A DNA stretch of 64,000 nt, from positions 337,618 through 401,617 of the forward strand of contig CBDDQA010000003.1 of the NCBI GenBank assembly GCA_965232605.1, given 5' to 3'. The position numbers and the translations under genes are program-made. The notes below the pieces were generated by a model. The model had not been told where the DNA came from, did no database searches, and was given only the letters and a program-made list of their open reading frames with translations. Below are positions 1 to 64,000 of the stretch, one piece after another. Source of the DNA: an uncultured Candidatus Binatia bacterium (GTDB taxonomy: Bacteria; Desulfobacterota; Binatia; Bin18). How positions within the stretch are numbered: position 1 is the stretch's first letter; the number at the start of each line of letters is the position of its first letter.

Positions 1-981
1 GTTGACCAACTCGGCCACCCCGTCATGCCGGGCTTCGATAGCAGCCACGGATAAGAGCGGGTTTCTCAGCCAGTGCTGCAACAGTCGTTTGCCCATAGGC
101 GTGACCGTGGCATCCAATACGTCGATCAGCGCCTTGCCGCGGATGTCGGGGTTCGCCGGGCGCAAGAGTTCCAGACTGCGCTCGACGACCGGGCCCAGCA
201 GCATGGTTTCGCCAGTCTGGAGCCGTTTCGGCAGACCAATATGCGGCAGGCTGCCCTGCATATGCTGCTGGAGAAAGCGGAGCACCAGGGCGATGGCAAC
301 GGTGGTTTCCGGGTCCAATTCCAGGGCGCGCAAAGAGTCCAGCCCAAAAAAGGACTGGATGCACTCGACGCTATCATCGAAGGCCGCCTGCCAGTCTTCC
401 AGCGCTGTCAGACTCATCCCGGCTTGACTGTTCCTGTACGCAGCCAGGGCGGGATGCCCGGCCATACCCTTGGTGACGACAATCTCGCGCGGCGCGAGAT
501 GGGCGAGGGTATCAGCCAGGGCCGCTTCCGCCTCATTCCAGAAGTGGAACGCTCCGGTCGTTGGTTCGAGCAGCGCCAGCCCCCACTGTCGCCCGTTGGC
601 AAACATCCCCAGCAGGGTCGGACTTGCCGCGTCGGCCTCGTTTTCGACGTATGTGGAAGGGGTAATCACCCGCGTGACTGCGCGCTTGACCAGGCCCTTG
701 GCTGTTTTCGGGTCTTCGACCTGGTCGTACAGGGCCACCTTTTTCCCGGCCTTGACCAGCCGGGCGATATAGCCCTGTATGGCATGGTAAGGCACCCCGC
801 ACATGGGAATCTTGCCGTTTCCGCCGTCGCGGGCAGTCAGGGTGAGGTCGAGCAGGTTCGCGACCAGCGGCGCATCATCAAAAAATATCTCGTAGAAGTC
901 CCCCAGGCGGCACAGCACAACCGCGTCCTGATGCTGTTGCTTCACCGATAAATACTGCTGCATCAGGGGGGTGAGCGCCAT
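1..981 (-). CDS. mutS: DNA mismatch repair protein MutS, N-terminal ~327 codons; remainder of gene lies beyond the window start
   Basis: Own reverse-strand translation from ATG at comp(979..981): MALTPLMQQYLSVKQQHQDAVVLCRLGDFYEIFFDDAPLVANLLDLTLTARDGGNGKIPMCGVPYHA... (GDFYE mismatch-binding domain motif); frame stays open to position 1; missed by ORF track because no stop occurs inside the window. Confidence 0.85.
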   Translation of the reverse strand, partial: MALTPLMQQYLSVKQQHQDAVVLCRLGDFYEIFFDDAPLVANLLDLTLTARDGGNGKIPMCGVPYHAIQGYIARLVKAGKKVALYDQVEDPKTAKGLVKRAVTRVITPSTYVENEADAASPTLLGMFANGRQWGLALLEPTTGAFHFWNEAEAALADTLAHLAPREIVVTKGMAGHPALAAYRNSQAGMSLTALEDWQAAFDDSVECIQSFFGLDSLRALELDPETTVAIALVLRFLQQHMQGSLPHIGLPKRLQTGETMLLGPVVERSLELLRPANPDIRGKALIDVLDATVTPMGKRLLQHWLRNPLLSVAAIEARHDGVAELVN

Positions 982-1147
982 GCTGTTCTTCTTCGCTAAC
1001 GGGTGTCCGCAACCAGGGGCAGGCTTGTTTTCTTTTCTTATCTGCTTTCTCCCGATCCAGCCAGTCCGACGGGCGCGCCGGCGCTCCCTTGATCTCAGAT
1101 CATAAAGCTGGACAATGAGCACCAGTCCGTAACCCCAGGCAGAAAGG

Positions 1148-2311
1148 ATGTCCATCATGCCCGAGCTCGACTCAGAACAACAACAAATCCTGTCCACGCT
1201 CAACCGTTTCGTTGAGCGTGAGGTCAAGCCGGTCGCTAGTGAAATGGAGCATCGCGACGAATACCCTCACGCCCTGGTCGAACGGATGAAGGAACTCGGT
1301 TTATTCGGCGCGATTATCCCCACCGAGTATGGTGGTATGGGCCTGTCCTTTACGACCTATGCCATGATTATTGAAGAAATCTGTCGCGGCTGGATGAGCC
1401 TGACCGGCATCCTGAACTCCCACCTGCTGTTCGCCCACATCCTGGCGCTGTTTGGCACAGAGGAACAAAAACAACGCCTCCTGCCGGCTATGGCCACCGG
1501 CGAGAAACGCGGCGGCCTCGCCCTGACCGAGCCGCATGCCGGGAGTGATGTGCAGCGCATTCGGACCACGGCCAAGAAACGGGGCGACGGCTATCTGATC
1601 AACGGCTCGAAAATGTTTATTACCAATGCGCGGCACGGCAATATTCTGGCTGTCGCCGCCAAGACCGACCCCGACGCCGAACCGGCCTATACCGGCATCA
1701 GCCTGTTTGCTGCGGAGAAAGGCGCGCCGGGACTGACGGTCAGCCGGGACATCAAGAAGCTGGGCTATAAAGGTCTGGATACGTGTGAGCTCGCCTTTGA
1801 GGACTTTCCGACACCGGCCGCCTCCCTGATCGGCGGCGAAGAGGGCCTGGGGTTCAAGCAGGTCATGGGCGGTTTGGAAGTAGGCCGGATCAATGTGGCG
1901 GCCCGGGCGGTCGGCGTGGCCCAGGCTGCCTTTGAGGAAGCCATTCGCTATTCCCAACAGCGCGAGACCTTTGGCAAGCCCATCTGCGAACATCAGGCCA
2001 TTCAGCTCAAGCTGGCCGATATGGCCACCAAAATTGAAGCCTCCCGCCTCCTGGTCCGGCAGGCGGCCGAGAAGAAGGACAACGGTGAGCGGTGTGACCT
2101 GGAAGCCGGGATGGCCAAGCTGTTTGCGTCTGAGGCGTGTGAAGAAGTCGCCCTGGAAGCGATGCGCGTGCTGGGCGGGTATGGCTATACCCAGGAGTTT
2201 CCGGTCGAACGTTTTTATCGGGACGCGCCCCTCATGATTATTGGGGAAGGCACGAGCGAAATTCAGAAACTCGTAATCGCCCGTAACCTCCTGAAAAAAT
2301 ATCGAGCCTAG
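1148..2311 (+). CDS. acyl-CoA dehydrogenase family protein
   Basis: 387-aa ORF; ACAD hallmarks (ALTEPHAGSD, GxKxFITNA, C-terminal YRDAPLMIIGEGTSEIQ); GAAAGGA RBS upstream of ATG. Confidence 0.9.
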   Translation: MSIMPELDSEQQQILSTLNRFVEREVKPVASEMEHRDEYPHALVERMKELGLFGAIIPTEYGGMGLSFTTYAMIIEEICRGWMSLTGILNSHLLFAHILALFGTEEQKQRLLPAMATGEKRGGLALTEPHAGSDVQRIRTTAKKRGDGYLINGSKMFITNARHGNILAVAAKTDPDAEPAYTGISLFAAEKGAPGLTVSRDIKKLGYKGLDTCELAFEDFPTPAASLIGGEEGLGFKQVMGGLEVGRINVAARAVGVAQAAFEEAIRYSQQRETFGKPICEHQAIQLKLADMATKIEASRLLVRQAAEKKDNGERCDLEAGMAKLFASEACEEVALEAMRVLGGYGYTQEFPVERFYRDAPLMIIGEGTSEIQKLVIARNLLKKYRA

Positions 2312-2554
2312 CGTCGCCGCTTGTTTCTCGCAATTTTGTCACCCAGGTGCCACTCCAGGCCGGTCTTTCGGCTTGGCATGTCCCAGTGTTTTGTGTATGG
2401 TGATGAAAACACTCAGTTATTCGTAGTGTTCGTTATGGTCTTTCACCAACACAGCTCGGGCTCACACGCCGGCCCTTCCCTCTAATCGAACGTTACATTT
2501 TTGTGTCGAATTGCGCAGACTTCTCGGGGCACTGCCCCGAGTCGGGAGAAGCAT

Positions 2555-4627
2555 ATGTCTACCACATTGGAAAAAACTCGAAACATCGGCATCGTCGCCC
2601 ACGTCGATAGCGGCAAGACAACGGTGAGCGAACGTGTCCTATACTATACGGGTCTCTCGCACAAAATCGGCGAAGTGCACGAAGGGACGGCCGTCACCGA
2701 CTGGATGCCGCAGGAACGTGAGCGAGGCATCACCATTACGGCGGCGGCCATTACCTGCGACTGGAACGACCATCAGATCAATATCATTGATACGCCCGGC
2801 CATGTGGATTTTACCACCGAGGTGGAGCGCAGCCTGCGTGTGCTGGACGGCGCCATTGTCGTCTTCTGTGGGGTTGGTGGAGTTGAACCGCAGTCGGAGA
2901 CCGTGTGGCGGCAAGCGGACAAATACGGCGTGCCGCGTATTGTCTTTATCAACAAACTGGACCGCGTCGGTGCGGACTTTCATGGGGTGGTCGATCAGAT
3001 CAAGAATCGGTTGGGCGCGCGCCCGCTGATTCTTCAACTGCCGATCGGCGCAGAAGATGCCATGACGGGCATAATCGATCTGATTCGGCATAAGGCCCTC
3101 GTCTGGGAGGAGGACACGCTGGGGGCGCGGTTTCACGAAGAGGAAATTCCGCCCGAACTCCAAACGGACGCGGCGAAATTTTCCGAGCTGCTGGTCGAAA
3201 GCGTGGCCGATGCCGATGACGCCTTATTGGAGAAGTATCTGAGCGGTGCAGCTCTCACGCCGGAAGAAATCACGACCGCGGTGCGCCTCAAGACGCAGGC
3301 GCTCGACGTCTTTCCAGTCCTGTGCGGAACCGCGCTGCGCAATAAAGGTATCCAGCCGCTCCTGGATGCCGTGGTCAACTATCTCCCGCCGCCGGTCCGA
3401 CCGGTGGCCGGCCAAACCCTCGCCGGGAAAGAACGTACCTGGCAGGTCACGGATGACATCCTGGCCGGCCTAGCCTTCAAAACCATGCACGATCCCTACT
3501 CCGGACAACTGACTTTTGTCCGTCTGTACAGTGGCAACTTAAAGACCGGCGCCTCGATTTTTAACCCACGCACCGAACGCAGCGAGCGCATTGGCCGTCT
3601 GGTCCGCATGCACGCCGATAAGAAAGAAGACCTGGAGGGTGCCGCAGCCGGCGACATCATCGCCATCGTGGGCCTCAAGAACTTTACAACCGGCGACACC
3701 ATCGCGACAAAACATCAGTCCGTCTTGCTCGAATCGATTTCCTTCAAGGAGCCGGTTATCTCGGTCGCGATTGAGCCCAAAACCAAAATCGATTCCGAAA
3801 AGCTGGGGCTCGCCCTCCAACGCCTCTCCTCCGAAGACCCCACCCTGGTTATTCAAACCAACGCTGAGACCGGCCAGACCATTCTGTCCGGCATGGGAGA
3901 GCTGCACCTCGAAGTGATTTTGGACCGACTCGTGCGAGAGTTTAAGGTCGAAGTCAACACGGGCGCCCCCCAGGTCTCCTATCGCGAAACCATTACCCGA
4001 GGAGCAGAGGCCGAGGGGCGCTATGTCCGTCAGACGGGCGGCCGGGGTCAGTTTGGCCATGTCTTCCTCAAGATCGAGCCCAATACCAACGAGGGCTTGG
4101 TCTTTGTCAACGCCATTAAAGGCGGCGCCATTCCCCGCGAGTATATCAACTCAGTCGAAAAAGGCATTCGCGAAGCCGCAGAGAACGGCGTCATCTACGG
4201 CTACCCTCTCCTCAACACGACCGTCACCTTGTATGACGGCAACTATCACGAAGTAGACTCGTCAGAATTGGCCTTCCACATGGCGGGCTCCATGGGATTC
4301 AAAGCCGCGGTGAATAAAGCCAAGCCCGTCCTGTTGGAACCTATGATGGAAGTCGAAGTGGTCGTGCCCGAAGACTATATGGGTACGGCCATGGGCGACC
4401 TCCAGTCACGCCGCGGCAAGGTGACCGAGTTGGGCGAGCGGGCCGGAGGCCAGCGCACCGTGACCGCCCACGTCCCGCTGGCAACGATGTTCGGCTATGC
4501 CACAGCCATTCGATCACTCACCCAGGGACGGGCGACCTACACTATGGAGTTCGATCACTACGATAAGGTGCCTGCCAGCGTCCTGGACGAGGCGCTGGGT
4601 CGTAGCAAGGAACTTGAAGTCGGGTAA
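2555..4627 (+). CDS. elongation factor G paralog (EF-G2-like translational GTPase), stand-alone (not in str operon)
   Basis: ORF product [33 protein letters not shown]...DTPGHVDF...; GGGAGA RBS 6 nt before ATG 2555 (track ORF starts earlier at 2501); full five-domain length. Confidence 0.9.
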
Positions 4628-4706
4628 GTTATGCCGCCTTCCTGGGAAAGGTTCCGTCTCCACAGTGTTGCGAGACGATAGCCCTTCGCCTACAATCCGC
4701 CCACAT

Positions 4707-4791
4707 GCCGGAGTGGTGGAACTGGTAGACACATGGGACTTAAAATCCCATGGGGCTTTGCCCCGTGCGGGTTCGAGCCCCGCCTCCGGCA
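4707..4791 (+). tRNA. tRNA-Leu, anticodon TAA (type II, long variable arm)
   Basis: Acceptor GCCGGAG/CTCCGGC + discriminator A; D-arm GTGG..AACTGGTAG; anticodon stem TGGGA/TCCCA with loop CTTAAAA (U33, TAA, A37); variable arm GGGGCTTTGCCCC; T-arm GGGTTCGAGCCC; no encoded CCA. Confidence 0.8.
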
Positions 4792-4836
4792 TGGTAGAAA
4801 TGACTTTCCCTCCCGTTTCCGCCGCAGCCGACCTAG

Positions 4837-5705
4837 GGTGTGTCATCAGTTAGTACGCATCTCTGGTCGGCTTTCCAGTCTCGCTGCGGTATAGTTCCCG
4901 GGTCAGCACGAGAGGAGAGAGGAGCCACAATGGCGAGACGGTATGCTCTGCGGGAGGACCAGTGGGAACGGATTCAGGGGCTGTTGCCGGGCCGGGAGGG
5001 CCACGTCGGGGGCACGGCGCGAGATAACCGACTATTTGTGGAAGCGGTCTTATACCGGTATCGCGCGGGGATTCCCTGGCGCGATTTGCCGACCCGGTTT
5101 GGGGATTTTCGCGTGATCCATACGCGCCACATGCGCTGGAGTAAAAGCGGAGTCTGGGAGAAGGTTTTTAAGCATCTCGCGGCCGATGCGGATAACGAAT
5201 ATGCCATGATCGACGCTACGATTATCCGCGTCCACCAACATGCGGCGGGGGCAAAAGGGGGGACCCAGCAGCCGAATGCATCGGCCGCTCCCGAGGGGGC
5301 TTGAGCACGAAAATCCATACGACGTGCGACGCGCTCGGGAATCCGACCGGCTTCCATCTTCCGCCCGGCCACGCCTCCGACCTTGCCGGAGCGGAGGCCC
5401 TCTTACCCACTCTGCTGAAGCACGTGCACGCTTTGCTCGCCGATAAAGCCTATGCCGCCCAAGAGCGTGTCATTGCCCGCTTGGAGAAGGCGAAGGTGAC
5501 GGTGGTCATTCCCCCGAAAGCCAACCGGCTACAGCCCCGTACGTATGATAAGCACCTCTATAAAGCGCGCCATCTGATTGAAAACTTCTTCGCCAAACTC
5601 AAGCAATACCGCGCTCTCGCCACCCGCTACGACAAACGCGCCGTCAGCTTTCTCGGAGCCATCTACCTCGCCGCTTCGGTTGTCCTCCTTAACTGATGAC
5701 ACGCC
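4837..5705 (+). mobile_element. IS5-family insertion sequence (IS427/IS1031-like), 869 bp, copy 1; flanked by CTAG (4833-4836) / CTAA (5706-5709)
   Basis: Terminal inverted repeats GGTGTGTCATCAGTTA (left) and TAACTGATGACACGCC (right); internal two-frame DDE transposase; second copy at 30205..31073. Confidence 0.85.
4930..5696 (+). CDS. IS5-family transposase OrfAB (orfA 4930..5304, orfB 5301..5696; probable programmed -1 frameshift at A-AAA-GGG around 5253-5262)
   Basis: OrfA MARRYALREDQWERIQ... (GAGGAG RBS); OrfB ...HLYKARHLIENFFAKLKQYRALATRYDKRAVSFLGAIYLAA, typical DDE_Tnp_1 C-terminus; frame-shifting at caaaagggggg joins ...AAGAK to RGDPAAECIGRSRGLSTKIHTT. Confidence 0.85.
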
Positions 5706-6785
5706 CTAATATCTCGCGATGACCTGTTCGGCAAAATCCTTGTAGACTGCGCGGCTTGTCTTGAGCGGCGGCAAAAGAGAAATCTCTCGGAGCCCGGCCT
5801 GCTCGGCCTGGCGGATGGCCGCGATCAGTTCATCGGGTTCACCGACCATGCACGACCCTTTAATCGTTTTCGGCGTGATGAATTTGCGCTCCTCAGGGAC
5901 ATGGTAGGTGCAGTGCCCATCATGAATCTGAAGGTAACGTTTGGCCTGGGGCGTTTCCATGTTCTCGACCTGATCCCGATACTCCTCCCACACGTCCTGA
6001 AACGACTCGGGCACGGTGCTCTCATCCCCGGTTTGTTCGTAAATTTCATACACAAAATGCAGGGCGCAGGTGACCCAGGAGCCACACGCCTCGATCACCC
6101 GGTCCGAGGTTAAGTCTTCGCCCGGTTTCAAGACGACCGCCGTGGTCAGGGCCGTGGTATGAAAATTCTCGGGCAAGGTGCGCCCGGCTCGCTCGGCCCC
6201 GGCCTGTACCCGGCTGACGTTCGCCTGCAAGACCTCACCCTGTTCGTTAAACAGGGACACCAGCCCATCGCCAAACTCTCCCGCGGTGCGGAGAGCCAGC
6301 GGTCCATTGGCTGCAACGTAGATGGGAATCGGCTGTTCCAGGTCAATGAATTTCAGGTCCTGATGCAGGAATTTGATCGTCCGCGTCGTTCCATTCAGGG
6401 TATACTCGACCTCTCCCCCGCGCAGCAGCGTGCGGACCACGCGCAGGTATTCACGAAAATCTCTGATCTTCATAGGCTGCATGCCCATGACCCGCATGGC
6501 CGTATGACCGGTCCCCACGCCAAGGAAGGTCCGGCCAGGGGCGAGGCGGTTAATCGAGGCAATAGAGTGCGCGGTCACCGGGGCAATCCGCGTCCCCGGA
6601 ATCGCGACCCCGGTCCCGATACGCAGGCGCGAGGTGTGCTGGGCGGCCAGCGCCAGAGTGGCGTAACAGTCCGACCAGATCATCTGGGAATCAGGCACCC
6701 AGGCCGCGTCAAAGCCTAAATTCTCAATATAGGGATACAGGTCCCAGTTATCGATTTTGGTATGGGCCGTAATACTGAATTGCAT
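5706..6785 (-). CDS. luciferase-like monooxygenase (LLM) family / F420-dependent-type oxidoreductase
   Basis: Product MQFSITAHTKIDNWDLYPYIENLGFDAAWVPDSQ... TIM-barrel LLM signature; GAGGAGG RBS 6 nt upstream of ATG 6785; stop codon TAG is comp(5706..5708), i.e. inside the IS flanking CTAA. Confidence 0.8.
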   Translation of the reverse strand: MQFSITAHTKIDNWDLYPYIENLGFDAAWVPDSQMIWSDCYATLALAAQHTSRLRIGTGVAIPGTRIAPVTAHSIASINRLAPGRTFLGVGTGHTAMRVMGMQPMKIRDFREYLRVVRTLLRGGEVEYTLNGTTRTIKFLHQDLKFIDLEQPIPIYVAANGPLALRTAGEFGDGLVSLFNEQGEVLQANVSRVQAGAERAGRTLPENFHTTALTTAVVLKPGEDLTSDRVIEACGSWVTCALHFVYEIYEQTGDESTVPESFQDVWEEYRDQVENMETPQAKRYLQIHDGHCTYHVPEERKFITPKTIKGSCMVGEPDELIAAIRQAEQAGLREISLLPPLKTSRAVYKDFAEQVIARY

Positions 6786-6980
6786 GCGATGCCTCCTCGT
6801 CAGTGTGTCACCGCCTGTCTGTATCATTCGTTCCGGGCAACCGCAATTTCTCCGCCCTGCCCTTTGGTCGCCGCCTTTGACTCGCCTGGCTTCCCACTTT
6901 AAGTTGAGAGTGAGTCTGCGGGCGGTCAGCCGATATCCGACCAGATGGGACGGCTGCGGCCGGCTCTACGGCATAGGACC

Positions 6981-8234
6981 ATGTTACGTCGTTATCCTGA
7001 CACGACCGGAGAATTTTCTATCAGCCTGATTTTCTGGCTCTGCGTGGTCGGAGCCGGCCTGCTCCTCGCCGGTTGTCAGGCGAAGCGCCCTTCCCCGTTC
7101 ATGCACCAGGAGCCCGCACGAGCTGCCGTTCAGTCAGCCCCACCACCCACGCCGCAGAGAGAAGCAGCAGAAGTAGACGACCCGGAGGCAGAACTGGCCT
7201 GGGATTTTTTAGCCCGCGTCGATGAGATGGGCATCATTGCTCCGCATCCTCCGCCGACCGAGTCCGTTCCACCCGAACTGCCGCCGGCCCAGCCTGACGA
7301 CCCTCTGCCGCCCCTGCCGGCGCTCGGTCCTCCTCAGGCAGGAGCGTCCTCGGGCTGGCTCACCTGGATGCCGGGCTTGTCTCCCGACGAGACAGGTCCG
7401 AATGGCAATACGCAGTATCGGACCGAACAAGACCTTCTCAAAGCGGTCGCCGAGTTTCAGCGCGTGGCGACAAAAGACACCTACCGCTTTCCGCTCCCCA
7501 AAGATGTGACCGGAGCCAATGTCCATAAGGCGACACTCACCCGTATCAACGATTATGAAACCAGGCACCCTGGGGCCTATCCCGCCGTTATCGCCTTCAC
7601 GCGGGGGCGGGCGTATGAGGGGTTGCACGCCTATGAACAGGCCCTGGCCGCGTATCAACGCGTCGCCCAGGGCAAGAGCCGCCTCAAACAGGAAGCGCTG
7701 AAAGCCGTTGAAGCGCTGACCGCCTTTCAGGCGCTCGCTCAGCAGGCACCGACAGCCACCACCGCTCTTGAGTATGTGCAGGCGCTTGACGAGCAGGCGC
7801 GCCAGTGGCGAGACCTCGCCCAGCAGTATGACAACACATCGTACGGGACCCTGGCCCGGGAAGAAGAAGAACGGCTTGACCAGGCGAGAGTCGCCTTCTT
7901 TATCCTCAACCGCTACCGGATTGAGGATGGCAACGAGAGCGTCATCTTGGCCTATCAGCAGTTACTTGATAAACACCGGGAGAGCAAAAACCGCTATCGG
8001 TATCGGCTGGAACTCGGGGACTTCTACGTGACCCTCGCCCGCGAATATACGGCCCAGAACGACCCGGAAAGTCTCCGTTTTGATACGAACATCTTTGAAG
8101 CCCTGGGACGAGCGGCGCTCCAGCATTACGCCACGGTTGCGCAACAGGACGGCATCATGGAAAAACTTGAAGCCAAGGGCAAACTCGAAGCGCTTGAAGC
8201 CTATATGGCCAGGGTCGGACGTTTAGGCCGCTAA
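6981..8234 (+). CDS. hypothetical lipoprotein, proline-rich N-terminal region, helical (TPR-like) C-terminal half
   Basis: ORF 6945..8234; lipobox LLLAGC after hydrophobic stretch; start ambiguous (6945 or 6981). Confidence 0.55.
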   Translation: MLRRYPDTTGEFSISLIFWLCVVGAGLLLAGCQAKRPSPFMHQEPARAAVQSAPPPTPQREAAEVDDPEAELAWDFLARVDEMGIIAPHPPPTESVPPELPPAQPDDPLPPLPALGPPQAGASSGWLTWMPGLSPDETGPNGNTQYRTEQDLLKAVAEFQRVATKDTYRFPLPKDVTGANVHKATLTRINDYETRHPGAYPAVIAFTRGRAYEGLHAYEQALAAYQRVAQGKSRLKQEALKAVEALTAFQALAQQAPTATTALEYVQALDEQARQWRDLAQQYDNTSYGTLAREEEERLDQARVAFFILNRYRIEDGNESVILAYQQLLDKHRESKNRYRYRLELGDFYVTLAREYTAQNDPESLRFDTNIFEALGRAALQHYATVAQQDGIMEKLEAKGKLEALEAYMARVGRLGR

Positions 8235-8255
8235 GCGGCCCGAAAAGAAAACGCC

Positions 8256-10301
8256 ATGTGGTATCGGGTCCTCCTTCTGCTGCTGTGTTGCCAGCTCGTG
8301 TCCGCGCCGCTTCTGCACGCGCGGGATTTTGCCGACCCCCTGGCCCAGCGGGTGACGGAGTTTCTGCCGGCCTATAATCCGTTTGTGCCTCCGTTGCCCC
8401 CGGAACGCTACTTTCCAGATGCAGTCGGCAGACAGGTGGCCGACGCGATTATTGACGGCTACCTGGACGATTCGTCGGCATTACGCGGCAGAATCGGACA
8501 ACTGGCGCAGCACGACACCCAGCTCGAAACGCAGGGAGAGGAGACCACGGGCGTCACCCCCCTGGTGTATGCGCTGCTGTACCGGTCCGTAGAGCAGGAC
8601 GAGCAAGAGGAACTCCCGCTTATTGAACTGGACGCGACGCCGGATGCACTGCTCTCCCAGGCCGACCGCCTCTACGCCTCGGAAAGGCGCCACCGGGTTG
8701 GCCGGCTGTTCAATTGGGCGCTCTCGACCTTTGACGTGGCTCGGCTGTTTCTGGGCGCGCCCGCCAGCCCAAGTCCCTACGCCGCCCAAGGCGTCGTCTC
8801 TTCGGTGAGCCAGCGCTCAGGACCCAGTCCGCGCGAGCGAAAAGCCCTGGCCCTGTATCGGCGCTTCCTCGCAGAAGCCCCGGATGACCCGCGGGTCCCG
8901 GAAGTCCGAGCCAGGATGGAGGCCCTGGATACGAAACGAAAAAAGGCCGTTGTGAAAGCTGAGTTAGCCCAGGCCGAGCAGGCCTTCGCTGAAGAAGACT
9001 ACTGGAAGGCCAATTTCCATTATCAACTCGCCCTGCTGGTTGATGAAACCGCTGAAGAAGCCAGGGCTGGGGTCCGGCAAGTCGAGTCCCGCCTGCAACA
9101 CTATGACGCGCTCAACCAGTACGACCCGGAGGCTCCCCAAGACCCGCTGGCCGGCGTGAAACAGGCCGAGTGGGAGCACAGCAAAGAAACCTTGACCTAT
9201 ATGCTGCCGGGGAGCGGTTTTGTCAAAGACAATGTCGTTGTGGCCGGCCTCCAACTCGGCACGGAAGGGCTGGTTGGCGCAGCGACCTTTGGCGGGCTGA
9301 CCATGGTCCAGACCTTGGGAAAACTCTGGAAGGTCATGACCGGACGAGCCGTCTCCCAACAAGGCATTATTGCTGCGGGCGAAGAGTACTTGCAGCAGAC
9401 CCCCCCGGAGGAACGCTCCCCGGAGATCTACCCCCTCCTGGCCAAAGCCTATGCCAGGGAAGGCAAGGTGGAAAAAGCCATTGAGTACTACACCCTGGCC
9501 GGCATGGAAGAAGAGATTCCCGAGCTCCGGGAGAACGCAGCAACGGCCCTGCTCGAACAGGCCACCTCCAGTCCGCATCACACAGAGAAGCAGGCATATC
9601 TGCGTCGTCTACTGGAGCAGTATCCCAAGACTGAGGCGGCCAAAGAAGCGGCGGAGGAATTCCAGCAGCTCAGTCGGCCTGAAAACCAGGGCTTACGGCT
9701 CACGAAAAGATTTCTGCGCGACAACCCGGACCTGTTCGGCGTCCAGGGGCTCGGCCTCAAACGGGAGCTGTATGACGGCGACTGGCGGAATGTTGAACTC
9801 ACGGACGACGGCATCATCCTCTCTCCGCACGGCGACATTACCCTGCGCTTGGAGAGTGACACCGGCCCTCGCACCAAAGTGTACGGGGTGCCCACCGCGT
9901 CGTGGCAGCAGTTTTGGCGCAAGTTCCGGGAAAAGGGCTATGAAGACGCCTTCTACCGTGGGGACCGGAAAATTGCCAAATTGGTCCGAGGGGCGGAGCC
10001 CGCGGATATCACCCTCAGAAGTCAGTTTGAAAAAAATGACGCGGACGGCTGGCGCGTGCTGCCCTATCTGACCGGGAGCCTGGGAGAAGGGTTCGACGTC
10101 CGGGGGACACTGCCCAGAGATATCCTCGGGACCCGACTGGCCTTTGGCAGGGACCAGTTCAGCAGCTATGTCGGCCTTGACGTGCCCCTGCCGCTCGTGC
10201 CGGTTGACTTTCTCCTCCTCGGCCGCGACGGCCTCCCCTCACTCTACCCGCGTATTCGGCTGCCGGACCATACGGTCAAGCACGAGGAGTTGTACCGCTA
10301 G
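8256..10301 (+). CDS. hypothetical secreted protein (681 aa), helical/TPR-like repeats
   Basis: Long ORF with N-terminal signal-like segment MWYRVLLLLLCCQLVSAPLLHA; co-directional with preceding lipoprotein gene. Confidence 0.55.
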   Translation: MWYRVLLLLLCCQLVSAPLLHARDFADPLAQRVTEFLPAYNPFVPPLPPERYFPDAVGRQVADAIIDGYLDDSSALRGRIGQLAQHDTQLETQGEETTGVTPLVYALLYRSVEQDEQEELPLIELDATPDALLSQADRLYASERRHRVGRLFNWALSTFDVARLFLGAPASPSPYAAQGVVSSVSQRSGPSPRERKALALYRRFLAEAPDDPRVPEVRARMEALDTKRKKAVVKAELAQAEQAFAEEDYWKANFHYQLALLVDETAEEARAGVRQVESRLQHYDALNQYDPEAPQDPLAGVKQAEWEHSKETLTYMLPGSGFVKDNVVVAGLQLGTEGLVGAATFGGLTMVQTLGKLWKVMTGRAVSQQGIIAAGEEYLQQTPPEERSPEIYPLLAKAYAREGKVEKAIEYYTLAGMEEEIPELRENAATALLEQATSSPHHTEKQAYLRRLLEQYPKTEAAKEAAEEFQQLSRPENQGLRLTKRFLRDNPDLFGVQGLGLKRELYDGDWRNVELTDDGIILSPHGDITLRLESDTGPRTKVYGVPTASWQQFWRKFREKGYEDAFYRGDRKIAKLVRGAEPADITLRSQFEKNDADGWRVLPYLTGSLGEGFDVRGTLPRDILGTRLAFGRDQFSSYVGLDVPLPLVPVDFLLLGRDGLPSLYPRIRLPDHTVKHEELYR

Positions 10302-10332
10302 TGCGTGAGCCGGTCTTCAGAAAAGGGGCAGC

Positions 10333-10575
10333 ATGGACACTCCACAGACAGTTGAGCTAGGAGAATACACCCTCCAGGTGTTGGCCGCGATTGCGAACCC
10401 TGGGATGTCGCCCGGAGACTGGATAGCGCTCGGTATTGGTCTGTTGCAATGCGCCCTTATTGCGTGGGGCTTGCGCATGATGAAAGGCAATAACGAGGAA
10501 CGGATGAAACAGAGTAAGGCCCTAGAGACCCAAACCAAAGCCTTACAGGCACTCCTTGAACGGACAGCCAAGTAG
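10333..10575 (+). CDS. small hypothetical membrane protein (80 aa)
   Basis: ORF with AAAGGGG RBS; one predicted TM helix (WIALGIGLLQCALIAWGL) then charged coiled tail. Confidence 0.4.
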   Translation: MDTPQTVELGEYTLQVLAAIANPGMSPGDWIALGIGLLQCALIAWGLRMMKGNNEERMKQSKALETQTKALQALLERTAK

Positions 10576-10601
10576 GAGCAAATTGGGCGCTTCATATCTG
10601 G

Positions 10602-12155
10602 CTACGCATTCGCGGCGTAGAAGATAAACTCCACGTCTCCGATACGGACCTGCATACCGTCTCTGAGAAGATTTTCGGCAACCTTTCTCCCATTGATGTA
10701 GATGCCGTTTCGGCTCTGTAAATCGAGCAGCACATAGCCCTGTTTGACTTTTTTTATGCGCGCGTGTTCGCGCGATATCGAGGAGTGGAGAATAATCGCC
10801 TCGCATTCCTCTCCACGACCAATCGTCATCTCATCGCGGGAAAGCGCGATTTCGCGCGGCGCTTCTTCGAACGGGCTGTGGCGCACCAGGCGGGCGTATG
10901 GCGCAGCGGTCTTCGGCACGGCCGGCTCAGGGACTGCGTTCTGGCCGGTGGAAGCGGGGCTGCGGGTGGCCGTCTTCACCAGACTCAACACCTCAGCCGG
11001 AATCTCATTCAGTCGGACGCGCGCCAACAGCAGCAACCCTCCGGCGGCCAGGAGCGGCACCACCATATTCCACACCCCATAGGCAATAACGGTTTGCGGC
11101 TGGGTGGAACCCGGTCCTGAACTGCTGGGAACGACGATCGCGCCGCCAATCCCACGCACCTGATAGGACACCCGCGCCTCCCCTTCCCCGTTCGGATGCT
11201 GAAGGGTCAGCACGACGTCGCGTTCCGCCCCGTCCTCGACCGGGCGGGGGCTGGTATACGTCAGGAAATACTGCGAGGCGAGCGAGCGGCCGATCTCGCT
11301 GATCAGTTCGGGAAAGCGTTCTCCTTCACTGACGATATTGTAATGCCGCCCGGCGCTCTCCTTGGCGATCCGATGCAGGTCGGGGGCCATAAAGGGCGGC
11401 GGAGAGATGGCATAGACGTTCAGGCTCGCCTTTTTGATTTCCGCCAGGACTTCCGCACCGGACAGTTGGGTGATCTCTCGACCGTAGGGATTGTTTTTTT
11501 CCGAGCCGTCCCCGCGCGTATGATTGGGGGCGTCGGTAATCAGGACGAGGACCGCCTGGGCATCGGGCCGAAACGGAAAGCGGCTGGCCAGCAGCAGCGC
11601 ATCGAGCGAGTTCTCCGGGATATCCCCCCCGCCGGCTGGGCGTAGCGCGCCAACCCAGCTTTTGAACTCTCGGGCGCTCCGGGTAAACACCCGCTCGTCC
11701 CGAATCACATAATCCTCAAACGTCACCAGGCCCAGGCGGTAATCCCGGTTGGCCTTGGCCAGACGGTCGGCAAAATCAATGGCCGCTTCTTTCATCCCGT
11801 CAATAAACGGCCCCATGCTTTCCGTGACATCGAAGACCACCACGATATCGACCGGCCGGCCCTGTTCTTCGCCCCGGAAGTCAATGATCCGGGCGTCCTG
11901 CCCGTCCTCCTGCACGCTCACATGCTCCGGCGTGAGTTGTCCGACCGGCTGCCCACCCAAATCGGTCGCATTAAAATACAGGCCAACGGCGCCGCCATTG
12001 GTAAAATTCTCCAGTTGAGGGTTGGTGACAGAGACAACCACCGAATCGGCCGCAGAGACGCGCGGTGTCAACGGCGAGCAGAAGGCAAGGCAAGAGATGA
12101 ATACACACACAGCTTGGGTGTAGCTCTGCCGAGAGGACCGGGCTTTCAATCGCAT
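10602..12155 (-). CDS. signal peptide + extracytoplasmic vWA domain (MIDAS DVTESM) + TM helix + cytoplasmic FHA domain protein
   Basis: 517 aa; vWA motifs VVVFDVTESMGPF..GGGDIPEN..LITDA; TM VIAYGVWNMVVPLLAAGGLLLLA; FHA C-terminus MTIGRGEECEAIILHSSISREHARI...NGIYINGRKV; GAGGAG RBS. Confidence 0.85.
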   Translation of the reverse strand: MRLKARSSRQSYTQAVCVFISCLAFCSPLTPRVSAADSVVVSVTNPQLENFTNGGAVGLYFNATDLGGQPVGQLTPEHVSVQEDGQDARIIDFRGEEQGRPVDIVVVFDVTESMGPFIDGMKEAAIDFADRLAKANRDYRLGLVTFEDYVIRDERVFTRSAREFKSWVGALRPAGGGDIPENSLDALLLASRFPFRPDAQAVLVLITDAPNHTRGDGSEKNNPYGREITQLSGAEVLAEIKKASLNVYAISPPPFMAPDLHRIAKESAGRHYNIVSEGERFPELISEIGRSLASQYFLTYTSPRPVEDGAERDVVLTLQHPNGEGEARVSYQVRGIGGAIVVPSSSGPGSTQPQTVIAYGVWNMVVPLLAAGGLLLLARVRLNEIPAEVLSLVKTATRSPASTGQNAVPEPAVPKTAAPYARLVRHSPFEEAPREIALSRDEMTIGRGEECEAIILHSSISREHARIKKVKQGYVLLDLQSRNGIYINGRKVAENLLRDGMQVRIGDVEFIFYAANA

Positions 12156-12181
12156 GAGAGTCTCCTCATTGTCCGACCTGC

Positions 12182-13039
12182 CTACTCCTTGCCGGCCCGC
12201 TCTCGGAAGAGGAACAGGGTTCCGCCGACCTCTACCCGGTCGCCGTTTTTCAGTTGGACCGGCTGGGTAACCGGAGTCCGGTTGACGCTGACCTGGCCCT
12301 CGTTTTTGGCAAGCACAAAAGTATGCTGACGTTTTTCGACCACCGCGTGCAGGTTGGCGATGGAACGGTCGCCAAACAGGCCGACATCACTTTCTTCGGC
12401 TCGACCGATTGTCGTTTTGGGCTTGGTCAGATGGTATTCACGGCCTTCACGGGCATTGCGGCTTTGCGAGCGAATCACCATAAACCAGCCGCGCTTCAAT
12501 ATCTCGCTGACCAGACCAATCCAGAGACCGATCATGGCTCCCAAAATGGCCAGGGCAACCCCGCGACCAGCCGTCTGCGGCAGGAGGGCGGTGACCAGTT
12601 GAAAGAGCGCCCCCCCGATGGCTCCGCCAATGCAGCCACCAATCGCGCCATTGCGTAAACGGACCAGCGATTGGCCGACCCAGCCGGCTCCCAGTCCGAC
12701 GGCCAGCCCAAAAATCCCCCAGCCGATAACGCGCCCGCCAAGACCGCCAAACAGGCCAAACACCAACTCTCCCATGAGGAGGCCAATCGCCCCGCCCACC
12801 AGACCGGCGAGTCCACCCAGCTTCACCCCCTGCCAGGTCTTGTTCTTATGCCCCGCGCTGAGCCCTTCAATGGCCCCCATGAACGCGCCAACACACACAC
12901 CCGTCACGCCACCCAGGGCCATGGCCCGGAGATAGACATTCCCCATCGCGGCCAAGGGGTCAGCCACGGCCCAGCCGGCAAGACCGCCCAGGAGACCGGC
13001 TCCGCTATACAGGACAAGGCGTTCGCGTGAAAGTTCCAT
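12182..13039 (-). CDS. polytopic glycine-zipper membrane protein with C-terminal FHA domain
   Basis: 285 aa; multiple Gly/Ala-rich TM segments then TIGRAEESDVGLFGDRSIANLHAVV...VSVNRTPV..LKNGDRVEVGGTLFLF; GGAGGAG RBS. Confidence 0.8.
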   Translation of the reverse strand: MELSRERLVLYSGAGLLGGLAGWAVADPLAAMGNVYLRAMALGGVTGVCVGAFMGAIEGLSAGHKNKTWQGVKLGGLAGLVGGAIGLLMGELVFGLFGGLGGRVIGWGIFGLAVGLGAGWVGQSLVRLRNGAIGGCIGGAIGGALFQLVTALLPQTAGRGVALAILGAMIGLWIGLVSEILKRGWFMVIRSQSRNAREGREYHLTKPKTTIGRAEESDVGLFGDRSIANLHAVVEKRQHTFVLAKNEGQVSVNRTPVTQPVQLKNGDRVEVGGTLFLFRERAGKE

Positions 13040-13092
13040 ACTCCTCCGCTCAAAGTCTGCTCAACGCCCCACGTGTATGCCAACAGCCGCCA

Positions 13093-15480
13093 TCATGACC
13101 CGACCTGGAGTTGCAGGGACCAGTGTCCGCTCACATTTTCGGACGACCCGACACGGTAGGTTCCGCTGAGCCGATTTTCTTCACGCCAGCCCTGGAAATG
13201 ATACACGCGATTCCCAACCGCACTGGTAAACTCAATCTGGTTGCCCTGCGTTGTGCCTTCCAGAGAGGCGGCACCAAAGCCGCGCGCGTGAATCACCAGG
13301 CGGCCACGCAAGGCCCCATTACTGTGCGGTTGAAAATGCACTTCAAGCAGAGCCTCACGCTCGGGGCCGAGCCCGAGGATGCTTCCCTGGTGCGAGGCCA
13401 GGATATAGGCCAGGTCCCGGTCGTCCGTGACGCTGAAGGTGCTGGCCGAGAGCGGATAGCCGTTGACATAAAAGTCAACTCGATACTCGCCGGGGAGAAA
13501 GGCGCCGCCGCTGGCATTGCCGATTCTGGCCGTAAAAGTGACCTTCTCTGCTTTGTCCGATACATCCTTTCCGTCTTCGACCGTCCCCAGAATCTGGCCG
13601 TTGGGGGCAAAATAGGTTGCGGTGACCCGGTGGTGAGAGGGCAACAGGGCATGGAGTTGATTCTGAAAATCCGCCTCCCAGGCCAGGTATCGGAGTTGGG
13701 ACGTGCCGAACGAACTCGCGGATTGAGACAGTTTGCTGCCGTCCTGCGCCGTATTGAAAAAGCGCACGGCGAGCAGAGAAAGCGGCTCTTTGCTCTTTTC
13801 CTGGATGAGGGCCAGCCGTTTTTCCTCGGCGGCGCGCCGTGCGACCTCTTCCTCCGGGGTCGGCCCACTCGCGACCGGGACATCTGACCCGCCAGCGACA
13901 CCGCTCTCTTTTTCTTCCGCCACGTCGGCTGCTACGACCTGGACCGGGTCCGGTTCAATTCGGACCGTGTGGCTGGCCAGCCTGGCATCCCCGAGATAGA
14001 GATCGAGCTGGTAATCACCGGTCGCCCGCTCCTTGAGTCCCTCAAGCAGGGTCACGCCGCGCAGTTCAAGCGCCTCCTCTTCGGGCCGCACAAACCGACC
14101 GGCCTCGCTTTTCCCGGCCAGGCCGCCTTCAGGGTCGAAAAAGCGGCCTTCCAACCGATGATTCCCGCCTTCAACCCCGAACAGCCTGTTTTTCAGCGCC
14201 GCTTCCCAGGTCAGGTATTGCACCTCGCTCAGCGTATAGCTGTCCTTGACCTCCGACAGGGGCGTGCCGTCCCGCGAAGTATTGACCAGGTTGAGGGAAA
14301 CCAGTTCGAGCGGGTCGGCCCGCAGCGCGCGCAAGCGTTTCTCCCGCTCCCAGGGTAAATCCGCCACAAAGGCCCGAAACCTTGGCCGCTGGGATTCCGG
14401 CAGCCAAGTTTCAATCTGCTGCCACGGAATCCTTTCTCCCACGCGCTCAATCGGGTTGCCGTGCAGCAGCTCAGGAGAGGTGAACAGGCCATACGCCCCG
14501 CCACTCAGCAGCAATAAAAAAACCAGGGTTGCTACCATCCGCCCCCAGCGCCGTTTCTTTTGCGGCGGCTCAGCTGCGAGGGGCTCTGCAACCGACTCCG
14601 ACAGCGGTTCCAGGATTTGGGTCGCGGCTTGGGACGAACTGGGCGGACCAGCCGCGCTCAGGCCACGCCCGTACAGAAACATGTCCTTGAACGCTTCCGC
14701 GCTCTTGGGCCGCTCTTCGGCTTTATACGCCAGGGCCTGATCAATCGCCTGGGCGAGAAAAGGAGAGGCGTCGGGTTTCTCCGAGAGTACCGGCGGGCAT
14801 GAAAACGGCGGATGTTTCTCCGGATCCCGACCGGTCAGGATATAGTGCAGGGTGGCGGCCAGGCCATAAATATCGGACCGTTCATCGACCTGTCCGGAGT
14901 ATTGCTCGGGCGGGGCGAATCCAGGGGTGCCGATCAGGGTGGCCTTGCCCTGGGGGGAAAAAATCCTGGCGATGCCAAAGTCAATCAGCGTGATGCGTCC
15001 GTCCGGTCGCAGGATCACATTGCCCGGTTTCATGTCCCGATAGATGATGGGCGGAGAAAAACTATGCAGATAGGTCAACACATCGCACAGCTCCCGGCCA
15101 ATCTCGATGACCCGGCTTTCGGGAAATTGACCGCCCAATCCGGCGATTTCCTGTTCCAGGTTGATCCCCTCGATAAAGTCCATCACCAGATAATGGCAAT
15201 TACCCTCACCAAAGCGATCGAAAATAGCGGGAATGGCCGGATGGGTGAGCTGGGCCAAGGTGTCGGCCTCTCGATGAAAATACTCAATGGCCTGAGCCCG
15301 CTCCTCGGGGTTCGTGAACCGATCAAAAATTTCCTTGATAGCGACCTGTCGCTCAGCCAGCCGCTGGTCCTGAGCGACATAGACGACACCCATCCCGCCG
15401 CCGGCCAGAAAACGCTCAATCTGATACCGGCCCGCCAGGACCGTTCCAGGTTCGAGTTGACCGCTTTCATTTCGCGACAT
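13093..15480 (-). CDS. Hanks-type Ser/Thr protein kinase (catalytically intact) + TM + ~440-aa extracytoplasmic region with internal tandem duplication
   Basis: GGGMGVVY P-loop, AIKEI, YRDMKPGNVIL, DFGIAR, APPE; TM VATLVFLLLLSGGAYGLF; start chosen at ATG comp(15478..15480) (MSRNESGQLEPGTV) to avoid overlap with upstream gene; two homologous ectodomain segments (...LTWEAALKNRLFG... / ...LAWEADFQNQLHA...). Confidence 0.85.
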   Translation of the reverse strand: MSRNESGQLEPGTVLAGRYQIERFLAGGGMGVVYVAQDQRLAERQVAIKEIFDRFTNPEERAQAIEYFHREADTLAQLTHPAIPAIFDRFGEGNCHYLVMDFIEGINLEQEIAGLGGQFPESRVIEIGRELCDVLTYLHSFSPPIIYRDMKPGNVILRPDGRITLIDFGIARIFSPQGKATLIGTPGFAPPEQYSGQVDERSDIYGLAATLHYILTGRDPEKHPPFSCPPVLSEKPDASPFLAQAIDQALAYKAEERPKSAEAFKDMFLYGRGLSAAGPPSSSQAATQILEPLSESVAEPLAAEPPQKKRRWGRMVATLVFLLLLSGGAYGLFTSPELLHGNPIERVGERIPWQQIETWLPESQRPRFRAFVADLPWEREKRLRALRADPLELVSLNLVNTSRDGTPLSEVKDSYTLSEVQYLTWEAALKNRLFGVEGGNHRLEGRFFDPEGGLAGKSEAGRFVRPEEEALELRGVTLLEGLKERATGDYQLDLYLGDARLASHTVRIEPDPVQVVAADVAEEKESGVAGGSDVPVASGPTPEEEVARRAAEEKRLALIQEKSKEPLSLLAVRFFNTAQDGSKLSQSASSFGTSQLRYLAWEADFQNQLHALLPSHHRVTATYFAPNGQILGTVEDGKDVSDKAEKVTFTARIGNASGGAFLPGEYRVDFYVNGYPLSASTFSVTDDRDLAYILASHQGSILGLGPEREALLEVHFQPHSNGALRGRLVIHARGFGAASLEGTTQGNQIEFTSAVGNRVYHFQGWREENRLSGTYRVGSSENVSGHWSLQLQVGS

Positions 15481-15493
15481 CGACCATGCCTCG

Positions 15494-17194
15494 CTACTCG
15501 TAAAAGACCACGACCACTGAGGTATTATCGCTGCCACCGGCAGTATTGGCCGCAACCGTCAATTCCAGGGCGGCCTCGTGCGGGGTCCGGTGGCGACTCA
15601 CAATGTCGGCAATCGCCGGGTCAAGGACATGGCTGGTCAGCCCATCGCTGCACAAGAGGAGACGGACGCCGCGCTTCAGCCGGCGCGAGAGCGTATCAAC
15701 CTTGACGTTTTCCTTGCTGCCCAAAGACCGGATCAGGACGTTGCGGTGCTCGTGGGTCAACGCCTCTTCTTCGGTCAGTTGACCGATTTCGACCAAACGG
15801 GCGACCAGGGAATGATCGTGCGAGAGCAGGTGCAAGGTCCCGTTTTCCAGCAGATAGACCCGGCTGTCCCCAACCCAGGCCAGCGCCAGTTGTCCGGCCT
15901 GCATCAACGCGGCAACGATCGTGGCCCCCAGGCCAGCCGACTCGGGATGATCTTTTCCGTATTGGACAATCCGGGTATTGGCCGTCTCGACCGCCTCGCG
16001 CAAACAGCGCTCCCAAGCGGCAACATCGACTGCCTCTTCCGCTCCAGCCCAGGCGGCTTCGACATGGCGGGCGACGGTCCGGATGGCAATCTGACTCGCC
16101 ACCTCCCCGGCTTCGGCGCCACCCATCCCGTCTGACACAATATACAGCCCCCGGAAATCACTGCCGGCTATGCTGCCCCGCCCGACCTCTTTGACCAGCA
16201 CGGCATCTTCGTTGTGGTCACGCACCTGTCCGACATCGGTCCGCCAGGCCGAGCGGATGTGCCCGGACTGACTCAGCCCGAGCAGGTCGTGTTTCAGCGC
16301 GTGCAGGTCGGCATAGCGCTCCGCCGGCTCAAGGGCCAAGGTTCTGCTTAAAACACGCTCGAACTCGGGGGTCAGGACTTTCTCCGGATAGAATACGGGT
16401 GGCTCGGGCTGAACCGCCCAGCCCTCAACCGGCAGGCGCCGCCCGACCAGCACGGCATACAAGCATGCCCCAAGCGCAAATACGTCCGCGGCTTCGTTTA
16501 ATACCTGGGCCTTATATGCCTCGGGCGCAGCATAGCCGTCCGTCAATACGGGGTTCTCCTCAATCGAGTCTTTAAGACGAATCGCGTCGAATCGGGTCAG
16601 GTGCAGACGGCCCGTCTTGTCGAGCAGGATATGCTCCGGCGGCAGCTCAACGCACAGGAAGCCGTGCCGGTGCAAAGCGCCCACGGCCTGACAGAGCTGG
16701 ACACCCCAGCCGGCCGCCTCCCGCTCCGCTGTCCGGCCAATGCGCTGACTCAACGGCAGACCGGACTGATGCGGGGTGACGAGGTAGACCCGGCCGTCAC
16801 GTTCACAACGTTCCTGGGGGAGAATCAGGGCCGGATGGTAAATCTCGGCCAACTGTTCGGACAAGCGAAACGCGCCACCCAAATGGGCATCGGCCTGGTC
16901 GCGTGACCGTTCCGCTATGAGATAGGCTTGGCCGTCGTCAGTCTGACGAACCGCCCGGTAACGATTTTCCTGTCCGGTCGAGAGGAGTGCGGTCAGACGA
17001 TAGGTATCGGCCAGAACGGTGCCGACCGGCAGCGGTTCAAGGGCGGGAGATGACTCCCCCTCGCCGTCTTCTTCAAGCGCGACGCCGCAGGCCGTACAAA
17101 ACGTTTCGCCGATAACATTGGCCTGTCCGCACTCACCACAAACGTAACTCTCCTCGCGATCCGTCGGCTCGGTCATCAGCGGCGCGGAACCCAT
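15494..17194 (-). CDS. zinc-ribbon + degenerate kinase-like (pseudokinase) domain + C-terminal PP2C-family Ser/Thr phosphatase
   Basis: N-term CGECGQ..CTACG; kinase-like region lacks GxGxxG, has HRHGFLCVELPPEH (no HRD) and TRFD (no DFG); PP2C motifs LYIVSDGMGGAEAGEVAS...DNTSVVVVFYE. Confidence 0.8.
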   Translation of the reverse strand: MGSAPLMTEPTDREESYVCGECGQANVIGETFCTACGVALEEDGEGESSPALEPLPVGTVLADTYRLTALLSTGQENRYRAVRQTDDGQAYLIAERSRDQADAHLGGAFRLSEQLAEIYHPALILPQERCERDGRVYLVTPHQSGLPLSQRIGRTAEREAAGWGVQLCQAVGALHRHGFLCVELPPEHILLDKTGRLHLTRFDAIRLKDSIEENPVLTDGYAAPEAYKAQVLNEAADVFALGACLYAVLVGRRLPVEGWAVQPEPPVFYPEKVLTPEFERVLSRTLALEPAERYADLHALKHDLLGLSQSGHIRSAWRTDVGQVRDHNEDAVLVKEVGRGSIAGSDFRGLYIVSDGMGGAEAGEVASQIAIRTVARHVEAAWAGAEEAVDVAAWERCLREAVETANTRIVQYGKDHPESAGLGATIVAALMQAGQLALAWVGDSRVYLLENGTLHLLSHDHSLVARLVEIGQLTEEEALTHEHRNVLIRSLGSKENVKVDTLSRRLKRGVRLLLCSDGLTSHVLDPAIADIVSRHRTPHEAALELTVAANTAGGSDNTSVVVVFYE

Positions 17195-17253
17195 ACGTCA
17201 CCAGTCCACTGAAGGTTCTCGGTTTCGCCAGTTCCAGAACGGCCAAGCCAGCC

Positions 17254-17913
17254 TCATTGCGCGCGCGACACCTTGAAAAAGGTTTTGCCGACGATGATCT
17301 CGTCGCCGTCTTTGAGCGGAACGGGCGAGCCGGGCTCAAGGCGTTGTCCCCGATTGATAAACGTCCCGTTCAGGCTCCCGATATCTTCAATCGTCAGCTC
17401 GGCCCCGAATTTTATCAGCGCGTGTTTGCGGGAGATACGTGCTTCCGGGTCGTCGTTTTCCATATCAACTTCAGGAAAAGAACCGGAATCCGGGTCCCAC
17501 CGACCCACCAGATTGTCTCCGGCCTGGAGCTCAAAGACTTTTCCCACAGTGCCCCCCCGGGTGATGGTGAGCGAAGCGCTGCCGACCGCTGCCTGGTCAT
17601 CGCTGAGAGCGGCGACTTCGGGCACGGCTTCTTCTGCCGGAGTCTCCGGAGGCACATCTCCGGCCACCTCCGTACTCTCCTCAGCCGCCTCGACACTCGC
17701 CTCGTCCTCAGCTTCAGCCGTTTCAGCCATAGCTTCTTCTGGCACAGCTTCTTCTGCTGCGGCCTCCGTACTGGCCTCAACTTCTGCGGGAGCTTCCTCT
17801 GTGGTCTGGACTTTACCCAGAACGATCGCTCCGGCTTCAAGTTTCGCTCCGCAGCTATCGCAGTACTCCAGGCCATCCATTTGTTCTTCATTGCATTCCG
17901 CACAGCGAATCAT
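17254..17913 (-). CDS. zinc-ribbon + acidic linker + C-terminal FHA domain protein
   Basis: MIRCAECNEEQ..CDSCG; Glu/Ala-rich linker; FHA NLVGRWDPDSG..ARISRKHALIKF..NGTFINGQ; AAGGAG RBS before ATG at 17913. Confidence 0.8.
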   Translation of the reverse strand: MIRCAECNEEQMDGLEYCDSCGAKLEAGAIVLGKVQTTEEAPAEVEASTEAAAEEAVPEEAMAETAEAEDEASVEAAEESTEVAGDVPPETPAEEAVPEVAALSDDQAAVGSASLTITRGGTVGKVFELQAGDNLVGRWDPDSGSFPEVDMENDDPEARISRKHALIKFGAELTIEDIGSLNGTFINRGQRLEPGSPVPLKDGDEIIVGKTFFKVSRAQ

Positions 17914-17951
17914 TCTCACATCTCCTTCATGGGCTGCATCTGGGATGAAGC

Positions 17952-19241
17952 TTAATCTTGCAGCGCGTCTTTGACGCTCTCAGGGTCGAGTTGCTGCGTC
18001 TTGCGGAGGCTTGCCTGAGCGGTGAGCAACTGAGTCTTGGCTGCCCCGGTCGCAAGACTCTGGGTTTTCTTCAACTCACTCTGGAGCCCCTCAAGCGCTT
18101 GGGTTGCTTTCGCATTTCCCAGTCGCTGCGTACCGGCTATGGCATTCCCCAACAGCCGTGTGGCTTTATCCGTATTGCCGGCAGCCATAGCCGCCTCGGC
18201 CTGCAACTGAATTTTGGCCACACTGACCTGATCGACCAGATTCATCACATAACCGTTGGCCTGGCCAAGGGCCGAGCGCTCAAGCGTGTAATGCACCACC
18301 ACGTCCACGCTTTCGTGCTGGTTTCTGGCCTCGGGCGTATCGTAGTACAGCTCAGCTTGCGCCAGCCGAACCCGGCCGGGTCGGCGGGGCGGTAAGACCA
18401 AGACGGCTAAGGCCGAACTTGGTGTTCCTGCTTCAATATCTCCCAACGGCAGAGAGAGCGTCCGGTTGGCGTCGGGTGTCGTCTCTTTGATCGGGTAAAT
18501 CTGAGGGCTGGCGCGAAAGGCTTCTTTCACCTGCACCCCGGCGCTGAGTTGCATCTCAATCCGCGCGTTGGTCAGGGCGACATTCCGCAGTCCCTGGAGT
18601 TCATTGGAGAAAATATTCGGAATGGAGGCCGGAGCGTCAATAAAATGATAGTTTGCGCCACTCTCCTCGGCCATTTCCATCAGCAGCTTTTCATTGAACT
18701 CGATTCCGACCCCGAGCGTGCTGCACGAAACACGGTCGCGGTGTTGACGGGCAAGATCGAGACATTTGCGCTCCTCGTACGTCTGACCGTCGGTCAGAAG
18801 CAACAGGCGGTTCAGGCGGTTCGGCGAATAATACTTCTCCACCTCGGCCAGCGCGGCTTCCATGCCCAGGGCCATTTGCGTCCCGCCACCAATCTCCAGG
18901 AGATCGAGATCGTCAATGGCCCGCTTCACTCCGGCGGCATCCGCCGTGACGCGGTCTGCGGTTGCCGCCACTTCGGCCCGGTCGGCAAACGCGACCACCG
19001 CGGCCTTGTCATCCGGACCAAGATTATCAATCAGATATTTGATGGCCTCGATGACATAATCAAGCCGCTGTTCGTCGTACATCGAACCGCTGCGGTCAAG
19101 AACAATGCCAAGATTGAGCGGCAGGCGTACCCCCCCACCCTGCGGCTTGGTCTCCATGAGCAGGTACAGGATGAAATTTTCCGCACTGCTCAGAACGGCA
19201 TCACGGCTTGTCAGCGCTTGGAACCCAACAGCACCAGACAC
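17952..19241 (-). CDS. cytoplasmic vWA-domain protein (TerY-like) with C-terminal coiled-coil
   Basis: MIDAS DRSGSM, TDG, no signal peptide; C-terminal 100 aa heptad-like (AKIQLQAEAAMAAG...LKKTQSLATGAAKTQLL); GTG start with AAGGAGG RBS. Confidence 0.8.
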   Translation of the reverse strand: MSGAVGFQALTSRDAVLSSAENFILYLLMETKPQGGGVRLPLNLGIVLDRSGSMYDEQRLDYVIEAIKYLIDNLGPDDKAAVVAFADRAEVAATADRVTADAAGVKRAIDDLDLLEIGGGTQMALGMEAALAEVEKYYSPNRLNRLLLLTDGQTYEERKCLDLARQHRDRVSCSTLGVGIEFNEKLLMEMAEESGANYHFIDAPASIPNIFSNELQGLRNVALTNARIEMQLSAGVQVKEAFRASPQIYPIKETTPDANRTLSLPLGDIEAGTPSSALAVLVLPPRRPGRVRLAQAELYYDTPEARNQHESVDVVVHYTLERSALGQANGYVMNLVDQVSVAKIQLQAEAAMAAGNTDKATRLLGNAIAGTQRLGNAKATQALEGLQSELKKTQSLATGAAKTQLLTAQASLRKTQQLDPESVKDALQD

Positions 19242-19324
19242 GAAAGCCTCCTTATTACCGAGGAATTTATTGAATTTTTTATCTCACGTTTTTTGCCGGG
19301 GAGCAATATAACTCCCAGGCAGGA

Positions 19325-19822
19325 TTACTCCTCCGGCTTACGAAACTGGTCGTGACAGCCCTTACATGTTCCGAACATCTTTTGCATATGTTCTTTGACC
19401 GAGGCGGCATTGTTTTCTCCCGCAGCCACGGTCAGCGCGTTCGCTTCCGTACCCAACTCCGTGGCGGAGGCAATGAATGCGTCCCAGTTCTGCCAGATTT
19501 CTTCTTTGGCCCGAGAGGAATCTCCACTGCTGCCCTCGGGAAAGAGAGCGGCGACGCGAGTCGAATGCAGGGCAATAGCCGCGGCATTCATTTTGGCCTC
19601 TTCGAGCTTGCCGGCGTCAATCTTGCCTTTCATCTCCTTGGCGTTGGCCCCGATGTTGTCCATCAGATAGGTCCGAAACGCCACCGTCTGCTGCGGGTCC
19701 GGCATCTGAGTCGGATGGTTTTCGTGCCCGAAACTCAGCCCACCCAGGCTGTGCAGCCCCCCTGCCACCACACCCACACTGATGCACACTCCACGAACGA
19801 TACGAATGACTCTCCTTGTCAT
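19325..19822 (-). CDS. class II cytochrome c (cytochrome c-prime/c556-like)
   Basis: 165 aa, signal peptide, four-helix-bundle-like sequence with single C-terminal heme motif CKGCH. Confidence 0.7.
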   Translation of the reverse strand: MTRRVIRIVRGVCISVGVVAGGLHSLGGLSFGHENHPTQMPDPQQTVAFRTYLMDNIGANAKEMKGKIDAGKLEEAKMNAAAIALHSTRVAALFPEGSSGDSSRAKEEIWQNWDAFIASATELGTEANALTVAAGENNAASVKEHMQKMFGTCKGCHDQFRKPEE

Positions 19823-19852
19823 GATACTCCCTCCTCTTACGAAAGACCTGCG

Positions 19853-20758
19853 CTATTCCTGTTCTGCCTGACGCCTTGGCGCAACCGATTTCAGATATGC
19901 GGCAACAGCGTGGGCATCTTCATCCGTCATGTCTTTGTACCCGCCCCCAGGCACCCCATCAATCACCACCGCCATCAGCCCTTGGACGTTATCAAAATTC
20001 GGAAGAAACCCGGTGCGCAGCAGGGAAACGATCTCCCCTTCACTCCACCGTCCGATACCTGTCTCGTCATCCGGGGTGATATTGGGCGCGACCTCGCCGT
20101 CAATACCGGCCGGATTCCCGGCCAGGTCGCGCGTCCGGTCAAGCGTGCCAAACACCGTGCGCGGGGTATGGCATTCCTGACAATGGGCGAGGTGTTCGCT
20201 GATGTAGCGGCCTCGGGCAATGGGGTCTGCCCAAGCGGCAGACCGGGTTTCGACCGGCTCAAAAAACAGCCAGCGCCAGGCGCGCATGGCCAGCCCGGAA
20301 AACGGAAGGGAGACTTCATGGGGGAGATTTTCTTGCGCCACGGGCTCCAGGCTGCGCAGAAAGGCCACCAGCGCCGTGGCGTCTTCATCCGTCATACCGC
20401 CCAAGGCCGGATACGGCATAACCGGACTCATGACCGTCCCGTCGGGTTTCACCCCCAGCCGGATCGCATCAATGATTTCCCGGTCCGTCCAGGTTCCAAT
20501 CCCATGGACCGGGTCGGGTGTGATATTCGTTCCGTAAAACCGCCCGTAGGGGGTTTCAATCCACCGCCCACCCGCGTTGGTGGATCCCTTGGCCGCCGTA
20601 TGACAGCCGCACCCGCCGGCCAAGGCAAACACATACTGCCCCTGGGCAACGAGGGTCGCCTCATCAGCCCAGACCCTCGGTAGAGGGCTGAACAAAAAGC
20701 TGCACAGCAGCAAAAGACAGAAAAGCCGCAAAGCGCTCTTCTCGCCCGCGTTTTTCAT
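19853..20758 (-). CDS. diheme c-type cytochrome
   Basis: Signal peptide MKNAGEKSALRLFCLLLLCSFLFSPLPRVWA; two CxxCH motifs (CGCH, CQECH). Confidence 0.75.
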   Translation of the reverse strand: MKNAGEKSALRLFCLLLLCSFLFSPLPRVWADEATLVAQGQYVFALAGGCGCHTAAKGSTNAGGRWIETPYGRFYGTNITPDPVHGIGTWTDREIIDAIRLGVKPDGTVMSPVMPYPALGGMTDEDATALVAFLRSLEPVAQENLPHEVSLPFSGLAMRAWRWLFFEPVETRSAAWADPIARGRYISEHLAHCQECHTPRTVFGTLDRTRDLAGNPAGIDGEVAPNITPDDETGIGRWSEGEIVSLLRTGFLPNFDNVQGLMAVVIDGVPGGGYKDMTDEDAHAVAAYLKSVAPRRQAEQE

Positions 20759-20842
20759 ATCCTCTTGGAGAGCGGTGTGATCTGCCATGAGCATGGGTGG
20801 CGGTCTTGGGGGATACGAAGTGGTCTGCTAGGCTGTCAGGCC

Positions 20843-21304
20843 ATGCACCGGCTCGGTCTCAGCGTCGTGAGTTTCCTGATTATCGGAACCGCCAGCGCCT
20901 TCTATCTGTTCTCTTCCCTCGGAGAAACAGTGCTGTATAACGCCTGGGGGTATACCATCTATGCCGACTTTGAAAGTGCCACCGGCCTGGGACCCGGCAC
21001 GCCGGTCGAGATCGCCGGCGTCCGCGTCGGCCGGGTTGATACCGTCCAGCTGAGGGGCGCGCGGGCGCGGGTCCGCTTAACCATGGACAGTGATATTGAG
21101 ATTCAGGAAGACGCGATCGCGTCCATTCACACCAAGGGTTTGCTCGGCGGCCCCTATCTTCTGATCTCGCTTGGCGGGTCGGATACAATCATCCCCCCCG
21201 GCGGAGTGATCAGAGAGACAGAATCACCCATTGACCTGCCGGGACTCATGGACGCCTATGTTGCCAGCCGCAAGGATACGGGCGAGGAGCTTCCCGCTCC
21301 CTGA
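20843..21304 (+). CDS. MlaD/Mce-domain protein
   Basis: N-terminal TM then Mce core ...PVEIAGVRVGRVDTVQL...; ORF 20765..21304 trimmed to internal Met. Confidence 0.6.
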   Translation: MHRLGLSVVSFLIIGTASAFYLFSSLGETVLYNAWGYTIYADFESATGLGPGTPVEIAGVRVGRVDTVQLRGARARVRLTMDSDIEIQEDAIASIHTKGLLGGPYLLISLGGSDTIIPPGGVIRETESPIDLPGLMDAYVASRKDTGEELPAP

Positions 21305-21481
21305 AGACGTGTGAGGCAGATGAGGCCAGGGGGACAGAGCGACCGCCCGCCGCCCCTTCGACTCCGCTCCTCCTGAGCGTAGCCCCAAAGGGGCGAAGTC
21401 GAAGGATGCTCTGGGACACCAGCCACTCTCTTGCAGCACACCTTGAAGATGGGCATTCTGGCTGCGCACTCGGCACATTCC

Positions 21482-21628
21482 CTATTCCGCCCGTCCCCGT
21501 CGAGTATGCCGCCGGTACGACGCCGGCTTCATACGGACTTTGCCACACTGAGGGCAACGCCATTTCTCCTGCTTGTGGGGCCGGTGCGCCTCCACTTTCA
21601 TTTTTGTTCGACAGCGCGGACAGATCAT
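21482..21628 (-). CDS. putative 48-aa zinc-ribbon protein (CxxC-x19-CxxC), not in ORF track (<60 aa)
   Basis: Own translation MICPRCRTKMKVEAHRPHKQEKWRCPQCGKVRMKPASYRRHTRRGRAE; GGAGGG 4 nt upstream of ATG. Confidence 0.35.
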   Translation of the reverse strand: MICPRCRTKMKVEAHRPHKQEKWRCPQCGKVRMKPASYRRHTRRGRAE

Positions 21629-21785
21629 GATGCCCTCCGTCAATATCATATCGCCCGAGCGGGCCCCATCCGGATTATCCGGCGAGTATCAGATCGGGGC
21701 TTGCCTGTTCTCGTCAAGGGAGCTATGGGGAGACCTTACGCGGACGATGAAAAATCACCGCCACTGCTAGTGTGGGAGTCACCGA

Positions 21786-23027
21786 ATGCTCAACCCTTAT
21801 CGAGTCCTTGACCTGACAACCGAACGCGGATTGCTGTGCGGCCAGATTCTCGCCGACCTGGGCGCTGACGTGATTAAAATCGAACCCCCCGGAGGCTCCT
21901 CGGCCCGCAAGCTGGGACCCTTCTATCAGGACCAGGAGGATGCGGAAAATTCGCTCTACTGGTGGGCCTATAACCGCAATAAACGGGGGGTCACCCTCGA
22001 CATAACGCGCTCCGAAGGCCAGGATATGCTGCGGCGCCTGGCCCAGGGCGCAAAATTCCTGATCGAATCGGACAACCCCGGCACCCTGGCCCAATACGGC
22101 CTGAGCTATGACGACTTGGCGGCAGACAATCCGGGGCTGATTTATGTCTCGATTACGCCGTTTGGACAAGACGGGCCAAAGGCCAGCTATGCGGATAGCG
22201 ACCTGATTATTCTGGCCAGCAGCGGGCCGCTCGTCATTACCGGGGACGAAGACCGTCCGCCCGTCCGCCTGAGCGTTCCCCAGGGCTATCTGCACGCCAG
22301 CGCCGCCGCGGCCCCGGCCGCGCTGATTGCCCTGTACGAATCCCATCAATCGAACCGCGGCCAGCATATCGATATTTCCGCCCAGCAGGCCGCGGCCCAT
22401 GCAACCCAATCGACCATTCTCTCGGCTCCGCTCAACGATGCGGAAACCCGCCGCATGGCCGGCGGGGCAAAAATGGGACCGCTGGAAATCCGCCTGCTCT
22501 GGCCGGCGAAAGACGGCCATGTTTCGATTGCCTATCTGTTTGGCTCGGCCTTTGCCCATTTCACCAAGCGTCTGATGGACTGGATCTATGAGGAAGGGTT
22601 TTGCGATAAAGAAGTCCAACAGATGGACTGGGTTGGGATGGGCGGCGGCCTCTTTGGTGGCGACCCGCAAACGATTGAAGACTATGAACGCCTCAAACTG
22701 ATCGTTGAAGACTTCACCAAAACCAAAACCAAGGCGGAGCTGTTCCAGAACGCCCTGGACCGTGGCCTGCTCGTCGCTCCGGTCACCACGATTGACGAGG
22801 TCGTCGAGAGCAAGCAGTTGGAGTCCCGTCAATACTGGACCACGGTTGACCATGAGGAGGTCGGCAAAGCGTTTGCCTATCCCGGTCCGTTTGCCAAGTT
22901 CAGCGAGCAGCCGATTTCCTATAAGCGTCGTCCGCCGAAGATTGGTGAGCACAATGCCGAGGTCTATGCTGAACTCGACCTTGACGCCCAAGCGTTAGCG
23001 GAATTGCAGGGCAAAGGGATCATCTAA
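21786..23027 (+). CDS. CoA-transferase family III (CaiB/BaiF)
   Basis: MLNPYRVLDLTTERGLLCGQILADLGADVIKIE... typical N-terminus; 413 aa. Confidence 0.85.
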   Translation: MLNPYRVLDLTTERGLLCGQILADLGADVIKIEPPGGSSARKLGPFYQDQEDAENSLYWWAYNRNKRGVTLDITRSEGQDMLRRLAQGAKFLIESDNPGTLAQYGLSYDDLAADNPGLIYVSITPFGQDGPKASYADSDLIILASSGPLVITGDEDRPPVRLSVPQGYLHASAAAAPAALIALYESHQSNRGQHIDISAQQAAAHATQSTILSAPLNDAETRRMAGGAKMGPLEIRLLWPAKDGHVSIAYLFGSAFAHFTKRLMDWIYEEGFCDKEVQQMDWVGMGGGLFGGDPQTIEDYERLKLIVEDFTKTKTKAELFQNALDRGLLVAPVTTIDEVVESKQLESRQYWTTVDHEEVGKAFAYPGPFAKFSEQPISYKRRPPKIGEHNAEVYAELDLDAQALAELQGKGII

Positions 23028-23054
23028 CCAAGACTCAATCAGGAGGGGATCACC

Positions 23055-24296
23055 ATGGCAGAGGGACAACAGACCGGCAGCGAAAGCAATCAAGCCCTGG
23101 CTGGGGTCAAGGTGCTCGATTTCATGTGGGCGATGGCCGGCCCCGGCTCGACCCGTATTCTGGCCGACTACGGAGCGACCGTTGTGCGGATTGAATCCAC
23201 TACCCGCTTTGACGCGGTGCGCATGGTCGGTCCCTTTCAAAACAAGCAGCCCGGCCCGAACAATTCCGGTCTGTACAATAATATGAACACCGGCAAACTG
23301 CCGATGACTCTGAATCTGTCCAAACCGGAGTCGCGTGAGATTATTCTTGATCTGGTGCGCTGGGCCGATGTCGTGACCGAGTCTTTTTCTCCCAAAGCCA
23401 TGCGCGAGTGGGGTTTTGACTACGAGTCGCTCGCCAAAATCAAGCCCGATATCATCATGCTCAGCACCTGCCTGATGGGTCAGACCGGCCCCCACTCGCA
23501 CTTTGCCGGGTTCGGCAATCTGGCGGCTGCCGTCTCGGGCTTCTTCGACCCCACCGGCTGGCCCGACCGCGCACCCGCTGGGCCGTTCGGAGCCTACACC
23601 GACTATATTGCCCCGTGGTATAACGCCGCGGCCGTGCTGGCGGCATTGGAGCATAAGCACCAGACCGGCAAGGGCCAGCATATCGACCTGGCGCAGGCCG
23701 AAGCCTCGCTCCATTTTCTGGCGCCGTTTCTTTTAGACCAAACCGTCAACGGACGAACCCAGACCCGGATGGGCAACCGGGATATGAACTTCGCCCCGCA
23801 CGGGGTGTATGAGGCCGAAGGAGAGGACCGCTGGGTGGCGATCGGCGTGGAAACCGACGACCAGTGGCGCTCGCTGTGCGAGACCATGAACCGCCCGGAC
23901 CTCGGCAGTGACGAGCGCCTGGCCACCGCCAAAGGCCGGTTGGACAATCAGGACGAAATCGACACGGCCGTCAACGCCTGGAGCAGCCAACTCAGCCCGT
24001 ATGAGGCCGAAGAACAGCTTCAGGCCAAAAACGTCCCGGCCAGTGCGGTGGAAACCATCAACGAGCTGTACGAGGACAAGCAGCTTCAGCACCGCGAGCA
24101 CTTCGTCGACCTGGAGCATCCCGACTTCGGCACGACCACGGTCGAGGGCACCCGCTTCAAATTCTCCCGCACCCCGGCCCAGATCAACCCGGCGGCCCCG
24201 ACGCTGGGACGTGAGAACCAGAACGTACTGGAGAACATTCTGGGCTATAACGAAGAGAAGATCACCGAGTTAGTGATTGCCGAGGTGCTGGAGTAG
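23055..24296 (+). CDS. CoA-transferase family III (CaiB/BaiF), tandem paralog
   Basis: GVKVLDFMWAMAGPGSTRILADYGATVVRIE; 413 aa. Confidence 0.85.
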   Translation: MAEGQQTGSESNQALAGVKVLDFMWAMAGPGSTRILADYGATVVRIESTTRFDAVRMVGPFQNKQPGPNNSGLYNNMNTGKLPMTLNLSKPESREIILDLVRWADVVTESFSPKAMREWGFDYESLAKIKPDIIMLSTCLMGQTGPHSHFAGFGNLAAAVSGFFDPTGWPDRAPAGPFGAYTDYIAPWYNAAAVLAALEHKHQTGKGQHIDLAQAEASLHFLAPFLLDQTVNGRTQTRMGNRDMNFAPHGVYEAEGEDRWVAIGVETDDQWRSLCETMNRPDLGSDERLATAKGRLDNQDEIDTAVNAWSSQLSPYEAEEQLQAKNVPASAVETINELYEDKQLQHREHFVDLEHPDFGTTTVEGTRFKFSRTPAQINPAAPTLGRENQNVLENILGYNEEKITELVIAEVLE

Positions 24297-24337
24297 CAGG
24301 CCCGTCTCGTTCGTCGGAACGAGGTAGGGGAGAACCA

Positions 24338-24581
24338 TGCCGACAACGTACAAAGCAACCCTTCGTGGCAACCAATTGGAGTGGAGCGGCCTATTCCTGT
24401 TCAAGTGACGATTTTGCAGGAGCAATTATTAGCTCCAGCATCCAGCAGTGATAGCGGCCAACGCATGGCAAATGCACTGGAGCAGATTGCACAATTGAGC
24501 ACGTTCCCACAGGATGTTGATCCTGTGGGTTGGGAAGGAGAACAGCGCCAGGATAAGCCCCTTCCAGACCGAGAAGCGTAG
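24338..24581 (+). pseudogene. frameshifted antitoxin-like gene (VapB-type, DUF104-like N-terminus)
   Basis: MPTTYKATLRGNQLEWSG then stop; +1 frame continues ERPIPVQVTILQEQ...; one-nt indel near 24390. Confidence 0.4.
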
Positions 24582-24755
24582 TGCTCATCGACAGCAATAT
24601 CATTATCTATGCTGCTCGGCCTGAGGCGGAGAATGACCTTGGGAGATTCTCTGGTGGCAGGGACAGCCCTTGCCCATCACTACACGCTTGTCACGAGGAA
24701 TACCAAAGATTTTCTCTGGATCAATGACTTGGAGATTCTGAATCCTTTTGCGTGA
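24582..24755 (+). pseudogene. internally deleted PIN-domain toxin (VapC) remnant
   Basis: N-terminal VLIDSNIIIYAARPEAE and, in another frame, C-terminal LVAGTALAHHYTLVTRNTKDFLWINDLEILNPFA; central ~70 codons absent. Confidence 0.45.
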
Positions 24756-24772
24756 GCATACTGCCGCAGGGG

Positions 24773-24898
24773 CTACGAATGTCGATCCGGCTCCTCGCGC
24801 CGTTCGCCGTAGGCGCGCTTGGTCCACCAGTAGGCGAACGCGCCGCACAGGAAGAGGATGCCGCCGTACCCGACCGAGAGCATCAGCTCGCCGCTCAT
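24773..24898 (-). CDS. 41-aa membrane protein translationally coupled to the SSS transporter gene
   Basis: MSGELMLSVGYGGILFLCGAFAYWWTKRAYGERREEPDRHS; ATGA start/stop overlap with upstream gene. Confidence 0.4.
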   Translation of the reverse strand: MSGELMLSVGYGGILFLCGAFAYWWTKRAYGERREEPDRHS

Positions 24899-26541
24899 GA
24901 CAAGCACCACCGGGCCAGACACAGGGAGTCGGCCTTGTGCCCGACCGCCTGTTCGTACGGCCACACGTAAAACACGATCATGAGTATTGTCACGACCGCG
25001 CCACAGACCATCAAACCCTTCGCGAACCACAAGGTTGTGGCGGTCAGGGAGGGATCGTATTCCGCGGGCGGCGTTTGATGGATTTGCCGGCGATACAGAT
25101 GTTCCTCCTCGGTGACCCGGCCATTGCGCGATACGAGAACAATCGTGATGAGGCTCAAGACGATGCCGATCACGAAGGGGTCGAGATACACCGGCAGGAA
25201 TATCACCTCGAAGACCGACAGGACCTTCGGGATCAGGTTGCCGACAAAGCCGACGACAATCCCCCAAAAAGCGCCGTCTGCCGTGATGCGTGTACTCCAC
25301 ACGCTCATGAAGGCCATCGGTCCCCACGACGATGCAAACAGCGTTGCCGCAAAATAGCTGATCATCATGATCGCGGGCGGCTGAAAATACGCGACGATCA
25401 GGATGACGGTCCCGACCGCCAGCATGGTGGAGCGGCTCAATCGGAGCTTGCGGCGTTCGTCGCCTTCGCCAATCTCGACCAGATCGTTCGTCGCGCTGAA
25501 TCCGATCAAGGACAGAAACGTCGACGCCGAGGACAGAGCCGCAGCCACCACGCCGGTCATGAACAACACGCCCGCATAGGTCGGCATGGTGTTGAAAGCC
25601 GCCCAGATCATGGCCCTTTCGTTGGGCTCGATATCCGGGTTGAGGAGATTGACGGCCGCGGCGGACACCACCAAGGCCCAATACAGCACCACGACCGACG
25701 CGCTCGCCAAGCAGGCCGACCGCATCACGGTGTGCTCATTTTTCGCCATCAGGTAGCGGCTCGATTGCCACGGGCTCACCGCAATCGTGAACGCCCACGC
25801 GATCCCGAGCACGAGACCCCAGCCAACCGAATCGAACGGCGTCTGCCAGCGCGCATCGGCTCCGACGACACCGTGCCAGGAGATGATTGCCGGCTTGGCT
25901 TCGTAGACCGCCAGGGACTCGATGGTGGCGAACCATCCCCCGGTCTCACCCAGGATGTAGTAGAGCGAGAGGAAACCGACGCAGGTGAACAGCAGGTACA
26001 TGACGGTATCCGTCAGCACCACGCCTCTTGAGCCGGAGTAGATCGTGAACGAGGTATAGCCGACCCAGACGATCAGCAACGTCACCTCATAGGGAATATG
26101 CATCACTTCCGATATCGCCAGTGATGCTCCCTGGGTCACCGCCAGCAAATAGGCGGTGACCCCCCCGATCACCGTCACACCGGCGGCAGCCTGAACGCGC
26201 CGACTGTTGAAGCGCTTGCCGAAGAACTCGGCCACGGTTATCGCCTGGCTGCGCCTGACATAGCGGCCGAAGAACGCCGCGCCCAGGACGTAGCCGACGA
26301 TATTGACCCCGACCAGGATCAGCAGGATCGCGCCGTGGCCCTGATAGGTAAACCCGGTTTCACCCAGGAAGGCGGCGGTGCTCAGATAGCTCGCGACCAG
26401 GGTGCCGGCTATCAGCAGGGTCGAGCTGTCACGCCCCGCAACGAAATAATCATCGACATCTTTGACCCGCCGGCCGGCGTAATTGCCGATCAGCAGATAG
26501 ATCACGATGCTCGTGATGATGCCGAAGGCGTAGGGGTTCAT
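24895..26541 (-). CDS. sodium:solute symporter (SSS) family transporter
   Basis: 548 aa, ~13 TM segments, MNPYAFGIITSIVIYLLIGNYAGRRVKDVDDYFVAGR typical SSS N-terminus; ATGA overlap with upstream gene. Confidence 0.85.
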   Translation of the reverse strand: MNPYAFGIITSIVIYLLIGNYAGRRVKDVDDYFVAGRDSSTLLIAGTLVASYLSTAAFLGETGFTYQGHGAILLILVGVNIVGYVLGAAFFGRYVRRSQAITVAEFFGKRFNSRRVQAAAGVTVIGGVTAYLLAVTQGASLAISEVMHIPYEVTLLIVWVGYTSFTIYSGSRGVVLTDTVMYLLFTCVGFLSLYYILGETGGWFATIESLAVYEAKPAIISWHGVVGADARWQTPFDSVGWGLVLGIAWAFTIAVSPWQSSRYLMAKNEHTVMRSACLASASVVVLYWALVVSAAAVNLLNPDIEPNERAMIWAAFNTMPTYAGVLFMTGVVAAALSSASTFLSLIGFSATNDLVEIGEGDERRKLRLSRSTMLAVGTVILIVAYFQPPAIMMISYFAATLFASSWGPMAFMSVWSTRITADGAFWGIVVGFVGNLIPKVLSVFEVIFLPVYLDPFVIGIVLSLITIVLVSRNGRVTEEEHLYRRQIHQTPPAEYDPSLTATTLWFAKGLMVCGAVVTILMIVFYVWPYEQAVGHKADSLCLARWCLS

Positions 26542-28241
26542 GGTACGGCCTTGGCCGTCCAGTCACCGTGCGGGCCATCGTTACTCATGACGTACGCATT
26601 GTTCCGGTTCGGGTCGCCTGCAACGGCGATCAGAAACTTCGAGGCCTCGGTCACGATCGGCACGAGGCGTTGCGGGTCGTTGGACTCGCCGAAGACCGGC
26701 GGGATCAGACCCTCGGTCGCCAGTTCGAACAGGGTGCGGCCCCCCGCATCGATGTTGCTCCACTCGCCGATGAACTGCTCGAACCTGGCCGCCGGCAGCC
26801 GGGCCTGCACGAACAGCGCCCGCTTGACGTCATCCTTGCCCCAGCCGGATCGGGCGAAGGTGCGCGCCAGCATCGGGGAAAGGATCAACAGCGGTCGATA
26901 ATGGCCCTGTCCGAGTCCGTAGATGTGCGCGAGGTCCCAGCCACTGACTCGAACGAGGCCGTCGGCCAGATACGGCACGAGCGCCTCGCCCGTCGATCCG
27001 AAGACGCTGCCGAGGATCAGGCTGCTATTCATGCGGACCATGGTGACCACGTCGTCGTCCCGCCCGAACCCGAACTCCGCACTCAGCGGTTGCCAGCCGA
27101 TGTCGGTCAGCGTCTGCTCATCTTCGGCCAATACCACCCGGGTGCTGTTACCGAACGTGGCCTTGTCGTGTTCGTCGACGGTGAATCCACAGACATTGCG
27201 CAGGTACAGCCGGAGCCATCGGGCGACGCTGGTATTGGCATGGGCGCCCTCCCGAAGGACACCCTGCCGGGCGTTGAAGCCGAGTTCGGCCATCGACGGC
27301 CCATTAACGATGACGAGGGCGTCGGCCCCGGTGGTATTACCCGAGTGCTCGACGCCGTAACCGGGATCGGCGATGATTTCGGCGAGCGCCAAGAGCACGG
27401 GCAGGTGCCGGGGCTGACAGCCGGTCATGACGGCATTGACGGCAACCGACCAGACCGTGATATCGCGGCCCGAGGGTCGGGCGGTGCCGATTACTCTCCA
27501 GGGGTCATCGTTCAGCGCGGCGAGAAACGCCGCGACCCGGTCCTGGGTCGGCGGAACGACCGGCAGTCCATCGCTCCAGCCCTCAACGGTGAAACGTTCG
27601 TTGATCTCGTCAATCGTTCCCGTGGCGACGACGTCCAGTGGCGCGGGCTCGGCGGCAGCGGCCTCACCGACGACCGGCGCGCTGGTGAGGCCGGCTATGA
27701 TCTGGTCGAGCGTCGCGTCGCGCAGGGAACCGATCATCTCGTCGTAGCTCTGCGCGTCCACGTGTCCGCGCAGCACGCCGAGGGGAAGCCCGTCGAATCC
27801 CGCGCCGCGACCAGTGGCCGCCGCCTGGCGTTCGAACCCTTCGCAGACCAGCGACACCGATGGTACCCCGGCGGCTTCCGCGACAACCGACGCCCGCATC
27901 ACGGCGGGCGTACAACTCCCTCAACATCCCACCCCGGAGACGACGGCGTCGATACCGCGGTCGCGCAACCGGTTGGGGAGGGCGGCAATCACCTCGGCTT
28001 CATCACCCCCGTGCGTGTTGCCGAATTCATCGTACCCGACGATTTCGATCCCGGTGAAGCGGTGCTGCAGATCTTTCTCGATGACCGGAAAAAGCTCGTG
28101 ACCGCGAAACAGGAAATCCCACAGAAACCCGACGCGTTTGCCCTCGAGCGTGTCGAGCCGCTCGGCGAGATGCCGTGGCTGTACCGCGAGCGGCGATTTC
28201 GGCCAGACGACTTCGTAGTGAATTGCGCTATGTGAACTCAT
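26538..28241 (-). CDS. UGSC-family selenoprotein domain fused in-frame to a ~450-aa uncharacterised domain (GWSDGLPVVPPT family); in-frame TGA at comp(27921..27923) read as Sec
   Basis: Track ORFs 27921..28241 and 26538..27902 are in the same frame, separated only by TGA; read-through gives ...AVVSGVGC-U-GSCTPAVMRASVV...; SECIS-like hairpin follows. Confidence 0.6.
27890..27911 (-). promoter_or_regulatory. SECIS-like hairpin 9 nt downstream of UGA (ACGCCCGC-CGUGAU-GCGGGCGU)
   Basis: Perfect 8-bp stem, GU-containing 6-nt loop, position typical of bacterial SECIS. Confidence 0.5.
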
Positions 28242-28374
28242 TGCCCTCTCCCCTGATTAGGCTTGCGGCCCTGAAGGCCGGAGTGCTGCAAACCCGTCAT
28301 TAACGGGTCTCTTCCTGACAGCCGTCCAACGCCGATGCGGCAGGGCCGACCCGTCGGCAGCCTTCCACGAGCGC

Positions 28375-29916
28375 TCACAACGGCCCACGCAAGGTCTCGA
28401 ACGCATGCCCGGCGCGCAGCACGACGTCGTCTTCACCGTAGCGTCCCGTGATCATCATACCCACGGGCAGGCCGTTCGACACACCGGTCGGCACGCTCAT
28501 TGACGGGTGGCTCGTCGCATCGAAGGGCGCGGTGTTGCCAATCATGTCGAGCGTAAGTCCCATGACGACTTCACGCGAGGCGTCCGGTGGCGGGATTCGG
28601 TGGGCTTTCATCACGGTCGTCGGCATCACGAGCAGGTCGCAGGTATCGAACGCGCGGTCGTAGGCGGCGCGGAGCGTGCGAACGAGGTTCTGTGCCTTGG
28701 CGGAATAATAGTTGCCGTAACGGGCACGCATGACCTGGGCGAACAGCAGCACGGTCTTGGCCATGTCCGGCAGCTCTGCCGCCCGGGTTTTGCGCGCCGC
28801 CTGAAAGAAGCGGATCGCTCCGAGCGGGTGGTGGCCATCTGCGTTTCCGCCGGCCGGCCCCTGATCGCTCCACGTTGACAGCGTCCCGTCGACGGAACTT
28901 GCGAACATGATCTTCAGGGCCTCGGTGTGCATGGGGATGGAGATTTCTTCGACCCCGGCCCCGGCCTCCTGCAGCCGCCAAGCCGCGGCCATCACAGCTT
29001 CATCCACATCCGCTTCCGAGCCCGGCGCGCCGAAGCCTTCGCGCACGATACCGACCCGCAGCCCCGCGATCCCCTGACCGACGAGTTCGCTATAGGGTTT
29101 TGCCGGCAAGGCCGCCACCTGACGCGGGTCGAGGCCGTCGTCGTAGCCGGCGATGACTTCGAGCAACAGGGCGCAATCGAGGCTTGAGGCCGCCATCGGC
29201 CCGAGGTGATCGATCGTGTGCTCAATGGGTCCGGCGCCGGTATAGGGCACGAGGCCGTGAGTCGGCTTGATCCCGACGCAGCCAGACCACGAACTCGGCA
29301 TGCGTACGGAGCCACCCTGGTCGCTGCCGATCGCCATGTCGCATTCACCCGTCAGAATCAATGCGGCGCAGCCGCTCGACGAGCCTCCGGTCATGAAGTC
29401 GGGGTTGCGCGGGTTCCTCACCGGACCCGACGCCGACGTATGGCTGCCGCCGGAATAGCAGAAGTTTTCGCACACGGCCTTGCCGACCACTTCGCCGCCG
29501 GCATCGAGCACGCGGGTCACGACGGTCGCGTCTTCGTCGGCGATAAAGCCTGCGTACAGCGCCGAGCCGTTCAGCATAGGCAGGCCCGCAACGCTGATGT
29601 TGTCCTTGATGGCGACGCGTTTGCCGGCGAGCTTGCCGGACGCCGCGCCTTTGACCGAACACTTCCACTGCCAGGCACCGTAACGGTTCTCATCGCCAGT
29701 CGGGCGATACCCCTCACCGCGCGGGTATTTCGTCGGCAGGGTCGGCGCGTCCATCGCGTCGATGGCATTGTAATCGTCGACGAGCCTGCCCATCGCGGTT
29801 GCGAAGAAATCCAAATCGCCCCGGTCCAGATCGAGAAATAAAGCCTGCGCGGCCGCCCGCAGTTCGCTGTCTGTCGGCGCACCTACGGGGCTGCCGGTTT
29901 TATCGGAACTCATCAT
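28375..29916 (-). CDS. amidase (amidase-signature family)
   Basis: 513 aa; GGSSSG and Ser-cisSer-Lys context (KDNISVAGLP...MTGGSSSGCAA). Confidence 0.85.
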   Translation of the reverse strand: MMSSDKTGSPVGAPTDSELRAAAQALFLDLDRGDLDFFATAMGRLVDDYNAIDAMDAPTLPTKYPRGEGYRPTGDENRYGAWQWKCSVKGAASGKLAGKRVAIKDNISVAGLPMLNGSALYAGFIADEDATVVTRVLDAGGEVVGKAVCENFCYSGGSHTSASGPVRNPRNPDFMTGGSSSGCAALILTGECDMAIGSDQGGSVRMPSSWSGCVGIKPTHGLVPYTGAGPIEHTIDHLGPMAASSLDCALLLEVIAGYDDGLDPRQVAALPAKPYSELVGQGIAGLRVGIVREGFGAPGSEADVDEAVMAAAWRLQEAGAGVEEISIPMHTEALKIMFASSVDGTLSTWSDQGPAGGNADGHHPLGAIRFFQAARKTRAAELPDMAKTVLLFAQVMRARYGNYYSAKAQNLVRTLRAAYDRAFDTCDLLVMPTTVMKAHRIPPPDASREVVMGLTLDMIGNTAPFDATSHPSMSVPTGVSNGLPVGMMITGRYGEDDVVLRAGHAFETLRGPL

Positions 29917-29958
29917 GCTCCTCCCTTATAGCCTTCGTACATTAAAACCTTGGCCTTG

Positions 29959-30099
29959 AGTCGTCTACCTCTTCCGGTGTCGATTGAAGGCCAGCCTCGA
30001 CACCGAGATGTTCAAACAGTTTATGGATAACCAGAGCTTCAAGCGCTGGCTGACCGATACGGTGTTCGGGCTTGCCCACGAGCAGGCCGGCGTGGGGTG
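29959..30099 (+). pseudogene. C-terminal remnant of type I restriction enzyme R subunit (HsdR)
   Basis: Translation ...ASLDTEMFKQFMDNQSFKRWLTDTVFGLAHEQAGVG* resembles conserved HsdR C-terminal helix (F.Q.MDN..F.RWL.D.VF); no upstream body. Confidence 0.4.
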
Positions 30100-30120
30100 A
30101 GACGCTCGGCGGGGCGGGTA

Positions 30121-30158
30121 CGACCTGTAGGGGCGACGCATACGTCGCCCCTACAGGT
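30121..30158 (+). terminator. perfect 17-bp stem / 4-nt loop hairpin followed by GCAAACGGTTTT
   Basis: GACCTGTAGGGGCGACG-CATA-CGTCGCCCCTACAGGTC; intrinsic-terminator-like for + strand or repeat element. Confidence 0.4.
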
Positions 30159-30204
30159 CGCAAACGGTTTTCCGGGACTATCCAATGCAAAATGGCGTTG
30201 CTAG

Positions 30205-31073
30205 GGTGTGTCATCAGTTAAGGAGGATGACCGAGGCGGCGAGATAGATCGCGCCCAGAAAGCTAACGGCGCGTTTGTCATAGCGCGTGGCAAGCGCCCG
30301 ATATTGTTTGAGTTTGGCGAAGAAGTTTTCAATCAAATGACGCGCTTGATAGAGGTGCGTATCATAGGCGCGGGGCTGGGTCCGATTGGCCTTGGGGGGA
30401 ATCACAATCGTCACCCCCGCCTGCTCTAACAGGTCTAGGACGCGCGCTTGAGCCTCATAGGCGCGATCCGCCAGCACGGCCTGGACGTGCGGCACTAAGT
30501 CCGGGAGCAGCGCATCCGCCCCGGCGAGGTCCGAGGCGTGGCCGGGCGTGAGATGGAAGCTGGTCGGATTGCCCAAGGCATCACAGGTCGCATGGAGCTT
30601 GGTACTCAAGCCCCCGCGCGAGCGCCCGAGGCATTCCGTCCTTTGGTCCCCCCTTTTGCCCCGGCCGCATGTTGATGCGCCCGGATGATCGTGGCGTCAA
30701 TCATAGCGTATTCGTTGTCAGCGTCAGCCGCGAGGTGCTCGAACACCCGCGCCCACACCCCACTCCGACTCCAGCGCATATGCCGGGTATGAATCACCCG
30801 AAAATCCCCAAACCGCGCCGGCAGGTCCCGCCAGGGAATGCCCGCCCGATAGCGGTATAAGACCGCTTCCACAAACAACCGGTTATCCTGCGCCGTGCCC
30901 CCCACATGCCCCGCCCGGCCCGGCAGCAACGCCTCAATCCGCTCCCACTGGTCCTCCCGCAGAGCATACCGTCTCGCCATTGTCGCTCCTCTCTCCTCTC
31001 GTGCTGACCAAGGAAGTATACCGCAGCGAGACTGGAAAGCCGACCAGAGATGCGTACTAACTGATGACACGCC
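30205..31073 (-). mobile_element. IS5-family insertion sequence, copy 2 (869 bp, inverted relative to copy 1), perfect 4-bp TSD CTAG (30201-30204 / 31074-31077)
   Basis: Same terminal repeats as copy 1; OrfA/OrfB ~88%/~85% aa identical to copy 1 by visual alignment. Confidence 0.85.
30214..30980 (-). CDS. IS5-family transposase OrfAB (orfA comp 30606..30980, orfB comp 30214..30609)
   Basis: MARRYALREDQWERIEALLPGRAGH... and MSTKLHATCDALGNPTSFHL...KLKQYRALATRYDKRAVSFLGAIYLAASVILLN. Confidence 0.85.
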
Positions 31074-31104
31074 CTAGGATACATGACAAAGGGGAGACCC
31101 CGCC

Positions 31105-32175
31105 ATGATGGAAATTGGTATTTTCCTGCCCATCGCCAAGGGCGGTTTTATCATTTCACGCAATATACCGCCCACTTGGCCCACGTGGGAACTGAACCGG
31201 GACGTCACCTTGAAATGTGAAGCGCTGGGATTCGAGTTTGCCCTATCTATGGTGAAATTCCGAGGCTTTGGTGGGGAGACGAAATATTGGGACTATGCCC
31301 TTGATTCCTTTATCTTAACCGCGTCATTGGCTCCGGTGACCAAGACCATCCATCTGTTCCCTTCGGTCACCACTCTGTCCATTCATCCAGCGGTGGCGGC
31401 CCGTATGGCCACGACCATCGAAGCCGTCTGCCCAGGCCGTTTCGGGCTCAATATCGTTTCCGGTTGGTATAAGGATGAGTTCAATCAAATGGGCTTGTGG
31501 CCGGGCGACGAACATTACGAAACCCGCTACGACTATGCGACCGAGTATGTCACGATCCTGACGGATCTCTGGGACACCGGCAGGAGCAATTTCAAGGGTA
31601 CATACTTCACCATGAACGACGCCCAGATCAAGCCGGTGCCGTCAAGGCGCATTCCCCTGGTGTGTGCCGGTCAGTCGGAGCGCGGCATTCGCTACACCGC
31701 CGAAATGGGTGACCGGAATTTTGTCATCGCCGGCGGCAACACTCACGACATCGAAGCGGACATCAAAACGTTCAGCGCCATCACGTCAAAGCTTCAGGAC
31801 CACGCCGGAAAGCTTGACCGTGACGTGGGCACCATTGCCCTGTTCAATGTCTTCGCCGCGGAAACAGACGCGGAGGCGGAAAAGCGTTTCGAGCATATCG
31901 TCGCCGGCGCCGATGAGGTGGCCATCGCCAACCTTGTCGGCCAAGCGGAATTGGACAAGTCCGAAGGCATGTCCGAGAGCCTGAAACGTAAATCCATGTT
32001 CATGGGCTTGCCGACCTTGGTGGGCTCTTACCGGAAAGTGGCCTCTTACCTGGACAGGATCTACGATGAAGCCGAAGTGGCTGCCTGTATGTTCGCCTTT
32101 CCCGACTTTGAGCACGACATCGATACATTTGGCGAACACATCCTGCCAAGACTGGAGTCCCGCAGGGCCGAGTAG
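31105..32175 (+). CDS. luciferase-like monooxygenase (LLM) family protein
   Basis: 356 aa; MMEIGIFLPIAKGGFIISRN... TIM-barrel LLM; starts 28 bp from IS copy 2 end. Confidence 0.8.
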   Translation: MMEIGIFLPIAKGGFIISRNIPPTWPTWELNRDVTLKCEALGFEFALSMVKFRGFGGETKYWDYALDSFILTASLAPVTKTIHLFPSVTTLSIHPAVAARMATTIEAVCPGRFGLNIVSGWYKDEFNQMGLWPGDEHYETRYDYATEYVTILTDLWDTGRSNFKGTYFTMNDAQIKPVPSRRIPLVCAGQSERGIRYTAEMGDRNFVIAGGNTHDIEADIKTFSAITSKLQDHAGKLDRDVGTIALFNVFAAETDAEAEKRFEHIVAGADEVAIANLVGQAELDKSEGMSESLKRKSMFMGLPTLVGSYRKVASYLDRIYDEAEVAACMFAFPDFEHDIDTFGEHILPRLESRRAE

Positions 32176-32252
32176 GCTCTATATTTGAGGCATTCCCAGA
32201 GTCAGTGCTAGGCGGTGCTCCGAGCGCCCATAATGAAAAGAAGCTATAGGAC

Positions 32253-32276
32253 ACACGTCTCCTCGAAGAGACGTGT
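32253..32276 (-). terminator. ssrA terminator hairpin (ACACGTCTC-ctcgaa-GAGACGTGT) followed on the minus strand by a U-rich tract
   Basis: 9-bp perfect stem 15 nt past tmRNA 3' end; minus-strand RNA continues CCUAUAGCUUCUUUUCAUU. Confidence 0.45.
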
Positions 32277-32290
32277 ACTGTCCTGAAGAA

Positions 32291-32645
32291 TGGTGGAGGC
32301 GGCGGGAATCGAACCCGCGTCCGAAAGTAGTCCACTCAAGGCATCTACAATGCGTAGCTCGTATTTTGATCTCATCCTCGGGCCTCCTACGAGCAGGATG
32401 CCCTCAGACCAGCCAAAGTAGAGTTTCGGGCGCGCACCCTTCGGCACGATGCAAACCCTATCCCGATTTGTGTCGCCTTAGCCGACCCTACGGGCGCGGA
32501 TCGGTAAGACGCAAGCTGCTCTAGGCAGCAAGAGCGTAGTCAAAATCGTCTGCAGTTAAATTGCAGCCTGTCCGTTTTACGGGCGGGACAGAACCCCGGC
32601 ATGCAGCCTTGGCTTTCTAGCCCCCGTCGAAACCAGATCGCCCCC
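32291..32645 (-). ncRNA. ssrA: tmRNA (SsrA), tag peptide reading frame A-DDFDYALAA-stop
   Basis: 5' end GGGGGCGAUCUGGUUUCGACGGGGG, 3' tRNA-like end GGACGCGGGUUCGAUUCCCGCCGCCUCCACCA; internal GCAGACGATTTTGACTACGCTCTTGCTGCCTAG; adjacent smpB. Confidence 0.8.
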
Positions 32646-32696
32646 TTATCGCAGTTATGTCTCTCACACAGGGAAAAGACCGGGAGACATACCCCC

Positions 32697-33167
32697 CTAG
32701 CCTGTTCGTCTGTGCATGGCACGTTGAACATCGCGCTTCATCTCGCGTTCGCGAATGGCAGCACGCTTGTCATACGTCCGTTTACCCTTGGCCAGAGCCA
32801 ACTCAACCTTGACCCGGCCTTCCTTAAAGTACAGCCGTAGAGGAACCAGGGTCAATCCCTGCTCTTGTGTTTTGCCCATCAGGCGCAGGATTTCTCTTTT
32901 GTGCAGCAGGAGCTTGCGCCGGCGGTTGGGATCACCGTTGAAATAATGGGCCGGTTTGTAGTCGCTGATATGCGCGTTCAATAAAAACGCCTCGCCCTTG
33001 TCGATCCGGCCATAGCTGTCCTTGAGGTTGGCCCGACCGTCCCGGAGCGATTTGACCTCTCCGCCGTTCAACACAATCCCGGCCTCGATGGTTTCGTTGA
33101 TGATATAGTCGTGCCGTGCCTTGCGATTGACGCAGATCGCTCTCTGGGCGGACTTCTCTTTGGCCAT
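32697..33167 (-). CDS. smpB: SsrA-binding protein SmpB
   Basis: MAKEKSAQRAICVNRKARHDYIINETIEAGIVLNGGEVKSLRDGRANLKDSY...; ATG at 33167 preferred over GTG 33173. Confidence 0.85.
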   Translation of the reverse strand: MAKEKSAQRAICVNRKARHDYIINETIEAGIVLNGGEVKSLRDGRANLKDSYGRIDKGEAFLLNAHISDYKPAHYFNGDPNRRRKLLLHKREILRLMGKTQEQGLTLVPLRLYFKEGRVKVELALAKGKRTYDKRAAIREREMKRDVQRAMHRRTG

Positions 33168-33182
33168 GTTCACGCTCTGCGA

Positions 33183-34025
33183 CTAGTGTAGTACACGGTT
33201 ATCAATCAGCCGGACATCGCCGACCCAGACCGCGATAGCCAACAAGGTGGGACCGGATATCTGCTCCACCTCTTCGAGCGTTTCAGGCTGGCACAGAGAG
33301 GTGTACTCAACCCGCACCTCGGCGTTTTGGGTTAATATCTGCCGCACGGCCTGAAGAATCGCGGCCGAGGAGGTCTGGCCGCCGGAGACCAGTTCCTGGG
33401 CAGCCGTGAGTGCGCGCGCCACGCACCGGCTCGTCTCTCGTTCGGCCGCGCTCAGCCGGGCATTCCGGGAACTCATGGCCAGGCCATCGTCTTCGCGCAC
33501 TGTCGGCAGGGTGACGATATCGATGTCAAAGTTCAGGTCCTGGACCATGCGCTTGATGACCACACACTGCTGAAAGTCCTTTTCGCCAAACAGGGCGCAG
33601 TGCGGCTTGACCATATTGAACAGCTTGGCCACCACCGTTGTCACCCCTCGAAAATGGCCGGGGCGAAAGGCCCCGCACAAGGGCTGGCTGACTTTCTCGA
33701 CCTCAACCGCGCTCTGGTAGCCATTGGGATAGATTTCAGCCGGCGGCGGCATGAACAGCACGTCGGTACCCAGTGCCTCCAGGGCGCGTTCGTCCTGGGC
33801 CTCGTCACGCGGGTATGTATCGAAGTCGGACGTCTGATTGAACTGCATGGGGTTGACGAAAATGGAGACCACGACCACATCGCCTCGATTCTTCGCCTCA
33901 CGCACCAGGCTGAGATGGCCTTCGTGCAGAAACCCCATGGTGGGGACAAAGGCCACGGTCTTACGCTCCAGGCGTCGGTCTTCCGACCAGCGCTGCATCT
34001 CTCGAACGGTCTGGATAATCTGCAC
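33183..34025 (-). CDS. panC: pantoate--beta-alanine ligase
   Basis: VAFVPTMGFLHEGHLSLV...SIFVNPMQF motifs. Confidence 0.9.
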   Translation of the reverse strand: MQIIQTVREMQRWSEDRRLERKTVAFVPTMGFLHEGHLSLVREAKNRGDVVVVSIFVNPMQFNQTSDFDTYPRDEAQDERALEALGTDVLFMPPPAEIYPNGYQSAVEVEKVSQPLCGAFRPGHFRGVTTVVAKLFNMVKPHCALFGEKDFQQCVVIKRMVQDLNFDIDIVTLPTVREDDGLAMSSRNARLSAAERETSRCVARALTAAQELVSGGQTSSAAILQAVRQILTQNAEVRVEYTSLCQPETLEEVEQISGPTLLAIAVWVGDVRLIDNRVLH

Positions 34026-34045
34026 GTGAAGTTTCCCGAAAGGCT

Positions 34046-34864
34046 CTAATGGAACGAGTGCTCATCCTGGGGGAAGGCCTGCTCCCGCACCTCGCTGATA
34101 TAGGCATGCACCGCGTCGGCCACCACCTGTTCCAGATTGGCGTAGCGTTTAACAAATTTGGGCGTGAAATCACCGGACATGCCCAGCAGGTCATGCATCA
34201 CCAGAATCTGGCCGTCACAGTGCGGACCGGCACCAATCCCAATGGTAGGAATCGGCAGCATGTCCGTTATCTCGGCGGCCAAATCCAGTGGGACGCCCTC
34301 CAGGACCACGGCAAAAGCGCCGGCGTTGGTGACGGCTTCGGCGTCTTCGATGAGCCGTTCCCGCGCGCCGGGCTGGCGGCCCGATTTCTTGCCCTGGACC
34401 TTATAGCCGCCCATGCGATGCACCGACTGTGGCGTCAGGCCAATATGGCCCATCACGGGAATATCCACATTCACGATGGCCTTGATGACCCGGGCGATGT
34501 TGACCCCGCCCTCCAGTTTGACGGCCTCGGCTCCGCCTTCCTTGAGGAGGCGTCCGGCATTGGCAATCGCCTCACAAATGCCGGCCTGGTAGGAGAGAAA
34601 CGGCATATCACCCACAATGAGGGCACGCGGGCGCGCCCGGTTGACCAGCCTGAGGTGGTAGACCATATCGTCCATCGTGACCGGCAGGGTCGTATCCGCC
34701 CCCTGTACGGTCGTGCCCAGCGAGTCGCCAACCAAGAGAAAATCTATGCCACACTCGTCCAGGATGCGGGCAAACGGGTAGTCGTAGGCGGTGAGGGCCG
34801 TGATCTTCTGCCCGGACGCCTTCAGCCGTTGCAGTTCAGGAGCCGAAATTTTTGCGGATTGCAT
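34046..34864 (-). CDS. panB: 3-methyl-2-oxobutanoate hydroxymethyltransferase
   Basis: ITALTAYDYPFARILDECGIDFLLVGDSLG...; GAAGGAGGG RBS before internal ATG 34864 (track ORF extends to 35017). Confidence 0.9.
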   Translation of the reverse strand: MQSAKISAPELQRLKASGQKITALTAYDYPFARILDECGIDFLLVGDSLGTTVQGADTTLPVTMDDMVYHLRLVNRARPRALIVGDMPFLSYQAGICEAIANAGRLLKEGGAEAVKLEGGVNIARVIKAIVNVDIPVMGHIGLTPQSVHRMGGYKVQGKKSGRQPGARERLIEDAEAVTNAGAFAVVLEGVPLDLAAEITDMLPIPTIGIGAGPHCDGQILVMHDLLGMSGDFTPKFVKRYANLEQVVADAVHAYISEVREQAFPQDEHSFH

Positions 34865-35214
34865 ATTGTCCCTCCTTCTACAGCTTCGCCATGGACCACA
34901 GTCGGAGGGCGTGGGGACAGGGAGGATGGTGTGAGGACTATGCGGGCTTTTGCCAGAGCGGCCCGCTGTCACTATTCCCTGCCGTATGGTTTCTGCCGTC
35001 CGTCTCGGTCCGTACAATTGGATCCAAGCGGTCTGCCGCCACTATCTTTTTGCCCTGACAGAGCCTGTGTGGGTCGACCGGTTTGTCGCCCGGCGGCTCT
35101 CCCGTCCAGAGCAAAGCAATAGTATGGGCGTGCTGATAGCATATTTGTCCGAGGATTGTCTAGGTGTTGTGGGCCTTCCTTTCCTCGTGTCAGCCGTCTT
35201 GCTAGAGTGGGGCT

Positions 35215-36291
35215 GTGCATAACCGGCCCGCTCCAGACGATATTGGTCTCTGCCTGATGGTTGGCATTCCCCAGCCAACGCTTGATACTGAGACGCGCCG
35301 GATACTTGCTGACTTGCAGCCCGGTGGCATTATCCTCTTTCAGCGGAATTATACGGACCCGGACACGCTGCGGGCCCTGTGTGCGGACATCCATGCCCTG
35401 ACCCCCGAGCACCCACCCTTGATTGCGCTTGACGCCGAAGGCGGGCGGGTCCATCGTCTCTCACCGCCGTTTACCCATTTTCCGCCCGCTTTGCAGATCG
35501 GCCGGACCGGCTCGCCGCAACTCGCCCATGCGGTTGGGGTCGCCCTTGGGCGGGAGCTGCGCAGCGTGGGCATAGATATTGACTTTGCGCCCGTACTGGA
35601 TGTGTACAGCAATCCCGCCAACACGGTTATTGGCGACCGCGCGTTTGGTGCTGACCCGCAGCGAGTGGCCGAGTTTGGCTGTGCTCTTGCCGACGGGCTG
35701 CGCGCGGCCGGCGTGCTCCCGTGCGGCAAGCATTTTCCTGGGCATGGGGCGACCGTGACCGATTCGCACGACGACCTGCCCTATGACGAGCGAGACAGCG
35801 CGACCCTGGAGGCAGTTGACCTCCTCCCCTTTCAAGCCGCTATTGCCCAGAAGATCGAACTCCTGATGACCTCCCACGTTGTGTATCCCGCCCTGGACCC
35901 ACAGCAGCCCGCCTCGCTCTCCTCCGTCATTATGAACGAGCTGCTGCGAAAACGGTTCGGATTCCGGGGCGTTATTGTCTCGGACGACTTGGAGATGGGC
36001 GCTATTGTCCGGCATTCGTCGGTTGCGGCGGCCGCGGTGCAGGCGCTCAGCGCCGGAGCCGACCTCCTATTGGTCTGCCAGAGCCTGGAACATGCCCTCG
36101 GCGCTCGGGATGCGTGTCGGCAAGCACTCGAACAAGGCGTTTTGACTGTGGAGCGGGTGGCCGAAGCGCAGCGACGTGTCGAGCGGCTGAGGCGCCGCCT
36201 TGCCGACCGGCCCCCCCTCCCACTGCCCGCCATCGGCGCGCCGGAACACACCAGGCTAGTCAGTACGATCGTGCGGCAGACCCGTGACTGA
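35215..36291 (+). CDS. nagZ: glycoside hydrolase family 3 beta-N-acetylhexosaminidase (NagZ-like)
   Basis: 358 aa, GH3 N-terminal domain (KHFPGHGATVTDSHDDLP...). Confidence 0.75.
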   Translation: MHNRPAPDDIGLCLMVGIPQPTLDTETRRILADLQPGGIILFQRNYTDPDTLRALCADIHALTPEHPPLIALDAEGGRVHRLSPPFTHFPPALQIGRTGSPQLAHAVGVALGRELRSVGIDIDFAPVLDVYSNPANTVIGDRAFGADPQRVAEFGCALADGLRAAGVLPCGKHFPGHGATVTDSHDDLPYDERDSATLEAVDLLPFQAAIAQKIELLMTSHVVYPALDPQQPASLSSVIMNELLRKRFGFRGVIVSDDLEMGAIVRHSSVAAAAVQALSAGADLLLVCQSLEHALGARDACRQALEQGVLTVERVAEAQRRVERLRRRLADRPPLPLPAIGAPEHTRLVSTIVRQTRD

Positions 36292-36300
36292 ACGGAAACA

Positions 36301-37545
36301 CTACACGATGAAATCCAGATAGTTCCCCTGGTGCACGACCTGGAACGCGCTGCCGGGATAGGCGTGGCGCCAACCGCGCGGCACGCGGGCGGCGGCTCGG
36401 GGGGACCACTTTATTGCGGCTGCGCGCAAACGCCCGCCCCACTCTTCGATCAGGTCTATCTCCTGCTGGTCGTAGGTGCGCCAGAAATAGCTTTCAGCCA
36501 AGTGCCCCGTGTACAGATTGTATTTCAGCCGCTCGGCCAGAATGTAGTTCTCCCACAAGGCGCCGGCGTCGTCGCGCAGTGACAGGACATTGAAGTTGCT
36601 GATCAGCCCGTTCCTGATGCCGTTGTCGTAAAAATAGTATCGCCGACTCTTGGTGATTTCCTTCCGCAGATTCCGGCTGAAACCACGCCGGCCGTAGATG
36701 ACGTAGGCATTTTCCAGCAGGTCCAGATAGCGGTCTACCGTATTCTTGTTCATACCGAGTTGCGCTCCCAACTCCGTCACCGAAACCTCGCGGCCAATCT
36801 GGAATGCGACCAACTGGAGCAGACGCAGTAATTTGTCAGTATGCCGGATGCCTTCTAACTGAAGGATATCCTTGAACAGGTAGGCAGCGACGAGTTCCTT
36901 GAGATAGAGTTCACGCTCTTCGTTCGATTCCATCAGGATGACTTCCGGGTAGGAGCCATAGATCAGACGCATTTCGAGATGAGCCGCTGTCTCATGGGCG
37001 CTTTCCACTGCGCGCAGTTCCAGTTGTGCGAGGGGCAAGAGCAGCAGCGTGGTTTTCCGGCCCGTCAGGGGCTCGCCGGTCTGCTGGGCAAGATCAAAGG
37101 AAGACGAGCCTGTTGCGATGATGCGCAGCCCCTCAACGTGGTCGGCCAACAACTTCAAGTTCAAGCCGACCTGCCGCACGTATTGGGCTTCATCCACGAT
37201 CAGCGTCTGCCGCCCTCCGACAAACGCCTTCAGCTTGGCCAGCGACTGGCTCTCCAGGTATGCGCGCACAGCGATGTCTTCACCCGGTCACTACGAGGGC
37301 ATCCCGGTCGTGCTGCAGACCGAGGATCAGGAGGCCGCGCGCACGGCCGGTCTGCCCGCCGGCTATTCAGTGGCCGCTGAACGATAGACAACAGGATTAG
37401 CGGTAAAGAGTGTTTCGGACGGGTCGGGGGGATTCACCCAGTAATCATAGAGCGCCGCAGTCATGTTTATGATCTCCAGCTTCCCTGTGCCTCTAATGTC
37501 ATCGCGGGCAAAGCGCCAGAGAATCCAGGCTCTCGGCCTCTCCAC
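36301..37545 (-). pseudogene. degraded AAA+ ATPase (AAA_14 + DUF4143 family) lacking P-loop; N-terminal fragment in different frame
   Basis: ORF 36301..37269 starts at Walker-B-like QTLIVDEAQ with no Walker A; upstream 60-aa ORF 37363..37545 and in-frame stop at 37285 indicate deletion/frameshift. Confidence 0.45.
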
Positions 37546-37653
37546 CCTCTGGATGCCGGATCAAAGCCTGCCCCGGACATGATCCGGGGTCCGGCATGAC
37601 GAAGGCTACAATGTATCGTAAGCCACTCTAGTGAACGTGAGCGGCTCTAGGTC

Positions 37654-38700
37654 TCACCGTTTTCTTTTGACCAATTTCGGCAACGCCTGCGCATACGGAC
37701 CGCGGGCGACCCCCCTTTCGGTGATGATCGCACTGACCAGGCGATGGGGGGTGACATCAAACGCCGGATGCGCAACCGCGATTTCGCTGGGGGCAATCTG
37801 CTGGCGCAGCACATGGGTGACTTCCCGGGCGGACCGCTCTTCAATCGGAATCTTCTCGCCCGAGGGACAATCCAGGTCAATCGACGTGGTTGGGGCGGCC
37901 ACATAGAACGGCACCTTGTGGCGTCCGGCCAGCACCGCAGACGTGTACGTTCCGATCTTATTGGCCACGTCTCCATTGGCCGCGGTGCGGTCTGTGCCGA
38001 CAATCACGCAATCAATCGCGCCCTGCTGCATGAAATGGCCGATCATATTGTCGGTAATCAGGGTCGCGGGAATCCCCTCGCGCACGAGTTCCCAGGCGGT
38101 TAAACGCGCGCCCTGTAAATATGGCCGGGTCTCCGGCACAAAGACGGAGATATTCTTGCCCTGCTCCCAGGCGGCCCGGATCACCCCCAAGGCGGTTCCA
38201 TACCCGGCCGTGGCCAGTGCCCCGGCGTTACAATGGGTTAAAACCGCCGCCCCTTGAGGAATCAATTGGGCGCCGTGGCGACCTATGCGTCGATTGGCGG
38301 CCAGGTCTTCCTGATAGATTTTCAAGGCTTCCTGCTCCAGGGCGGCAATCAGCGCGTCACGGCCTTTGGCCCGTACTTTCTCATACCGGCGTTGCATGCG
38401 GTCAATGGCCCAAAAGAGGTTGACCGCGGTCGGTCGGGTGGCGGCAAAGATCTGACAGATGCGCGCAAACACGTCGGGCTGTCCACTCCGTTTGAGCTGT
38501 CGCACGCCAAGCGCGATCCCCATGGCCGCGGCAACCCCAATCGCCGGAGCCCCGCGAATCACCATATCGGTAATGGCGCGCGCGACGCGGCGGTAATCCG
38601 TGTAGGTACGATAAACTTCCCGGGTGGGTAAAGCGCGCTGATCGATCATCACCACCGCCCCATCCCGCCAGTCTATGGTAAAAAACGAATCAGGCTTCAT
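37654..38700 (-). CDS. mtnA: S-methyl-5-thioribose-1-phosphate isomerase (eIF-2B alpha/beta/delta family)
   Basis: [19 protein letters not shown]...[15 protein letters not shown]... Confidence 0.8.
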
Positions 38701-39341
38701 GCCTTCCTTTCGCCTTCTCTTCCTGTTCCGCGGTATGACGATTCGGAACCTGCCTCAATGAGCTCAACTCCGTCGTGCGGCGTCCAGACCGCCACCACCG
38801 TGTCGTCTTCCGCTCTTTTGAGCGTCACCCTTTCTATCCCAACTCCCGGCTCAAAGACGTCCAGGTCCTGGCTGTTCTTCTGCCAGGTCGTCGCCACCAG
38901 TTCGACGACGGTGGAGCGCTGTTCGAGTGTCAGGTCGGTCCATTTTTGAGAAACGGAGACGGACACCGAGCGCCCGGCGTCGCTGGCCTCCATGCCGTAG
39001 TACACATCCGCCCAGAGGCTTTCGGAGAGCTGGGTGTCGGTGCGGTAGACACAGGTCCAAAAGGCCGGGCTGATATTGGCAGGCAGGTCAGCCGGGGGCT
39101 GCGGCTCTTCCTGTGATATCGAGTCTTCGGGTGGTGGTTCTGGCGGCTGCTCCTCGTCCGCCGAGCGAAAAACAATAAAAAGGCCGATCAGCACCAGGAC
39201 AAAGGTGGTCGGTATTTTCCGCAGCATGGCACCAATGGCACCCAGCAGGGTCCGGGGCGGGGGTTTCTTGGCGGCCTGCTTAGACGTAGGTGATCGAGAG
39301 TCTCTGGCCATGCGTACAATATCACAGGCTGAGCGCGGCAA
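38697..39341 (-). CDS. hypothetical membrane-anchored protein
   Basis: Basic N-terminus, one TM ([14 protein letters not shown]), Pro/Glu-rich linker; ATGA overlap with mtnA. Confidence 0.45.
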
Positions 39342-39536
39342 ATTCTGAAATGAGGCCAGGAGGCGTGGGAGACGGAGGCAACGGACTAGTCATGGGCCAG
39401 AGTTATAGCACAGGGCCGGCCTGTTGCAGAAGACCAACACGCTCTGGCCTTGACGCGCCGTTGGGACATGGCTACAGGTGGCCCACCGCGCCTTGTCCGC
39501 CCCGATCCGGCGCGCATCCCAGAAAGGAGCACAGCT

Positions 39537-40070
39537 ATGGAACGCCTTCACCCCGGAGATCCTTTTCCCGCCATCAGCGGTCCGAGCGTCGGCGGCGGGA
39601 CGGTTAATCTGCCGGCCGACATCTCGACCCCGTACGCTATCGTCCTGACCTATCGGGCTCACTGGTGACCGTTCTGCGATCAGCAGTTGGCTGATTATCA
39701 GGCCCATCTTGAGCAGGCCCAGGCAACCGGGATCTCGGTGTATGCCATCTCAACCGACCCGCTCGACAAGGCCCAGCAGACAGTCGATAAGTCGGGGCTG
39801 ACGTTTCCCGTCATCTACGGCGTGGACGGCCCGGCCACGGCCGCGACCCTGACCTGCTGGTACGAGGAGAAGCGCAATATCATCCAACCGGCGGCGTTTA
39901 TCATCGACCCTGCACGTAATATCCTGAACGTGACCTATACCTCGGGGCCAATCGGGCGCCTCCAGATAAAAGACGCCCTGGGGCTGGTCGGTTTTTACGC
40001 CTCAAAGAAGATTTCGGCCACAACGGTCGATAAAGACAAAGGCTGGACAGCAAATGTGACCGGAGCCTGA
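39537..40070 (+). CDS. thioredoxin-fold redoxin/peroxiredoxin-like selenoprotein, motif W-U-P-F-C; in-frame TGA 39666..39668 read as Sec
   Basis: ORFs 39450..39668 and 39687..40070 share one frame separated only by TGA; AGGAG RBS 8 nt before ATG 39537; joined product ...YAIVLTYRAHW-U-PFCDQQLADYQAHLEQAQATGISVYAISTD... matches redoxin CxxC position. Confidence 0.65.
39678..39696 (+). promoter_or_regulatory. SECIS-like hairpin 9 nt after UGA (GAUCAGC-AGUUG-GCUGAUU)
   Basis: 7-bp stem (one G-U), 5-nt loop with GUU. Confidence 0.45.
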
Positions 40071-40117
40071 CACGATACCGGACCGCTTGCGGCAGTGCGC
40101 GAGCGGTCCACTTACTC

Positions 40118-41275
40118 TTACCCTGCCCACAAACGCTGCGAGGCGAGACGCGCGCCTTCGGCGCACGCCCGCAGCTTGGCCCACACCACGCTCTCGGACA
40201 CCATCTCCCAGCCGGCAAATGTGCCAAAGCCGCAGTCCGAACCGGCAATGATCCGACTCCGGTCGCCGATAGCCTCAACCACCTGACACAGGCGGTCGGC
40301 GACGATTTCCGGGTGCTCGATATAGTTGGTGGTGGAATCGATTACGCCGGGGATGAGCAGCATCGAGTCGGGCAAAGGATGCTGCCGGAAGGCTTTATAT
40401 TCGTGCTGGTGGCGGGGGTTGGCCAGCTCGATGGACAGGGCTCCAACCTTGGCCTGATACAGAACGGGCAGAATATCGGCCAGCGGCACATCGTGATTGT
40501 GGGGGCCGTCATAATTCCCCCAGCAGATATGCAGCCGAATACGCTCGGCCGGGATATTCTCGGTCGCGCGGTTGACGGCTTCGATATGCACCTCGATGGT
40601 CTTCTGAAATTCTGCCAGGGTCTGTTCCTGAAAGAGGAAGGTCCGCTCCATGGCCAGGTCGGGGGCGTCGAGTTGCAGCAGCAAACCCTGGGCGTAGATG
40701 TACTCGTACTCCTTCTTCATCTGCTCGGCCACGGCCAGCACATAGGCCTCGTGCGAGTCGTAATGGGCGTTCAGCATGGTCGTGGCAATGATGCCGGGCG
40801 AGGCCGCGGTCATGAAGCGTTCGGTGCACGCCGCCTGCTCCGTACAGCGCAGAAACAAGGCACATTCCTGCTCCACCGCAGACAGATCGTCGTAGGCAAG
40901 CTCGGCAACGGCCTGCGGGGCGTCGAAGACCTTGGCCCGCATCATATTGCGCCGCTGCATCATGGCCATGAAATCCGGGAATTCGGCCATGTCTTGCGGC
41001 GTGGGTCGTTTGCTCTCTCCGCCAAAGCCGCGCATACGCTGCGGGACATAGGTCTGAAAACCGATGCGCGGCTGTTCGCCGTCATTGATGATATCCACAC
41101 CGGCTTTGAGCTGTTCGTCAATCACGTGTTGGACGGCTCTTTCGGATTGACGCTCCAGGGCCGCGGTATCTATGGCCTTGCCCTGCTCCTGGTCAATCAG
41201 CAGATCGGTCAGCTCAGGATTGCGCGGCAGGCTGCCGACGTGGGTGGTGAGAATCCGTTCGTCGCTCTTTTGCAT
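40118..41275 (-). CDS. cobalamin-independent methionine synthase (MetE C-terminal-like) family protein
   Basis: 385 aa UROD/MetE-like fold; zinc-ligand context HICWGNYDGPHNHDV...GSDCGFG. Confidence 0.7.
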   Translation of the reverse strand: MQKSDERILTTHVGSLPRNPELTDLLIDQEQGKAIDTAALERQSERAVQHVIDEQLKAGVDIINDGEQPRIGFQTYVPQRMRGFGGESKRPTPQDMAEFPDFMAMMQRRNMMRAKVFDAPQAVAELAYDDLSAVEQECALFLRCTEQAACTERFMTAASPGIIATTMLNAHYDSHEAYVLAVAEQMKKEYEYIYAQGLLLQLDAPDLAMERTFLFQEQTLAEFQKTIEVHIEAVNRATENIPAERIRLHICWGNYDGPHNHDVPLADILPVLYQAKVGALSIELANPRHQHEYKAFRQHPLPDSMLLIPGVIDSTTNYIEHPEIVADRLCQVVEAIGDRSRIIAGSDCGFGTFAGWEMVSESVVWAKLRACAEGARLASQRLWAG

Positions 41276-41310
41276 GGGAAGGCTCCGTATGGTTAGCGCT
41301 GACGATACTC

Positions 41311-42216
41311 TTAGCGCTGGTGATACAGGGGATGGCCCCGGACTGGGGTGCGGACCTTATTCATATGCTCCCCCTCCAGATTGGCGATAAAAAGGTCCTG
41401 CATGTCAGGGCCGCCAAACGCGCAGTTGGTCGGAAAGGCCAGGGCCGCGCCGTCCGGGTCGTGGACGAAGGTCTCCCAGTTACCGTTCGAGTCAACCTTG
41501 ATGACCCGGTTTCGGGGCTCCAGCTTGCCGTTCTCGGGGACGCCGGGCAGCGTGATATACAGGTTGCGGTCCACGTCAAAGGCCATCCCGTCCGGCAGGG
41601 CCGGAAAGCCTTTGGCATAGATTTCGGGCGGACCAAAGCTGCCGTCCTTCTTGATCTGGATACGGACGCAGTCGTTGCGCGAACTCTCCAGGACGTAGAC
41701 TGCATCCTCGTTGGGGTCGATAGCCGTCCCATTGGCAAAATAAATGCCGGTGGCGACGACCTCGCCCCGACCGTCGGGACGGATACGCACCACCGCGCCG
41801 TTGGGCTGGGGATGCACAAACTCCTTGAACACCTCGCGGCCCGGCTGGGAACTGGAGTTCGAGACGTACAGATTGCCCTCGGCGTCATAGCTGGCGAAGT
41901 TTGGAATCGAAATCGGAAAGTTTCCGGCGTGGTCGGCGACGAGGGAGACTTTCCCGTCTTGTGACAATCGCATGACAGCTTTATGTCTGAGGTCGCAATA
42001 GACGAAGTTGCCCTCGCGGTCCAGTGTGACGCCGTTGGGGATGGCCCGGTCCGGTAACTGGGCGACCTCGTGGACGACCCCGTCCGGGCTGACCTTATAG
42101 ACGATGCCATTGCGCCCGCCGCCCCAGGCGTTGCCTTCTTTATCAATGACCACCCCTTCGGCTCTGAGCACGCCAGAGCCGAAAATTTCCACCTGCTCAA
42201 CGGGAATCATTGCCAT
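41311..42216 (-). CDS. SMP-30/gluconolactonase/LRE-like beta-propeller protein
   Basis: Repeated ..DxEGNxY.. blades (DKEGNAW, DREGNFVY, DAEGNLYVS). Confidence 0.7.
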   Translation of the reverse strand: MAMIPVEQVEIFGSGVLRAEGVVIDKEGNAWGGGRNGIVYKVSPDGVVHEVAQLPDRAIPNGVTLDREGNFVYCDLRHKAVMRLSQDGKVSLVADHAGNFPISIPNFASYDAEGNLYVSNSSSQPGREVFKEFVHPQPNGAVVRIRPDGRGEVVATGIYFANGTAIDPNEDAVYVLESSRNDCVRIQIKKDGSFGPPEIYAKGFPALPDGMAFDVDRNLYITLPGVPENGKLEPRNRVIKVDSNGNWETFVHDPDGAALAFPTNCAFGGPDMQDLFIANLEGEHMNKVRTPVRGHPLYHQR

Positions 42217-42275
42217 ATGTTCTCCCTGTCTTGACTGAGAAGCTGACCGGTGTAGCCGGGTCTGCCCGGCACACG

Positions 42276-43502
42276 CTAACGGTCCTCTGCGTACAGCACT
42301 CCTTTCGCTTGGAGTGCGGCGATGGTGTCGTTGCTATAGCTGAGCTGCTCTCGCAGCACCTCGGCACTGTGCTGGCCTAAAAGCGGGGCCTGAATGTCCG
42401 GGAGCCGGGGGAATTCAGAATACTTGAGCGGGAAGCCTGGGATGGTGACTTCTCCCAGGATGGGGTCAGGCACCGTCCGAACCATCTCCCGCGCCTTGAA
42501 ATACGGATGGGCTAAAATATCGGTGATGGACATAACGGGAGCGGACGGCACCCGATGCTCTTCAAAAATCTGGAGAACGGCCGCATCGCTCGGCTGCGCC
42601 TGCATCCACGCTTCGATCATCGGAATGAGTGCGCCCTGGTTCTCCCCTCGCGCCGCATTGGTCGCAAAGCGCGTGTCTTCAATCAGCTCCGGCTTGCCCA
42701 TGGCCTGACACATCTTGGTCCACTGTCGGTCCAGGACGAGGACAACGATCCAGCCCTCGGGCCCTTTGAACACCCCGCACGGGCATACCAAAGGGTGATG
42801 TGACCCCATCCGGAGCGGCACAAACGCGCCCTTGCTCATGGTGTGACCCTGCACATTAACCTCGTGCATATGGAACATGGCGTCAATCATGGACAGGTCG
42901 ATATACTGGCCGACACCGGTACGTTCCCGGTGGTATAAGGCATAGCCCAGGGCGGCAAAGGCGTGGACGCCGCTGCTGACATCGGCAATCCCCAGCCCGA
43001 CAAACTGCGGCGGCCCGTCCGGACTGCCGGTCATATGCATGATGCCGGAGAAGGCCTGGGCAATGAAATCGTAGCCGACCTTGTGAGACAGCGGGCTTTT
43101 GCGTCCAAAGGCGGAAATCGAGACCATGATAATCTGGGGATTGATGGTCTTGAGCGAGGCATAGTCAAGATTCCGTTTCTCCATCACGCCCGGTCCGAAA
43201 TTCTCAACCACCACATCTACGGTCGGAATCAGGGCTCGCAGGATTTCAAGGGATTCCGGCTGGTCGAAATCCAGGCAGAGGCTTTTTTTGCCGCGATTCT
43301 GCTGGACGAAATACGCGCTGCGCTCATCCTGAATAAACGGCAGCAAGCGCGACGGGTCGCCCATGGGCGCCTGTTCCACCTTGATGATATTGGCCCCCAT
43401 CTCCGCCATGAGACGGGTCACGGTCGGGCCGGCCAGGTATTGGGTAAAATCCAGGACGGTCACGCCGGAAAGCATATACGCTTGGCCATTGGTCTGCTGC
43501 AT
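42276..43502 (-). CDS. CoA-transferase family III (CaiB/BaiF)
   Basis: GVTVLDFTQYLAGPTVTRLMAEMGANIIKVE. Confidence 0.85.
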   Translation of the reverse strand: MQQTNGQAYMLSGVTVLDFTQYLAGPTVTRLMAEMGANIIKVEQAPMGDPSRLLPFIQDERSAYFVQQNRGKKSLCLDFDQPESLEILRALIPTVDVVVENFGPGVMEKRNLDYASLKTINPQIIMVSISAFGRKSPLSHKVGYDFIAQAFSGIMHMTGSPDGPPQFVGLGIADVSSGVHAFAALGYALYHRERTGVGQYIDLSMIDAMFHMHEVNVQGHTMSKGAFVPLRMGSHHPLVCPCGVFKGPEGWIVVLVLDRQWTKMCQAMGKPELIEDTRFATNAARGENQGALIPMIEAWMQAQPSDAAVLQIFEEHRVPSAPVMSITDILAHPYFKAREMVRTVPDPILGEVTIPGFPLKYSEFPRLPDIQAPLLGQHSAEVLREQLSYSNDTIAALQAKGVLYAEDR

Positions 43503-43641
43503 GTCGCACCTCCGCTTTATCCGTGCCGGTACGACGGCTGTGTAACATGGGTCCCCTGAAAAAGCGAGGCTTTTTCAGGCATTGACGAGAAGAGCGGGGC
43601 TGTTCGGGTGGACTGGCGGGCGGGCGCAACTGCCGGAGACT

Positions 43642-44511
43642 TTACGCGGTCGATTCTTCTGAAGAAGGAACCGGGGCCGGGTATTTCCAGGTCAACGACA
43701 GCAGTGTATCGCCACCGGGAAGCGGACTGGATTCCGACTCGGGGGCCACATCGGCCGGGACTTCCGGGTGACGGTTCCGCGCCTCGGCAATCGCCAGCTG
43801 AACGAGGTCTTGCTGCGGCGCCTCGCCATTCAGCGAGTCTTTGAGCTCGGAAGCCCGCAGCTTGACGGTGACGGTGACCTGCATGGCCGCAGAACTACGG
43901 GGTGGCGGTGCAGGCGGCTCACTGGCCTCAACGTCAATTTCCAGTTCGGTTGGCGCTTCAACCTCCTCCGGCTCAACTGCCACCGCCGCTCTCTCGGGCT
44001 CTGGAGCGGGAGGCGTTTCGCTCGGTGCCGGCTCGGGTGTGACTCCGGCTGGTGCCGCCTGGGTCTGATCCGCTTCCCGCCGCGCTCCTCTGTCGTCTTC
44101 CCGATCGTCGCGTCTCCTCCGACCCCGGCCTGACGTTCCACGCCGGCGTCTGCCCCGGTCGTTTGCGTCGGCCTCGCTCGCCTCTTCCCGGCGGCGCTGC
44201 ACCCGCTGGCGACCGGGAACGAGCCCGAAGGCCAGATATTGACAGGTTTCCGTCGCAATATACTCAAAAGCATCGTTTGCGAAATCCAGCGCCTTTTCTT
44301 CGGTGTAGGCATCAACATCGCAATCGACGAACACCATGCAGTAGAAGTTCTTTCCTGCTGACGCAGCGCTCGGGCCTTCACTCAGTTCGTGCTCATGATA
44401 GCGGACACGCTGATGAGAGAGGGACTCAAAAAGGGAGGAGACGGTTGCCTGGACCTCTTCGGTCGACGGTCCACAGGCTTCAAAAACGGCTAAGGCGTGA
44501 AAATTGGGCAT
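43642..44511 (-). CDS. hypothetical protein with folded N-terminal domain, long Arg/Asp/Glu-rich low-complexity linker and Pro-rich tail
   Basis: 289-aa ORF; GRGRRRRDDREDDRGARRE segment. Confidence 0.45.
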   Translation of the reverse strand: MPNFHALAVFEACGPSTEEVQATVSSLFESLSHQRVRYHEHELSEGPSAASAGKNFYCMVFVDCDVDAYTEEKALDFANDAFEYIATETCQYLAFGLVPGRQRVQRRREEASEADANDRGRRRRGTSGRGRRRRDDREDDRGARREADQTQAAPAGVTPEPAPSETPPAPEPERAAVAVEPEEVEAPTELEIDVEASEPPAPPPRSSAAMQVTVTVKLRASELKDSLNGEAPQQDLVQLAIAEARNRHPEVPADVAPESESSPLPGGDTLLSLTWKYPAPVPSSEESTA

Positions 44512-44990
44512 GTCTTACAGGACTGTATAGAGCACAGCGCATGTCCGCAAGAGCCGTCAGCACGGAAAAAAGGCCGTGACCGACTTGATATTCTCCTGTG
44601 GACTCTGGACCTTGAGCGGGTTTGGGCGTAGAGTGAGAGAAGTTTTTCGGTCGGGCTGACACAGCCCGTCCCGTTTCTGTCCCTGCAATACGGCAGGACA
44701 GAGCGGACCGAGCCTCGGGCCGGTAGCGGCGATCGGTTCCTGGCTGAGCGGACTCTGGACCCGCGGTGGGTGCGCCGAGAAAGGAGGTGGTCTAGTGCAG
44801 TTATCAACGACGGTGATCAGTGAGGTGGTGGCCTCCTAGGCCGACCTATCCCAAATCGGGTGGTCGCTTGGGAGGACCAGGCACCACCGTGACCCCGGCA
44901 GCCCGTGTTCATCACCCACGGGACGTCCTCAGGGACGTAGCGCTGTCGGGGTTTTTGCTGAGTCCCATTTCTTGATGCTGCCAGATGGCC

Positions 44991-45326
44991 TTAGCGTTTC
45001 TTGGCTTGGCCCTCAATCAGCAACCATTGAGCCTGGCCGATTCCGCGCAGGCTGCGGTACTCCGCCTCGGACCAGCCCCGGTCCCCTCTTTTCCGGGCAA
45101 CGTCGAGCGCCCGCGTCAGCACCGCTTCACACAACTCAAGTAAGGGCAGGAGTTCCCGGTCCACCTCGTCTAAAGGAGCCTCAAGGAATATCGTCTGGAC
45201 GGGGGGCAACAGGCCAGCAAGCCCTGCCTGGGCACTTTCCTGAGGCGACGCCGCCTCCCTTGCCGCAGAAACGAAAGCAAGGCCCAGTTGATCGGAATTT
45301 TGTGTGCGGGCCGTTTTGTCCGTCAC
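44991..45326 (-). CDS. hypothetical protein (111 aa) translationally coupled to holA
   Basis: ATGA overlap with holA stop. Confidence 0.35.
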   Translation of the reverse strand: MTDKTARTQNSDQLGLAFVSAAREAASPQESAQAGLAGLLPPVQTIFLEAPLDEVDRELLPLLELCEAVLTRALDVARKRGDRGWSEAEYRSLRGIGQAQWLLIEGQAKKR

Positions 45327-46354
45327 CGTTTGGACCTGCCGTCAACGGCCGTGCTCCCGCAGACGTCCAGAATAAAGGCGTCGAACAAGAGGCGGGGAGC
45401 AGTTGGACTCGATTTGAGGGCGAGGTCCAGTTGCGAGGCGTGACGCAAGATGCGACGCAGGTCTGCGCCCGAAAAGACCCGTCCCTGCTCCACCAAAGCG
45501 CGGAGGCGTTGGCCTCGCAGCCCGACCGCCCGTTCAATCTGACTGCTCGGAGTCTTAGCGTCGGACAAATCCTTGACCTGCCACAGACGCCGGAAATGAC
45601 TGACCAGCGCGTGTAAGGCTGGGAGTGCCCGCTTCTCATCGTTCAATACGTCCTGTACCAGGCGGACGGCCCGTTTGCTGTTACGTCGCCCCAAAGCGTC
45701 GGCCAGCTCAAAGGCCGAGTGCTGATGCAGATCTCCCGTACATTGCCTGACCACCTCCTGATCTATTTCGGTTGCCGGGAAAACAAAGGCGACCAGCTTG
45801 TCGATCTCGGTGGACAGGGCGAGCAAATCCGTTCCAATATGATCGGCCACATACGAGGCCGCCTCAGCGCTGAGCCGGACCCCCCGTTCCCGGGCAAAAC
45901 GCTGCGCCCAACCGGGGATTTGGTTGATAAAAGGCGAACGGAATTCGCCCACAAAACCCCGCTTGGCACACACAGAAAAGAATTTCTGGCTGAGGTTGAC
46001 CCTGCCCTGCACGCAGACGACCAGAGGCTGGCTTTCATCCCGGAGTTCGGCCTCGGTCGCCAGACGTTCCCGGTCTGCCGCAGACAGTTGGCCGGCACTC
46101 TTGAGGACGACTAATTGACGTTCGGCAAAAAGCGAGGCGCTGCCCCAGGCCTCAAGCAGCTGCTCAAGCGGGTCTTCTCCCGCATAAAACGTCTGCACCG
46201 CCAGGTTTTCGCCCAGACGCGCCTGTACCAGGGCGACTGCGCGATTAATGAAGTATGCCTCCTCGCCGTGAAAGAGATAGAGCGGGGAGAGAGGCTCTTT
46301 AGTCAGGAGCGCAAAAATTTCGTCGGGTTGGCGAAACGTCTTTCTCGTCTGCAT
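45323..46354 (-). CDS. holA: DNA polymerase III delta subunit
   Basis: 343 aa; LYLFHGEEAYFINRAV... delta N-terminal pattern. Confidence 0.7.
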   Translation of the reverse strand: MQTRKTFRQPDEIFALLTKEPLSPLYLFHGEEAYFINRAVALVQARLGENLAVQTFYAGEDPLEQLLEAWGSASLFAERQLVVLKSAGQLSAADRERLATEAELRDESQPLVVCVQGRVNLSQKFFSVCAKRGFVGEFRSPFINQIPGWAQRFARERGVRLSAEAASYVADHIGTDLLALSTEIDKLVAFVFPATEIDQEVVRQCTGDLHQHSAFELADALGRRNSKRAVRLVQDVLNDEKRALPALHALVSHFRRLWQVKDLSDAKTPSSQIERAVGLRGQRLRALVEQGRVFSGADLRRILRHASQLDLALKSSPTAPRLLFDAFILDVCGSTAVDGRSKR

Positions 46355-46383
46355 TTCCCGTCTGTATGAGAGAGAGGGGCGCG

Positions 46384-47271
46384 CTATGATCTGATGCTGA
46401 CCTCCAGTTGACGCGAAACGGATTCGGTCGAAACGATGTGCCGCTGGAGTTCCATTTCTTTCTCATCGAAGCCAAAGGCCAGGCCCAGGAGCTGGGGGAG
46501 ATGGATAATCGGCATTCCTATCTGGGTCCCGGCCTGTTTCTCGGCCGTCGGCTGGTTGGCGTCAAGATTCAAATGACACAGCGGACAGGGCGTCACCATG
46601 CAGTCGGCCCCCTTTGTCTTGGCGTCACCGGTATGATCGCTGACCATTCGCATGGAATTCTCTTCGTTGACGGTCAGAATCGGAAATCCACAGCATTTGG
46701 ACTTCCCGCTCGAATCCACGGACTCGGCGCCAAGAATGTCGAGCAGGTCCTCTAAATAGGTTTTCCGCCCCGACAGGCCCTTGGGCGCAATGATGGAGGT
46801 TGGACGCCGGATGTAGCAGCCATAGAAGGGCGCGACCTTGAGCCCGGTCAGTTTCCGCTTGATATACGGTTTCAGGTTCTCCACTCCATAGTCTTCCATC
46901 AGCACCCATAAGAGATGCTTGACTTCGACCGTGCCTTTATATTCCAGTCCTTCCTCTGCCAGGTATTCGGCATTGATCTGCTGGCGATACTCGGGCTCGT
47001 TTTTGAAGCGGTGGTTGGCTTGGGTGAAGACTCCCTGACAGGTACTGCAAATCGTCATGAGAGAGGACAGTCCCATTGCCTCCACCTTGGCCAGGGTCCG
47101 CGCGTTGATAGGGTCGGACAGGTCACGGCTCAACACCCCGGCGCCGGTACAGCCGACATCGGTCACTTCTTCGATTTCGATCCCGAGTGTTTCCGCCACC
47201 TTGACCGAAGCGGGATAGAGTTCAGGACAGGCTCCACGGGACACACAGCCTGGATAGAATGCATACTTCAT
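46384..47271 (-). CDS. HdrB-like CCG-domain subunit (type E succinate dehydrogenase/fumarate reductase SdhE / TfrB-like)
   Basis: Two CCG cysteine-rich repeats (CTGAG...CSTCQG; CCGFP...CPLCHLN). Confidence 0.75.
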   Translation of the reverse strand: MKYAFYPGCVSRGACPELYPASVKVAETLGIEIEEVTDVGCTGAGVLSRDLSDPINARTLAKVEAMGLSSLMTICSTCQGVFTQANHRFKNEPEYRQQINAEYLAEEGLEYKGTVEVKHLLWVLMEDYGVENLKPYIKRKLTGLKVAPFYGCYIRRPTSIIAPKGLSGRKTYLEDLLDILGAESVDSSGKSKCCGFPILTVNEENSMRMVSDHTGDAKTKGADCMVTPCPLCHLNLDANQPTAEKQAGTQIGMPIIHLPQLLGLAFGFDEKEMELQRHIVSTESVSRQLEVSIRS

Positions 47272-48236
47272 ACTTCGCTCCTCTGGGCTTTGTCTATGAT
47301 GCGTCGAATCGCCTGGGCACCCGGTCGTTTGGGATGGAAATACGGCATCGGGGCCTTGCCCTTTGGAATGGCCCGGATCACCGTGGGCAGGAGTTTCGCC
47401 AAGCCGGCAACATTGGTCAGGCCCTCGCTCTCGATCGCCAGCCGGCCTTCGTCCAGCCAGCCGCTGCGCTTGACCGAATTCAGGAAGCTGTCGTAATGCC
47501 GCTGCACCTTGGGGTTCCTCGTACCGGAGCGAATGCCCTGTCGAATCGCCTCGTCACGGACCTCGAAGAGGCGGTCGGTCGGTTCCAGGCCCAGGGGGCA
47601 ATGCCCATTGGCCTCAAAACAGTGCGTACAGTCCCAGACACCTCCAGGCTCGCTGACCAGCGTGAGGCGCTCGTTGTGCTGTCCATCGCGCGGGTCGAAA
47701 ACGGCTCGATACGCCTTGGTGAGGGCGGCCGGACCGACAAAGTCCTTGTCAATTTTAATCACTGCACAGCCCTCGTCGCACAGGCCACACATGATACAGC
47801 TCATCGCTTTGCGGACTTCGGCCAGTTGCTCCTCGGCGACCACGTATTCGCCCTCGGGCTCCGGTCTGCGGGGTGTAATCCACGGCTGGACCGACTTGAT
47901 TTTCTTCCAGAGGAAACTCTCAAGGTCGTACACTAGGTCTTTCAGCACCGGGATATTGCGAATCGGTTCAACGGTCACCACACCGTTCTTGACCGTTTTG
48001 GCGATTTTCAGGGTACAGCCGAGCCGGCCCTTTTTGTTTATGCGGAGCGCGCAGTCACCGCACGACCCCCGCTCGCACGAGGCCCGAAACGCCAGGCTGG
48101 GGTCCTGCTCATCCCGAATCTGCCTGAGTCCATCCATCACGGTGGCCGAATCCGGCAGGTCTACTTGGTAGGTCGCAAAATCCGGTTTGCTCCCGTTTTC
48201 AGGGTCGAAACGGTAGACCTTAAATGTTGTTTCCAT
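47268..48236 (-). CDS. sdhB: succinate dehydrogenase/fumarate reductase iron-sulfur subunit
   Basis: CERGSCGDCALRINK.., CIMCGLCDEGC, CTHCFEANGHCP cluster motifs. Confidence 0.85.
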   Translation of the reverse strand: METTFKVYRFDPENGSKPDFATYQVDLPDSATVMDGLRQIRDEQDPSLAFRASCERGSCGDCALRINKKGRLGCTLKIAKTVKNGVVTVEPIRNIPVLKDLVYDLESFLWKKIKSVQPWITPRRPEPEGEYVVAEEQLAEVRKAMSCIMCGLCDEGCAVIKIDKDFVGPAALTKAYRAVFDPRDGQHNERLTLVSEPGGVWDCTHCFEANGHCPLGLEPTDRLFEVRDEAIRQGIRSGTRNPKVQRHYDSFLNSVKRSGWLDEGRLAIESEGLTNVAGLAKLLPTVIRAIPKGKAPMPYFHPKRPGAQAIRRIIDKAQRSEV

Positions 48237-48277
48237 AGGTCACCCCTCCATTCTCTGCCTTCAGTAATAAATTCCCC

Positions 48278-49897
48278 TCACGCCGACGGCCCGGCATCGA
48301 CCGGACTGGTGCTCAGGACTGGTCCATCGGCTCCGCGTGTCACCAGCAAGTGATACGGTCCCTCCGCATCATTCGTTGCCGGAAAGTCGCTTCGATGGTG
48401 AACGCCACGGCTCTCCTGTCGTGCCTGGGCCGCAGTCACAATGGCTCCGGCAACGTCGAGCAGCGCGCCCAGCTCATAAAAGCTGAGCAATTCATGGTTG
48501 TACATCTTTCCGTGGTGTCGGAGCCCAACCTGAGCATACCGTGCCTGCAGGTCGGCAACACCGCGGGCGGCCTCCTGCAGCCCGGCTTCGTCCCGTACCA
48601 GCCCAACGTGCTCGGCCATTGTGTTCGCCAGTGCACGCTGAATCGTGACCACCGTATCCCCTGACACGGGGCGGGAAAAAATCGCCTCCAGCGTGCGTTG
48701 GGCGTCCTGCAGGGCAGAGGCGGCAATCGCCTGGGGAGAGGAGTTGGACGCATGGGCAGCCGCAGCGCTGCCGGCCCGCCGACCAAAGACCACACTGGCG
48801 GTCAGGGCATTCCCGGTCAGGGCGTTGGCCCCATGCACCCCAGGGGAGGCGCACTCTCCGGCGGCAAACAGCCCGGAAATATCTGTTGCTCCGCTCGTAT
48901 CGGTCTGGATACCACCCAGGACCCGATGCATGCGCGGCATGACAGGCAGCGGCGCGATATCCAGACTGATACCAGCCATCTCAGTGGCCGCTCGCTCCAG
49001 ATACAGGAATCGCGTGCGAATACGCTCTTTGTCGAGCGAACGGAAATCAAGCGCTACACCGTCTCCGGCGGAAGCGACCGAGCGACACAGCGCGTCCCGG
49101 AGCGACAAATCGTTTGTCTGAAGGATGGGCTGTCCGTCCGTGTTACACAGCACCGCGCCCTCGCCCAAAGCGCCTTCAGAGGCAAAAGCAGCCCGTTCAC
49201 AAAACCCCAGGGGATGGTATTGCACCATCTCCATATCTCTGAGGCTCAGCCCGACCCTATAGGCCAGGCTCATGCCGTCGCCGCAGCACGATTGCGAGGC
49301 CGTACTCGGGGCATAGACACGCCCGCTCCCGCCCGTGGCCAGCACGACAGCGGACGCACTGAACACCTCAAGGTTGCCTGTTCCAAGTTCCAGTGCGAGC
49401 ACCCCGCGACAGAGTCCGTCCTCAACAACAAGGGAAGTCGCAAGCCACTCTTCATGGCTGGGAATATCCTCCCGCATACATTGCTCATGAAGCGTGTTGA
49501 GCACGGCGTGACCGGTCATATCGGCAGAAAATGCCGTGCGTGGGAGGGTATGCCCGCAGAGAGTCCATCGGTCGAGTTTACCTTCAGCATTGCGGTTAAA
49601 CGGCACTCCGATATGGTCGAGACGAATAATGTCGTCTGACGCGGCGCGGCACATCTCCTCAACAGCCGCATGATCGCATAAGCCCGCCCCGGCCCGTATG
49701 GTATCCTGGGCGTGCTGTTGCCACGAATCGTCGTTTCCAAAAGCCGCATTCAATCCGTCTGATGATGTGGCAGAATGGCTGCGCAGCGGATGGGTCTTGC
49801 TGAGCAGGGCAACCTGTACTCCGGCATGCTTGGCCGCAAGTGCGGCCTGAAGCCCGGCAACCCCGCCACCAACAATAAGAACATCGTATTCTGGCAT
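48278..49897 (-). CDS. sdhA: succinate dehydrogenase/fumarate reductase flavoprotein subunit
   Basis: YDVLIVGGGVAGLQAAL, RSHSATSSDG (FAD His), HYHPLG. Confidence 0.85.
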   Translation of the reverse strand: MPEYDVLIVGGGVAGLQAALAAKHAGVQVALLSKTHPLRSHSATSSDGLNAAFGNDDSWQQHAQDTIRAGAGLCDHAAVEEMCRAASDDIIRLDHIGVPFNRNAEGKLDRWTLCGHTLPRTAFSADMTGHAVLNTLHEQCMREDIPSHEEWLATSLVVEDGLCRGVLALELGTGNLEVFSASAVVLATGGSGRVYAPSTASQSCCGDGMSLAYRVGLSLRDMEMVQYHPLGFCERAAFASEGALGEGAVLCNTDGQPILQTNDLSLRDALCRSVASAGDGVALDFRSLDKERIRTRFLYLERAATEMAGISLDIAPLPVMPRMHRVLGGIQTDTSGATDISGLFAAGECASPGVHGANALTGNALTASVVFGRRAGSAAAAHASNSSPQAIAASALQDAQRTLEAIFSRPVSGDTVVTIQRALANTMAEHVGLVRDEAGLQEAARGVADLQARYAQVGLRHHGKMYNHELLSFYELGALLDVAGAIVTAAQARQESRGVHHRSDFPATNDAEGPYHLLVTRGADGPVLSTSPVDAGPSA

Positions 49898-50002
49898 TGG
49901 CGTTCTCTAGCGCCGGACACTATAGCCGAAATGGTACGAGAAGGGCAAATCCAACCACCCACCCTGCTGGCGGCGTATTCTTACCGTCCTCCAGGCTGCC
50001 GT

Positions 50003-50617
50003 CTAGGCATTTTCTCCCGCCCTGGTCCCGCCACATTCGATCAGTCTCTTTTCCGTGACAATATAGTCCACACACTCGTCGTGCGGATCAGCCGGGATGT
50101 GAGGGACGACCTGGCATTCATGGGCCAGACCAACGCGCAGCGCCCCGGCTAATACGCCTCGTAAAGCCCGGTCATAATAGCCCCGGCCCCGTCCAAGCCG
50201 GTGGCCGGCCCGGTCAAAACCAACGCCGGGAATCAGTACCAGATCAGTCCGGGCGACGCTCCTGAGAATATCTTCTCCGGGCGGAACCAGGAGATCAAAA
50301 ACCCCCGGAATCAGAGGCTCATTATCGTGACGCCTGACAAACTCAACGTCCTGTTTATCCACCGTCACTCTCGGGTAATAGACATATTTTCCTTGCCGAC
50401 GGGCGGCCTGCCACAGTCCTTCGGTGTCCACCTCATTTTCATCAGAGTTGTACAGAGAAATCTGCCGGGCCCGGTGAAACATCGCCTGCGCACATAGACG
50501 AGCAGCAATACGCCGACTGTTTTTCCTGACTACCTGGGCTGAAAGCGCCCGCCGCCGCTGACGGAGCAGCGCCCGCAGCCGTCGTTTTTCAGCCAGCATA
50601 AACGCCACCCGACCCAA
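50003..50617 (-). CDS. 5-formyltetrahydrofolate cyclo-ligase
   Basis: KRRLRALLRQRRR...GVGFDRAGHRLGRGRGYYDR. Confidence 0.7.
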   Translation of the reverse strand: MGRVAFMLAEKRRLRALLRQRRRALSAQVVRKNSRRIAARLCAQAMFHRARQISLYNSDENEVDTEGLWQAARRQGKYVYYPRVTVDKQDVEFVRRHDNEPLIPGVFDLLVPPGEDILRSVARTDLVLIPGVGFDRAGHRLGRGRGYYDRALRGVLAGALRVGLAHECQVVPHIPADPHDECVDYIVTEKRLIECGGTRAGENA

Positions 50618-50645
50618 TCAAGCTAACAGACTCAACAGACCTCCC

Positions 50646-51086
50646 CTACCCACGTTGGGGCAGGGTGAAAGTCGCATCGCCAGTCAGAATCTTCTCCCCT
50701 TTTTGATTCTGCTGCCAGATCTCACAATCGACCAAGGGCTCGTCATGGGCATGATACGTCCGCGTCACCACTCCGCCACAGGTCAAGCGGTCCCCCGGAA
50801 AAACGTTGGCGGCAAAACGCAGCCTGGTTTTTCGCAGGTCCCAGGGACGGTGCAGCCAGTCGGTCAAAAAACGATACAGAAAGGTTTCGTTGAGCGGCCC
50901 TTGTTGGACAACATCGGGCAGCCCCCGTTCCTGCGCGTAGACACGGTCGAGATGCAGCGGATTATTGTCGCGCAGAATAATAGCCACGGGAATATACGCC
51001 AGGCGGTCCATCGGGCCATAGGTCGCCTGGGGGAGCGGCATGCCCTCATGCACATCTTCAAAAAAGATTTTCGGTCGAGTGTCCAT
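50646..51086 (-). CDS. MaoC-like (R)-hydratase hot-dog subunit
   Basis: 146 aa hot-dog fold; paired with upstream MaoC-N-like ORF. Confidence 0.65.
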   Translation of the reverse strand: MDTRPKIFFEDVHEGMPLPQATYGPMDRLAYIPVAIILRDNNPLHLDRVYAQERGLPDVVQQGPLNETFLYRFLTDWLHRPWDLRKTRLRFAANVFPGDRLTCGGVVTRTYHAHDEPLVDCEIWQQNQKGEKILTGDATFTLPQRG

Positions 51087-51089
51087 GGG

Positions 51090-51569
51090 TTATTTGAACA
51101 GGATGTACGACTGTGCCCCCTGAAAGGCCACCGCTTCGGAGTTATCCGTCGCCGTAAAACGGACCTGGATCACGTCAAACGCGCGTTTCCCCTTTTTCTC
51201 ATACACGTCCGCCACTTCGGACCGCACGGTCAGCGTTTCACCCACATAGAGAGGTCGCAGGTATTCCAATTCCTGCTCGCCGAACATGGCGGTTCCAGTC
51301 CGGTAGTTAAACAAAAAGTCTCGCTCCCAATCAAAAGCCCGGAGCAAGGCTTGGACCGCAACAAAGGGGGCAAACGAGGGCGGAATAACCCGGCGCTCGT
51401 AGCCGGTGGCCTGGGCTGCTCCGTCACTCAGAAAGGCGGCCTGCTCCTCACCCGCAACCGGGAGATAGTCCTGGATATCATCCTCACGAATGGTGTAGTG
51501 AACCAGAGGCAGAACGCGCCCGATCAGACAGGTCCGATCCGGCGCTACGACGGATTCTTGGCTGGCCAT
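51090..51569 (-). CDS. MaoC/hot-dog N-terminal-like subunit (HadA/HadB-type pair)
   Basis: 159 aa; 3-nt spacing to downstream hot-dog gene. Confidence 0.6.
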   Translation of the reverse strand: MASQESVVAPDRTCLIGRVLPLVHYTIREDDIQDYLPVAGEEQAAFLSDGAAQATGYERRVIPPSFAPFVAVQALLRAFDWERDFLFNYRTGTAMFGEQELEYLRPLYVGETLTVRSEVADVYEKKGKRAFDVIQVRFTATDNSEAVAFQGAQSYILFK

Positions 51570-51607
51570 AGGTTGGAGCAGGACGCCGGACCGGACGCCC
51601 TTGGGGC

Positions 51608-52006
51608 CTATTTCCCAAAGACTGCGTTGACGAGTTCGGTATCCAGGTATTCCATGACCTGTTGCACTTTCCCGTTTTCAAGTCGGAAGACCTGGGCGTA
51701 GGTGTTGTTATACGCCTTACCGGACTTGGTCATGGACTCACCGTGGCCTTGCAGGACTACGTTGTCCCCTTCGGCAATCAGATTCTCCACGTGCATGGTC
51801 AGCCCGTTTTCGAGCTGTGCCCCGAGCGGTGCCAGGACTTTTTCAACGAATTCCTGTTTGCCCTTGAATACGCCCGAGAATTTGGTCGAGCCGATCAGGG
51901 TGAAATTCACGTCGTCCGCCAGAGTGTTCAAAAAGGCGTCCGCGTTCCCTTTCGAGAGTTCGGCAAACATATTTCTGATGATTTCCTTATTCTCCGCTGC
52001 ACCCAT
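51608..52006 (-). CDS. NTF2/SnoaL-like (ketosteroid-isomerase fold) protein
   Basis: 132 aa; NKEIIRNMFAELSKGNADAFLNTLADDV... Confidence 0.6.
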   Translation of the reverse strand: MGAAENKEIIRNMFAELSKGNADAFLNTLADDVNFTLIGSTKFSGVFKGKQEFVEKVLAPLGAQLENGLTMHVENLIAEGDNVVLQGHGESMTKSGKAYNNTYAQVFRLENGKVQQVMEYLDTELVNAVFGK

Positions 52007-52177
52007 AATTTCCTCCTGTGGAACATTCTTTAGCGGAAGAACTGTACGCCGGATGACAAAAGGGTGTCAAGATAAGAGAGCAACGCACCGTCTGCCCTCG
52101 CAAGCCGTCCGCCACCTAATTCTCCCTATTGACGTGTGATACGCATTGTCATGAGTTCTCGCCAGCCGTGGGGGACT

Positions 52178-52492
52178 GCCGGGCCGGAGAGAACCCACCC
52201 CGCCGCTAGCGCGGCACCCCTCCAAGGAGGGGAGCTTTTTTATCCCCTCCTCGGAGAGGTGATGCACCTTACATTACTCGGCTGCCCCCCACTCCCCTGC
52301 GCTGTGTCGGTCTGCGACAGGGGGCCAGGAGTGCGGGCTGGAAGCGGGAGGGCGAGCGGCCCGAGGCGGTGGCCGCCGGACCGGTCCCGGGAGGCTCACG
52401 CCACGATCTGCATCACACGTCTTGGAAGGGGAGCTTTTTTATCCCCTCCTTGGAGGGGTGGCCGTAGGCCGGGGTGGGTTCCTTTTTGCATC
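52178..52492. repeat. MITE-like element carrying double-hairpin cores (CCCCTCCaaGGAGGGG-agcttttttat-CCCCTCCttGGAGGGG), ends CCGGAGAGAACCCACCCCG / CGGGGTGGGTTCC
   Basis: Core at 52217-52259 and 52421-52458; third copy at 53853..54012. Confidence 0.5.
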
Positions 52493-52497
52493 ATACC

Positions 52498-53778
52498 TTA
52501 GCGTCCGGGGAATCGCTCGCGCAGCCAGTCAATAATCACTTGCATTGTTGCGTCGCGTCCGCCGTGGTCGGGCTTCGATGGGAGCGGGAAACCAAAGTGG
52601 TCGGCGTCTACATGCGCGAGGTGTTTATCGTCAGCCGGTGAGTGTTGATAGACGGCTTCCGACTCCTGCGGATAGATGGCGTGGTCTCCGGTGTGATTCA
52701 CGACCAGGGTCGGCAGGCTGAGTTGGGGCAGATTGTCCAGGACAGCCGCTCGCGAGGACTGGCCCGACCAGGTGCTCAGCCAGGCGCGCGGTGTCTGGTA
52801 TTTGGCAAAACCGGCCTCAAGATAGTTGAACAGGTCCGGTCGCGGCGACCAGAGCGAGCCATAGTCCCGCGCCGAGAGGTGAATCGACGGGTCCGTATAG
52901 GCCAGATTGGCCTCGGTGCGGTGAATCTCCATATAGCGCCCAACCAGGGCCCGCCGGCTGAGAAAAGCTCTCCGCTCAAGCGACTGACCGTCAAAGTCCG
53001 GCTGTCGAATCTGGTCTTGAAAATAGCGCTGCTCGTCAACATGGCGACGGGCAATGGCGTCAATCCGCTTTACCCGCTGCACCTGAGCGGCCCGGTAACG
53101 GGCGATGAACTCGGCGCTATACGCGCTGGGCTGGGGCGGCTCACAAAAGCCGTTGGCCGGATGATACATATCCAGACTGGGGTCGCAGGAGAGCGGGTCG
53201 TCCTCGTCTGTGACGGAGGGGTCGATAGCGCCTTCCAGGAATTTTCCTTCTCCCAGGTGGGCCGCCAGAAAGACCATGCCGTCTGCGCCCGGCAGTTGAA
53301 ACCGATTCAGATCGTACGGGTCGCCGGCGGGGGTCGTTGTCAGCCGGCCCGGCGGGTCGGTCACGGCCTGGGCCAGATAAAAGGAATACAGGGAACCGCC
53401 GCCACTATTGCCGATCAGCGCGATACGCTCAAAGCCCCGCTCTTCTCTGAGGTAACGCAGGCTGGCGGCGATATCCAGCAGCAGCATTTCGTGGATACAG
53501 GCAATATCGTTGCTGGGCCAGCGGCCCTCCTGACCAAACGCGGCATAGCCACTGTCAAGCAGATAGGGGATGGCATAGTGACGGCTCATGTCGGCCCGCG
53601 GGTGCATCAGGCACACCACGGTTTTCTCGCCGCCACGGGTGTACAAGACGCCTTTTGATTCGCCCCGGTCCTCCGCGGTAAACGGAATAATCTCGGCCTT
53701 GGTGGGTGACGCGAGCGTCTCAAACGAAATCAGGCTGAGGCCCAGGGCCGAATAGCGTGGGATACGGGCGAGTGCCAT
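52498..53778 (-). CDS. alpha/beta hydrolase family protein
   Basis: 426 aa; nucleophile elbow GNSGGGS, C-terminal HTGDH. Confidence 0.75.
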   Translation of the reverse strand: MALARIPRYSALGLSLISFETLASPTKAEIIPFTAEDRGESKGVLYTRGGEKTVVCLMHPRADMSRHYAIPYLLDSGYAAFGQEGRWPSNDIACIHEMLLLDIAASLRYLREERGFERIALIGNSGGGSLYSFYLAQAVTDPPGRLTTTPAGDPYDLNRFQLPGADGMVFLAAHLGEGKFLEGAIDPSVTDEDDPLSCDPSLDMYHPANGFCEPPQPSAYSAEFIARYRAAQVQRVKRIDAIARRHVDEQRYFQDQIRQPDFDGQSLERRAFLSRRALVGRYMEIHRTEANLAYTDPSIHLSARDYGSLWSPRPDLFNYLEAGFAKYQTPRAWLSTWSGQSSRAAVLDNLPQLSLPTLVVNHTGDHAIYPQESEAVYQHSPADDKHLAHVDADHFGFPLPSKPDHGGRDATMQVIIDWLRERFPGR

Positions 53779-53852
53779 AGATAGTCTTCCTTTCTCACAC
53801 AGCTTTACGAGACATAGAAGACCCCGCTCCGCTTGTCAAAACACGTGTGCTG

Positions 53853-54012
53853 CCGGGCCGGAGGGAACCCACCCCGGCCCTTCGGGCCACCCCTCCAAGG
53901 AGGGGAGCTTTTTTATCCCCTCTTGGGAGGGAAAGAGGAAACGTATCCTCCAGTCAAAAAAAAGCTGGACACGTTTCCTCTTTGTGCCGCGTGAGCGGCG
54001 GGGTGGGTTTGC
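53853..54012. repeat. second copy of MITE-like double-hairpin element
   Basis: CCGGAGGGAACCCACCCCG...CCCCTCCAAGGAGGGGAGCTTTTTTATCCCCTCTTGGGAGGG...CGGCGGGGTGGGTTTGCC. Confidence 0.5.
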
Positions 54013-54258
54013 CTGGACTCGACCTGTCCGCCCAACTCCGCATCCCTCCCAGATGTGCACTGCCTATTCCTTACGACAAAGAGCCCGTTCCATGCCCCAC
54101 CACCGGGAAGTAGCGGAGGACCCGTGGGACTTCGGAATGGCCGACGATTACCCAGAACTGCGGTAAGGCCGCGGGTTCGCGGGAGGCATATCGACTGACT
54201 CTTCCTTGCACCCCTGCCCTTTTCCGGGCACTATAAGGTGCAAGGAAGAGAGGTGTGT

Positions 54259-55092
54259 ATGGCGACACCGGCACGCGAACGTTTCACCGCCCTGGTCTCG
54301 GGACCGGAAGCCGAACTGGACCTTGCCGAAGCCGCCCTGCTGATTGCGCAGGAAGAACAGCCCAACCTCGACGTTGCCCACTACTTGCAGCGTCTCGACC
54401 AACTCGCGGACGCGGTGCGCGCCAAGCTGCCCGAGTCCCCTACCCCTCAAGACCGAATTCAGGCCCTCAACTCCCATCTCTTTTTTGAGGAAGGGCTGAG
54501 AGGCAATGCCGGCGAATACTATGACCCGCGCAACAGCTTTCTGAACGAGGTTCTGGAGCGCAAGACCGGTATCCCGATCACCCTGTCCGTTCTGTATATG
54601 GAGGTGGGTCGGCGCTTGGGTCTCCCCTTGGCCGGAGTTGGCTTTCCGGGGCACTTTTTAGTCAAATATACCGGCCCGGATGAGGAGCAGATTCTCGACC
54701 CGTTTGCGGGTGGCACGACGGTGACCGAAGAGCAACTCGCTGCCAAGCTCAAGAGCATGTATGGAGATAATAATCCCTTTGTGGCTCAGATTTCGCAGCT
54801 ACTCGCCCCGGCAACAAAAAAAGAAATTCTCATCCGTATGCTCCGCAACCTCAAGGGCGTCTATCTGCAAAAGGGCGATTTTACCCGTGCCTTGAGCATT
54901 ATTGATCGAATTCTTTTGCTGGCGCCGGACGTTGCCGTAGAGGTCCGCGACCGCGGAGCCGTTCAGCAACGCCTGGGCCGCATGCAGGGCGCCGTCCGTG
55001 ACTTCAAGAAATATCTACAACTGGCGCCCAATGCCGAAGACGCGGCCAACATCCGCGCCCTTATCCAGCGCTCGGTCGCCCAGCTCAACTGA
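54259..55092 (+). CDS. SirB1-like transglutaminase-fold + TPR protein (YchA/UPF0162 family)
   Basis: 284/277 aa; ATG 54259 preferred over GTG 54238. Confidence 0.65.
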   Translation: MATPARERFTALVSGPEAELDLAEAALLIAQEEQPNLDVAHYLQRLDQLADAVRAKLPESPTPQDRIQALNSHLFFEEGLRGNAGEYYDPRNSFLNEVLERKTGIPITLSVLYMEVGRRLGLPLAGVGFPGHFLVKYTGPDEEQILDPFAGGTTVTEEQLAAKLKSMYGDNNPFVAQISQLLAPATKKEILIRMLRNLKGVYLQKGDFTRALSIIDRILLLAPDVAVEVRDRGAVQQRLGRMQGAVRDFKKYLQLAPNAEDAANIRALIQRSVAQLN

Positions 55093-55100
55093 AATGCGAC

Positions 55101-55138
55101 ACCCTCTCCCCTGGAGGGAGAGGGCCGGGGTGAGGGGG
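55101..55138. repeat. REP-like element (family B): CCCTCTCCC-ctgga-GGGAGAGGG + CCGGGGTGAGGGGG
   Basis: Copies also at 58126..58166, 61917..61978 (variant), 63222..63260 (inverted, partial). Confidence 0.45.
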
Positions 55139-55139
55139 A

Positions 55140-55568
55140 ATGTCCAACGCCATTCGGCCTGTCCGCGTCTCAGCCGGTCTCGTGACCCGCTCCGGCCAGT
55201 TACTCATCTGTCAGCGGCGCAGAGACGCCCTGCACGCCCTGAAATGGGAATTTCCCGGCGGCAAAGTCAAAGCCGACGAAGATGAGGCGGCCGGTCTGCT
55301 GCGCGAGTTGGCAGAAGAGCTGGGGATTCAGGCCACAGTGGGAGAAGCGCTCCACCGGACCAGCCATACCTATCCGAATGGTCGGCGGGTGGCCCTGACC
55401 TTTTTCCATATCCCGGCCTACCACGGGACTCTGGCCAATAATGTTTTTGAGACCCTCGCCTGGGTGGAGCCGAGGCAGCTCCTCGACTACGACTTTCTTG
55501 AGGGTAATATGGCCTTTGTCACCGACCTCGCACGGGGCCGGTGGGGTCATATTTTCTCCACCGACTGA
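55140..55568 (+). CDS. NUDIX hydrolase (MutT-like)
   Basis: Nudix box GGKVKADEDEAAGLLRELAEELGI. Confidence 0.8.
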   Translation: MSNAIRPVRVSAGLVTRSGQLLICQRRRDALHALKWEFPGGKVKADEDEAAGLLRELAEELGIQATVGEALHRTSHTYPNGRRVALTFFHIPAYHGTLANNVFETLAWVEPRQLLDYDFLEGNMAFVTDLARGRWGHIFSTD

Positions 55569-55634
55569 AACGTGGTGTTCCAGCGTCAATCACGACAGGC
55601 CGTAGCCATGTCGGACCGCTTGGGGGCTGGAGAC

Positions 55635-55722
55635 CTGGATTCCCGCTTGCGCGGGAATGACACCCTCTTCCTTTCTCGTGCGACAAACTAGACCGCTGGA
55701 TTCCCGCTTGCGCGGGAATGAC
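55635..55722. repeat. two copies of 27-nt direct repeat CTGGATTCCCGCTTGCGCGGGAATGAC (internal 8-bp palindrome), period 61 bp
   Basis: Copies 55635-55661 and 55696-55722, identical. Confidence 0.4.
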
Positions 55723-55772
55723 GGACGGCTATACACGCTCTCGCCCGCCCCTGTTTCGACACCTTCCCCGGC

Positions 55773-56819
55773 TCACACCTTGAAGCGGAAGTGGACTACG
55801 TCGCCGTCCTGCATGACGTAATCCTTGCCTTCGAGCCGCATTTTTCCCACGTCCCGACAGCCGGCCTCGCCGCCGTGTTCGATATAGGCTTCGTAGGCGA
55901 TGACCTCGGCTCGAATAAAGCCGCGTTCAATATCCGAGTGGATTTTCCCTGCGGCTTTGAGCGCCGACATGCCGCGCTCTATGGTCCAGGCGCGGGCTTC
56001 CATTGGCCCCGCGGTGAAAAAGCTCATGAGGTTCAGCATCCGATAGGCATACTGGATAAACCGATCCCGTGCCGACTCCTCAACGCCGAGGTCGGCCAGA
56101 AAGAGGCCGCGTTCGTCTTCCTCCAGTTCGGCGATTTCCATCTCCACCTTGCCGCAGATGGGCACGGCGGTGAGCCCCTGCTCCGCAATATAGGATACGA
56201 CTCCCTGCGGCATTTCAGCCTGCATCTCTTCTTCTGCCCGGTTATAGACAATCAGCAGGGGTTTCTGACTCAGAAAGGCAAAACCCGACAGCAGCATCTT
56301 CTCTTCGGGCAGAAACGATTCGTTCCGCAAGGGCCGCTCTGCTTCGAGCGCGGCCTGGCATTTCTCCAGCAACTCGCGTTCGCGCTCCTTGCCCTTTTCC
56401 TTGCGCAGGCGTTCCAGGCGTTTCTCAATCACCCCCATGTCAGCCAGGATCAACTCTGACTGAAAGTCCCGCAACGCTCGGAGCGGGTCGGCAGGCGCGG
56501 TCGCCAGCGGGTCGTCAAAGGCGCAGACCACTTGGGTCAGCGCTTCGACCTCGCGCATCTGGGCCAGCGAGCGCGTATCGAGCGCGGCCTTGCGCTCGGT
56601 CGAGGGCGGAAAGTCGAGAAACGTCACTTCCGCATATTTTTTCCGGTCGGGCTGAACGATCTCGGCCAGAGCATCAACCCGGCGGTCGGGCACTTTGACC
56701 ACGGCAATCGCGGCGTCGCGTTTGGTCTCAAAGCTGCCGACCTCTGCGCTCATGCCGGTCAGGGCGTTAAAGATGGTGGTTTTTCCCGAACGGGCAAATC
56801 CGACTAGGCCGACTTTCAT
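55773..56819 (-). CDS. ychF: YchF/Obg-family ribosome-associated GTPase/ATPase
   Basis: MKVGLVGFARSGKTTIFNALTG..., C-terminal TGS (DGDVVHFRFKV). Confidence 0.75.
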   Translation of the reverse strand: MKVGLVGFARSGKTTIFNALTGMSAEVGSFETKRDAAIAVVKVPDRRVDALAEIVQPDRKKYAEVTFLDFPPSTERKAALDTRSLAQMREVEALTQVVCAFDDPLATAPADPLRALRDFQSELILADMGVIEKRLERLRKEKGKERERELLEKCQAALEAERPLRNESFLPEEKMLLSGFAFLSQKPLLIVYNRAEEEMQAEMPQGVVSYIAEQGLTAVPICGKVEMEIAELEEDERGLFLADLGVEESARDRFIQYAYRMLNLMSFFTAGPMEARAWTIERGMSALKAAGKIHSDIERGFIRAEVIAYEAYIEHGGEAGCRDVGKMRLEGKDYVMQDGDVVHFRFKV

Positions 56820-56885
56820 AGGCCGGAGTCTAGCAGCTTAGGGGTATATTTGCACCGCTCAAGCGCCGCTAGGGCTCACAGCCCG

Positions 56886-56997
56886 CGCAACGCGGGCTTG
56901 GTGTTGTCACACATTTAACGATTTTTGAGGCCGACCAGCTTGGCCAGCAGGTTCGCCAGACACGCAACGCGGGCTTGGTGTTGTCACGCATTTAACG
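56886..56997. repeat. two copies of ~35-nt direct repeat CGCAACGCGGGCTTGGTGTTGTCAC(A/G)CATTTAACG, period 77 bp
   Basis: 56886-56920 and 56963-56997, one mismatch. Confidence 0.4.
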
Positions 56998-57022
56998 GCG
57001 TTTCTGGTCCTGAGGTTTTGCG

Positions 57023-58105
57023 CTAACGACGAAACTCTTGAATGGACGTGGCCGGCCGGCCGTCCTTGAGGGCAATCTGACGGGTCACGGAGCGGGTCAT
57101 GGCCCCGAACGTGGGCATCCAGCACGAGTGGCGACCCGGACCGCCGACGACAAGAATCATGAGCCGTTCCGGCTGGCGAATCAGCGGGATGGCGGCGGCG
57201 GCGGGAAAGGCCTCATCGGGGGTAAATCCCATGCCGATCATGCCGCCGGCCTCCCATTGTTCGCGCGGCACCCGGGCGTGCTCAAACACATAGGCGCGGA
57301 TGTCCTCTTTTGAGAGGCCGTCTCGGGCCAGGATTTCGGCGTGCTCCGGTCCGAGCGCCAGAATCGGCTCACCGAACGCGTAGGCGTTATTCGAGCCCAT
57401 ACCGGCCATGGTGCTGGCGATGGTCGTCAGAATCCCCGGCGCGGCACTGCTGATATGGTCGTTGATATTATGCGGCCCTTCCGCCCCGCACACCGTGACC
57501 GTGCTGGTCTCGGCTGCAAGGCCGCGTTCGACGTGCAGTGGCCCCCAAGGGTTTTCTTCCTCGTTCTCGGCAATGCAATAGCTGTACTTTGCGGGTTGGC
57601 CCTGGGTTGAGCGGTCCAGCATACCCGGCGTTCCCCCGCCGACATTCAGCAGGACCAGACGAATCGCCCGGCCGATTGTGGCGTTTGGCCGCCAGCCCTG
57701 GCCAAAGGCGTTATAGCGCGAGTTGACGCCGATTTCCGTCGCAATCGGGCCGTTGAGAATCAGCAGCGGCGCGCAGGGATGGGTGGTGCTCTGGACTCCG
57801 TACAGATTGAACGGGCCTTCGAGCAGCGCCTCGACCGCGGCAATAATGACCGGAAAGTATTCGGGGACACAACCGGCCATCACTGCGTTCACGGCCAGTT
57901 TTTCCAGGGTGGCCAGGCCGTATTTGGGCGGTATCGGTCCCAGGACGTCTTGGGGAGCGCGGTCCGTCCAGGCCAGCATCGTTTCCACCCGCTCTGGTGT
58001 GGGCGGAATAATCGGCAGACCGTCGGTCCAGCCCTGGTCGTAAAACCAGTCGTTGACAGCTTCGAGAGCGTCGTCCAGAGAGATGCGGTCTGATTGGAAA
58101 TGCAT
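57023..58105 (-). CDS. uncharacterised protein, paralog of the C-terminal domain of the 26538..28241 gene (GWTDGLPIIPPT family)
   Basis: MHFQSDRISLDDALEAVNDWFYDQGWTDGLPIIPPTPERV...LAVNAVMAGC...LLILNGP; start trimmed to ATG 58105 because track N-terminus (MTPLPRPSPSRGEG) is a translated REP element. Confidence 0.7.
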   Translation of the reverse strand: MHFQSDRISLDDALEAVNDWFYDQGWTDGLPIIPPTPERVETMLAWTDRAPQDVLGPIPPKYGLATLEKLAVNAVMAGCVPEYFPVIIAAVEALLEGPFNLYGVQSTTHPCAPLLILNGPIATEIGVNSRYNAFGQGWRPNATIGRAIRLVLLNVGGGTPGMLDRSTQGQPAKYSYCIAENEEENPWGPLHVERGLAAETSTVTVCGAEGPHNINDHISSAAPGILTTIASTMAGMGSNNAYAFGEPILALGPEHAEILARDGLSKEDIRAYVFEHARVPREQWEAGGMIGMGFTPDEAFPAAAAIPLIRQPERLMILVVGGPGRHSCWMPTFGAMTRSVTRQIALKDGRPATSIQEFRR

Positions 58106-58168
58106 GACGCCACTGCTCTCTTCGACCCCCTCTCCCCTGGAGGGAGAGGGCCGGGGTAAGGGGGTCAA

Positions 58169-58768
58169 TTACGCTGACACCCGCTCGATCTTTTTCTCCA
58201 TCGGCTTGAGAAACCGCCCGCGATACGCGTCGGCCAACTGTTCTGCCGGCTGGGTCAGAATAGCCAGAATTTCATCCACCACGGCCGCGGCCTTGGCCTG
58301 CACCACCTGCGGCGTATTGCCGGCCAGGGGATGGGGAATCACGGCAATGGGCACCCCGCTCATACCCAGGGTGCGGGACTCGGCCCGACCGAGCGGAGCA
58401 AACTCGTCGCTGCAAATAATGGCGGTCGGAACGCCTTGCTTTTCCAGTTCAATGGTGTCGTGGAGACCCCACGACGTACACGAGCCTCAATCGCCTATGG
58501 CCACGACAACCGCATCACAGGTTGACAGGCGGGCCAGAACTTCCTTGGGTGCGCCGAGCGAGGCGTTTTTCTCACCCTTGATGACGGCGAAGTCCCCGCA
58601 ACGTTCGTGCAGCAGCGTTTCCACCTGTTCGAGCAGCAGGCCGGCGTTGGCCTTCCGGTTATTCAGAAAACCAATGGTTTTCCCGCGCAGGCTCCCCTCT
58701 CGTCGGGCAAGCGGCAGGTCACCGGCTTGCGCCTCTCCAATTGGGCTGAGGACTTCAATCTGTCCCAT
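58169..58768 (-). CDS. UGSC-family selenoprotein (~200 aa), in-frame TGA comp(58487..58489) read as Sec
   Basis: ORFs 58487..58774 and 58169..58363 share one frame; read-through ...AVVVAIGD-U-GSCTSWGLHDTIELEKQGVPTAIICSDEF...; GGGAGG RBS before ATG 58768; homologous to 27921..28241 ORF. Confidence 0.65.
58457..58475 (-). promoter_or_regulatory. SECIS-like hairpin 12 nt after UGA (GUCGUGG-GGUCU-CCACGAC)
   Basis: 7-bp perfect stem; GGUC loop resembles the E. coli fdhF SECIS apical loop. Confidence 0.5.
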
Positions 58769-58872
58769 ACGCACCTCCCTTGCTCTTCGCTATATAGTCC
58801 AACCCTCTTGCCCGTGCAATGGAACGCCGGGTACAGTTTCGACCATCAGGCCATCACATCAGGAATAGCGCC

Positions 58873-59478
58873 ATGGCGAACGTCAAAATCCCGGTTTACT
58901 ACGATTATGCCTCTTCCCTCAGCTATATCGCCAAGCGCGTGCTGGAACAGCTTGACGGTCAACTCGCAATCGAACTGTTGTGGAAAGGCCTCAACATTGC
59001 TCGCCGTCACCAGGGCTGGAAGAACGGCGAGATGATCGGAGACGAGGCCAAAGGCAAAATTGTTCGCATCTCGCGCGAGACCGGCGTCCCGCTGCGCATC
59101 CCGACAAAATGGCTGGACTCGGCCCATGCCTTGGAAGCGGCCGAATTCGCCAAAGGCCACAATCTGTTTGCCGCCTATCACGAGGCGATTTTTGTGGCCG
59201 CGTTTGAGGCAGAGCAGGATATTGGCGAGCGGTCTGTTTTGCTTGGCGTGGCCGAACAGGTGGGCTTACCCGTGGCGGAATTGGAGCAGTCGCTACAATC
59301 CGGCGAACTGACCCAGCGGGTCCGGGCAACCGAACAGGAAGCCGCCAGGTTTGGCATAGTCGGCTATCCCACCTTTCTGCTCGGCGAATTTCCGTTGATT
59401 GGCATTCAGCCGGCGGAAACCATGCGCCTGCTGATTCAGCGCTATGTTGATAAAGCGCGCGAGCAGGTGGGGCATTAG
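58873..59478 (+). CDS. DsbA-like thioredoxin-fold protein lacking the CxxC motif (HCCA-isomerase-like)
   Basis: [20 protein letters not shown]... (SSLS in place of CPxC) ...[10 protein letters not shown]; divergent from UGSC gene. Confidence 0.65.
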
Positions 59479-59531
59479 GGTGTGCATTCTGCCCTTGGCG
59501 GCGGTATATACGTGTACAGGAGAAGAACGCC

Positions 59532-59771
59532 ATGAATTACCAGGATCGGATTATCCGTGACCCACGAGTCTGTGGCGGCCAACCGGTCATCAAAGGGACA
59601 CGAGTAACGCTCGGCACGGTGTTAGCGAGCTTAGCCGAGGGAGCCAGCATCGCAGAAATCCTGACCGATTTTCCCTCGCTCGCCGAAGAAGACGTTCGTG
59701 CGGCAATCGCTTTTGCCGCGGCTTCTGCCCACGAAGACCTTCCCGTTCCCGGCGTTCCAGATAATCTGTGA
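59532..59771 (+). CDS. DUF433-domain protein (antitoxin-like)
   Basis: RVCGGQPVIKGTRVTLGTVLASLAEGASIAEILTDFPSLAEEDVRAAIAFAA. Confidence 0.7.
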   Translation: MNYQDRIIRDPRVCGGQPVIKGTRVTLGTVLASLAEGASIAEILTDFPSLAEEDVRAAIAFAAASAHEDLPVPGVPDNL

Positions 59772-60127
59772 AGATCAAGCTAGACGAAAATCTCCCCACA
59801 ACACTCGCCCATGATCTGACAAGATTAGGTCATGACTGTGATACGGTCATTGAAGAAGGGCTGAAGGGTCAACCCGATTCCGTCGTGTTGAGTTCGGCTC
59901 AACACAATCACCGTTTTCTTATTACTCAGGACCTTGACTTCTCCGATATTCGGAAGTTCAAGCCTGGATCGCACGCCGGCATTCTGCTTGTCCGCCTCAG
60001 CCTCCCAGGACGACAGGCTTTAGCAAATCGTATCCGACAAATTTTTACGACTGAAGATGTTGAGAGTTGGACCCAGTGTTTCGTAGTGGCAACAGAGCGT
60101 AAGGTCCGTATACGCCGGCCTCGCTAA
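59768..60127 (+). CDS. DUF5615-domain (PIN-like/Mut7-C-like) protein, putative toxin partner
   Basis: MKIKLDENLPTTLAHDLTRLGHDCDTV...; 4-nt overlap with DUF433 gene. Confidence 0.7.
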   Translation: MKIKLDENLPTTLAHDLTRLGHDCDTVIEEGLKGQPDSVVLSSAQHNHRFLITQDLDFSDIRKFKPGSHAGILLVRLSLPGRQALANRIRQIFTTEDVESWTQCFVVATERKVRIRRPR

Positions 60128-60169
60128 TCCCCTCATAGCCCTGACGGAAGAGAAGGGTCGGGTCTGCGG

Positions 60170-60949
60170 TTAAAACTGCACCGAGAACCCCTCGCGTTCG
60201 TCGTTCTCCTTGTCAATTACGGACGTGCGGGCGGAAGAATAGTTGCCGGCCGGATAGTAGAGAAAGCCGGACGCGCTCTGGCCGGGCTCGACGGTCATAT
60301 CCTGGAGCGCGCTGCTCCCGCTCGGGGAGGAGACCGGGGCAACCCGCCCGCCCCCTTCGGGCACCAGAAAAATCTTGCTGGCCTCAATCGCATAGGGCCG
60401 GGGCGTGTTGTTCAGGACCGTCACTCGCACGGGCAGAATCCCGCTCGCCTGGATATCGGAGCCCAGGACGTTCTGGGATTCAAAACTATTGAGCGGCACA
60501 ATGGTCAGTTGAAGCGTGCCGGTTTCGGGGTTCGCGGTTTGATACGCCTCGCGGCGCTGGATCATCTGATACGACATAGGAAAGCTGTTCACAAAATGGT
60601 GCGGACGCTCAGCCGCACCAATCAGCGACGGGACATTGACCGCATTCCGGGCGTCGATGGTGGCGCTGCTCTCGGTACATGAAATAGTAACGATCCCAGA
60701 GGTGGCATTCTCCTTTACGGCAGAAATGCGCCCGACCTGCCCCGGCCGTGCGAGTGAGTACTCAGCAATAGTATAGCCCATCGCCTGGATTGCTTTGTAC
60801 ACCAGCTGATTCGCCTCTTCACAGGACGTTGCTGTCAGCTTGGGCTTTTCTCGCACCACCCGGGGTGGCGTCTTTGGGGCGGCGCAACTGAGGATAAAAA
60901 GCGAGAGGACACACGCAGTCAGGCGAACGGGACGGACGGTCATCTTCAT
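60170..60949 (-). CDS. hypothetical lipoprotein
   Basis: AAGGAG RBS before ATG 60949; lipobox FILSCAAPK. Confidence 0.5.
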   Translation of the reverse strand: MKMTVRPVRLTACVLSLFILSCAAPKTPPRVVREKPKLTATSCEEANQLVYKAIQAMGYTIAEYSLARPGQVGRISAVKENATSGIVTISCTESSATIDARNAVNVPSLIGAAERPHHFVNSFPMSYQMIQRREAYQTANPETGTLQLTIVPLNSFESQNVLGSDIQASGILPVRVTVLNNTPRPYAIEASKIFLVPEGGGRVAPVSSPSGSSALQDMTVEPGQSASGFLYYPAGNYSSARTSVIDKENDEREGFSVQF

Positions 60950-61125
60950 GGATATTGCTCCTTGCAGTCTTGTCTGATTGGCCGGCATCCTACCATAGCG
61001 TCGGGGGGAGAGCGACACAGATGAGAGTCCGCCCGACGACCCTTCCAGCCTGTAAGAAAAGTCTGTACACTTCCCACCCGTTACGCATCGCTCACAACGC
61101 AGCCCGTCTTTCGGAGGACAGATCG

Positions 61126-61914
61126 GTGGAATTCAAAGAGGTGGTTGGTCGCAGACGCTCGATTCGGTATTTCCTGCCGTGGCGTCCGGTCGAACGGGAC
61201 AAAGTGCAAACCATTCTTGAGGCCGCGCGCTTGGCGAGCCGGGCCGGGAACGCCGACTTTGCGCGGGCCATCGTTGTCGAGCGGGATACCCTGTCACAGG
61301 CCGACCTTGAGTCGCTGACGCTGCCGGTGAACGCCGGCATGATCGAAATGGCGCCCATTCATATCTACTGGTGGGGCGACCTCAAAGCCTTTGCCCGCGA
61401 CATGCCCTCCCGCGCCGCGGAGCAGGTCGATATGGGCATCCTGAATATCAGTCATGGCTGGACGCATACTTTCATCAACGAAGTCGCCTATCCCCAGGTC
61501 GTTCAGGCCTTCAGTTCTGACGAGGTATTATGCGCCAAGGTGACAGGCTGTGAAGCCGGCCTGGCCATCTCACAGGCACTCCTTGCCGCGGTTGATGAAG
61601 GGCTCGGAACCATGCTGTGTACCTATCCTGAAGAACCGGCCCGCCAGGTGCTTGGGGTGCCGGATTCCTGGACCTCGTTGTGGGTCCAGTTCGTCGGCTA
61701 CCCGGCAGAGAGTTGGGAAGCCGGCGGCCAACGCCCCCGTCCCCCGCTGGGCGAACTGTTCCATGAGGGGAAATACGGCCAGCCCTTCCGAGGCACAGAA
61801 GAAGGAGCAGCCCGGCTGCGAGCGGCGAAAATGCTTCAGGACCCGGCGCCCTTCTCGTGGCGGAAAGAAGAAGTTCGAGCGGTGAGCCGGATGCTGGGCT
61901 TGCCGGAAGAATGA
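61126..61914 (+). CDS. nitroreductase-family protein
   Basis: GTG start after GGAGG; VEFKEVVGRRRSIRYF signature. Confidence 0.75.
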   Translation: MEFKEVVGRRRSIRYFLPWRPVERDKVQTILEAARLASRAGNADFARAIVVERDTLSQADLESLTLPVNAGMIEMAPIHIYWWGDLKAFARDMPSRAAEQVDMGILNISHGWTHTFINEVAYPQVVQAFSSDEVLCAKVTGCEAGLAISQALLAAVDEGLGTMLCTYPEEPARQVLGVPDSWTSLWVQFVGYPAESWEAGGQRPRPPLGELFHEGKYGQPFRGTEEGAARLRAAKMLQDPAPFSWRKEEVRAVSRMLGLPEE

Positions 61915-61990
61915 TGCCTTTATCCCCTCGCCCTCTGGGAGAGGGTGGCCGAAAGCCGGGTGAGGGCTCGCCGAGAGGATACCGCATCCT

Positions 61991-62350
61991 ATGCCGATGA
62001 ATATAGAGCCGATGGATATAGAGGATATGAAAACGGTCCAGACCTGGCTGAAGGGCCTGGAAGACCAGTCCGGCGTGTCCCGCGACGAGGGATTGCAGCG
62101 CGTGGCCGTCTTACAAGATTTCTGCGCCCTGGTAGACAAAGAGCCGGATCAGATCATTGCGGAGTGCTTGCGCGAGGTGGAAGGTGGAAAAAGAATTCGG
62201 GCCAAGGGCCGACGTTTTTACGCGGACAGGATCACCGAGTTTGAATCTGGCATCGGTGGGGGCGCGGGCGAAAAGCGACAAAAGGGGAATTATATCCGCA
62301 GCTTTTTGATCCATAACGGCGTCTTATTACAAACGAGCCCACTGTCATAA
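61991..62350 (+). CDS. small hypothetical protein (119 aa), paralog of 63280..63606
   Basis: Shared ...DFC.L.DK(E/D)PD.(I/V)IAE.L...(I/V)RSF(L/F)IHNG.. Confidence 0.5.
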   Translation: MPMNIEPMDIEDMKTVQTWLKGLEDQSGVSRDEGLQRVAVLQDFCALVDKEPDQIIAECLREVEGGKRIRAKGRRFYADRITEFESGIGGGAGEKRQKGNYIRSFLIHNGVLLQTSPLS

Positions 62351-62377
62351 GCTGGCATACGGCGTAAGGAGGACAGC

Positions 62378-63211
62378 ATGGATTTTCTCGAAGTCGTTGG
62401 TTCACGGCGCAGCATTCGGATTTTCAAGCCCTGGGAGCAGGTCGAAAAGGAGAAGATACAACGGATTCTCGAAGTGGCCCGTCTGACCACCTGCCCGGGC
62501 AACCTCCAGCCGTGGCGCGCCATTGTTGTTGAACGCGACAAGCTGTCAAAAGAAGATCGGGAAACCCTGCTGGCCTGTGATAACTATCAGGGGGCGCACG
62601 TCAACGCGCCGGTCTGGATCTACTGGTTTGCCGACGTGGAGGGTTCTACCGCAGACACCTTTCGGACTCGGGTCCACGATCTGGTAGACCTCGGTGCGCT
62701 GCCGACCTTCTACGGCTGGACGCATGAGACGATTGATTCGGCCATTGTCAAAGGCGAGACCGCGCCCGAAGGGATGCCGGCCATCCACTCACTGATTCAT
62801 GGTCTCCCGCGTGAGGCAGCGGAAGCCGTGGCCCGGCAGGAGACGGTTGGGGTGTGTGCGGTCGCCGTCCTGGCCGCGGTCAACGAAGGCCTGGGCACCT
62901 GCCTGCATATGGCCGCCTCGGCCGAGAAAACTCCCGACCTGCACGCCGTCCTGAACGCGCCCGAAGGCTGGGTACCGGTCTGGTGTCAATTAGTCGGCTA
63001 TCCCGCGGAGTCTCCAGATGGGGGCGGCCAACGACCGCGCCTGCCCTTTGAAACGCTCTATTATGACGGCCTCTATGGCAAGCCGTTTGCGCGCGATGCC
63101 AAGGTGGTCGAAGAATTAAAAGAAGAAAAGCTGCTCCAGGAACAAATGCCCAAGCCCGGACGTTTTGAAGAACTCAAACATCTGGCCCGCATGTTGGGTT
63201 TTCCGCTGTAG
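62378..63211 (+). CDS. nitroreductase-family protein (tandem paralog)
   Basis: MDFLEVVGSRRSIRIF... Confidence 0.8.
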   Translation: MDFLEVVGSRRSIRIFKPWEQVEKEKIQRILEVARLTTCPGNLQPWRAIVVERDKLSKEDRETLLACDNYQGAHVNAPVWIYWFADVEGSTADTFRTRVHDLVDLGALPTFYGWTHETIDSAIVKGETAPEGMPAIHSLIHGLPREAAEAVARQETVGVCAVAVLAAVNEGLGTCLHMAASAEKTPDLHAVLNAPEGWVPVWCQLVGYPAESPDGGGQRPRLPFETLYYDGLYGKPFARDAKVVEELKEEKLLQEQMPKPGRFEELKHLARMLGFPL

Positions 63212-63279
63212 GAATATATGCCCCCTCACCCGGCCTTCAGCCTGGTGAAGGCAGACTAATAGAGAAAAATACAGCAACC

Positions 63280-63606
63280 ATGAACGACTTGAAATCTTAC
63301 CCCAGCGTCCAAAAGTGGATCGAGAACGTCAATCGCTATTACCATCTCAGCGATGAGGAGTGGGACAGTCGCATTCAGACCTTGGCTGATTTCTGCCGGT
63401 CCGAGGATAAAGACCCGGATACGGTTATTGCCGAGGCCCTCGCGGACAGAGGAGAGAAGGTTGACTTTATTCGCCGTCTCAAGAGATTCGTCAAAACCCA
63501 GACCTCGAATTCACGCGTCGGACACGATTTGGAGAACATCGTGCGCTCGTTCTTTATTCATAACGGCGCCCGGGTGGTGACCCGTCCGTATCGTGCCGAT
63601 GCCTGA
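63280..63606 (+). CDS. small hypothetical protein (108 aa), paralog of 61991..62350
   Basis: see paralog. Confidence 0.5.
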   Translation: MNDLKSYPSVQKWIENVNRYYHLSDEEWDSRIQTLADFCRSEDKDPDTVIAEALADRGEKVDFIRRLKRFVKTQTSNSRVGHDLENIVRSFFIHNGARVVTRPYRADA

Positions 63607-63627
63607 ACCTGGTGTGAGACTCCGGTG

Positions 63628-64000
63628 TTAGCGCGTCTTGGCCTGGAGCGATTCCTTGAATTCCTTGAGGTCGCGCAACGCGGCGACAATATCGCTCAGT
63701 GAGTAGTACGCATTCCGCGGGCTGGTCGATGGCACCGCAAACACATGGGCGCCCCCAAAGCGGTGGTCCCGGTCGCCCAACCCGGCATCTTTGCCGCAGC
63801 AGATGCGATAGCCGGTCAACCCATTAAAGCACACGATACGCGGCGCATAGTGAACAATTTTCTCGCGGAGCGCTTTGGCGCCACGACGAAACTCAGCCTG
63901 CGAGACCTCATGAATGCCCCCGGTTGGACGCTTGACGATATCGGTCAGCCCAATACCCCAGCCCATGAGTCGGGCGTCATCTTCCGGCCCGACCGGGTCG
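63628..64000 (-). CDS. mug: G/U mismatch-specific DNA glycosylase (Mug/TDG family), C-terminal part; N-terminus beyond window end
   Basis: ...GIGLTDIVKRPT...HVFAVPSTSPRNAYY..L..L aligns with Mug VTKLVDRPT...IWVLPNPSGLS; reverse frame open to 64000. Confidence 0.55.
   Translation of the reverse strand, partial: DPVGPEDDARLMGWGIGLTDIVKRPTGGIHEVSQAEFRRGAKALREKIVHYAPRIVCFNGLTGYRICCGKDAGLGDRDHRFGGAHVFAVPSTSPRNAYYSLSDIVAALRDLKEFKESLQAKTR

Follow-up and report, generated by a model that had tools for sequence, protein, structure and literature searches.

The six genes at positions 10602-19241 of the window (the whole 64,000-nucleotide stretch analyzed here) belong to an uncultured Candidatus Binatia bacterium and appeared to form a conserved operon, chromosomally inherited, for Ser/Thr phospho-signalling. 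We considered it likely, from sequence comparisons and by analogy with characterized systems, that this vertically inherited operon encodes a self-contained transmembrane complex that works by the mechanism proposed below. A kinase/phosphatase/FHA/vWA module had been described in Deinococcus and Sulfolobus, and this operon was an enlarged version of it. Its core of four genes (for an active kinase, a fusion of a Zn-ribbon pseudokinase to PP2C, a vWA protein of about 430 aa whose tail is rich in Thr-x-x-Leu, and a protein combining a Zn ribbon with FHA) was found in several phyla, and the apparent Binatia additions were a lineage-restricted receptor ectodomain, a polytopic divergent-FHA protein, and a vWA-TM-FHA protein.

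Gene models and domain architectures

Six co-directional ORFs were located on the minus strand where the initial annotation had placed them, and Pfam and NCBIfam profile searches bore out every domain named for the six genes (Table 1). The genes were tightly spaced, as had been claimed; with revised g2 and g4 starts, the gaps from g1 to g6 were 32, 59, 13, 53, and 26 nt (a range of 13-59 nt instead of 26-59 nt). The SD-type ribosome binding sites that had been claimed throughout were found as AGGAG/GAGG-like motifs upstream of five of the six genes, and g3 had no evident one. The true start of g2 is probably the ATG at 17913, since its orthologues begin with MIRCAEC. In the case of g4, the most likely start is M26 (ATG at 15480) because distant orthologues aligned from residue 25-26 onward only, and with this start g4 follows the g3 stop without overlap.

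Alignment of the regions upstream of g1 revealed a -35-like TTGCTC (19306-19301, minus strand), a 17-nt spacer, and an extended -10-like TG-A-GATAAA (19283-19278, minus strand). The TTGC core and the AAAC(G/A)TG.GAT core were invariant or nearly so in the 28 Binatia loci aligned, and we infer that the motif acts as a promoter. A generic promoter scan missed it because of the fixed rules that the scan used.

Table 1. Features of the operon and its surroundings
Feature	Position	Strand	Length	Profile match or basis
g1, cytoplasmic vWA protein	17952..19241	-	429 aa	Pfam VWA E 1e-16
Thr cluster, g1 C-terminal tail, residues ~371-418	17988..18131	-		five TQxL motifs
g2, Zn ribbon + linker + FHA	17254..17919	-	221 aa	Pfam FHA E 8e-14; weak DZR match
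g3, Zn ribbon + pseudokinase + PP2C	15494..17194	-	566 aa	Pfam Pkinase E 2e-15, PP2C
g4, Hanks-type receptor kinase	13093..15480 (ORF 13093-15555)	-	795 aa from M26	Pfam Pkinase E 3e-30
g5, polytopic glycine-rich membrane protein, C-terminal divergent FHA	12182..13039	-	285 aa	Pfam FHA E 7e-9, Yop-YscD_cpl E 2e-10
g6, signal peptide + vWA + TM + FHA	10602..12155	-	517 aa	Pfam VWA, VWA_4, Integrin_beta, FHA E 7e-16
Promoter-like motif upstream of g1	19278..19306	-		alignment of g1 upstream regions, 28 Binatia loci
tRNA-Leu	4706-4792
IS5-family copy, left of operon	4832-5708
IS5-family copy, other side of operon	30202-31078

In the g1 protein, the vWA domain was followed by a middle domain and a C-terminal tail, and searches of g1 for a TM segment or signal peptide found neither. 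Its MIDAS (DRSGS...GGGTQ...LTDGQ) was intact, with residues that were invariant across lineages, and the g1 family profile matched PDB 4FX5 over residues 45-403 (E 1e-20). The five TQxL motifs (GTQRL, ATQAL, KTQSL, KTQLL, and KTQQL) all fell within the last 95 residues, and the first 334 residues contained none; 5,000 shuffles of the tail averaged 0.26 motifs and never exceeded 3. Across the lineages compared (Binatia, the deeper lineage, Bacillota, Xenobia, and D. radiodurans with DRA0331), the tail retained five to six TxxL motifs. The TQxL motifs are putative phospho-acceptor and FHA-docking sites, by analogy with ArnB (PMC6509490); alternatively, the tail could be a structural helical repeat instead of a set of phospho-sites. 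Genes for g1-like vWA proteins were also carried by cyanobacterial plasmids.

In g2, a Zn ribbon (CxxC...CxxC) and an acidic Ala/Glu/Pro-rich linker preceded a canonical FHA domain with conserved GR, SRKH, and NG motifs. Anabaena FraH, which functions in filament integrity and heterocyst membrane organization, consists of a Zn ribbon, a Pro-rich linker, and an FHA domain, and g2 had this same three-part architecture. The Deinococcus counterpart of g2, DRA0333, has been called a FraH orthologue (bioRxiv 10.64898/2026.01.23.701218).

The g3 protein was divided into a Zn ribbon (residues 19-36), a pseudokinase (about 55-315), and a PP2C domain (319-563). Its kinase-like domain lacked the β3 Lys and the DFG Asp and had CVE in place of HRD, and this degenerate state was retained in orthologues. 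The PP2C metal-binding motifs (RxHNED, DGMGG, GDSR, SDG, and GGSDN) were invariant, and the phosphatase was active-looking. In an AF2 model of low confidence (pLDDT 64), too low to address pseudokinase-kinase docking, the C-terminal half matched STP, PstP, tPphA, and PppA, and the N-terminal half matched PknG, PknB, and Stk1.

All kinase motifs were intact in g4 (GGGMGV, VAIKE, YRDMKPGN, DFG, and APPE), and the protein is predicted to be an active Hanks-type kinase; the motif status of g3 and g4 agreed with the original assignment of one pseudokinase and one active kinase. The juxtamembrane segment carried a conserved ATQxLEPL motif, and a single TM segment (residues 314-335) led to the ectodomain (13096-14475). 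The duplication that had been proposed within this ectodomain was real (local alignment score of 170, z = 30 versus shuffles), and we found a third domain, a C-terminal β-barrel, after the two repeats. The whole ectodomain appeared to comprise two β-sandwiches and an avidin-like barrel and to be lineage-restricted.

A TM scan identified five to six hydrophobic segments in g5. Identity to g5 orthologues was 71-97% across Binatia and fell to 52-54% for those of the deeper lineage. The g5 FHA domain retained the Arg and His but lacked the canonical Ser of SxxH and the Asn of NG; because these two pThr-contacting residues were missing, it may be unable to read pThr. The predicted order in g6 was a signal-like N terminus, a β-rich domain, an extracytoplasmic vWA domain, one TM segment, and a cytoplasmic canonical FHA domain, with hydrophobic segments at residues 15-33 and 356-382 (the latter being the TM segment) and conserved MIDAS-like motifs (DVTES...GGGD...TDA). 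The three phospho-Thr readers claimed originally were thus predicted to be two canonical FHA domains (g2 and g6) and a divergent one (g5), and the predicted topologies of g1 and g6 upheld the placement of two vWA domains on opposite sides of the membrane.

Conservation of the locus and origin of the flanking IS copies

Occurrence of the same six-gene synteny in other genomes had been set beforehand as a test, and about 28 Binatia species shared the six-gene order, at 55-97% identity, with both flanks and the promoter-like motif also conserved. The backbone (EF-G, tRNA-Leu, luciferase-like gene, two unknown genes, operon, cytochrome c', cytochrome c, and CoA-transferase) was kept down to 55-58% identity. 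The host organism was represented by MAGs only. A five-gene core with other flanks was present in a deeper lineage, in which the ectodomain was 34-36% identical and the g6 position was held by an unrelated lipoprotein of 240-259 aa. The four-gene core was also found in a Bacillota MAG, where it adjoined rpoB and rpoC, and in a Candidatus Xenobia MAG, and in a third lineage (P0210), a g1-like vWA gene accompanied kinase genes and the fusion in the stretch before the contig ended.

The initial annotation had called g1 TerY-like and suggested that the operon, lying in an IS-bracketed segment with a tRNA gene beside it, may be a horizontally acquired stress, conflict, or defence system. The TerY-P triad (a TerY-like vWA protein, a PP2C, and a Ser/Thr kinase) was reportedly described by Anantharaman et al. 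in 2012, and Gao et al. reportedly included it among defence systems in 2020. The operon likewise grouped a Hanks kinase and a PP2C with a cytoplasmic vWA protein. Unlike the triad, the operon had FHA proteins and a pseudokinase as integral parts, and its g1 vWA domain was not of the TerY/TerF type: it scored 19.8 bits against a cut-off of 29.4 bits for the vWA-TerF-like model and had no match among PADLOC models, including any defence-system vWA model. The operon kinase domains did match generic PADLOC kinase models (e.g., PD-T4-6 and mad6), but these matches were confined to the catalytic domain common to all Hanks kinases.

The two IS5-family copies that flanked the operon were inverted relative to each other and 82% identical, and the tRNA-Leu gene was adjacent, so the observation of an IS-bracketed segment stood. 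However, the IS sequence was present in 0 of 40 fetched related loci, and in all five relatives whose fetched DNA spanned the left site cleanly, tRNA-Leu and the luciferase-like gene were separated by no more than about 30 nt and by no IS. The GC content of the operon (0.605-0.612) equalled that of the surrounding window, and the operon encoded no nuclease, toxin, or other effector. Because of the IS-free relatives, the conserved backbone, and the matching GC content, the IS5 copies were interpreted as later insertions into an ancestral locus. These findings, the synteny across about 28 species (as for a core locus), the rpoB/rpoC neighborhood in Bacillota, and the missing PADLOC vWA match largely refuted acquisition of an anti-phage or conflict system, which we regard as highly improbable; the operon appeared to be vertically inherited and not a recently acquired defence island.

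Comparison with characterized signalling modules

Among the closest counterparts were the products of D. radiodurans DRA0331-DRA0334 (vWA, STPK, FHA, and PP2C), and all four core proteins were homologous to those of Binatia. DRA0331 was 27% identical to g1 over g1 residues 13-418, tail included, and had similar tail motifs (MTQRLGN, MTQALD, and KTQTL). DRA0332, like g4, is an active kinase with a membrane anchor, and DRA0333, like g2, consists of a Zn ribbon, a linker, and an FHA domain. DRA0334 aligned with the g3 family profile over g3 residues 132-563, which cover the C-lobe of the pseudokinase and the PP2C domain (hhalign probability 99.9%, E 7e-32). In contrast to Binatia, Deinococcus had another gene order, a Zn ribbon on the kinase itself, and neither g5, g6, nor the large receptor ectodomain, and identities were only 27-36%. 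Experiments showed that DRA0334 is an Mn2+-dependent phosphatase. Its N-terminal domain, which is non-catalytic, stimulates autophosphorylation of a kinase and holds the PP2C in check, and it faces competition from the FHA protein DRA0333 (bioRxiv 10.64898/2026.01.23.701218). That preprint describes the N-terminal region of DRA0334 as a "KI-FHA" domain, whereas it aligned here with a kinase C-lobe.

A kinase, a PP2C, FHA domains, and an extracytoplasmic vWA domain also occur together in Pseudomonas aeruginosa PpkA/PppA/Fha1 (TM Hanks kinase, periplasmic vWA, PP2C, and FHA pThr reader; type VI secretion), a likeness noted originally, and FHA and vWA proteins are part of the Myxococcus Glt/Cgl gliding system. 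With these precedents, the operon might control, at the post-translational level, a machine for secretion, adhesion, or gliding whose genes lie elsewhere in the genome, and the g3 PP2C model resembled PppA, albeit among many PP2C structures. The domain-level NCBIfam matches were weak, however, with scores far under the cut-offs for TagH/Fha (27-35 bits versus 120), GltG (18-29 versus 650), and CglD (21 versus 400), and the vWA domain was on a separate FHA protein (g6), whereas PpkA has it fused to the kinase. The 17 other ORFs scanned (about 0.1-34 kb of the window) were metabolic, translation, cytochrome, or transposase genes or lacked a Pfam match; none was a secretion or motility gene, as the initial annotation had stated for secretion, and no such genes were beside the module in five other lineages. 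The specific likeness to type VI secretion was not upheld, and we consider a role in such a machine unlikely.

Several matches pointed to a cell-envelope or division homeostasis module analogous to mycobacterial PknB/PstP/FhaA/FhaB(FipA). The g4 kinase domain was closest to the PknB/Stk1 model (175 bits), the g3 PP2C domain was closest to Stp1/IreP, though just under the cut-off of that model (229 versus 230 bits), the FHA domains matched FhaB/FipA and GarA/OdhI, and the operon behaved as a conserved core gene set. In mycobacteria, moreover, a pseudokinase domain (on MviN) is phosphorylated and recruits an FHA protein, and a pseudokinase-FHA precedent is described under ActPs3 (PMC12599244). 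On the other hand, the FhaB model scored 23-49 bits, well under its cut-off of 125; the g4 ectodomain had a different, lineage-restricted fold with no PASTA domains; no ftsW/rodA, pbp, or mviN was among the nearby ORFs scanned; and the pair of vWA and Zn-ribbon-FHA proteins had no counterpart in the mycobacterial cluster. An envelope role of this kind seems rather doubtful.

The best experimental model for a phosphorylation-driven loose/tight complex switch, by analogy, is the ArnA/ArnB module of Sulfolobus acidocaldarius (kinases ArnC/ArnD, phosphatase PP2A; PDB 5A8I, 5A8J, and 8S05). ArnA (223 aa) has a Zn finger and an FHA domain, as does g2 (221 aa), which matched 5A8I and 8S05_C (E ~1e-5). 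The vWA domain of ArnB is accompanied by a β-sandwich and a C-terminal helical domain, and that of g1 by a middle domain and a Thr-rich tail; the MIDAS is intact in both. The g1 family profile matched vWA2 5A8J (E 4e-15) and, across the vWA domain only, ArnB 8S05_A (E 8e-16), and no similarity of g1/g2 to ArnB/ArnA was detected beyond the vWA and FHA cores; the common three-domain architecture of g1 and ArnB was deduced from the 4FX5 match and the published ArnB structure. The phospho-Thr sites of ArnB all lie within the C-terminal helical domain, which ArnA binds, and phosphorylation by ArnC causes a loose-to-tight switch in which the exposed ArnB domain binds the ArnA FHA domain (PMC6509490, PMC12852372). 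The module differs in being archaeal, in its PP2A-type phosphatase instead of a PP2C, in having no pseudokinase, and in its sites, which are TT or TxxxT pairs instead of TQxL. Its output, archaellum repression or a DNA-damage response, need not hold for the Binatia operon.

Proposed mechanism

For the self-contained transmembrane complex that we favor, the g4 ectodomain would detect a periplasmic cue, possibly a small ligand in the barrel, and the extracytoplasmic vWA domain of g6 may contribute to this detection. The g4 kinase would then autophosphorylate, including at the conserved juxtamembrane TQxL site, on which the cytoplasmic FHA domain of g6, and perhaps that of g5, would dock to form a membrane complex. 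The operon itself encoded no downstream physiological target. By phosphorylating the g1 tail at its five TQxL sites, g4 would allow the g2 FHA domain to bind these sites and drive a g1-g2 loose/tight switch, as in Sulfolobus ArnB/ArnA. The g3 pseudokinase may tether the phosphatase to the kinase or stimulate the kinase allosterically, and the g3 PP2C domain would erase the phospho-marks and reset the system.

Organization of the six-gene operon

The initial annotation of this region described six co-directional genes encoding vWA, FHA, zinc-ribbon, PP2C, and kinase domains. Both parts of the description held; the six ORFs (designated g1 to g6 in the order of transcription) were located on the minus strand at positions 10602 to 19241, and Pfam and NCBIfam scans recovered every domain that had been named.

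Coordinates of the operon genes and of other features of the region
Feature	Position	Strand or orientation	Description
g1	17952-19241	minus	vWA protein without a TM segment or signal peptide
g2	17254-17919	minus	Zn ribbon, acidic linker, FHA
g3	15494-17194	minus	Zn ribbon, kinase-like domain, PP2C
g4	13093-15555	minus	Hanks kinase, one TM segment, 460-aa ectodomain
g5	12182-13039	minus	Five to six hydrophobic segments, C-terminal FHA
g6	10602-12155	minus	Signal-like N-terminus, vWA, TM segment, FHA
Promoter-like motif	19306-19278	minus	Alignment of the g1 upstream region, 28 Binatia loci
Convergent gene	6945-8234	plus	Converges on g6; kept in Binatia
Convergent gene	8256-10301	plus	Converges on g6; kept in Binatia
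IS5-family copies	4832-5708, 30202-31078	inverted	82% identical; each with DUF4096 orfA and DDE orfB
Luciferase-like monooxygenase gene	5706-6827	minus	Abuts an IS5 copy
Luciferase-like monooxygenase gene	31105-32175	plus	Abuts an IS5 copy
tmRNA gene	32291-32645	minus	Tag peptide ADDFDYALAA
Antisense ORF	17273-17974	plus	233 aa, over g2/g1
Antisense ORF	19352-20683	plus	443 aa, over the cytochrome genes
Palindromic repeats, first family	52210-52256, 52409-52455, 53883-53929		47 nt, GC-rich, followed by a T-run
Palindromic repeats, second family	55097-55138, 58123-58164		Short, GC-rich

Two of the start sites were revised. Because distant g4 orthologues aligned only from residue 25 or 26, the start of g4 is probably the ATG at 15480, 13 nt past the g3 stop codon. 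Similarly, the start of g2 was moved to the ATG at 17913, to which the sequence points because g2 orthologues begin with MIRCAEC. With the revised starts, the intergenic gaps were 32, 59, 13, 53, and 26 nt. Shine-Dalgarno-like motifs were present 5' of five of the six genes, and g3 had no evident one.

When the sequences 5' of g1 were aligned, a promoter-like motif emerged, TTGC(T/A)C followed by a 17-nt spacer and TG-A-GATAAA, that was kept in 28 of 28 Binatia loci. A generic promoter and terminator scan was uninformative and missed this motif. Since the conserved motif lies there, the 5' end of the operon was placed after the cytochrome c' gene. The neighboring cytochrome c' and cytochrome c genes were rejected as operon members for the same reason; although they are co-directional with g1 and syntenic in Binatia, the promoter-like motif separates them from g1. 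Moreover, the two cytochrome genes were absent beside the module in the most distant holders of the g4 ectodomain (referred to below as the deeper lineage) and in other phyla.

In an Rfam scan, the sole matches were tRNA and tmRNA. Neither of the two long antisense ORFs had a Pfam match, and the high GC content probably gave rise to them artefactually. Two families of short palindromic repeats were also observed, and the first of these looked REP-like or terminator-like.

The kinase and pseudokinase-PP2C proteins

Active Hanks-type kinases are recognized by a Gly-rich loop, the β3 Lys (VAIK), the αC Glu, an HRD or YRD loop with Lys and Asn, DFG, and APE. The g4 protein, which matched Pfam Pkinase with an E value of 3e-30, contained GGGMGV, VAIKE, READ, YRDMKPGN, DFG, and APPE, and these motifs were kept in 24 orthologues. 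An ATQxLEPL motif, ATQILEPL in g4 itself, was conserved in the juxtamembrane segment.

The g4 ectodomain, which consisted of two β-sandwiches and a barrel, was lineage-restricted; a search of 5.8 billion proteins gave 79 homologues. Cell-wall clusters of the PknB/PASTA type are marked by a PASTA-type ectodomain and by linkage to ftsW/rodA and pbp genes. Assignment of the locus to these clusters was rejected, since the ectodomain had this β-sandwich and barrel composition and the neighboring genes were unrelated. The g4 protein did match PknB_PASTA_kin, at 175 bits versus a cutoff of 450 bits, and the match covered the kinase domain only. Two related observations concern the ectodomain. A 661-aa metagenomic protein (P0193) carried about half of a g4-type ectodomain together with an integrin-like vWA domain, which points either to the joining of g4-like and g6-like parts in one protein or to an error in gene calling. 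In addition, a DUF6941 gene adjoined the core module in a Bacillota MAG (positions 6599 to 7021 of locus L043), and the first β-sandwich of the g4 ectodomain had a weak DUF6941 match (E value of 0.0067), which may hint at a shared sensor domain.

The N-terminal half of g3 matched Pfam Pkinase with an E value of 2e-15. Its kinase-like domain lacked the β3 Lys, HRD was replaced by CVE, DFG was replaced by (R/Q)(F/L)D, and these changes were kept in Binatia. A pseudokinase was taken to be a kinase fold from which the β3 Lys, the HRD Asp, or the DFG Asp, or more than one of these, has been lost. Thus, the conserved loss of catalytic residues identified this domain as a pseudokinase. The C-terminal half had the metal-binding Asp residues in motifs 1, 2, 8, and 11 that define PP2C/PPM phosphatases, and RDHNED, DGMGG, GDSR, SDG, and GGSDN were invariant. 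The g3 protein scored 229 bits with NCBIfam Stp1_PP2C_phos, which was 1 bit under the equivalog cutoff. The AF2 model of g3 (pLDDT of 64) was too poor for the packing between its two domains, or the pocket of the pseudokinase, to be judged. In Foldseek searches with this low-confidence model, the N-terminal half matched PknG, PknB, and Stk1, and the PP2C half matched STP and PstP with E values of 1e-16 and also resembled tPphA and PppA.

An exhaustive g3 profile search yielded at least 40 clusters (50% identity) that matched across the kinase-like and PP2C halves. None of the 14 distant fusion proteins that we examined had the β3 Lys or the DFG Asp, the HRD Asp remained in three, and most had the N-terminal Zn ribbon. 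Krupa and Srinivasan (2005) listed only a PP2C plus kinase architecture, in Pseudomonas and Deinococcus, and our literature searches found nothing specific on a described pseudokinase-PP2C family. Because a 2025 review of bacterial pseudokinase families (PMC12599244) lists no PP2C-fused family, the pseudokinase-PP2C component may be under-described.

The vWA and FHA proteins

The g1 protein had a complete MIDAS motif (DRSGS...GGGTQ...LTDGQ), and g6 had a variant (DVTES...GGGD...TDA). The initial annotation had called g1 TerY-like. However, the TerY/TerF-like vWA profile PF10138 gave only 19.8 bits versus a cutoff of 29.4 bits, and neither g1 nor g6 had a PADLOC match. Since the g1 vWA was not TerY-type and no PADLOC model was matched, we rejected a TerY-P system. 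A defence system was also rejected; the PADLOC matches that were obtained were generic ones to kinase and PP2C domains, and neither vWA protein nor any FHA protein was matched.

Two of the three FHA domains had the motifs of canonical phospho-Thr-binding domains (Gly-Arg, Ser-x-x-His, and Asn-Gly). These were the domains of g2 (GR, SRKH, and NG) and g6 (GR, SREH, and NG). In the case of g5, GR and the His were kept, the Ser position was occupied by A, S, or L, and Asn-Gly was absent. The resemblance to the phosphorylation pathway of type VI secretion systems that had been pointed out earlier did not extend to the families concerned, because g2, g5, and g6 scored 27.5 to 34.6 bits with the TagH/Fha1 profile (TIGR03354), far under its cutoff of 120.25 bits. 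As the initial annotation had stated, secretion genes were lacking; the 17 other ORFs scanned, at about 0.1 to 34 kb of the window, included no core type VI genes, and none were found beside the module in other lineages. On the TagH/Fha1 scores and the absence of type VI genes nearby, the threonine-phosphorylation pathway of type VI secretion was rejected.

The last 95 residues of g1 contained five TQxL motifs, and the other 334 residues contained none. When the tail was shuffled 5000 times, the mean number of TQxL motifs was 0.26 and the maximum was 3. The tail kept five or six TxxL motifs in each lineage that we examined, among them Deinococcus radiodurans, whose DRA0331 has MTQRLGN, MTQALD, and KTQTL. 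The analysis established a conserved and enriched TQxL cluster; phosphorylation of the tail at several Thr residues and its binding by the g2 FHA domain are putative.

In Sulfolobus, ArnA combines a Zn finger with an FHA domain, and its partner ArnB has a vWA domain, a β-sandwich, and a C-terminal helical domain. The phospho-Thr sites of ArnB are all in the C-terminal domain, which ArnA binds, and phosphorylation by ArnC converts a loose complex into a tight one, in which the exposed ArnB domain is bound by the ArnA FHA domain (PMC6509490, PMC12852372). Judged by domain content and profile matches, the pair encoded by the adjacent g1 and g2 genes is of this type. Specifically, the g1 family profile matched 4FX5 over residues 45 to 403 (E value of 1e-20), ArnB (8S05_A; E value of 8e-16), and the ArnB paralogue vWA2 (5A8J; E value of 4e-15), and g2 matched ArnA (5A8I and 8S05_C; E value of 1e-5). 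Among experimentally studied systems, ArnA/ArnB is the best model for g1 and g2.

In one Binatia MAG (locus L025, positions 12434 to 14788), g5 and g6 were in one frame and no stop codon separated them; either the genes are truly fused or the assembly is wrong. The topology would be consistent with fusion, in which case the g6 signal peptide would act as a TM segment. Cyanobacterial plasmids (Nostoc, Trichormus, Tolypothrix, and Gloeothece) carried vWA genes that matched g1 from about residue 114 to residue 414, including the C-terminal region (H5 to H12). These genes could link the module to FraH-type proteins; a literature search for FraH and zinc ribbons found nothing specific.

Conservation of the operon and its core module

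The closest relatives of g3 were in Candidatus Binatia MAGs. The synteny that the initial annotation had asked to be sought was found; in tblastn searches of 40 fetched loci with the six proteins and those of the neighboring genes, the full six-gene order was kept in about 28 Binatia species, with identities from 97% down to 55%. The flanks were conserved as well, with cytochrome c' and cytochrome c and then a CoA-transferase gene upstream, and two convergent genes and then a luciferase-like monooxygenase gene downstream. The convergent genes encoded a predicted lipoprotein (LAGC lipobox and Pro-rich linker) and a 681-aa protein with a signal peptide. They had no Pfam or PADLOC match and were absent outside Binatia, and they are unlikely to be part of the phospho-signalling system.

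The initial annotation had also proposed that the operon was acquired horizontally in an IS-bracketed segment. The bracketing was confirmed, as two IS5-family copies are present, but the relatives lack them. Compared with other Binatia genomes, this one has the left copy inserted between the tRNA-Leu and luciferase-like genes; in the five relatives whose fetched DNA spanned the site cleanly, no IS was present there and about 30 nt or less separated the EF-G/tRNA-Leu end from the luciferase-like gene. None of the 40 fetched loci contained an IS sequence, and the GC content was uniform across the region and typical. These results indicated that the IS copies were later insertions into an ancestral backbone and that the operon was not an acquired island. 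We therefore rejected a composite transposon or other horizontal acquisition, and the context was neither variable nor mobile, since the flanks were syntenic in about 28 species.

In the deeper lineage, the g4 ectodomain was 34 to 36% identical and the operon flanks were unrelated, so the cluster is held together independently of its neighborhood. The gene order there was vWA, Zn-ribbon-FHA, an extra kinase-FHA, pseudokinase-PP2C, receptor kinase, polytopic FHA, and a 240- to 259-aa lipoprotein that replaced g6.

Gene contexts were fetched for three g3-type fusion proteins. In a Bacillota MAG, the fusion gene adjoined a kinase gene, two Zn-ribbon-FHA genes, and a gene for a 429-aa vWA protein that shared 36% identity with g1 across its whole length. 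In a Candidatus Xenobia MAG, it adjoined genes for a Zn-ribbon-FHA protein, a second FHA protein, and a 429-aa vWA protein that shared 39% identity with g1, and no kinase gene was called in the fetched stretch. In the third lineage, three kinase genes were followed by the fusion gene, a g1-like vWA gene, and the contig end. Using blastp and hhalign, the same core was identified on chromosome II of D. radiodurans as DRA0331-0334. The operon thus encodes together homologues of all four DRA0331-0334 components, and the core is also found in the Bacillota and Xenobia MAGs. DRA0334 aligned with the g3 family profile over g3 residues 132 to 563, including the pseudokinase C-lobe (hhalign probability of 99.9%, E value of 7e-32).

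Taken as a whole, the observations of the initial annotation stood, but its interpretation did so only in part: the operon is an enlarged, lineage-specific variant of a kinase, pseudokinase-PP2C, vWA, and Zn-ribbon-FHA module. In the mechanism that we propose, a periplasmic cue would act on the g4 ectodomain and perhaps also on the g6 vWA domain. Autophosphorylation of g4 would be followed by phosphorylation of TQxL sites, the FHA domain of g6 and possibly that of g5 would dock on g4, and the phosphorylated g1 tail would be bound by the g2 FHA domain, as in the ArnA/ArnB switch. The g3 protein would be tethered via its pseudokinase domain and would dephosphorylate the system. Data on the DRA0334 N-terminal domain support this last step. 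Specifically, this non-catalytic domain stimulates kinase autophosphorylation and restrains PP2C, and the FHA protein competes with it (bioRxiv 10.64898/2026.01.23.701218). No output is encoded among the operon genes.

A broader reading, which we advance only tentatively, is that the module is a widespread bacterial counterpart of ArnA/ArnB. In this reading, a receptor kinase and an undescribed family of Zn-ribbon pseudokinase-PP2C phosphatases would be permanently coupled to a vWA protein with a multi-site TQxL tail and to its Zn-ribbon-FHA partner. The pseudokinase would give the phosphatase a kinase-docking or activating arm, and Binatia would have built the core up into a transmembrane complex of six proteins whose ligand sensor is avidin-like and specific to the lineage. 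If so, the pseudokinase-PP2C proteins, being absent from the 2025 review, would be a new class of bacterial pseudokinases. If the mechanism is right, the design is simple: a vWA scaffold carries a tail with several Thr sites, FHA domains read the tail, and a phosphatase with a built-in pseudokinase docking domain erases the marks. The finding does not amount to a new category of system. One four-gene module in several phyla joins three separate literatures (DRA0331-0334, Sulfolobus ArnA/ArnB, and bacterial pseudokinases), and the operon is a conserved core locus of Binatia, an abundant uncultured lineage of soil and sediment in which signalling is almost uncharacterised.

The broader reading also bears on DRA0334, in which about residues 210 to 368 are annotated as a "KI-FHA" domain in the 2026 preprint (bioRxiv 10.64898/2026.01.23.701218). 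Pfam found neither a kinase nor an FHA domain in this segment. The segment (DRA0334 is at positions 10724 to 12574 of locus L046) aligned with the C-lobe of the g3-family pseudokinase and contained an APE-like motif, LTAPEV. Based on this alignment, the annotation may need revisiting, and under the broader reading the domain would be reread as a degenerate kinase domain.

Follow-up and report, generated by a model that had tools for sequence, protein, structure and literature searches.

The 64-kb stretch of DNA analysed here (the window) contains, on its minus strand, a gene in which a UGSC domain and an uncharacterised partner domain are joined in one reading frame with a single internal TGA. 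The features at this locus are:

24773..24898, minus strand: 41-codon ORF (MSGELMLSVGYGGILFLCGAFAYWWTKRAYGERREEPDRHS) for a probable small membrane subunit, coupled to the SSS gene below by an ATGA overlap of its start with the SSS stop
24895..26541, minus strand: sodium:solute symporter (SSS) family gene (PF00474, E = 7.5e-27), coupled in the same way to the fusion gene, with its start and the fusion stop sharing ATGA
26538..28241, minus strand: complete CDS of the predicted UGSC-partner fusion selenoprotein, 567 codons including one putative selenocysteine (Sec) codon
26541..27620, minus strand: partner domain, residues 208-567, with the signature GW[ST]DGLP[IV][IV]PPT and without a Pfam or NCBIfam model
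27417..27419, minus strand: codon of C275, in the motif AVNAVM[AT]GC; invariant columns of alignments A1, A2 and A4
27684..28211, minus strand: UGSC domain (PF24696), residues 11-186, with a predicted Rossmann/flavodoxin-like α/β fold
27890..27911, minus strand: SECIS-type hairpin, ACGCCCGC / loop CGUGAU / GCGGGCGU, 8 bp with a conserved 6-bp core
27921..27923, minus strand: in-frame TGA, putative Sec codon U107
28375..29916, minus strand: amidase-signature-family gene (PF01425, E = 2e-86; NF005565, 654 bits against a cut-off of 545)

The ORFs 27921..28241 (106 aa, with an ATG start) and 26538..27902, both on the minus strand, share a frame in which the TGA at 27923..27921 (-) is the sole stop between them, and this frame of 567 codons is closed by its own stop TGA at 26538..26540. 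Re-reading of the frame thus agrees with an earlier reading made from the sequence only (hereafter the sequence-only reading), which had noticed two same-frame ORFs parted by a single TGA; read-through gives GVGC-U-GSCT, including the motif C-U-G-S-C-T that it had derived by taking TGA as Sec. It had also proposed an operon of the fusion, the SSS gene and the 41-aa ORF behind an amidase gene, and this organization was recovered, with the two ATGA overlaps and with the amidase gene 133 nt upstream of the fusion on the same strand. A scan of the 24.5-30.3 kb region for promoters and terminators gave nothing above the shuffled background. Among 80 loci compared, the closest Binatia relative, L001, is the only one with the amidase and SSS genes next to the fusion, and we therefore rejected them as family-wide neighbours.

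Reading of UGA107 as selenocysteine, directed by the hairpin 9-11 nt downstream, is supported by comparison with homologous genes. In tblastn searches of 80 genomes the alignments run across the TGA (query residues 1/9-566), and TGA is retained at the U107 codon in all 79 checkable fused genes, which come from 78 loci in other genomes and in which TAA or TAG never occurs. These 79 genes span at least seven phyla, with orthologues in Binatia, Acidimicrobiales, Alpha-, Beta- and Gammaproteobacteria, Methylomirabilota, Chloroflexota and Acidobacteria. More distant fused homologues (P0245, P0262, P0267, P0303 and P0244) carry Cys in the U107 column, as does the homologue P0366; the full-length P0245, for instance, reads GIGC-C-GSCTPAVLR at this site, and at the Cys-form loci L081 and L084 the DNA reads TGC at the Sec position. 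Comparison with the 94%-identical orthologue in L001 revealed that substitutions fall preferentially at third codon positions, both before and after the TGA.

The opposite view, that the TGA is a genuine stop separating two genes or inactivating a once-fused gene, with the hairpin being incidental, is in line with the behaviour of gene callers, which treat the TGA as a stop in every database: they cut the fusion at this codon, and the best 120 matches all begin after it, at M-R-A-S. It is also in line with the results of single-sequence folding reported below, and with the search for selA, selB, selD and tRNA-Sec, none of which was found within the 64-kb window. However, the 18 nt that follow the TGA, ahead of the earliest restart codon, spell the conserved G-S-C-T-P-A, the PF24696 domain match spans the TGA, and a true stop would be hard to reconcile with the exclusive use of TGA across phyla, with the Cys homologues and with a hairpin fixed at synonymous sites. 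Furthermore, TGA has not been reassigned throughout the genome, since further genes of the window end with it. We assign next to no probability to the genuine stop. Orthologues in which the site is a plain stop with neither Sec nor Cys were not encountered among those compared.

As regards the hairpin, the Sec interpretation draws on its conservation. The stem-loop begins 9 nt past the TGA, the distance given in the sequence-only reading; its 5' arm (ACGCCCGC) spans 27911..27904, its loop (CGUGAU) 27903..27898 and its 3' arm (GCGGGCGU) 27897..27890. Its core, a 6-bp stem GCCCGC/GCGGGC located 11 nt after the UGA, is near-invariant in 80 sequences, with the core pairs 97-100% paired, and GU occupies loop positions 2-3. 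Sites that could vary without changing the protein are fixed in the stem (Pro CCC in 77/79 genes, Ala GCC in 78/79, Val GTG in 79/79, Arg CGG in 78/79), and the codons flanking the hairpin vary freely in the same 79 genes. One Cys-form gene encodes an identical peptide by the codons ACC CCG GCA, with loss of the stem, and a second Cys-form gene has kept most of it. Covariation is limited to a double change from G-C to A-U at one stem pair, seen in 5 sequences. We rely on conservation here because single-sequence folding is not significant: compared with shuffled sequences the fusion hairpin is unexceptional (z = -1.1), as is the hairpin of the second locus described below. In Rfam no SECIS family was matched, either at the gathering threshold or, for both hairpin regions, at E up to 10.

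The UGSC domain of the fusion (residues 11-186) matches PF24696, the family model, with E = 2e-27 and 96.8 bits against a gathering threshold of 25 (100.6 bits for the domain alone). The fusion reaches 43.5 bits against the NF041046 equivalog cut-off of 125, which indicates that the fused UGSC domain belongs to a divergent subfamily. Sequence database searches identified at least 120 clusters at 90% identity, and matching sequences in roughly 600 or more species genomes, in this mis-annotated subfamily; the UGSC-partner fusion is a large family, routinely truncated by gene callers, and the whole fused UGSC subfamily is systematically mis-annotated, its members being cut short at the Sec codon. 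For the window itself the annotation should be corrected to one 567-residue selenoprotein, together with a second Sec gene at 58169..58774. The "natural fusion" of the sequence-only reading stands insofar as there is one fused gene, but it is not peculiar to this locus. Nor is it new in kind, as UGSC is a catalogued family (PF24696/NF041046) and a UGSC fusion of this kind was first published in 2008: Zhang & Gladyshev (PMC2398784) reported "UGSC/Unknown_1", with UGSC joined to a conserved unknown domain, and this Unknown_1 may or may not equal the present partner domain. In reviews up to 2026, UGSC is still given no function.

The second locus in the window contains the same two components as separate genes:

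57023..58105, minus strand: separately encoded partner protein, 360 aa, directly downstream of the split UGSC gene
58169..58774, minus strand: separately encoded UGSC selenoprotein gene (PF24696, E = 2e-50; NF041046, 142.6 bits, above the cut-off of 125)
58457..58475, minus strand: SECIS-type hairpin GUCGUGG/GGUCU/CCACGAC, conserved in L086, L088 and L089

The TGA of this UGSC gene lies at 58489..58487 (-), in the context D-U-G-S-C-T. The C-terminal ~345 aa of the fusion align with the product of 57023..58105 with 29% identity (E = 5e-43), in agreement with the homology proposed earlier for the downstream part. A split UGSC(Sec) ORF directly upstream of a split partner gene has been found in 3/3 unrelated loci examined, in addition to the second locus of the window; L086-L089 show this gene order. 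The Rosetta-stone argument for a UGSC-partner pairing, put forward in the sequence-only reading, holds because the split genes are adjacent in this order in 4/4 loci. UGSC thus pairs with one uncharacterised partner domain, either fused to it or encoded directly downstream, and we infer that the two domains form one functional unit, or one enzyme, since they are fused, since their split genes are adjacent, and since AlphaFold2 models the complete Cys-form fusion with a pTM of 0.93.

The partner domain comprises 360 residues, with ~40 invariant or near-invariant positions, and its family contains more than 3,800 clusters at 50% identity. Among 65 diverse sequences C275 is the only cysteine that is invariant across fused and unfused partner domains. 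Searches against Pfam and NCBIfam gave no match to the partner domain, even at E up to 10, and with its profile, at E up to 1, nothing was found among solved structures. Relatives of greater length with several domains (700-1250 aa) offered no informative additional Pfam domains. The predicted model is confident, with no convincing relative among solved structures: the nearest matches, class I fumarate hydratase and Toblerone-fold cyclic amide hydrolases, are unconvincing.

Apart from two recurrent partners, the neighbourhoods of the fusion are heterogeneous and therefore give no clue to the substrate. The first is a gene for a thioredoxin-reductase-like flavoprotein with a CAWC motif, located within 10 kb in 23/80 Sec-form loci and often adjacent, where a single-copy gene would be expected by chance within 10 kb of a given gene in ~0.5% of genomes (our rough estimate); it also adjoins both Cys-form genes examined, and none was found in the 64-kb window. 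The second is another, unfused partner-domain gene, which follows the fusion in 25/80 loci. Genes for selD, selA or selB lie within 10 kb of the fusion in 6-7/80 loci each, which supports Sec decoding. Together with weak Foldseek matches including selenophosphate synthetase (E about 0.3), this proximity might also point to a role in selenium or sulfur trafficking, e.g. in delivering or reducing selenium species for SelD, instead of a catabolic one. We regard such a role as highly improbable, given that more than 70 of the 80 loci have no sel gene nearby, that the Foldseek matches are not significant and that there are Cys forms, perhaps in genomes without Sec usage. Besides, dependence on sel genes is often enough to bring selenoprotein genes into their vicinity.

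The flavoprotein neighbour and the U-x-x-C pair are also typical of generic thiol/selenol oxidoreductases, acting in antioxidant defence or in the reduction of disulfides, sulfoxides or peroxides, with the partner domain as a scaffold or regulator. Heterogeneous neighbourhoods are what a housekeeping role of this kind would produce, a DsbA-like gene adjoins a separately encoded UGSC gene, and a thioredoxin-like redox role and fold were proposed for UGSC in the 2008 paper (PMC2398784). However, the predicted model of the UGSC domain is Rossmann-like, which rules against the thioredoxin fold, and places the Sec in a loop between a β-strand and the N-terminus of a helix, with the U-x-x-C pair at the helix start; C107 (U/C), G108 and C110 are invariant in alignment A5. 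Moreover, the extent and conservation of the partner domain, which is always coupled to UGSC, exceed what a scaffold needs, and genomes often hold at least two copies in catabolic clusters with transporters. We therefore find a generic oxidoreductase unlikely.

Most likely, the fusion acts as a reductase that depends on Sec and is recycled by a flavoprotein using NAD(P)H. As parts of one enzyme, the partner domain would bind the substrate, with C275 possibly taking part, and the selenolate of the UGSC domain would carry out a redox or nucleophilic step that leaves it bonded (Se-S) to the U-x-x-C cysteine. With NAD(P)H as electron source, a dedicated flavoprotein of the thioredoxin-reductase-like type would then re-reduce this bond; its gene lies beside the fusion in many genomes, though not within the window. 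In the Binatia lineage studied here, the probable co-transcription of the fusion with the SSS gene, behind the amidase gene, suggests a small imported substrate. Other genomes co-encode transporters of the TctC/Bug, TRAP and ABC types. Taken as a whole, the explanation by one 567-residue, Sec-decoded selenoprotein whose partner domain binds the substrate and which is recycled by a flavoprotein appears to us rather probable.

A further finding concerns selenoprotein B (PrdB/GrdB), to which the active-site module of UGSC is remotely similar, a relationship that is new here and was detected by sequence comparison. hhalign aligned UGSC with PrdB with 95.4% probability (E = 1.7e-8) over 46 columns that span the Sec, with the Sec columns aligned, and pairwise BLASTP also aligned the U/C positions (E = 6e-4). 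The Pfam model GRDB (PF07355), which itself stops just before the Sec, gave no match to UGSC at E up to 10.

This alignment could be taken to mean that the fusion is a true analogue of protein B of glycine or D-proline reductase, in which the partner domain would cleave itself at G274-C275, the resulting pyruvoyl group would bind an amine through its carbonyl, and the Sec would cleave the C-N bond reductively. The sole invariant cysteine of the partner domain is indeed preceded by Gly, the pyruvoyl group of PrdA derives from a Cys (PMC11229817), and an amidase and small-solute transporters occur near some loci. Against this, the partner domain has no detectable relation to PrdA/GrdE (hhalign found it unrelated to PrdA, at 5%, and Pfam found no match to PF09338, the Gly_reductase family, in the fusion), C275 is modelled at a helix end where the fold is predicted with confidence, instead of in an exposed loop open to processing, and no PrdH-like maturase was seen among the recurrent neighbours. 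A pyruvoyl mechanism thus seems to us very unlikely. The Sec-dependent reductase that we favour could instead, together with the flavoprotein, represent a widespread and so far unrecognised counterpart, in aerobic bacteria, of the Stickland selenoprotein-B reductases, in which a subunit of a new fold replaces PrdA/GrdE and the selenol carries out the reductive cleavage of a small organic substrate, driven by NAD(P)H. We put this forward tentatively and with considerable doubt; if true, it would provide a function for a selenoprotein family that is among the most abundant in aquatic environments and for a partner family that lacks a Pfam model. The constant pairing of UGSC with the partner domain, the recurrent thioredoxin-reductase-like and second partner genes and the likeness to PrdB/GrdB together yield a concrete system of three components, amenable to expression and assay.

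These features can be set against three known systems. The SECIS of the E. coli fdhF type is a G+C-rich short stem-loop about 11 nt after the UGA, within the CDS, with G-U in the apical loop. The fusion-gene hairpin resembles it in its short G+C-rich stem, in distance from the UGA, in its location within the CDS and in the loop G-U, but its sequence is unrelated and SelB binding is only putative here. With the known UGSC family the fusion shares the U-G-S-C motif, the interchange of Sec and Cys, and abundance in metagenome-assembled genomes from water and soil, although its UGSC domain scores under the NF041046 equivalog cut-off. In glycine reductase, the reductant is the thioredoxin system. 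The similarity of the fusion to PrdB/GrdB is limited to the 46 columns mentioned above, with no match to PF07355, and there is no relation between its partner domain and PrdA/GrdE, the pyruvoyl subunits. The hosts are also different: mostly aerobic or facultative Actinomycetota, Proteobacteria and Binatia for the UGSC fusion, as opposed to Stickland-fermenting Firmicutes for PrdB/GrdB. Nevertheless, both comprise an active-site module made of a strand, G-U-G-[ST]-C, a helix and a G-[IV]-P-[ST] strand, and in both the Sec would work together with a second subunit encoded next door.

The two open reading frames that the sequence-only reading had joined into one selenoprotein gene do share a frame, and the sole stop between them is the TGA at 27923..27921.

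Genes of the two UGSC loci
27921..28241, minus strand: upstream ORF of the fusion, 106 aa, ATG start
26538..27902, minus strand: downstream ORF of the fusion
58774..58169, minus strand: separately encoded UGSC gene, with its own TGA (58489..58487), D-U-G-S-C-T motif and hairpin; passes NF041046
57023..58105, minus strand: separately encoded partner gene, just downstream of the separate UGSC gene

Read through the TGA, the fusion comprises 567 codons and, with TGA taken as selenocysteine (Sec), contains the UGSC signature as GVGC-U-GSCT. The Pfam model PF24696 matches residues 11-186 (E = 2e-27), and therefore the UGSC domain spans the TGA; against the NCBIfam equivalog NF041046 the fusion scores 43.5, below the cut-off of 125. 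Substitutions relative to L001, a Candidatus Binatia chromosome that is the closest among the matches listed (94% identity), fall preferentially at the third position of codons, before the TGA as well as after it.

A protein search with the fusion returned 2,633 relatives, of which the best 120 were inspected (64-94% identity, about 80% query coverage); all begin with M-R-A-S right past the TGA, so every gene caller had stopped at that codon. Scanning a single genome for each species gave at least about 600 matching places, and in the best 80 loci all alignments cross the TGA (query residues 1/9-566), including Acidimicrobiales (60-67% identity) and Alpha-, Beta- and Gammaproteobacteria, Methylomirabilota, Chloroflexota and Acidobacteria (44-53%). 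Leaving out two of the 80 loci, one ended by a contig edge and one unresolved, the codon is TGA in 79/79 fused genes from 78 loci, and never Cys, TAA or TAG. An exhaustive search over 50%-identity cluster representatives did reveal full-length fusions (563-588 aa) in which Cys takes the place of Sec, with the motif GIGC-C-GSCTPAVLR in protein P0245 and GA-C-GSCTPAV in P0262, P0267 and P0303. Neither tRNA-Sec nor selA, selB or selD was found within the 64-kb window, while selA, selB and selD each occur within 10 kb of an orthologue in 6-7 of the 80 loci; a role in selenium trafficking has a very small probability in our estimate. Judged from these comparisons of sequences, the fusion gene is a real selenoprotein gene, and it is very unlikely that the TGA is a genuine stop separating two genes or marking a pseudogene.

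The predicted hairpin is present as a perfect 8-bp stem 9 nt past the TGA, ACGCCCGC (27911..27904) and GCGGGCGU (27897..27890) enclosing the loop CGUGAU. In single-sequence folding against shuffles it is not exceptional (z = -1.1), and no Rfam SECIS model matches it. Its conserved core is a 6-bp stem, GCCCGC/GCGGGC, located 11 nt after the UGA and paired in 97-100% of fused orthologues. Synonymous codons within the stem are nearly fixed (Pro CCC 77/79, Ala GCC 78/79, Val GTG 79/79, Arg CGG 78/79), whereas every synonym occurs among the adjacent codons for Gly, Ser and Ala. Covariation comprises five G-C to A-U double changes at one stem pair, with slight variation elsewhere. Two Cys-form genes offer an anecdotal comparison: L081 encodes the T-P-A-V-L-R-A peptide via ACC CCG GCA, which breaks the stem, and L084 mostly keeps it. 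Separately encoded UGSC genes have another, also conserved hairpin (GUCGUGG / NGUNU / CCACGAC), and in either class loop positions 2-3 are G-U.

The remainder of the fusion is, as had been proposed, homologous to the separately encoded partner (C-terminal ~345 residues, 29% identity, E = 5e-43). The Rosetta-stone interpretation holds as well, with separate UGSC genes directly upstream of separate partner genes elsewhere: at three unrelated loci with a separate partner gene, two short UGSC-matching ORFs lie directly upstream and are one UGSC gene split at the Sec codon, and the second locus of the window has the same gene order. UGSC and the partner domain are obligately coupled genetically. 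AlphaFold2 models a Cys-form fusion confidently overall (pLDDT 92.7, pTM 0.93). A DsbA-like thioredoxin-domain gene (58819..59478, plus strand; PF01323, E = 2e-24) diverges from the separate UGSC gene, an arrangement also seen in L086 and L087, and its product may be an additional redox partner for the two-gene form. The spacer between the separate partner gene and ychF holds a 35-nt direct repeat (56886..56920 and 56963..56997; two copies, 97% identity, 77 nt apart), with no other copy in the window.

The separate partner form has at least 7,998 relatives (7,998 of 8,000 candidates scored pass E <= 1e-3), all unnamed and none with a Pfam domain. Searching with the stretch of the fusion that follows the TGA finds 3,892 clusters at 50% identity. 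Among 65 diverse partner-domain sequences the signature W-x-D-G-L-P-x-x-P-P-T is near-invariant, and C275, in AVNAVM[AT]GC, is the single cysteine among the invariant residues. It could act in catalysis or relay; cleavage at G274-C275 to form a pyruvoyl enzyme seems improbable to us. Four proteins of about 710-740 aa (P0317, P0341, P0350, P0367) contain two partner-domain stretches each and no Pfam domain, and may be tandem duplications without UGSC.

The UGSC family has been catalogued (PF24696, NF041046) and reviewed, and the central claim, the UGSC fusion, was published in outline in 2008 (PMC2398784); its "Unknown_1" is probably our partner domain, because the partner family is so large. 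Correction of the fusion annotation is solid. Against the literature searched, the scale of mis-annotation, a partner domain without structural relatives, and the recurrence of the flavoprotein gene and of a second partner-domain gene, described below, are apparently new.

In the window the fusion follows an amidase gene (gap 133 nt), its stop overlaps the sodium:solute symporter start as ATGA, and the symporter stop likewise overlaps the start of a 41-codon ORF, in agreement with the proposed operon. Among the 80 loci, fetched with up to 10 kb on either side, this amidase and symporter context recurs in L001 only (1/80). A gene for a thioredoxin-reductase-like flavoprotein with a CAWC motif (best NCBIfam model TIGR01292, 231 bits, under the cut-off of 343) is present in 23/80 loci, often directly adjacent, and adjoins both Cys-form genes examined (2/2). 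In 25/80 loci the fusion is immediately followed, in the same orientation, by a second, unfused partner-domain gene, after which the flavoprotein gene commonly comes next, as in L042 (11860..12957) and 24 others alike; some genomes have two Sec-containing fusion genes within a single locus, as L044 does at 10298 and 13806. TctC/Bug substrate-binding proteins occur in 21/80 loci and CoA-transferases of family III in ~10/80; other catabolic enzymes are irregular and point to no substrate. In the window's lineage, the coupled symporter together with the amidase suggests that the substrate is a small compound brought in from outside.

Other features of the window
21786..23027 and 23055..24296, plus strand: tandem CoA-transferase family III genes, just past the symporter
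30606..31070 (DUF4096) and 30214..30609 (DDE domain), minus strand: IS4/IS5-type transposase split in two ORFs
32291..32645, minus strand: tmRNA gene, tag peptide ADDFDYALAA
4706..4792, plus strand: tRNA-Leu(UAA) gene, with tmRNA the sole structured RNA gene detected

Immediately upstream of the amidase-fusion-symporter cluster is the split transposase, and the G+C content of the cluster (26000..30000) is 0.64-0.65 vs ~0.60 elsewhere; beyond Binatia, the fusion's closest relatives among the matches listed are Acidimicrobiales. Horizontal transfer may have brought the cluster here.

As a testable working hypothesis, the partner domain would bind the substrate and the selenolate of U107 would perform a redox or nucleophilic step, then be trapped in a Se-S bond with C110, which the flavoprotein would re-reduce using NAD(P)H. 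That the fusion is instead a generic antioxidant or disulfide reductase we consider unlikely, although a fair minority of our expectation rests there.

The UGSC motif resembles A-G-U-G-T-C of PrdB, the selenoprotein B of D-proline reductase. A PrdB query, which retrieves genuine PrdB proteins (88% identity, PF07355), aligns by BLASTP with the window's separate UGSC protein at the U/C positions (E = 6e-4), and profile-profile comparison of UGSC with PrdB gives 95.4% probability (E = 1.7e-8, 46 columns). The Pfam GRDB model stops just before Sec (model position 345/347 is residue 148 of PrdB protein P0478; Sec is at 151) and was apparently derived from sequences that break off at the Sec codon; the U-G-T-C motif is therefore hidden from domain searches, which probably accounts for the absence of a UGSC/GRDB cross-match. 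The partner domain was also considered as a relative of PrdA, the pyruvoyl subunit pairing with PrdB, and is unrelated (hhalign 5%). The likeness of UGSC to PrdB/GrdB, together with a predicted fold that is Rossmann-like rather than thioredoxin-like, is apparently absent from the literature searched. The shared 46 columns run from a helix and a strand through G-U-G-[ST]-C to a helix and a G-[IV]-P-[ST] strand, which puts the U-x-x-C pair of UGSC at the N-terminal end of a helix, much as in the PrdB/GrdB active site.

Follow-up and report, generated by a model that had tools for sequence, protein, structure and literature searches.

A predicted Prx-like UxxC selenoprotein gene from Candidatus Binatia is split by annotation at an in-frame UGA

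A single monocistronic gene in DNA from an uncultured Candidatus Binatia bacterium very probably encodes a cytoplasmic redox protein with a peroxiredoxin (Prx) fold, in which, as we infer from comparison with related loci, UGA 39666-39668 is decoded as selenocysteine (Sec). The gene lies within a stretch of 64,000 nucleotides (64 kb), referred to as the window throughout, whose first letter is position 1. It extends on the plus strand from ATG 39537 to the stop codon TGA 40068-40070 and specifies 177 amino acids including Sec44. Prx-like selenoproteins with a UxxC motif have been known since 2004, and gene callers routinely split members of this family at the UGA. The redoxin gene matches the family ("Prx-like, UxxC, PF00578"), to which it was assigned by Pfam, motif and published description, and the locus is a genuine but ordinary selenoprotein gene that annotation has cut in two. 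Family, motif and recoding mechanism have all been described before, and selenoprotein biology is left unchanged by this gene. Its main value is a correction of annotation: in the collections searched, Sec-containing members are filed only as "peroxiredoxin" or "redoxin domain" proteins of 107-128 aa. The features of the locus are as follows.

39525..39529, plus strand: Shine-Dalgarno sequence AGGAG, 7 nt 5' of the start codon, read directly
39537..40070, plus strand: complete coding sequence of the predicted Prx-like selenoprotein, based on translation, Pfam, conservation in 29 genome loci and substitution pattern
39666..39668, plus strand: in-frame TGA, predicted U44; TGA conserved in relatives, Cys in distant full-length homologues
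39673..39702, plus strand: putative SECIS element, based on minimum free energy (MFE, -11.0 kcal/mol), codon freeze and covariation; conserved core 39679-39695
39675..39677, plus strand: TGC for Cys47, second residue of U-x-x-C; aligned to the peroxidatic Cys and nearly invariant in the family
39687..39689, plus strand: TTG, Leu51 codon in the SECIS loop; miscalled start of a 127-aa "gene"
40080..40109, plus strand: G+C-rich hairpin, candidate terminator between the convergent redoxin and Meth_synt_2-like genes

Reading frame and conservation of the in-frame UGA

ORFs 39450..39668 and 39687..40070 lie in a common frame, and TGA 39666-39668 is the sole stop between them, exactly as the original prediction had described. 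Translated as one, the two ORFs give ...YRAHW-U-PFC-DQQLAD..., which contains the motif Y39-R-A-H-W-U44-P-F-C47. The start proposed at the same time, ATG 39537 preceded by AGGAG, likewise held: the AGGAG lies at 39525-39529, AAGGAG or AGGAG occurs at the same distance in 28 of 29 related genome loci (shifted by 1 nt in the remaining one, L029), and conservation collapses upstream of the Shine-Dalgarno sequence, where the 29 loci diverge. Since this upstream region is unconserved and contains stops in relatives, translation was taken to begin at ATG 39537 and not at TTG 39450. The window (60% G+C) contains 114 same-frame ORF pairs split only by a TGA; the bare observation of such a pair is therefore within chance, and the case rests on comparative evidence.

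Related loci were obtained from two sources. A scan of one genome per species yielded 29 loci, mostly from Candidatus Binatia MAGs, at 66-99% identity, whereas metagenomes were scanned with a 4-sequence alignment carrying X at the Sec column and with two peptide patterns flanking, but not including, the Sec codon. Codon 44 was TGA in all 29 genome loci, with the protein conserved on both flanks; one locus (L032) had a frameshift further downstream. The orthologue is carried by the complete Binatia chromosomes OZ243979.1, OZ242288.1 and OZ220487.1. Among the metagenome loci (36-97% identity), 79 of 80 had TGA and a single one (L103) had TAA, with Cys in 0 of 80. Overall, TGA occupied the Sec codon in 109 of 110 related loci, which were drawn from genomes as well as metagenomes and had identities as low as ~36%, and Cys occurred in none of them. 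For two distant shortened homologues (47% and 45% identity), the upstream DNA restored the N-terminal half together with W-TGA-P-Y-C. Third codon positions dominated the changes relative to the window gene, in codons 1-43 as well as in codons 45-175. In locus L023, 14 synonymous and 7 nonsynonymous changes precede the UGA, and 62 and 16, respectively, follow it. Judged from this pattern of substitutions, purifying selection is acting on both halves of the redoxin gene.

If the TGA were a true stop, the locus would be either a redoxin pseudogene or a 43-aa peptide followed by a 127-aa protein translated from TTG 39687. Every public gene call agrees with such a reading (entries of 107-128 aa), a 43- to 44-aa upstream ORF is called in some relatives, and the TAA in L103 and the frameshift in L032 would fit as well. 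However, a nonsense mutation would not stay TGA in 109 loci spanning 36-99% identity with both flanks under purifying selection, and the 127-aa product would lack the active site altogether, along with beta strands 1 to 3. TTG 39687-39689 forms positions 3 to 5 of the hairpin loop described below and has no Shine-Dalgarno sequence before it, which makes this start a gene-caller artefact. A true stop would also leave the synonymous freeze and the covariation of the hairpin unexplained, and we regard termination at this codon as extremely improbable.

How the truncation has propagated was evident from database entries. The close homologues (n = 24) were shortened proteins of 102-128 aa starting just after the UGA at Leu or Met, with the exception of P0022, which has 158 aa, is 41% identical and reads A-W-C-P-S-C. 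When the 133 residues after Sec were searched against 1.84 billion representatives, 319 matches were obtained at E <= 0.001. About 50 matches of 103-114 aa opened at query residue 7-8 with "[LM]ADFQ", the signature of truncation. The shortened entries are devoid of the active site because they were begun at the TTG that belongs to the SECIS loop. The full-length matches (153-177 aa) mostly read YRGxWCP[FY]C, a motif present in about 30 full-length homologues. Alignment to Cys-containing redoxins thus placed Cys at the TGA column in distant full-length homologues and bore out the earlier proposal that Sec takes the place of the initial Cys in a WCxxC site. Of the best 120 profile matches from a collection of 5.8 billion proteins, ~39 were full-length forms with Cys, filed under "peroxiredoxin family protein" or "redoxin domain-containing protein," and ~80 were shortened forms; none of these 120 was annotated as a selenoprotein.

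At the Sec column, P0038 (WWPSC) and P0054 (WWFYC), both of them distant homologues, contain Trp, and since the Trp codon TGG is one base from TGA, they would be compatible with readthrough of the UGA or with its reassignment to a standard amino acid (Trp, Gly or Cys), with no Sec involved. Yet TGA is the ordinary stop for 21 of the 54 genes in the window, including the redoxin gene itself, which argues against reassignment of the code. Moreover, the column is a catalytic Cys in homologues, a conserved hairpin of the bSECIS type follows the TGA, and two other genes of the window carry TGA at the known Sec position of UGSC proteins, each with a SECIS-like hairpin. We therefore consider insertion of a standard amino acid very unlikely and retain decoding of the UGA as Sec.

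Hairpin downstream of the UGA

The hairpin GAUCAGC-AGUUG-GCUGAUU (39678-39696) begins 9 nt past the UGA, in agreement with the position given for it originally. Its upper stem of 6-7 bp is formed by (G)AUCAGC (39678-39684) and GCUGAU(U) (39690-39696) and encloses the apical loop AGUUG (39685-39689), and a lower stem of 4 bp joins UCUG (39673-39676) to CAGG (39699-39702). Published rules for bSECIS elements call for an apical loop of 3-9 nt with a G within its first two positions, usually followed by G or U, an upper stem of 4-16 bp, a distance of 16-37 nt between UGA and loop, and an MFE of <= -7.5 kcal/mol (PMC13188914). The redoxin hairpin conforms to all of them, with a loop of 5 nt in which G occupies position 2 and U position 3, a stem of 6-7 bp, a spacing of 16 nt and an MFE of -11.0 kcal/mol.

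A function of the hairpin is supported by two comparative signals, independent of each other, which show that it is constrained at the RNA level. The first is a synonymous freeze. Among 28 distinct close coding sequences, the amino acid is invariant at 75 degenerate codons, yet only 4 of them use a single codon throughout: codons 48, 49, 50 and 52, from which the hairpin stem is built. The second is covariation across 70 distinct sequences. Pair 17-27 was AU in 40, GC in 29 and GU in 1, and was never unpaired; it joins a second-position change between Gln and Arg to a synonymous change in an Ala codon. Pair 15-29 was UA in 58 sequences, GC in 6 and broken in 6, and pair 14-30 was GC in 28, AU in 18, GU in 8 and broken in 16. 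The three apical pairs and loop positions 1-4 (AGUU) were invariant. The covariation score was reached by 0 of 500 shuffles, a statistic inflated by shared ancestry, and slid registers scored lower. The stem does not vary, and hence shows no covariation, among members of the close Binatia clade; the signal comes solely from relatives at 36-50% identity.

Compared with shuffled sequences, the stability of the hairpin was not significant (z of -0.7 to about -1.0), and with a z of only about -1, stability alone does not single it out. At gathering thresholds, Rfam gave no match to a SECIS family in the window, tRNA-Leu and tmRNA being the only matches. The original designation of the hairpin as a SECIS element is nevertheless well supported by its agreement with the bSECIS constraints, by the frozen stem codons and by the compensatory changes in the 70 sequences, and SECIS models could be trained on this natural alignment. 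If decoding proceeds as in other bacteria, the ribosome would pause at UGA 39666, and SelB with Sec-tRNA(Sec) would bind the AGUUG hairpin and insert Sec.

Fold, active site and proposed chemistry

The predicted protein was matched by the Pfam family AhpC-TSA (PF00578) with 75.5 bits against a cut-off of 26 (E = 4.6e-21; residues 6-129) and by the Pfam family Redoxin with E = 2.6e-09. In the PDB, the single sequence matched AhpC at 1e-06, and the family profile matched BCP (2cx3; 5.7e-16), chains of the Prx6 type and AhpC (~1e-13), and ResA (5.7e-13). An AlphaFold2 model of the Cys homologue P0022, computed from 31 family sequences, reached a pLDDT of 97 and a pTM of 0.92; in it, C44-P-S-C47 directly precedes and enters helix 45-56 at its N-terminus. 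A Foldseek search with this model gave Bcp4 (3hjp; TM 0.85, rmsd 2.0 Å) as the best match, followed by AhpC2 (5ovq) and Prx6, whereas oxidoreductases of the ResA type ranked below the peroxiredoxins (TM 0.67-0.76). These results are in line with the initial assignment to the redoxins of thioredoxin fold, with BCP/Prx as the closest structures. The N-terminus (MERLHPGDPFPAISGPSVGGGTVNLPADIS) contains no hydrophobic segment, so no signal or anchor was seen in the sequence, and for this reason the protein is predicted to be cytoplasmic.

Alignments with Prx proteins (AhpC, BCP and Prx6) refined the position of the Sec. C47 corresponds to the peroxidatic Cys, U44 to the Thr/Ser of T/S-x-x-C, R40 to the motif Pro, and P118 (in Q-P-A-A-F-I-I-D) to the catalytic Arg of R-x-x-F-I-I-D. 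As judged by alignment, Sec would replace the Prx Thr three residues before the peroxidatic Cys and not the peroxidatic Cys itself. The catalytic-Arg column holds Arg in no family member, with P118 in the window protein or Q/H-A/S in relatives. Two conserved Arg residues, Arg40 and Arg141 (G-R141), lie near or after the motif. Because three of the four Prx catalytic residues are missing across the family and only the Cys is kept, the protein is not a canonical peroxiredoxin.

The Prx-like family has been defined by UxxC in place of the TxxC/U of true Prx (PMC1088965). It has been found in several Deltaproteobacteria (PMC1794560), and the GOS survey listed it as "Prx-like 1, pfam00578, UxxC" and counted 225 selenoproteins alongside 2,740 homologues with Cys (PMC2398784). 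A 2026 review counts Prx-like among the families "predicted with high confidence," with functions largely uncharacterised (PMC13188914). The window gene resembles Prx-like 1 of the GOS survey in its PF00578 domain, its U-x-x-C motif, its Cys homologues and a SECIS directly after the UGA. In contrast to the Geobacter and marine members, the present clade stems from lineages of soil and groundwater, Candidatus Binatia among them, and its Binatia-type members end in a conserved tail, ...GWTANV.

Several better-known systems share parts of this architecture. BCP/PrxQ and Prx6/AhpC (2cx3, 3hjp and 5ovq) are similar in structure (TM 0.85, rmsd 2.0-2.4 Å, for the model of the Cys homologue), in the peroxidatic Cys aligned to C47 and in the second conserved Arg (G-R141), but their P-x-x-x-T-x-x-C has become R-x-x-W-U-x-x-C and their catalytic Arg has become Pro118. 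Scores for NCBIfam peroxiredoxin models were far under the cut-offs (30 versus 272 and 25.8 versus 140). Sec-peroxiredoxin (TxxU) belongs to the same Pfam family and is also a bacterial selenoprotein with an intragenic SECIS; its Sec, however, takes the place of the peroxidatic Cys (PMC1088965), whereas that of the window protein lies three residues earlier and the Cys is retained. With ResA, TlpA and StoA the protein has in common a CxxC-type pair at the N-terminus of the first helix and a thioredoxin-like fold with a Prx-like insertion. Unlike the window protein with its lack of a signal or anchor segment, these proteins are membrane anchored and extracytoplasmic, and the NCBIfam models of ResA (20 versus a cut-off of 170) and StoA also remained far under their cut-offs. 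By analogy, ResA/TlpA/StoA are the probable model for how the redoxin works. SelL-related redox proteins (NF040769) likewise combine a Prx-like fold with a motif of the CxxC/UxxU type; membership in this group was rejected, since the score was 20.5 bits, with a cut-off of 120, and the match covered no more than 50 residues.

A selenol/thiol redox pair of U44 and C47 is the likely mechanism by comparison with such enzymes. Sec44 and Cys47 (W-U-P-F-C) would be located at the N-terminus of the first long helix, in the manner of the CxxC in proteins with a thioredoxin fold. As an exposed selenolate, Sec44 would attack an oxidised substrate (a disulfide, a sulfenic acid or a peroxide), Cys47 would resolve the intermediate with formation of an internal Se-S bond, and a reductant of the thioredoxin type would regenerate the enzyme. 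U44 was chosen as the putative nucleophile because natural selenoproteins place Sec at the attacking position, as in the UxxC of Sec-containing thioredoxin, glutaredoxin and DsbA-like proteins, the TxxU of Sec-Prx and the UxxT of GPx (PMC1088965). The position of the Sec and the lost Prx residues suggest, with moderate confidence, that the redoxin is a thioredoxin-like thiol-disulfide oxidoreductase.

A possible but rather unlikely alternative keeps the decoding of UGA as Sec and makes the enzyme a GPx-style peroxidase, in which Sec44 would be converted to a selenenic acid and Cys47 would be the resolving residue. The fold, which is nearer to BCP, Prx6 and AhpC (TM 0.85) than to ResA (0.67-0.76), would be in keeping with a peroxidase, as would the alignment of C47 with the peroxidatic Cys and a cytoplasmic protein with conserved Arg40 and Arg141. 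GPx itself uses UxxT (PMC1088965), and Sec is likewise the first residue of a motif at a helix N-terminus. On the other hand, the absence of three of four Prx catalytic residues (Pro to R40, Thr to U44 and Arg to P118) is family wide, and true Prx proteins with Sec carry it for the peroxidatic Cys (TxxU) and not for the Thr (PMC1088965). We thus prefer the thiol-disulfide oxidoreductase as the working model for the redoxin.

The presence of Sec in all 109 intact loci, the uniform AGUUR loop, the loss of Prx residues and the GWTANV tail also led us to consider that the clade could be a functionally distinct, Sec-obligate branch, either a GPx-style selenoperoxidase or a partner-specific reductase, with Binatia in addition being a selenoprotein-rich lineage. 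This combination appears improbable to us.

Other selenoprotein genes and genomic context

The original prediction had counted the redoxin as the third selenoprotein of the window, and this count is supported by the presence of two UGSC selenoprotein genes, both on the minus strand, with in-frame TGA codons. One encodes 198 residues, has its TGA at 58487-58489 and scored 142.6 bits against the NCBIfam UGSC_fam cut-off of 125. The product of the other has 567 residues, its N-terminal domain being UGSC-like (43.5 bits), and the TGA lies at 27921-27923. Downstream of both TGA codons there is a hairpin in agreement with the bSECIS rules. When the window was screened for additional genes split by a TGA, on the basis of context and codon-position G+C content, these two were the only credible extra candidates.

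Pfam identified no SelA, SelB or SelD among 40 window proteins, and ARAGORN identified no tRNA-Sec (selC) in the 64-kb window. Our literature search found no publication linking Binatota with selenocysteine. Candidatus Binatia, which has been little studied, evidently joins the lineages that use selenocysteine. With at least 3 selenoprotein genes within 64 kb, it could also be rich in selenoproteins and have gone unrecognised as such, if the predictions are true.

The redoxin gene stands alone on its strand, and a consensus scan detected no sigma-70-like promoter upstream of it. The gene order MtnA / hypothetical / redoxin / Meth_synt_2-like / SGL is shared by Binatia-like genomes but not by L029, in which the redoxin gene is accompanied by a 221-aa ORF and, downstream, by two unannotated ORFs of 269 and 396 aa; the neighbourhood was therefore rejected as a clue to redoxin function, as it reflects lineage synteny only. 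Between the convergent redoxin and Meth_synt_2-like genes, the hairpin at 40080-40109 has a 12-bp stem and a weak T-run (0.7 such sites were expected by chance in the region in a consensus scan) and may terminate both transcripts.

Gene calls and altered frames in the redoxin family

In the redoxin gene, a Prx-like selenoprotein gene with a UxxC motif, and at homologous loci, the start codon chosen by gene callers was a TTG (or TTA) lying within the invariant SECIS loop AGUUR (39687-39689 in the window). Since calling starts at this codon truncates the protein, about 80 of the best 120 family matches in a collection of 5.8 billion proteins were stubs of 107-128 aa without the active site.

Individual relatives departed from the usual frame or Sec codon. 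At a metagenomic locus (L103, positions 206-220; contig Ga0315297_10108725), the Sec codon was TAA, not TGA, while the rest of the frame and the SECIS were intact; this may represent a sequencing error or very recent inactivation. The orthologue in a Binatia metagenome-assembled genome (L032, positions 6001-6527; CBDESS010000002.1) retained the TGA and SECIS, with the frame lost from about residue 95 on, and is either a pseudogene or an assembly indel. Two distant full-length homologues, P0038 and P0054, carried Trp at the Sec/Cys column (WWPSC and WWFYC, respectively). The Trp codon TGG differs from the Sec codon TGA by one base, and the Trp residues could be true substitutions or mis-called bases.

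In six close Binatia relatives (L004, L005, L007, L011, L013, and L017), ∼1.4 kb was inserted (about 6530-7950) in the interval between the redoxin gene and the Meth_synt_2-like gene. This insert was not present in the window or in other relatives.

UGSC and UGSC-like genes

Two further genes with an in-frame TGA, and a gene adjoining one of them, were located as follows.

26538-28241, minus strand: 567-residue protein with a UGSC-like N-terminal domain, GVGC-U-GSC, TGA at 27921-27923
58169-58768, minus strand: UGSC-family selenoprotein gene, motif IGD-U-GSC, TGA at 58487-58489
58819-59478, plus strand: DsbA-like gene, divergent from the adjoining UGSC gene

The product of 58169-58768 scored 142.6 bits against NCBIfam UGSC_fam (cut-off, 125), and a SECIS-like hairpin, GUCGUGG-GGUCU-CCACGAC, is found 11 nt past its UGA. 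The UGSC-like domain encoded at 26538-28241 scored 43.5 bits, under the UGSC cut-off, and is fused to a C-terminal part of ∼390 residues; a strong hairpin is located downstream of the UGA. A "UGSC/Unknown_1 fusion" is named in the GOS paper (PMC2398784), and this gene may or may not correspond to it.

Other genes of the window

The window also contained the following features.

1148-2311: acyl-CoA dehydrogenase
10602-19241: signalling-gene cluster
21786-24296 (plus strand) and 42276-43502 (minus strand): family III CoA-transferase genes, three paralogues
30214-30609, minus strand: DDE transposase fragment, 131 aa
32291-33173, minus strand: tmRNA (tag ADDFDYALAA) and adjoining smpB
46384-48236: CCG-domain/2Fe-2S pair

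The signalling cluster encodes two FHA-domain proteins, one of which also has a VWA domain, together with two proteins containing a Ser/Thr kinase domain, in one case as a fusion with a PP2C phosphatase, and one VWA protein; a gene for cytochrome c' and another for a dihaem cytochrome c come after it. The CCG-domain/2Fe-2S pair resembles subunits of succinate dehydrogenase/fumarate reductase or Hdr-like subunits. No ORF between the transposase fragment and tmRNA/smpB, which lie ∼1.7 kb apart, passed the gene-map filter.
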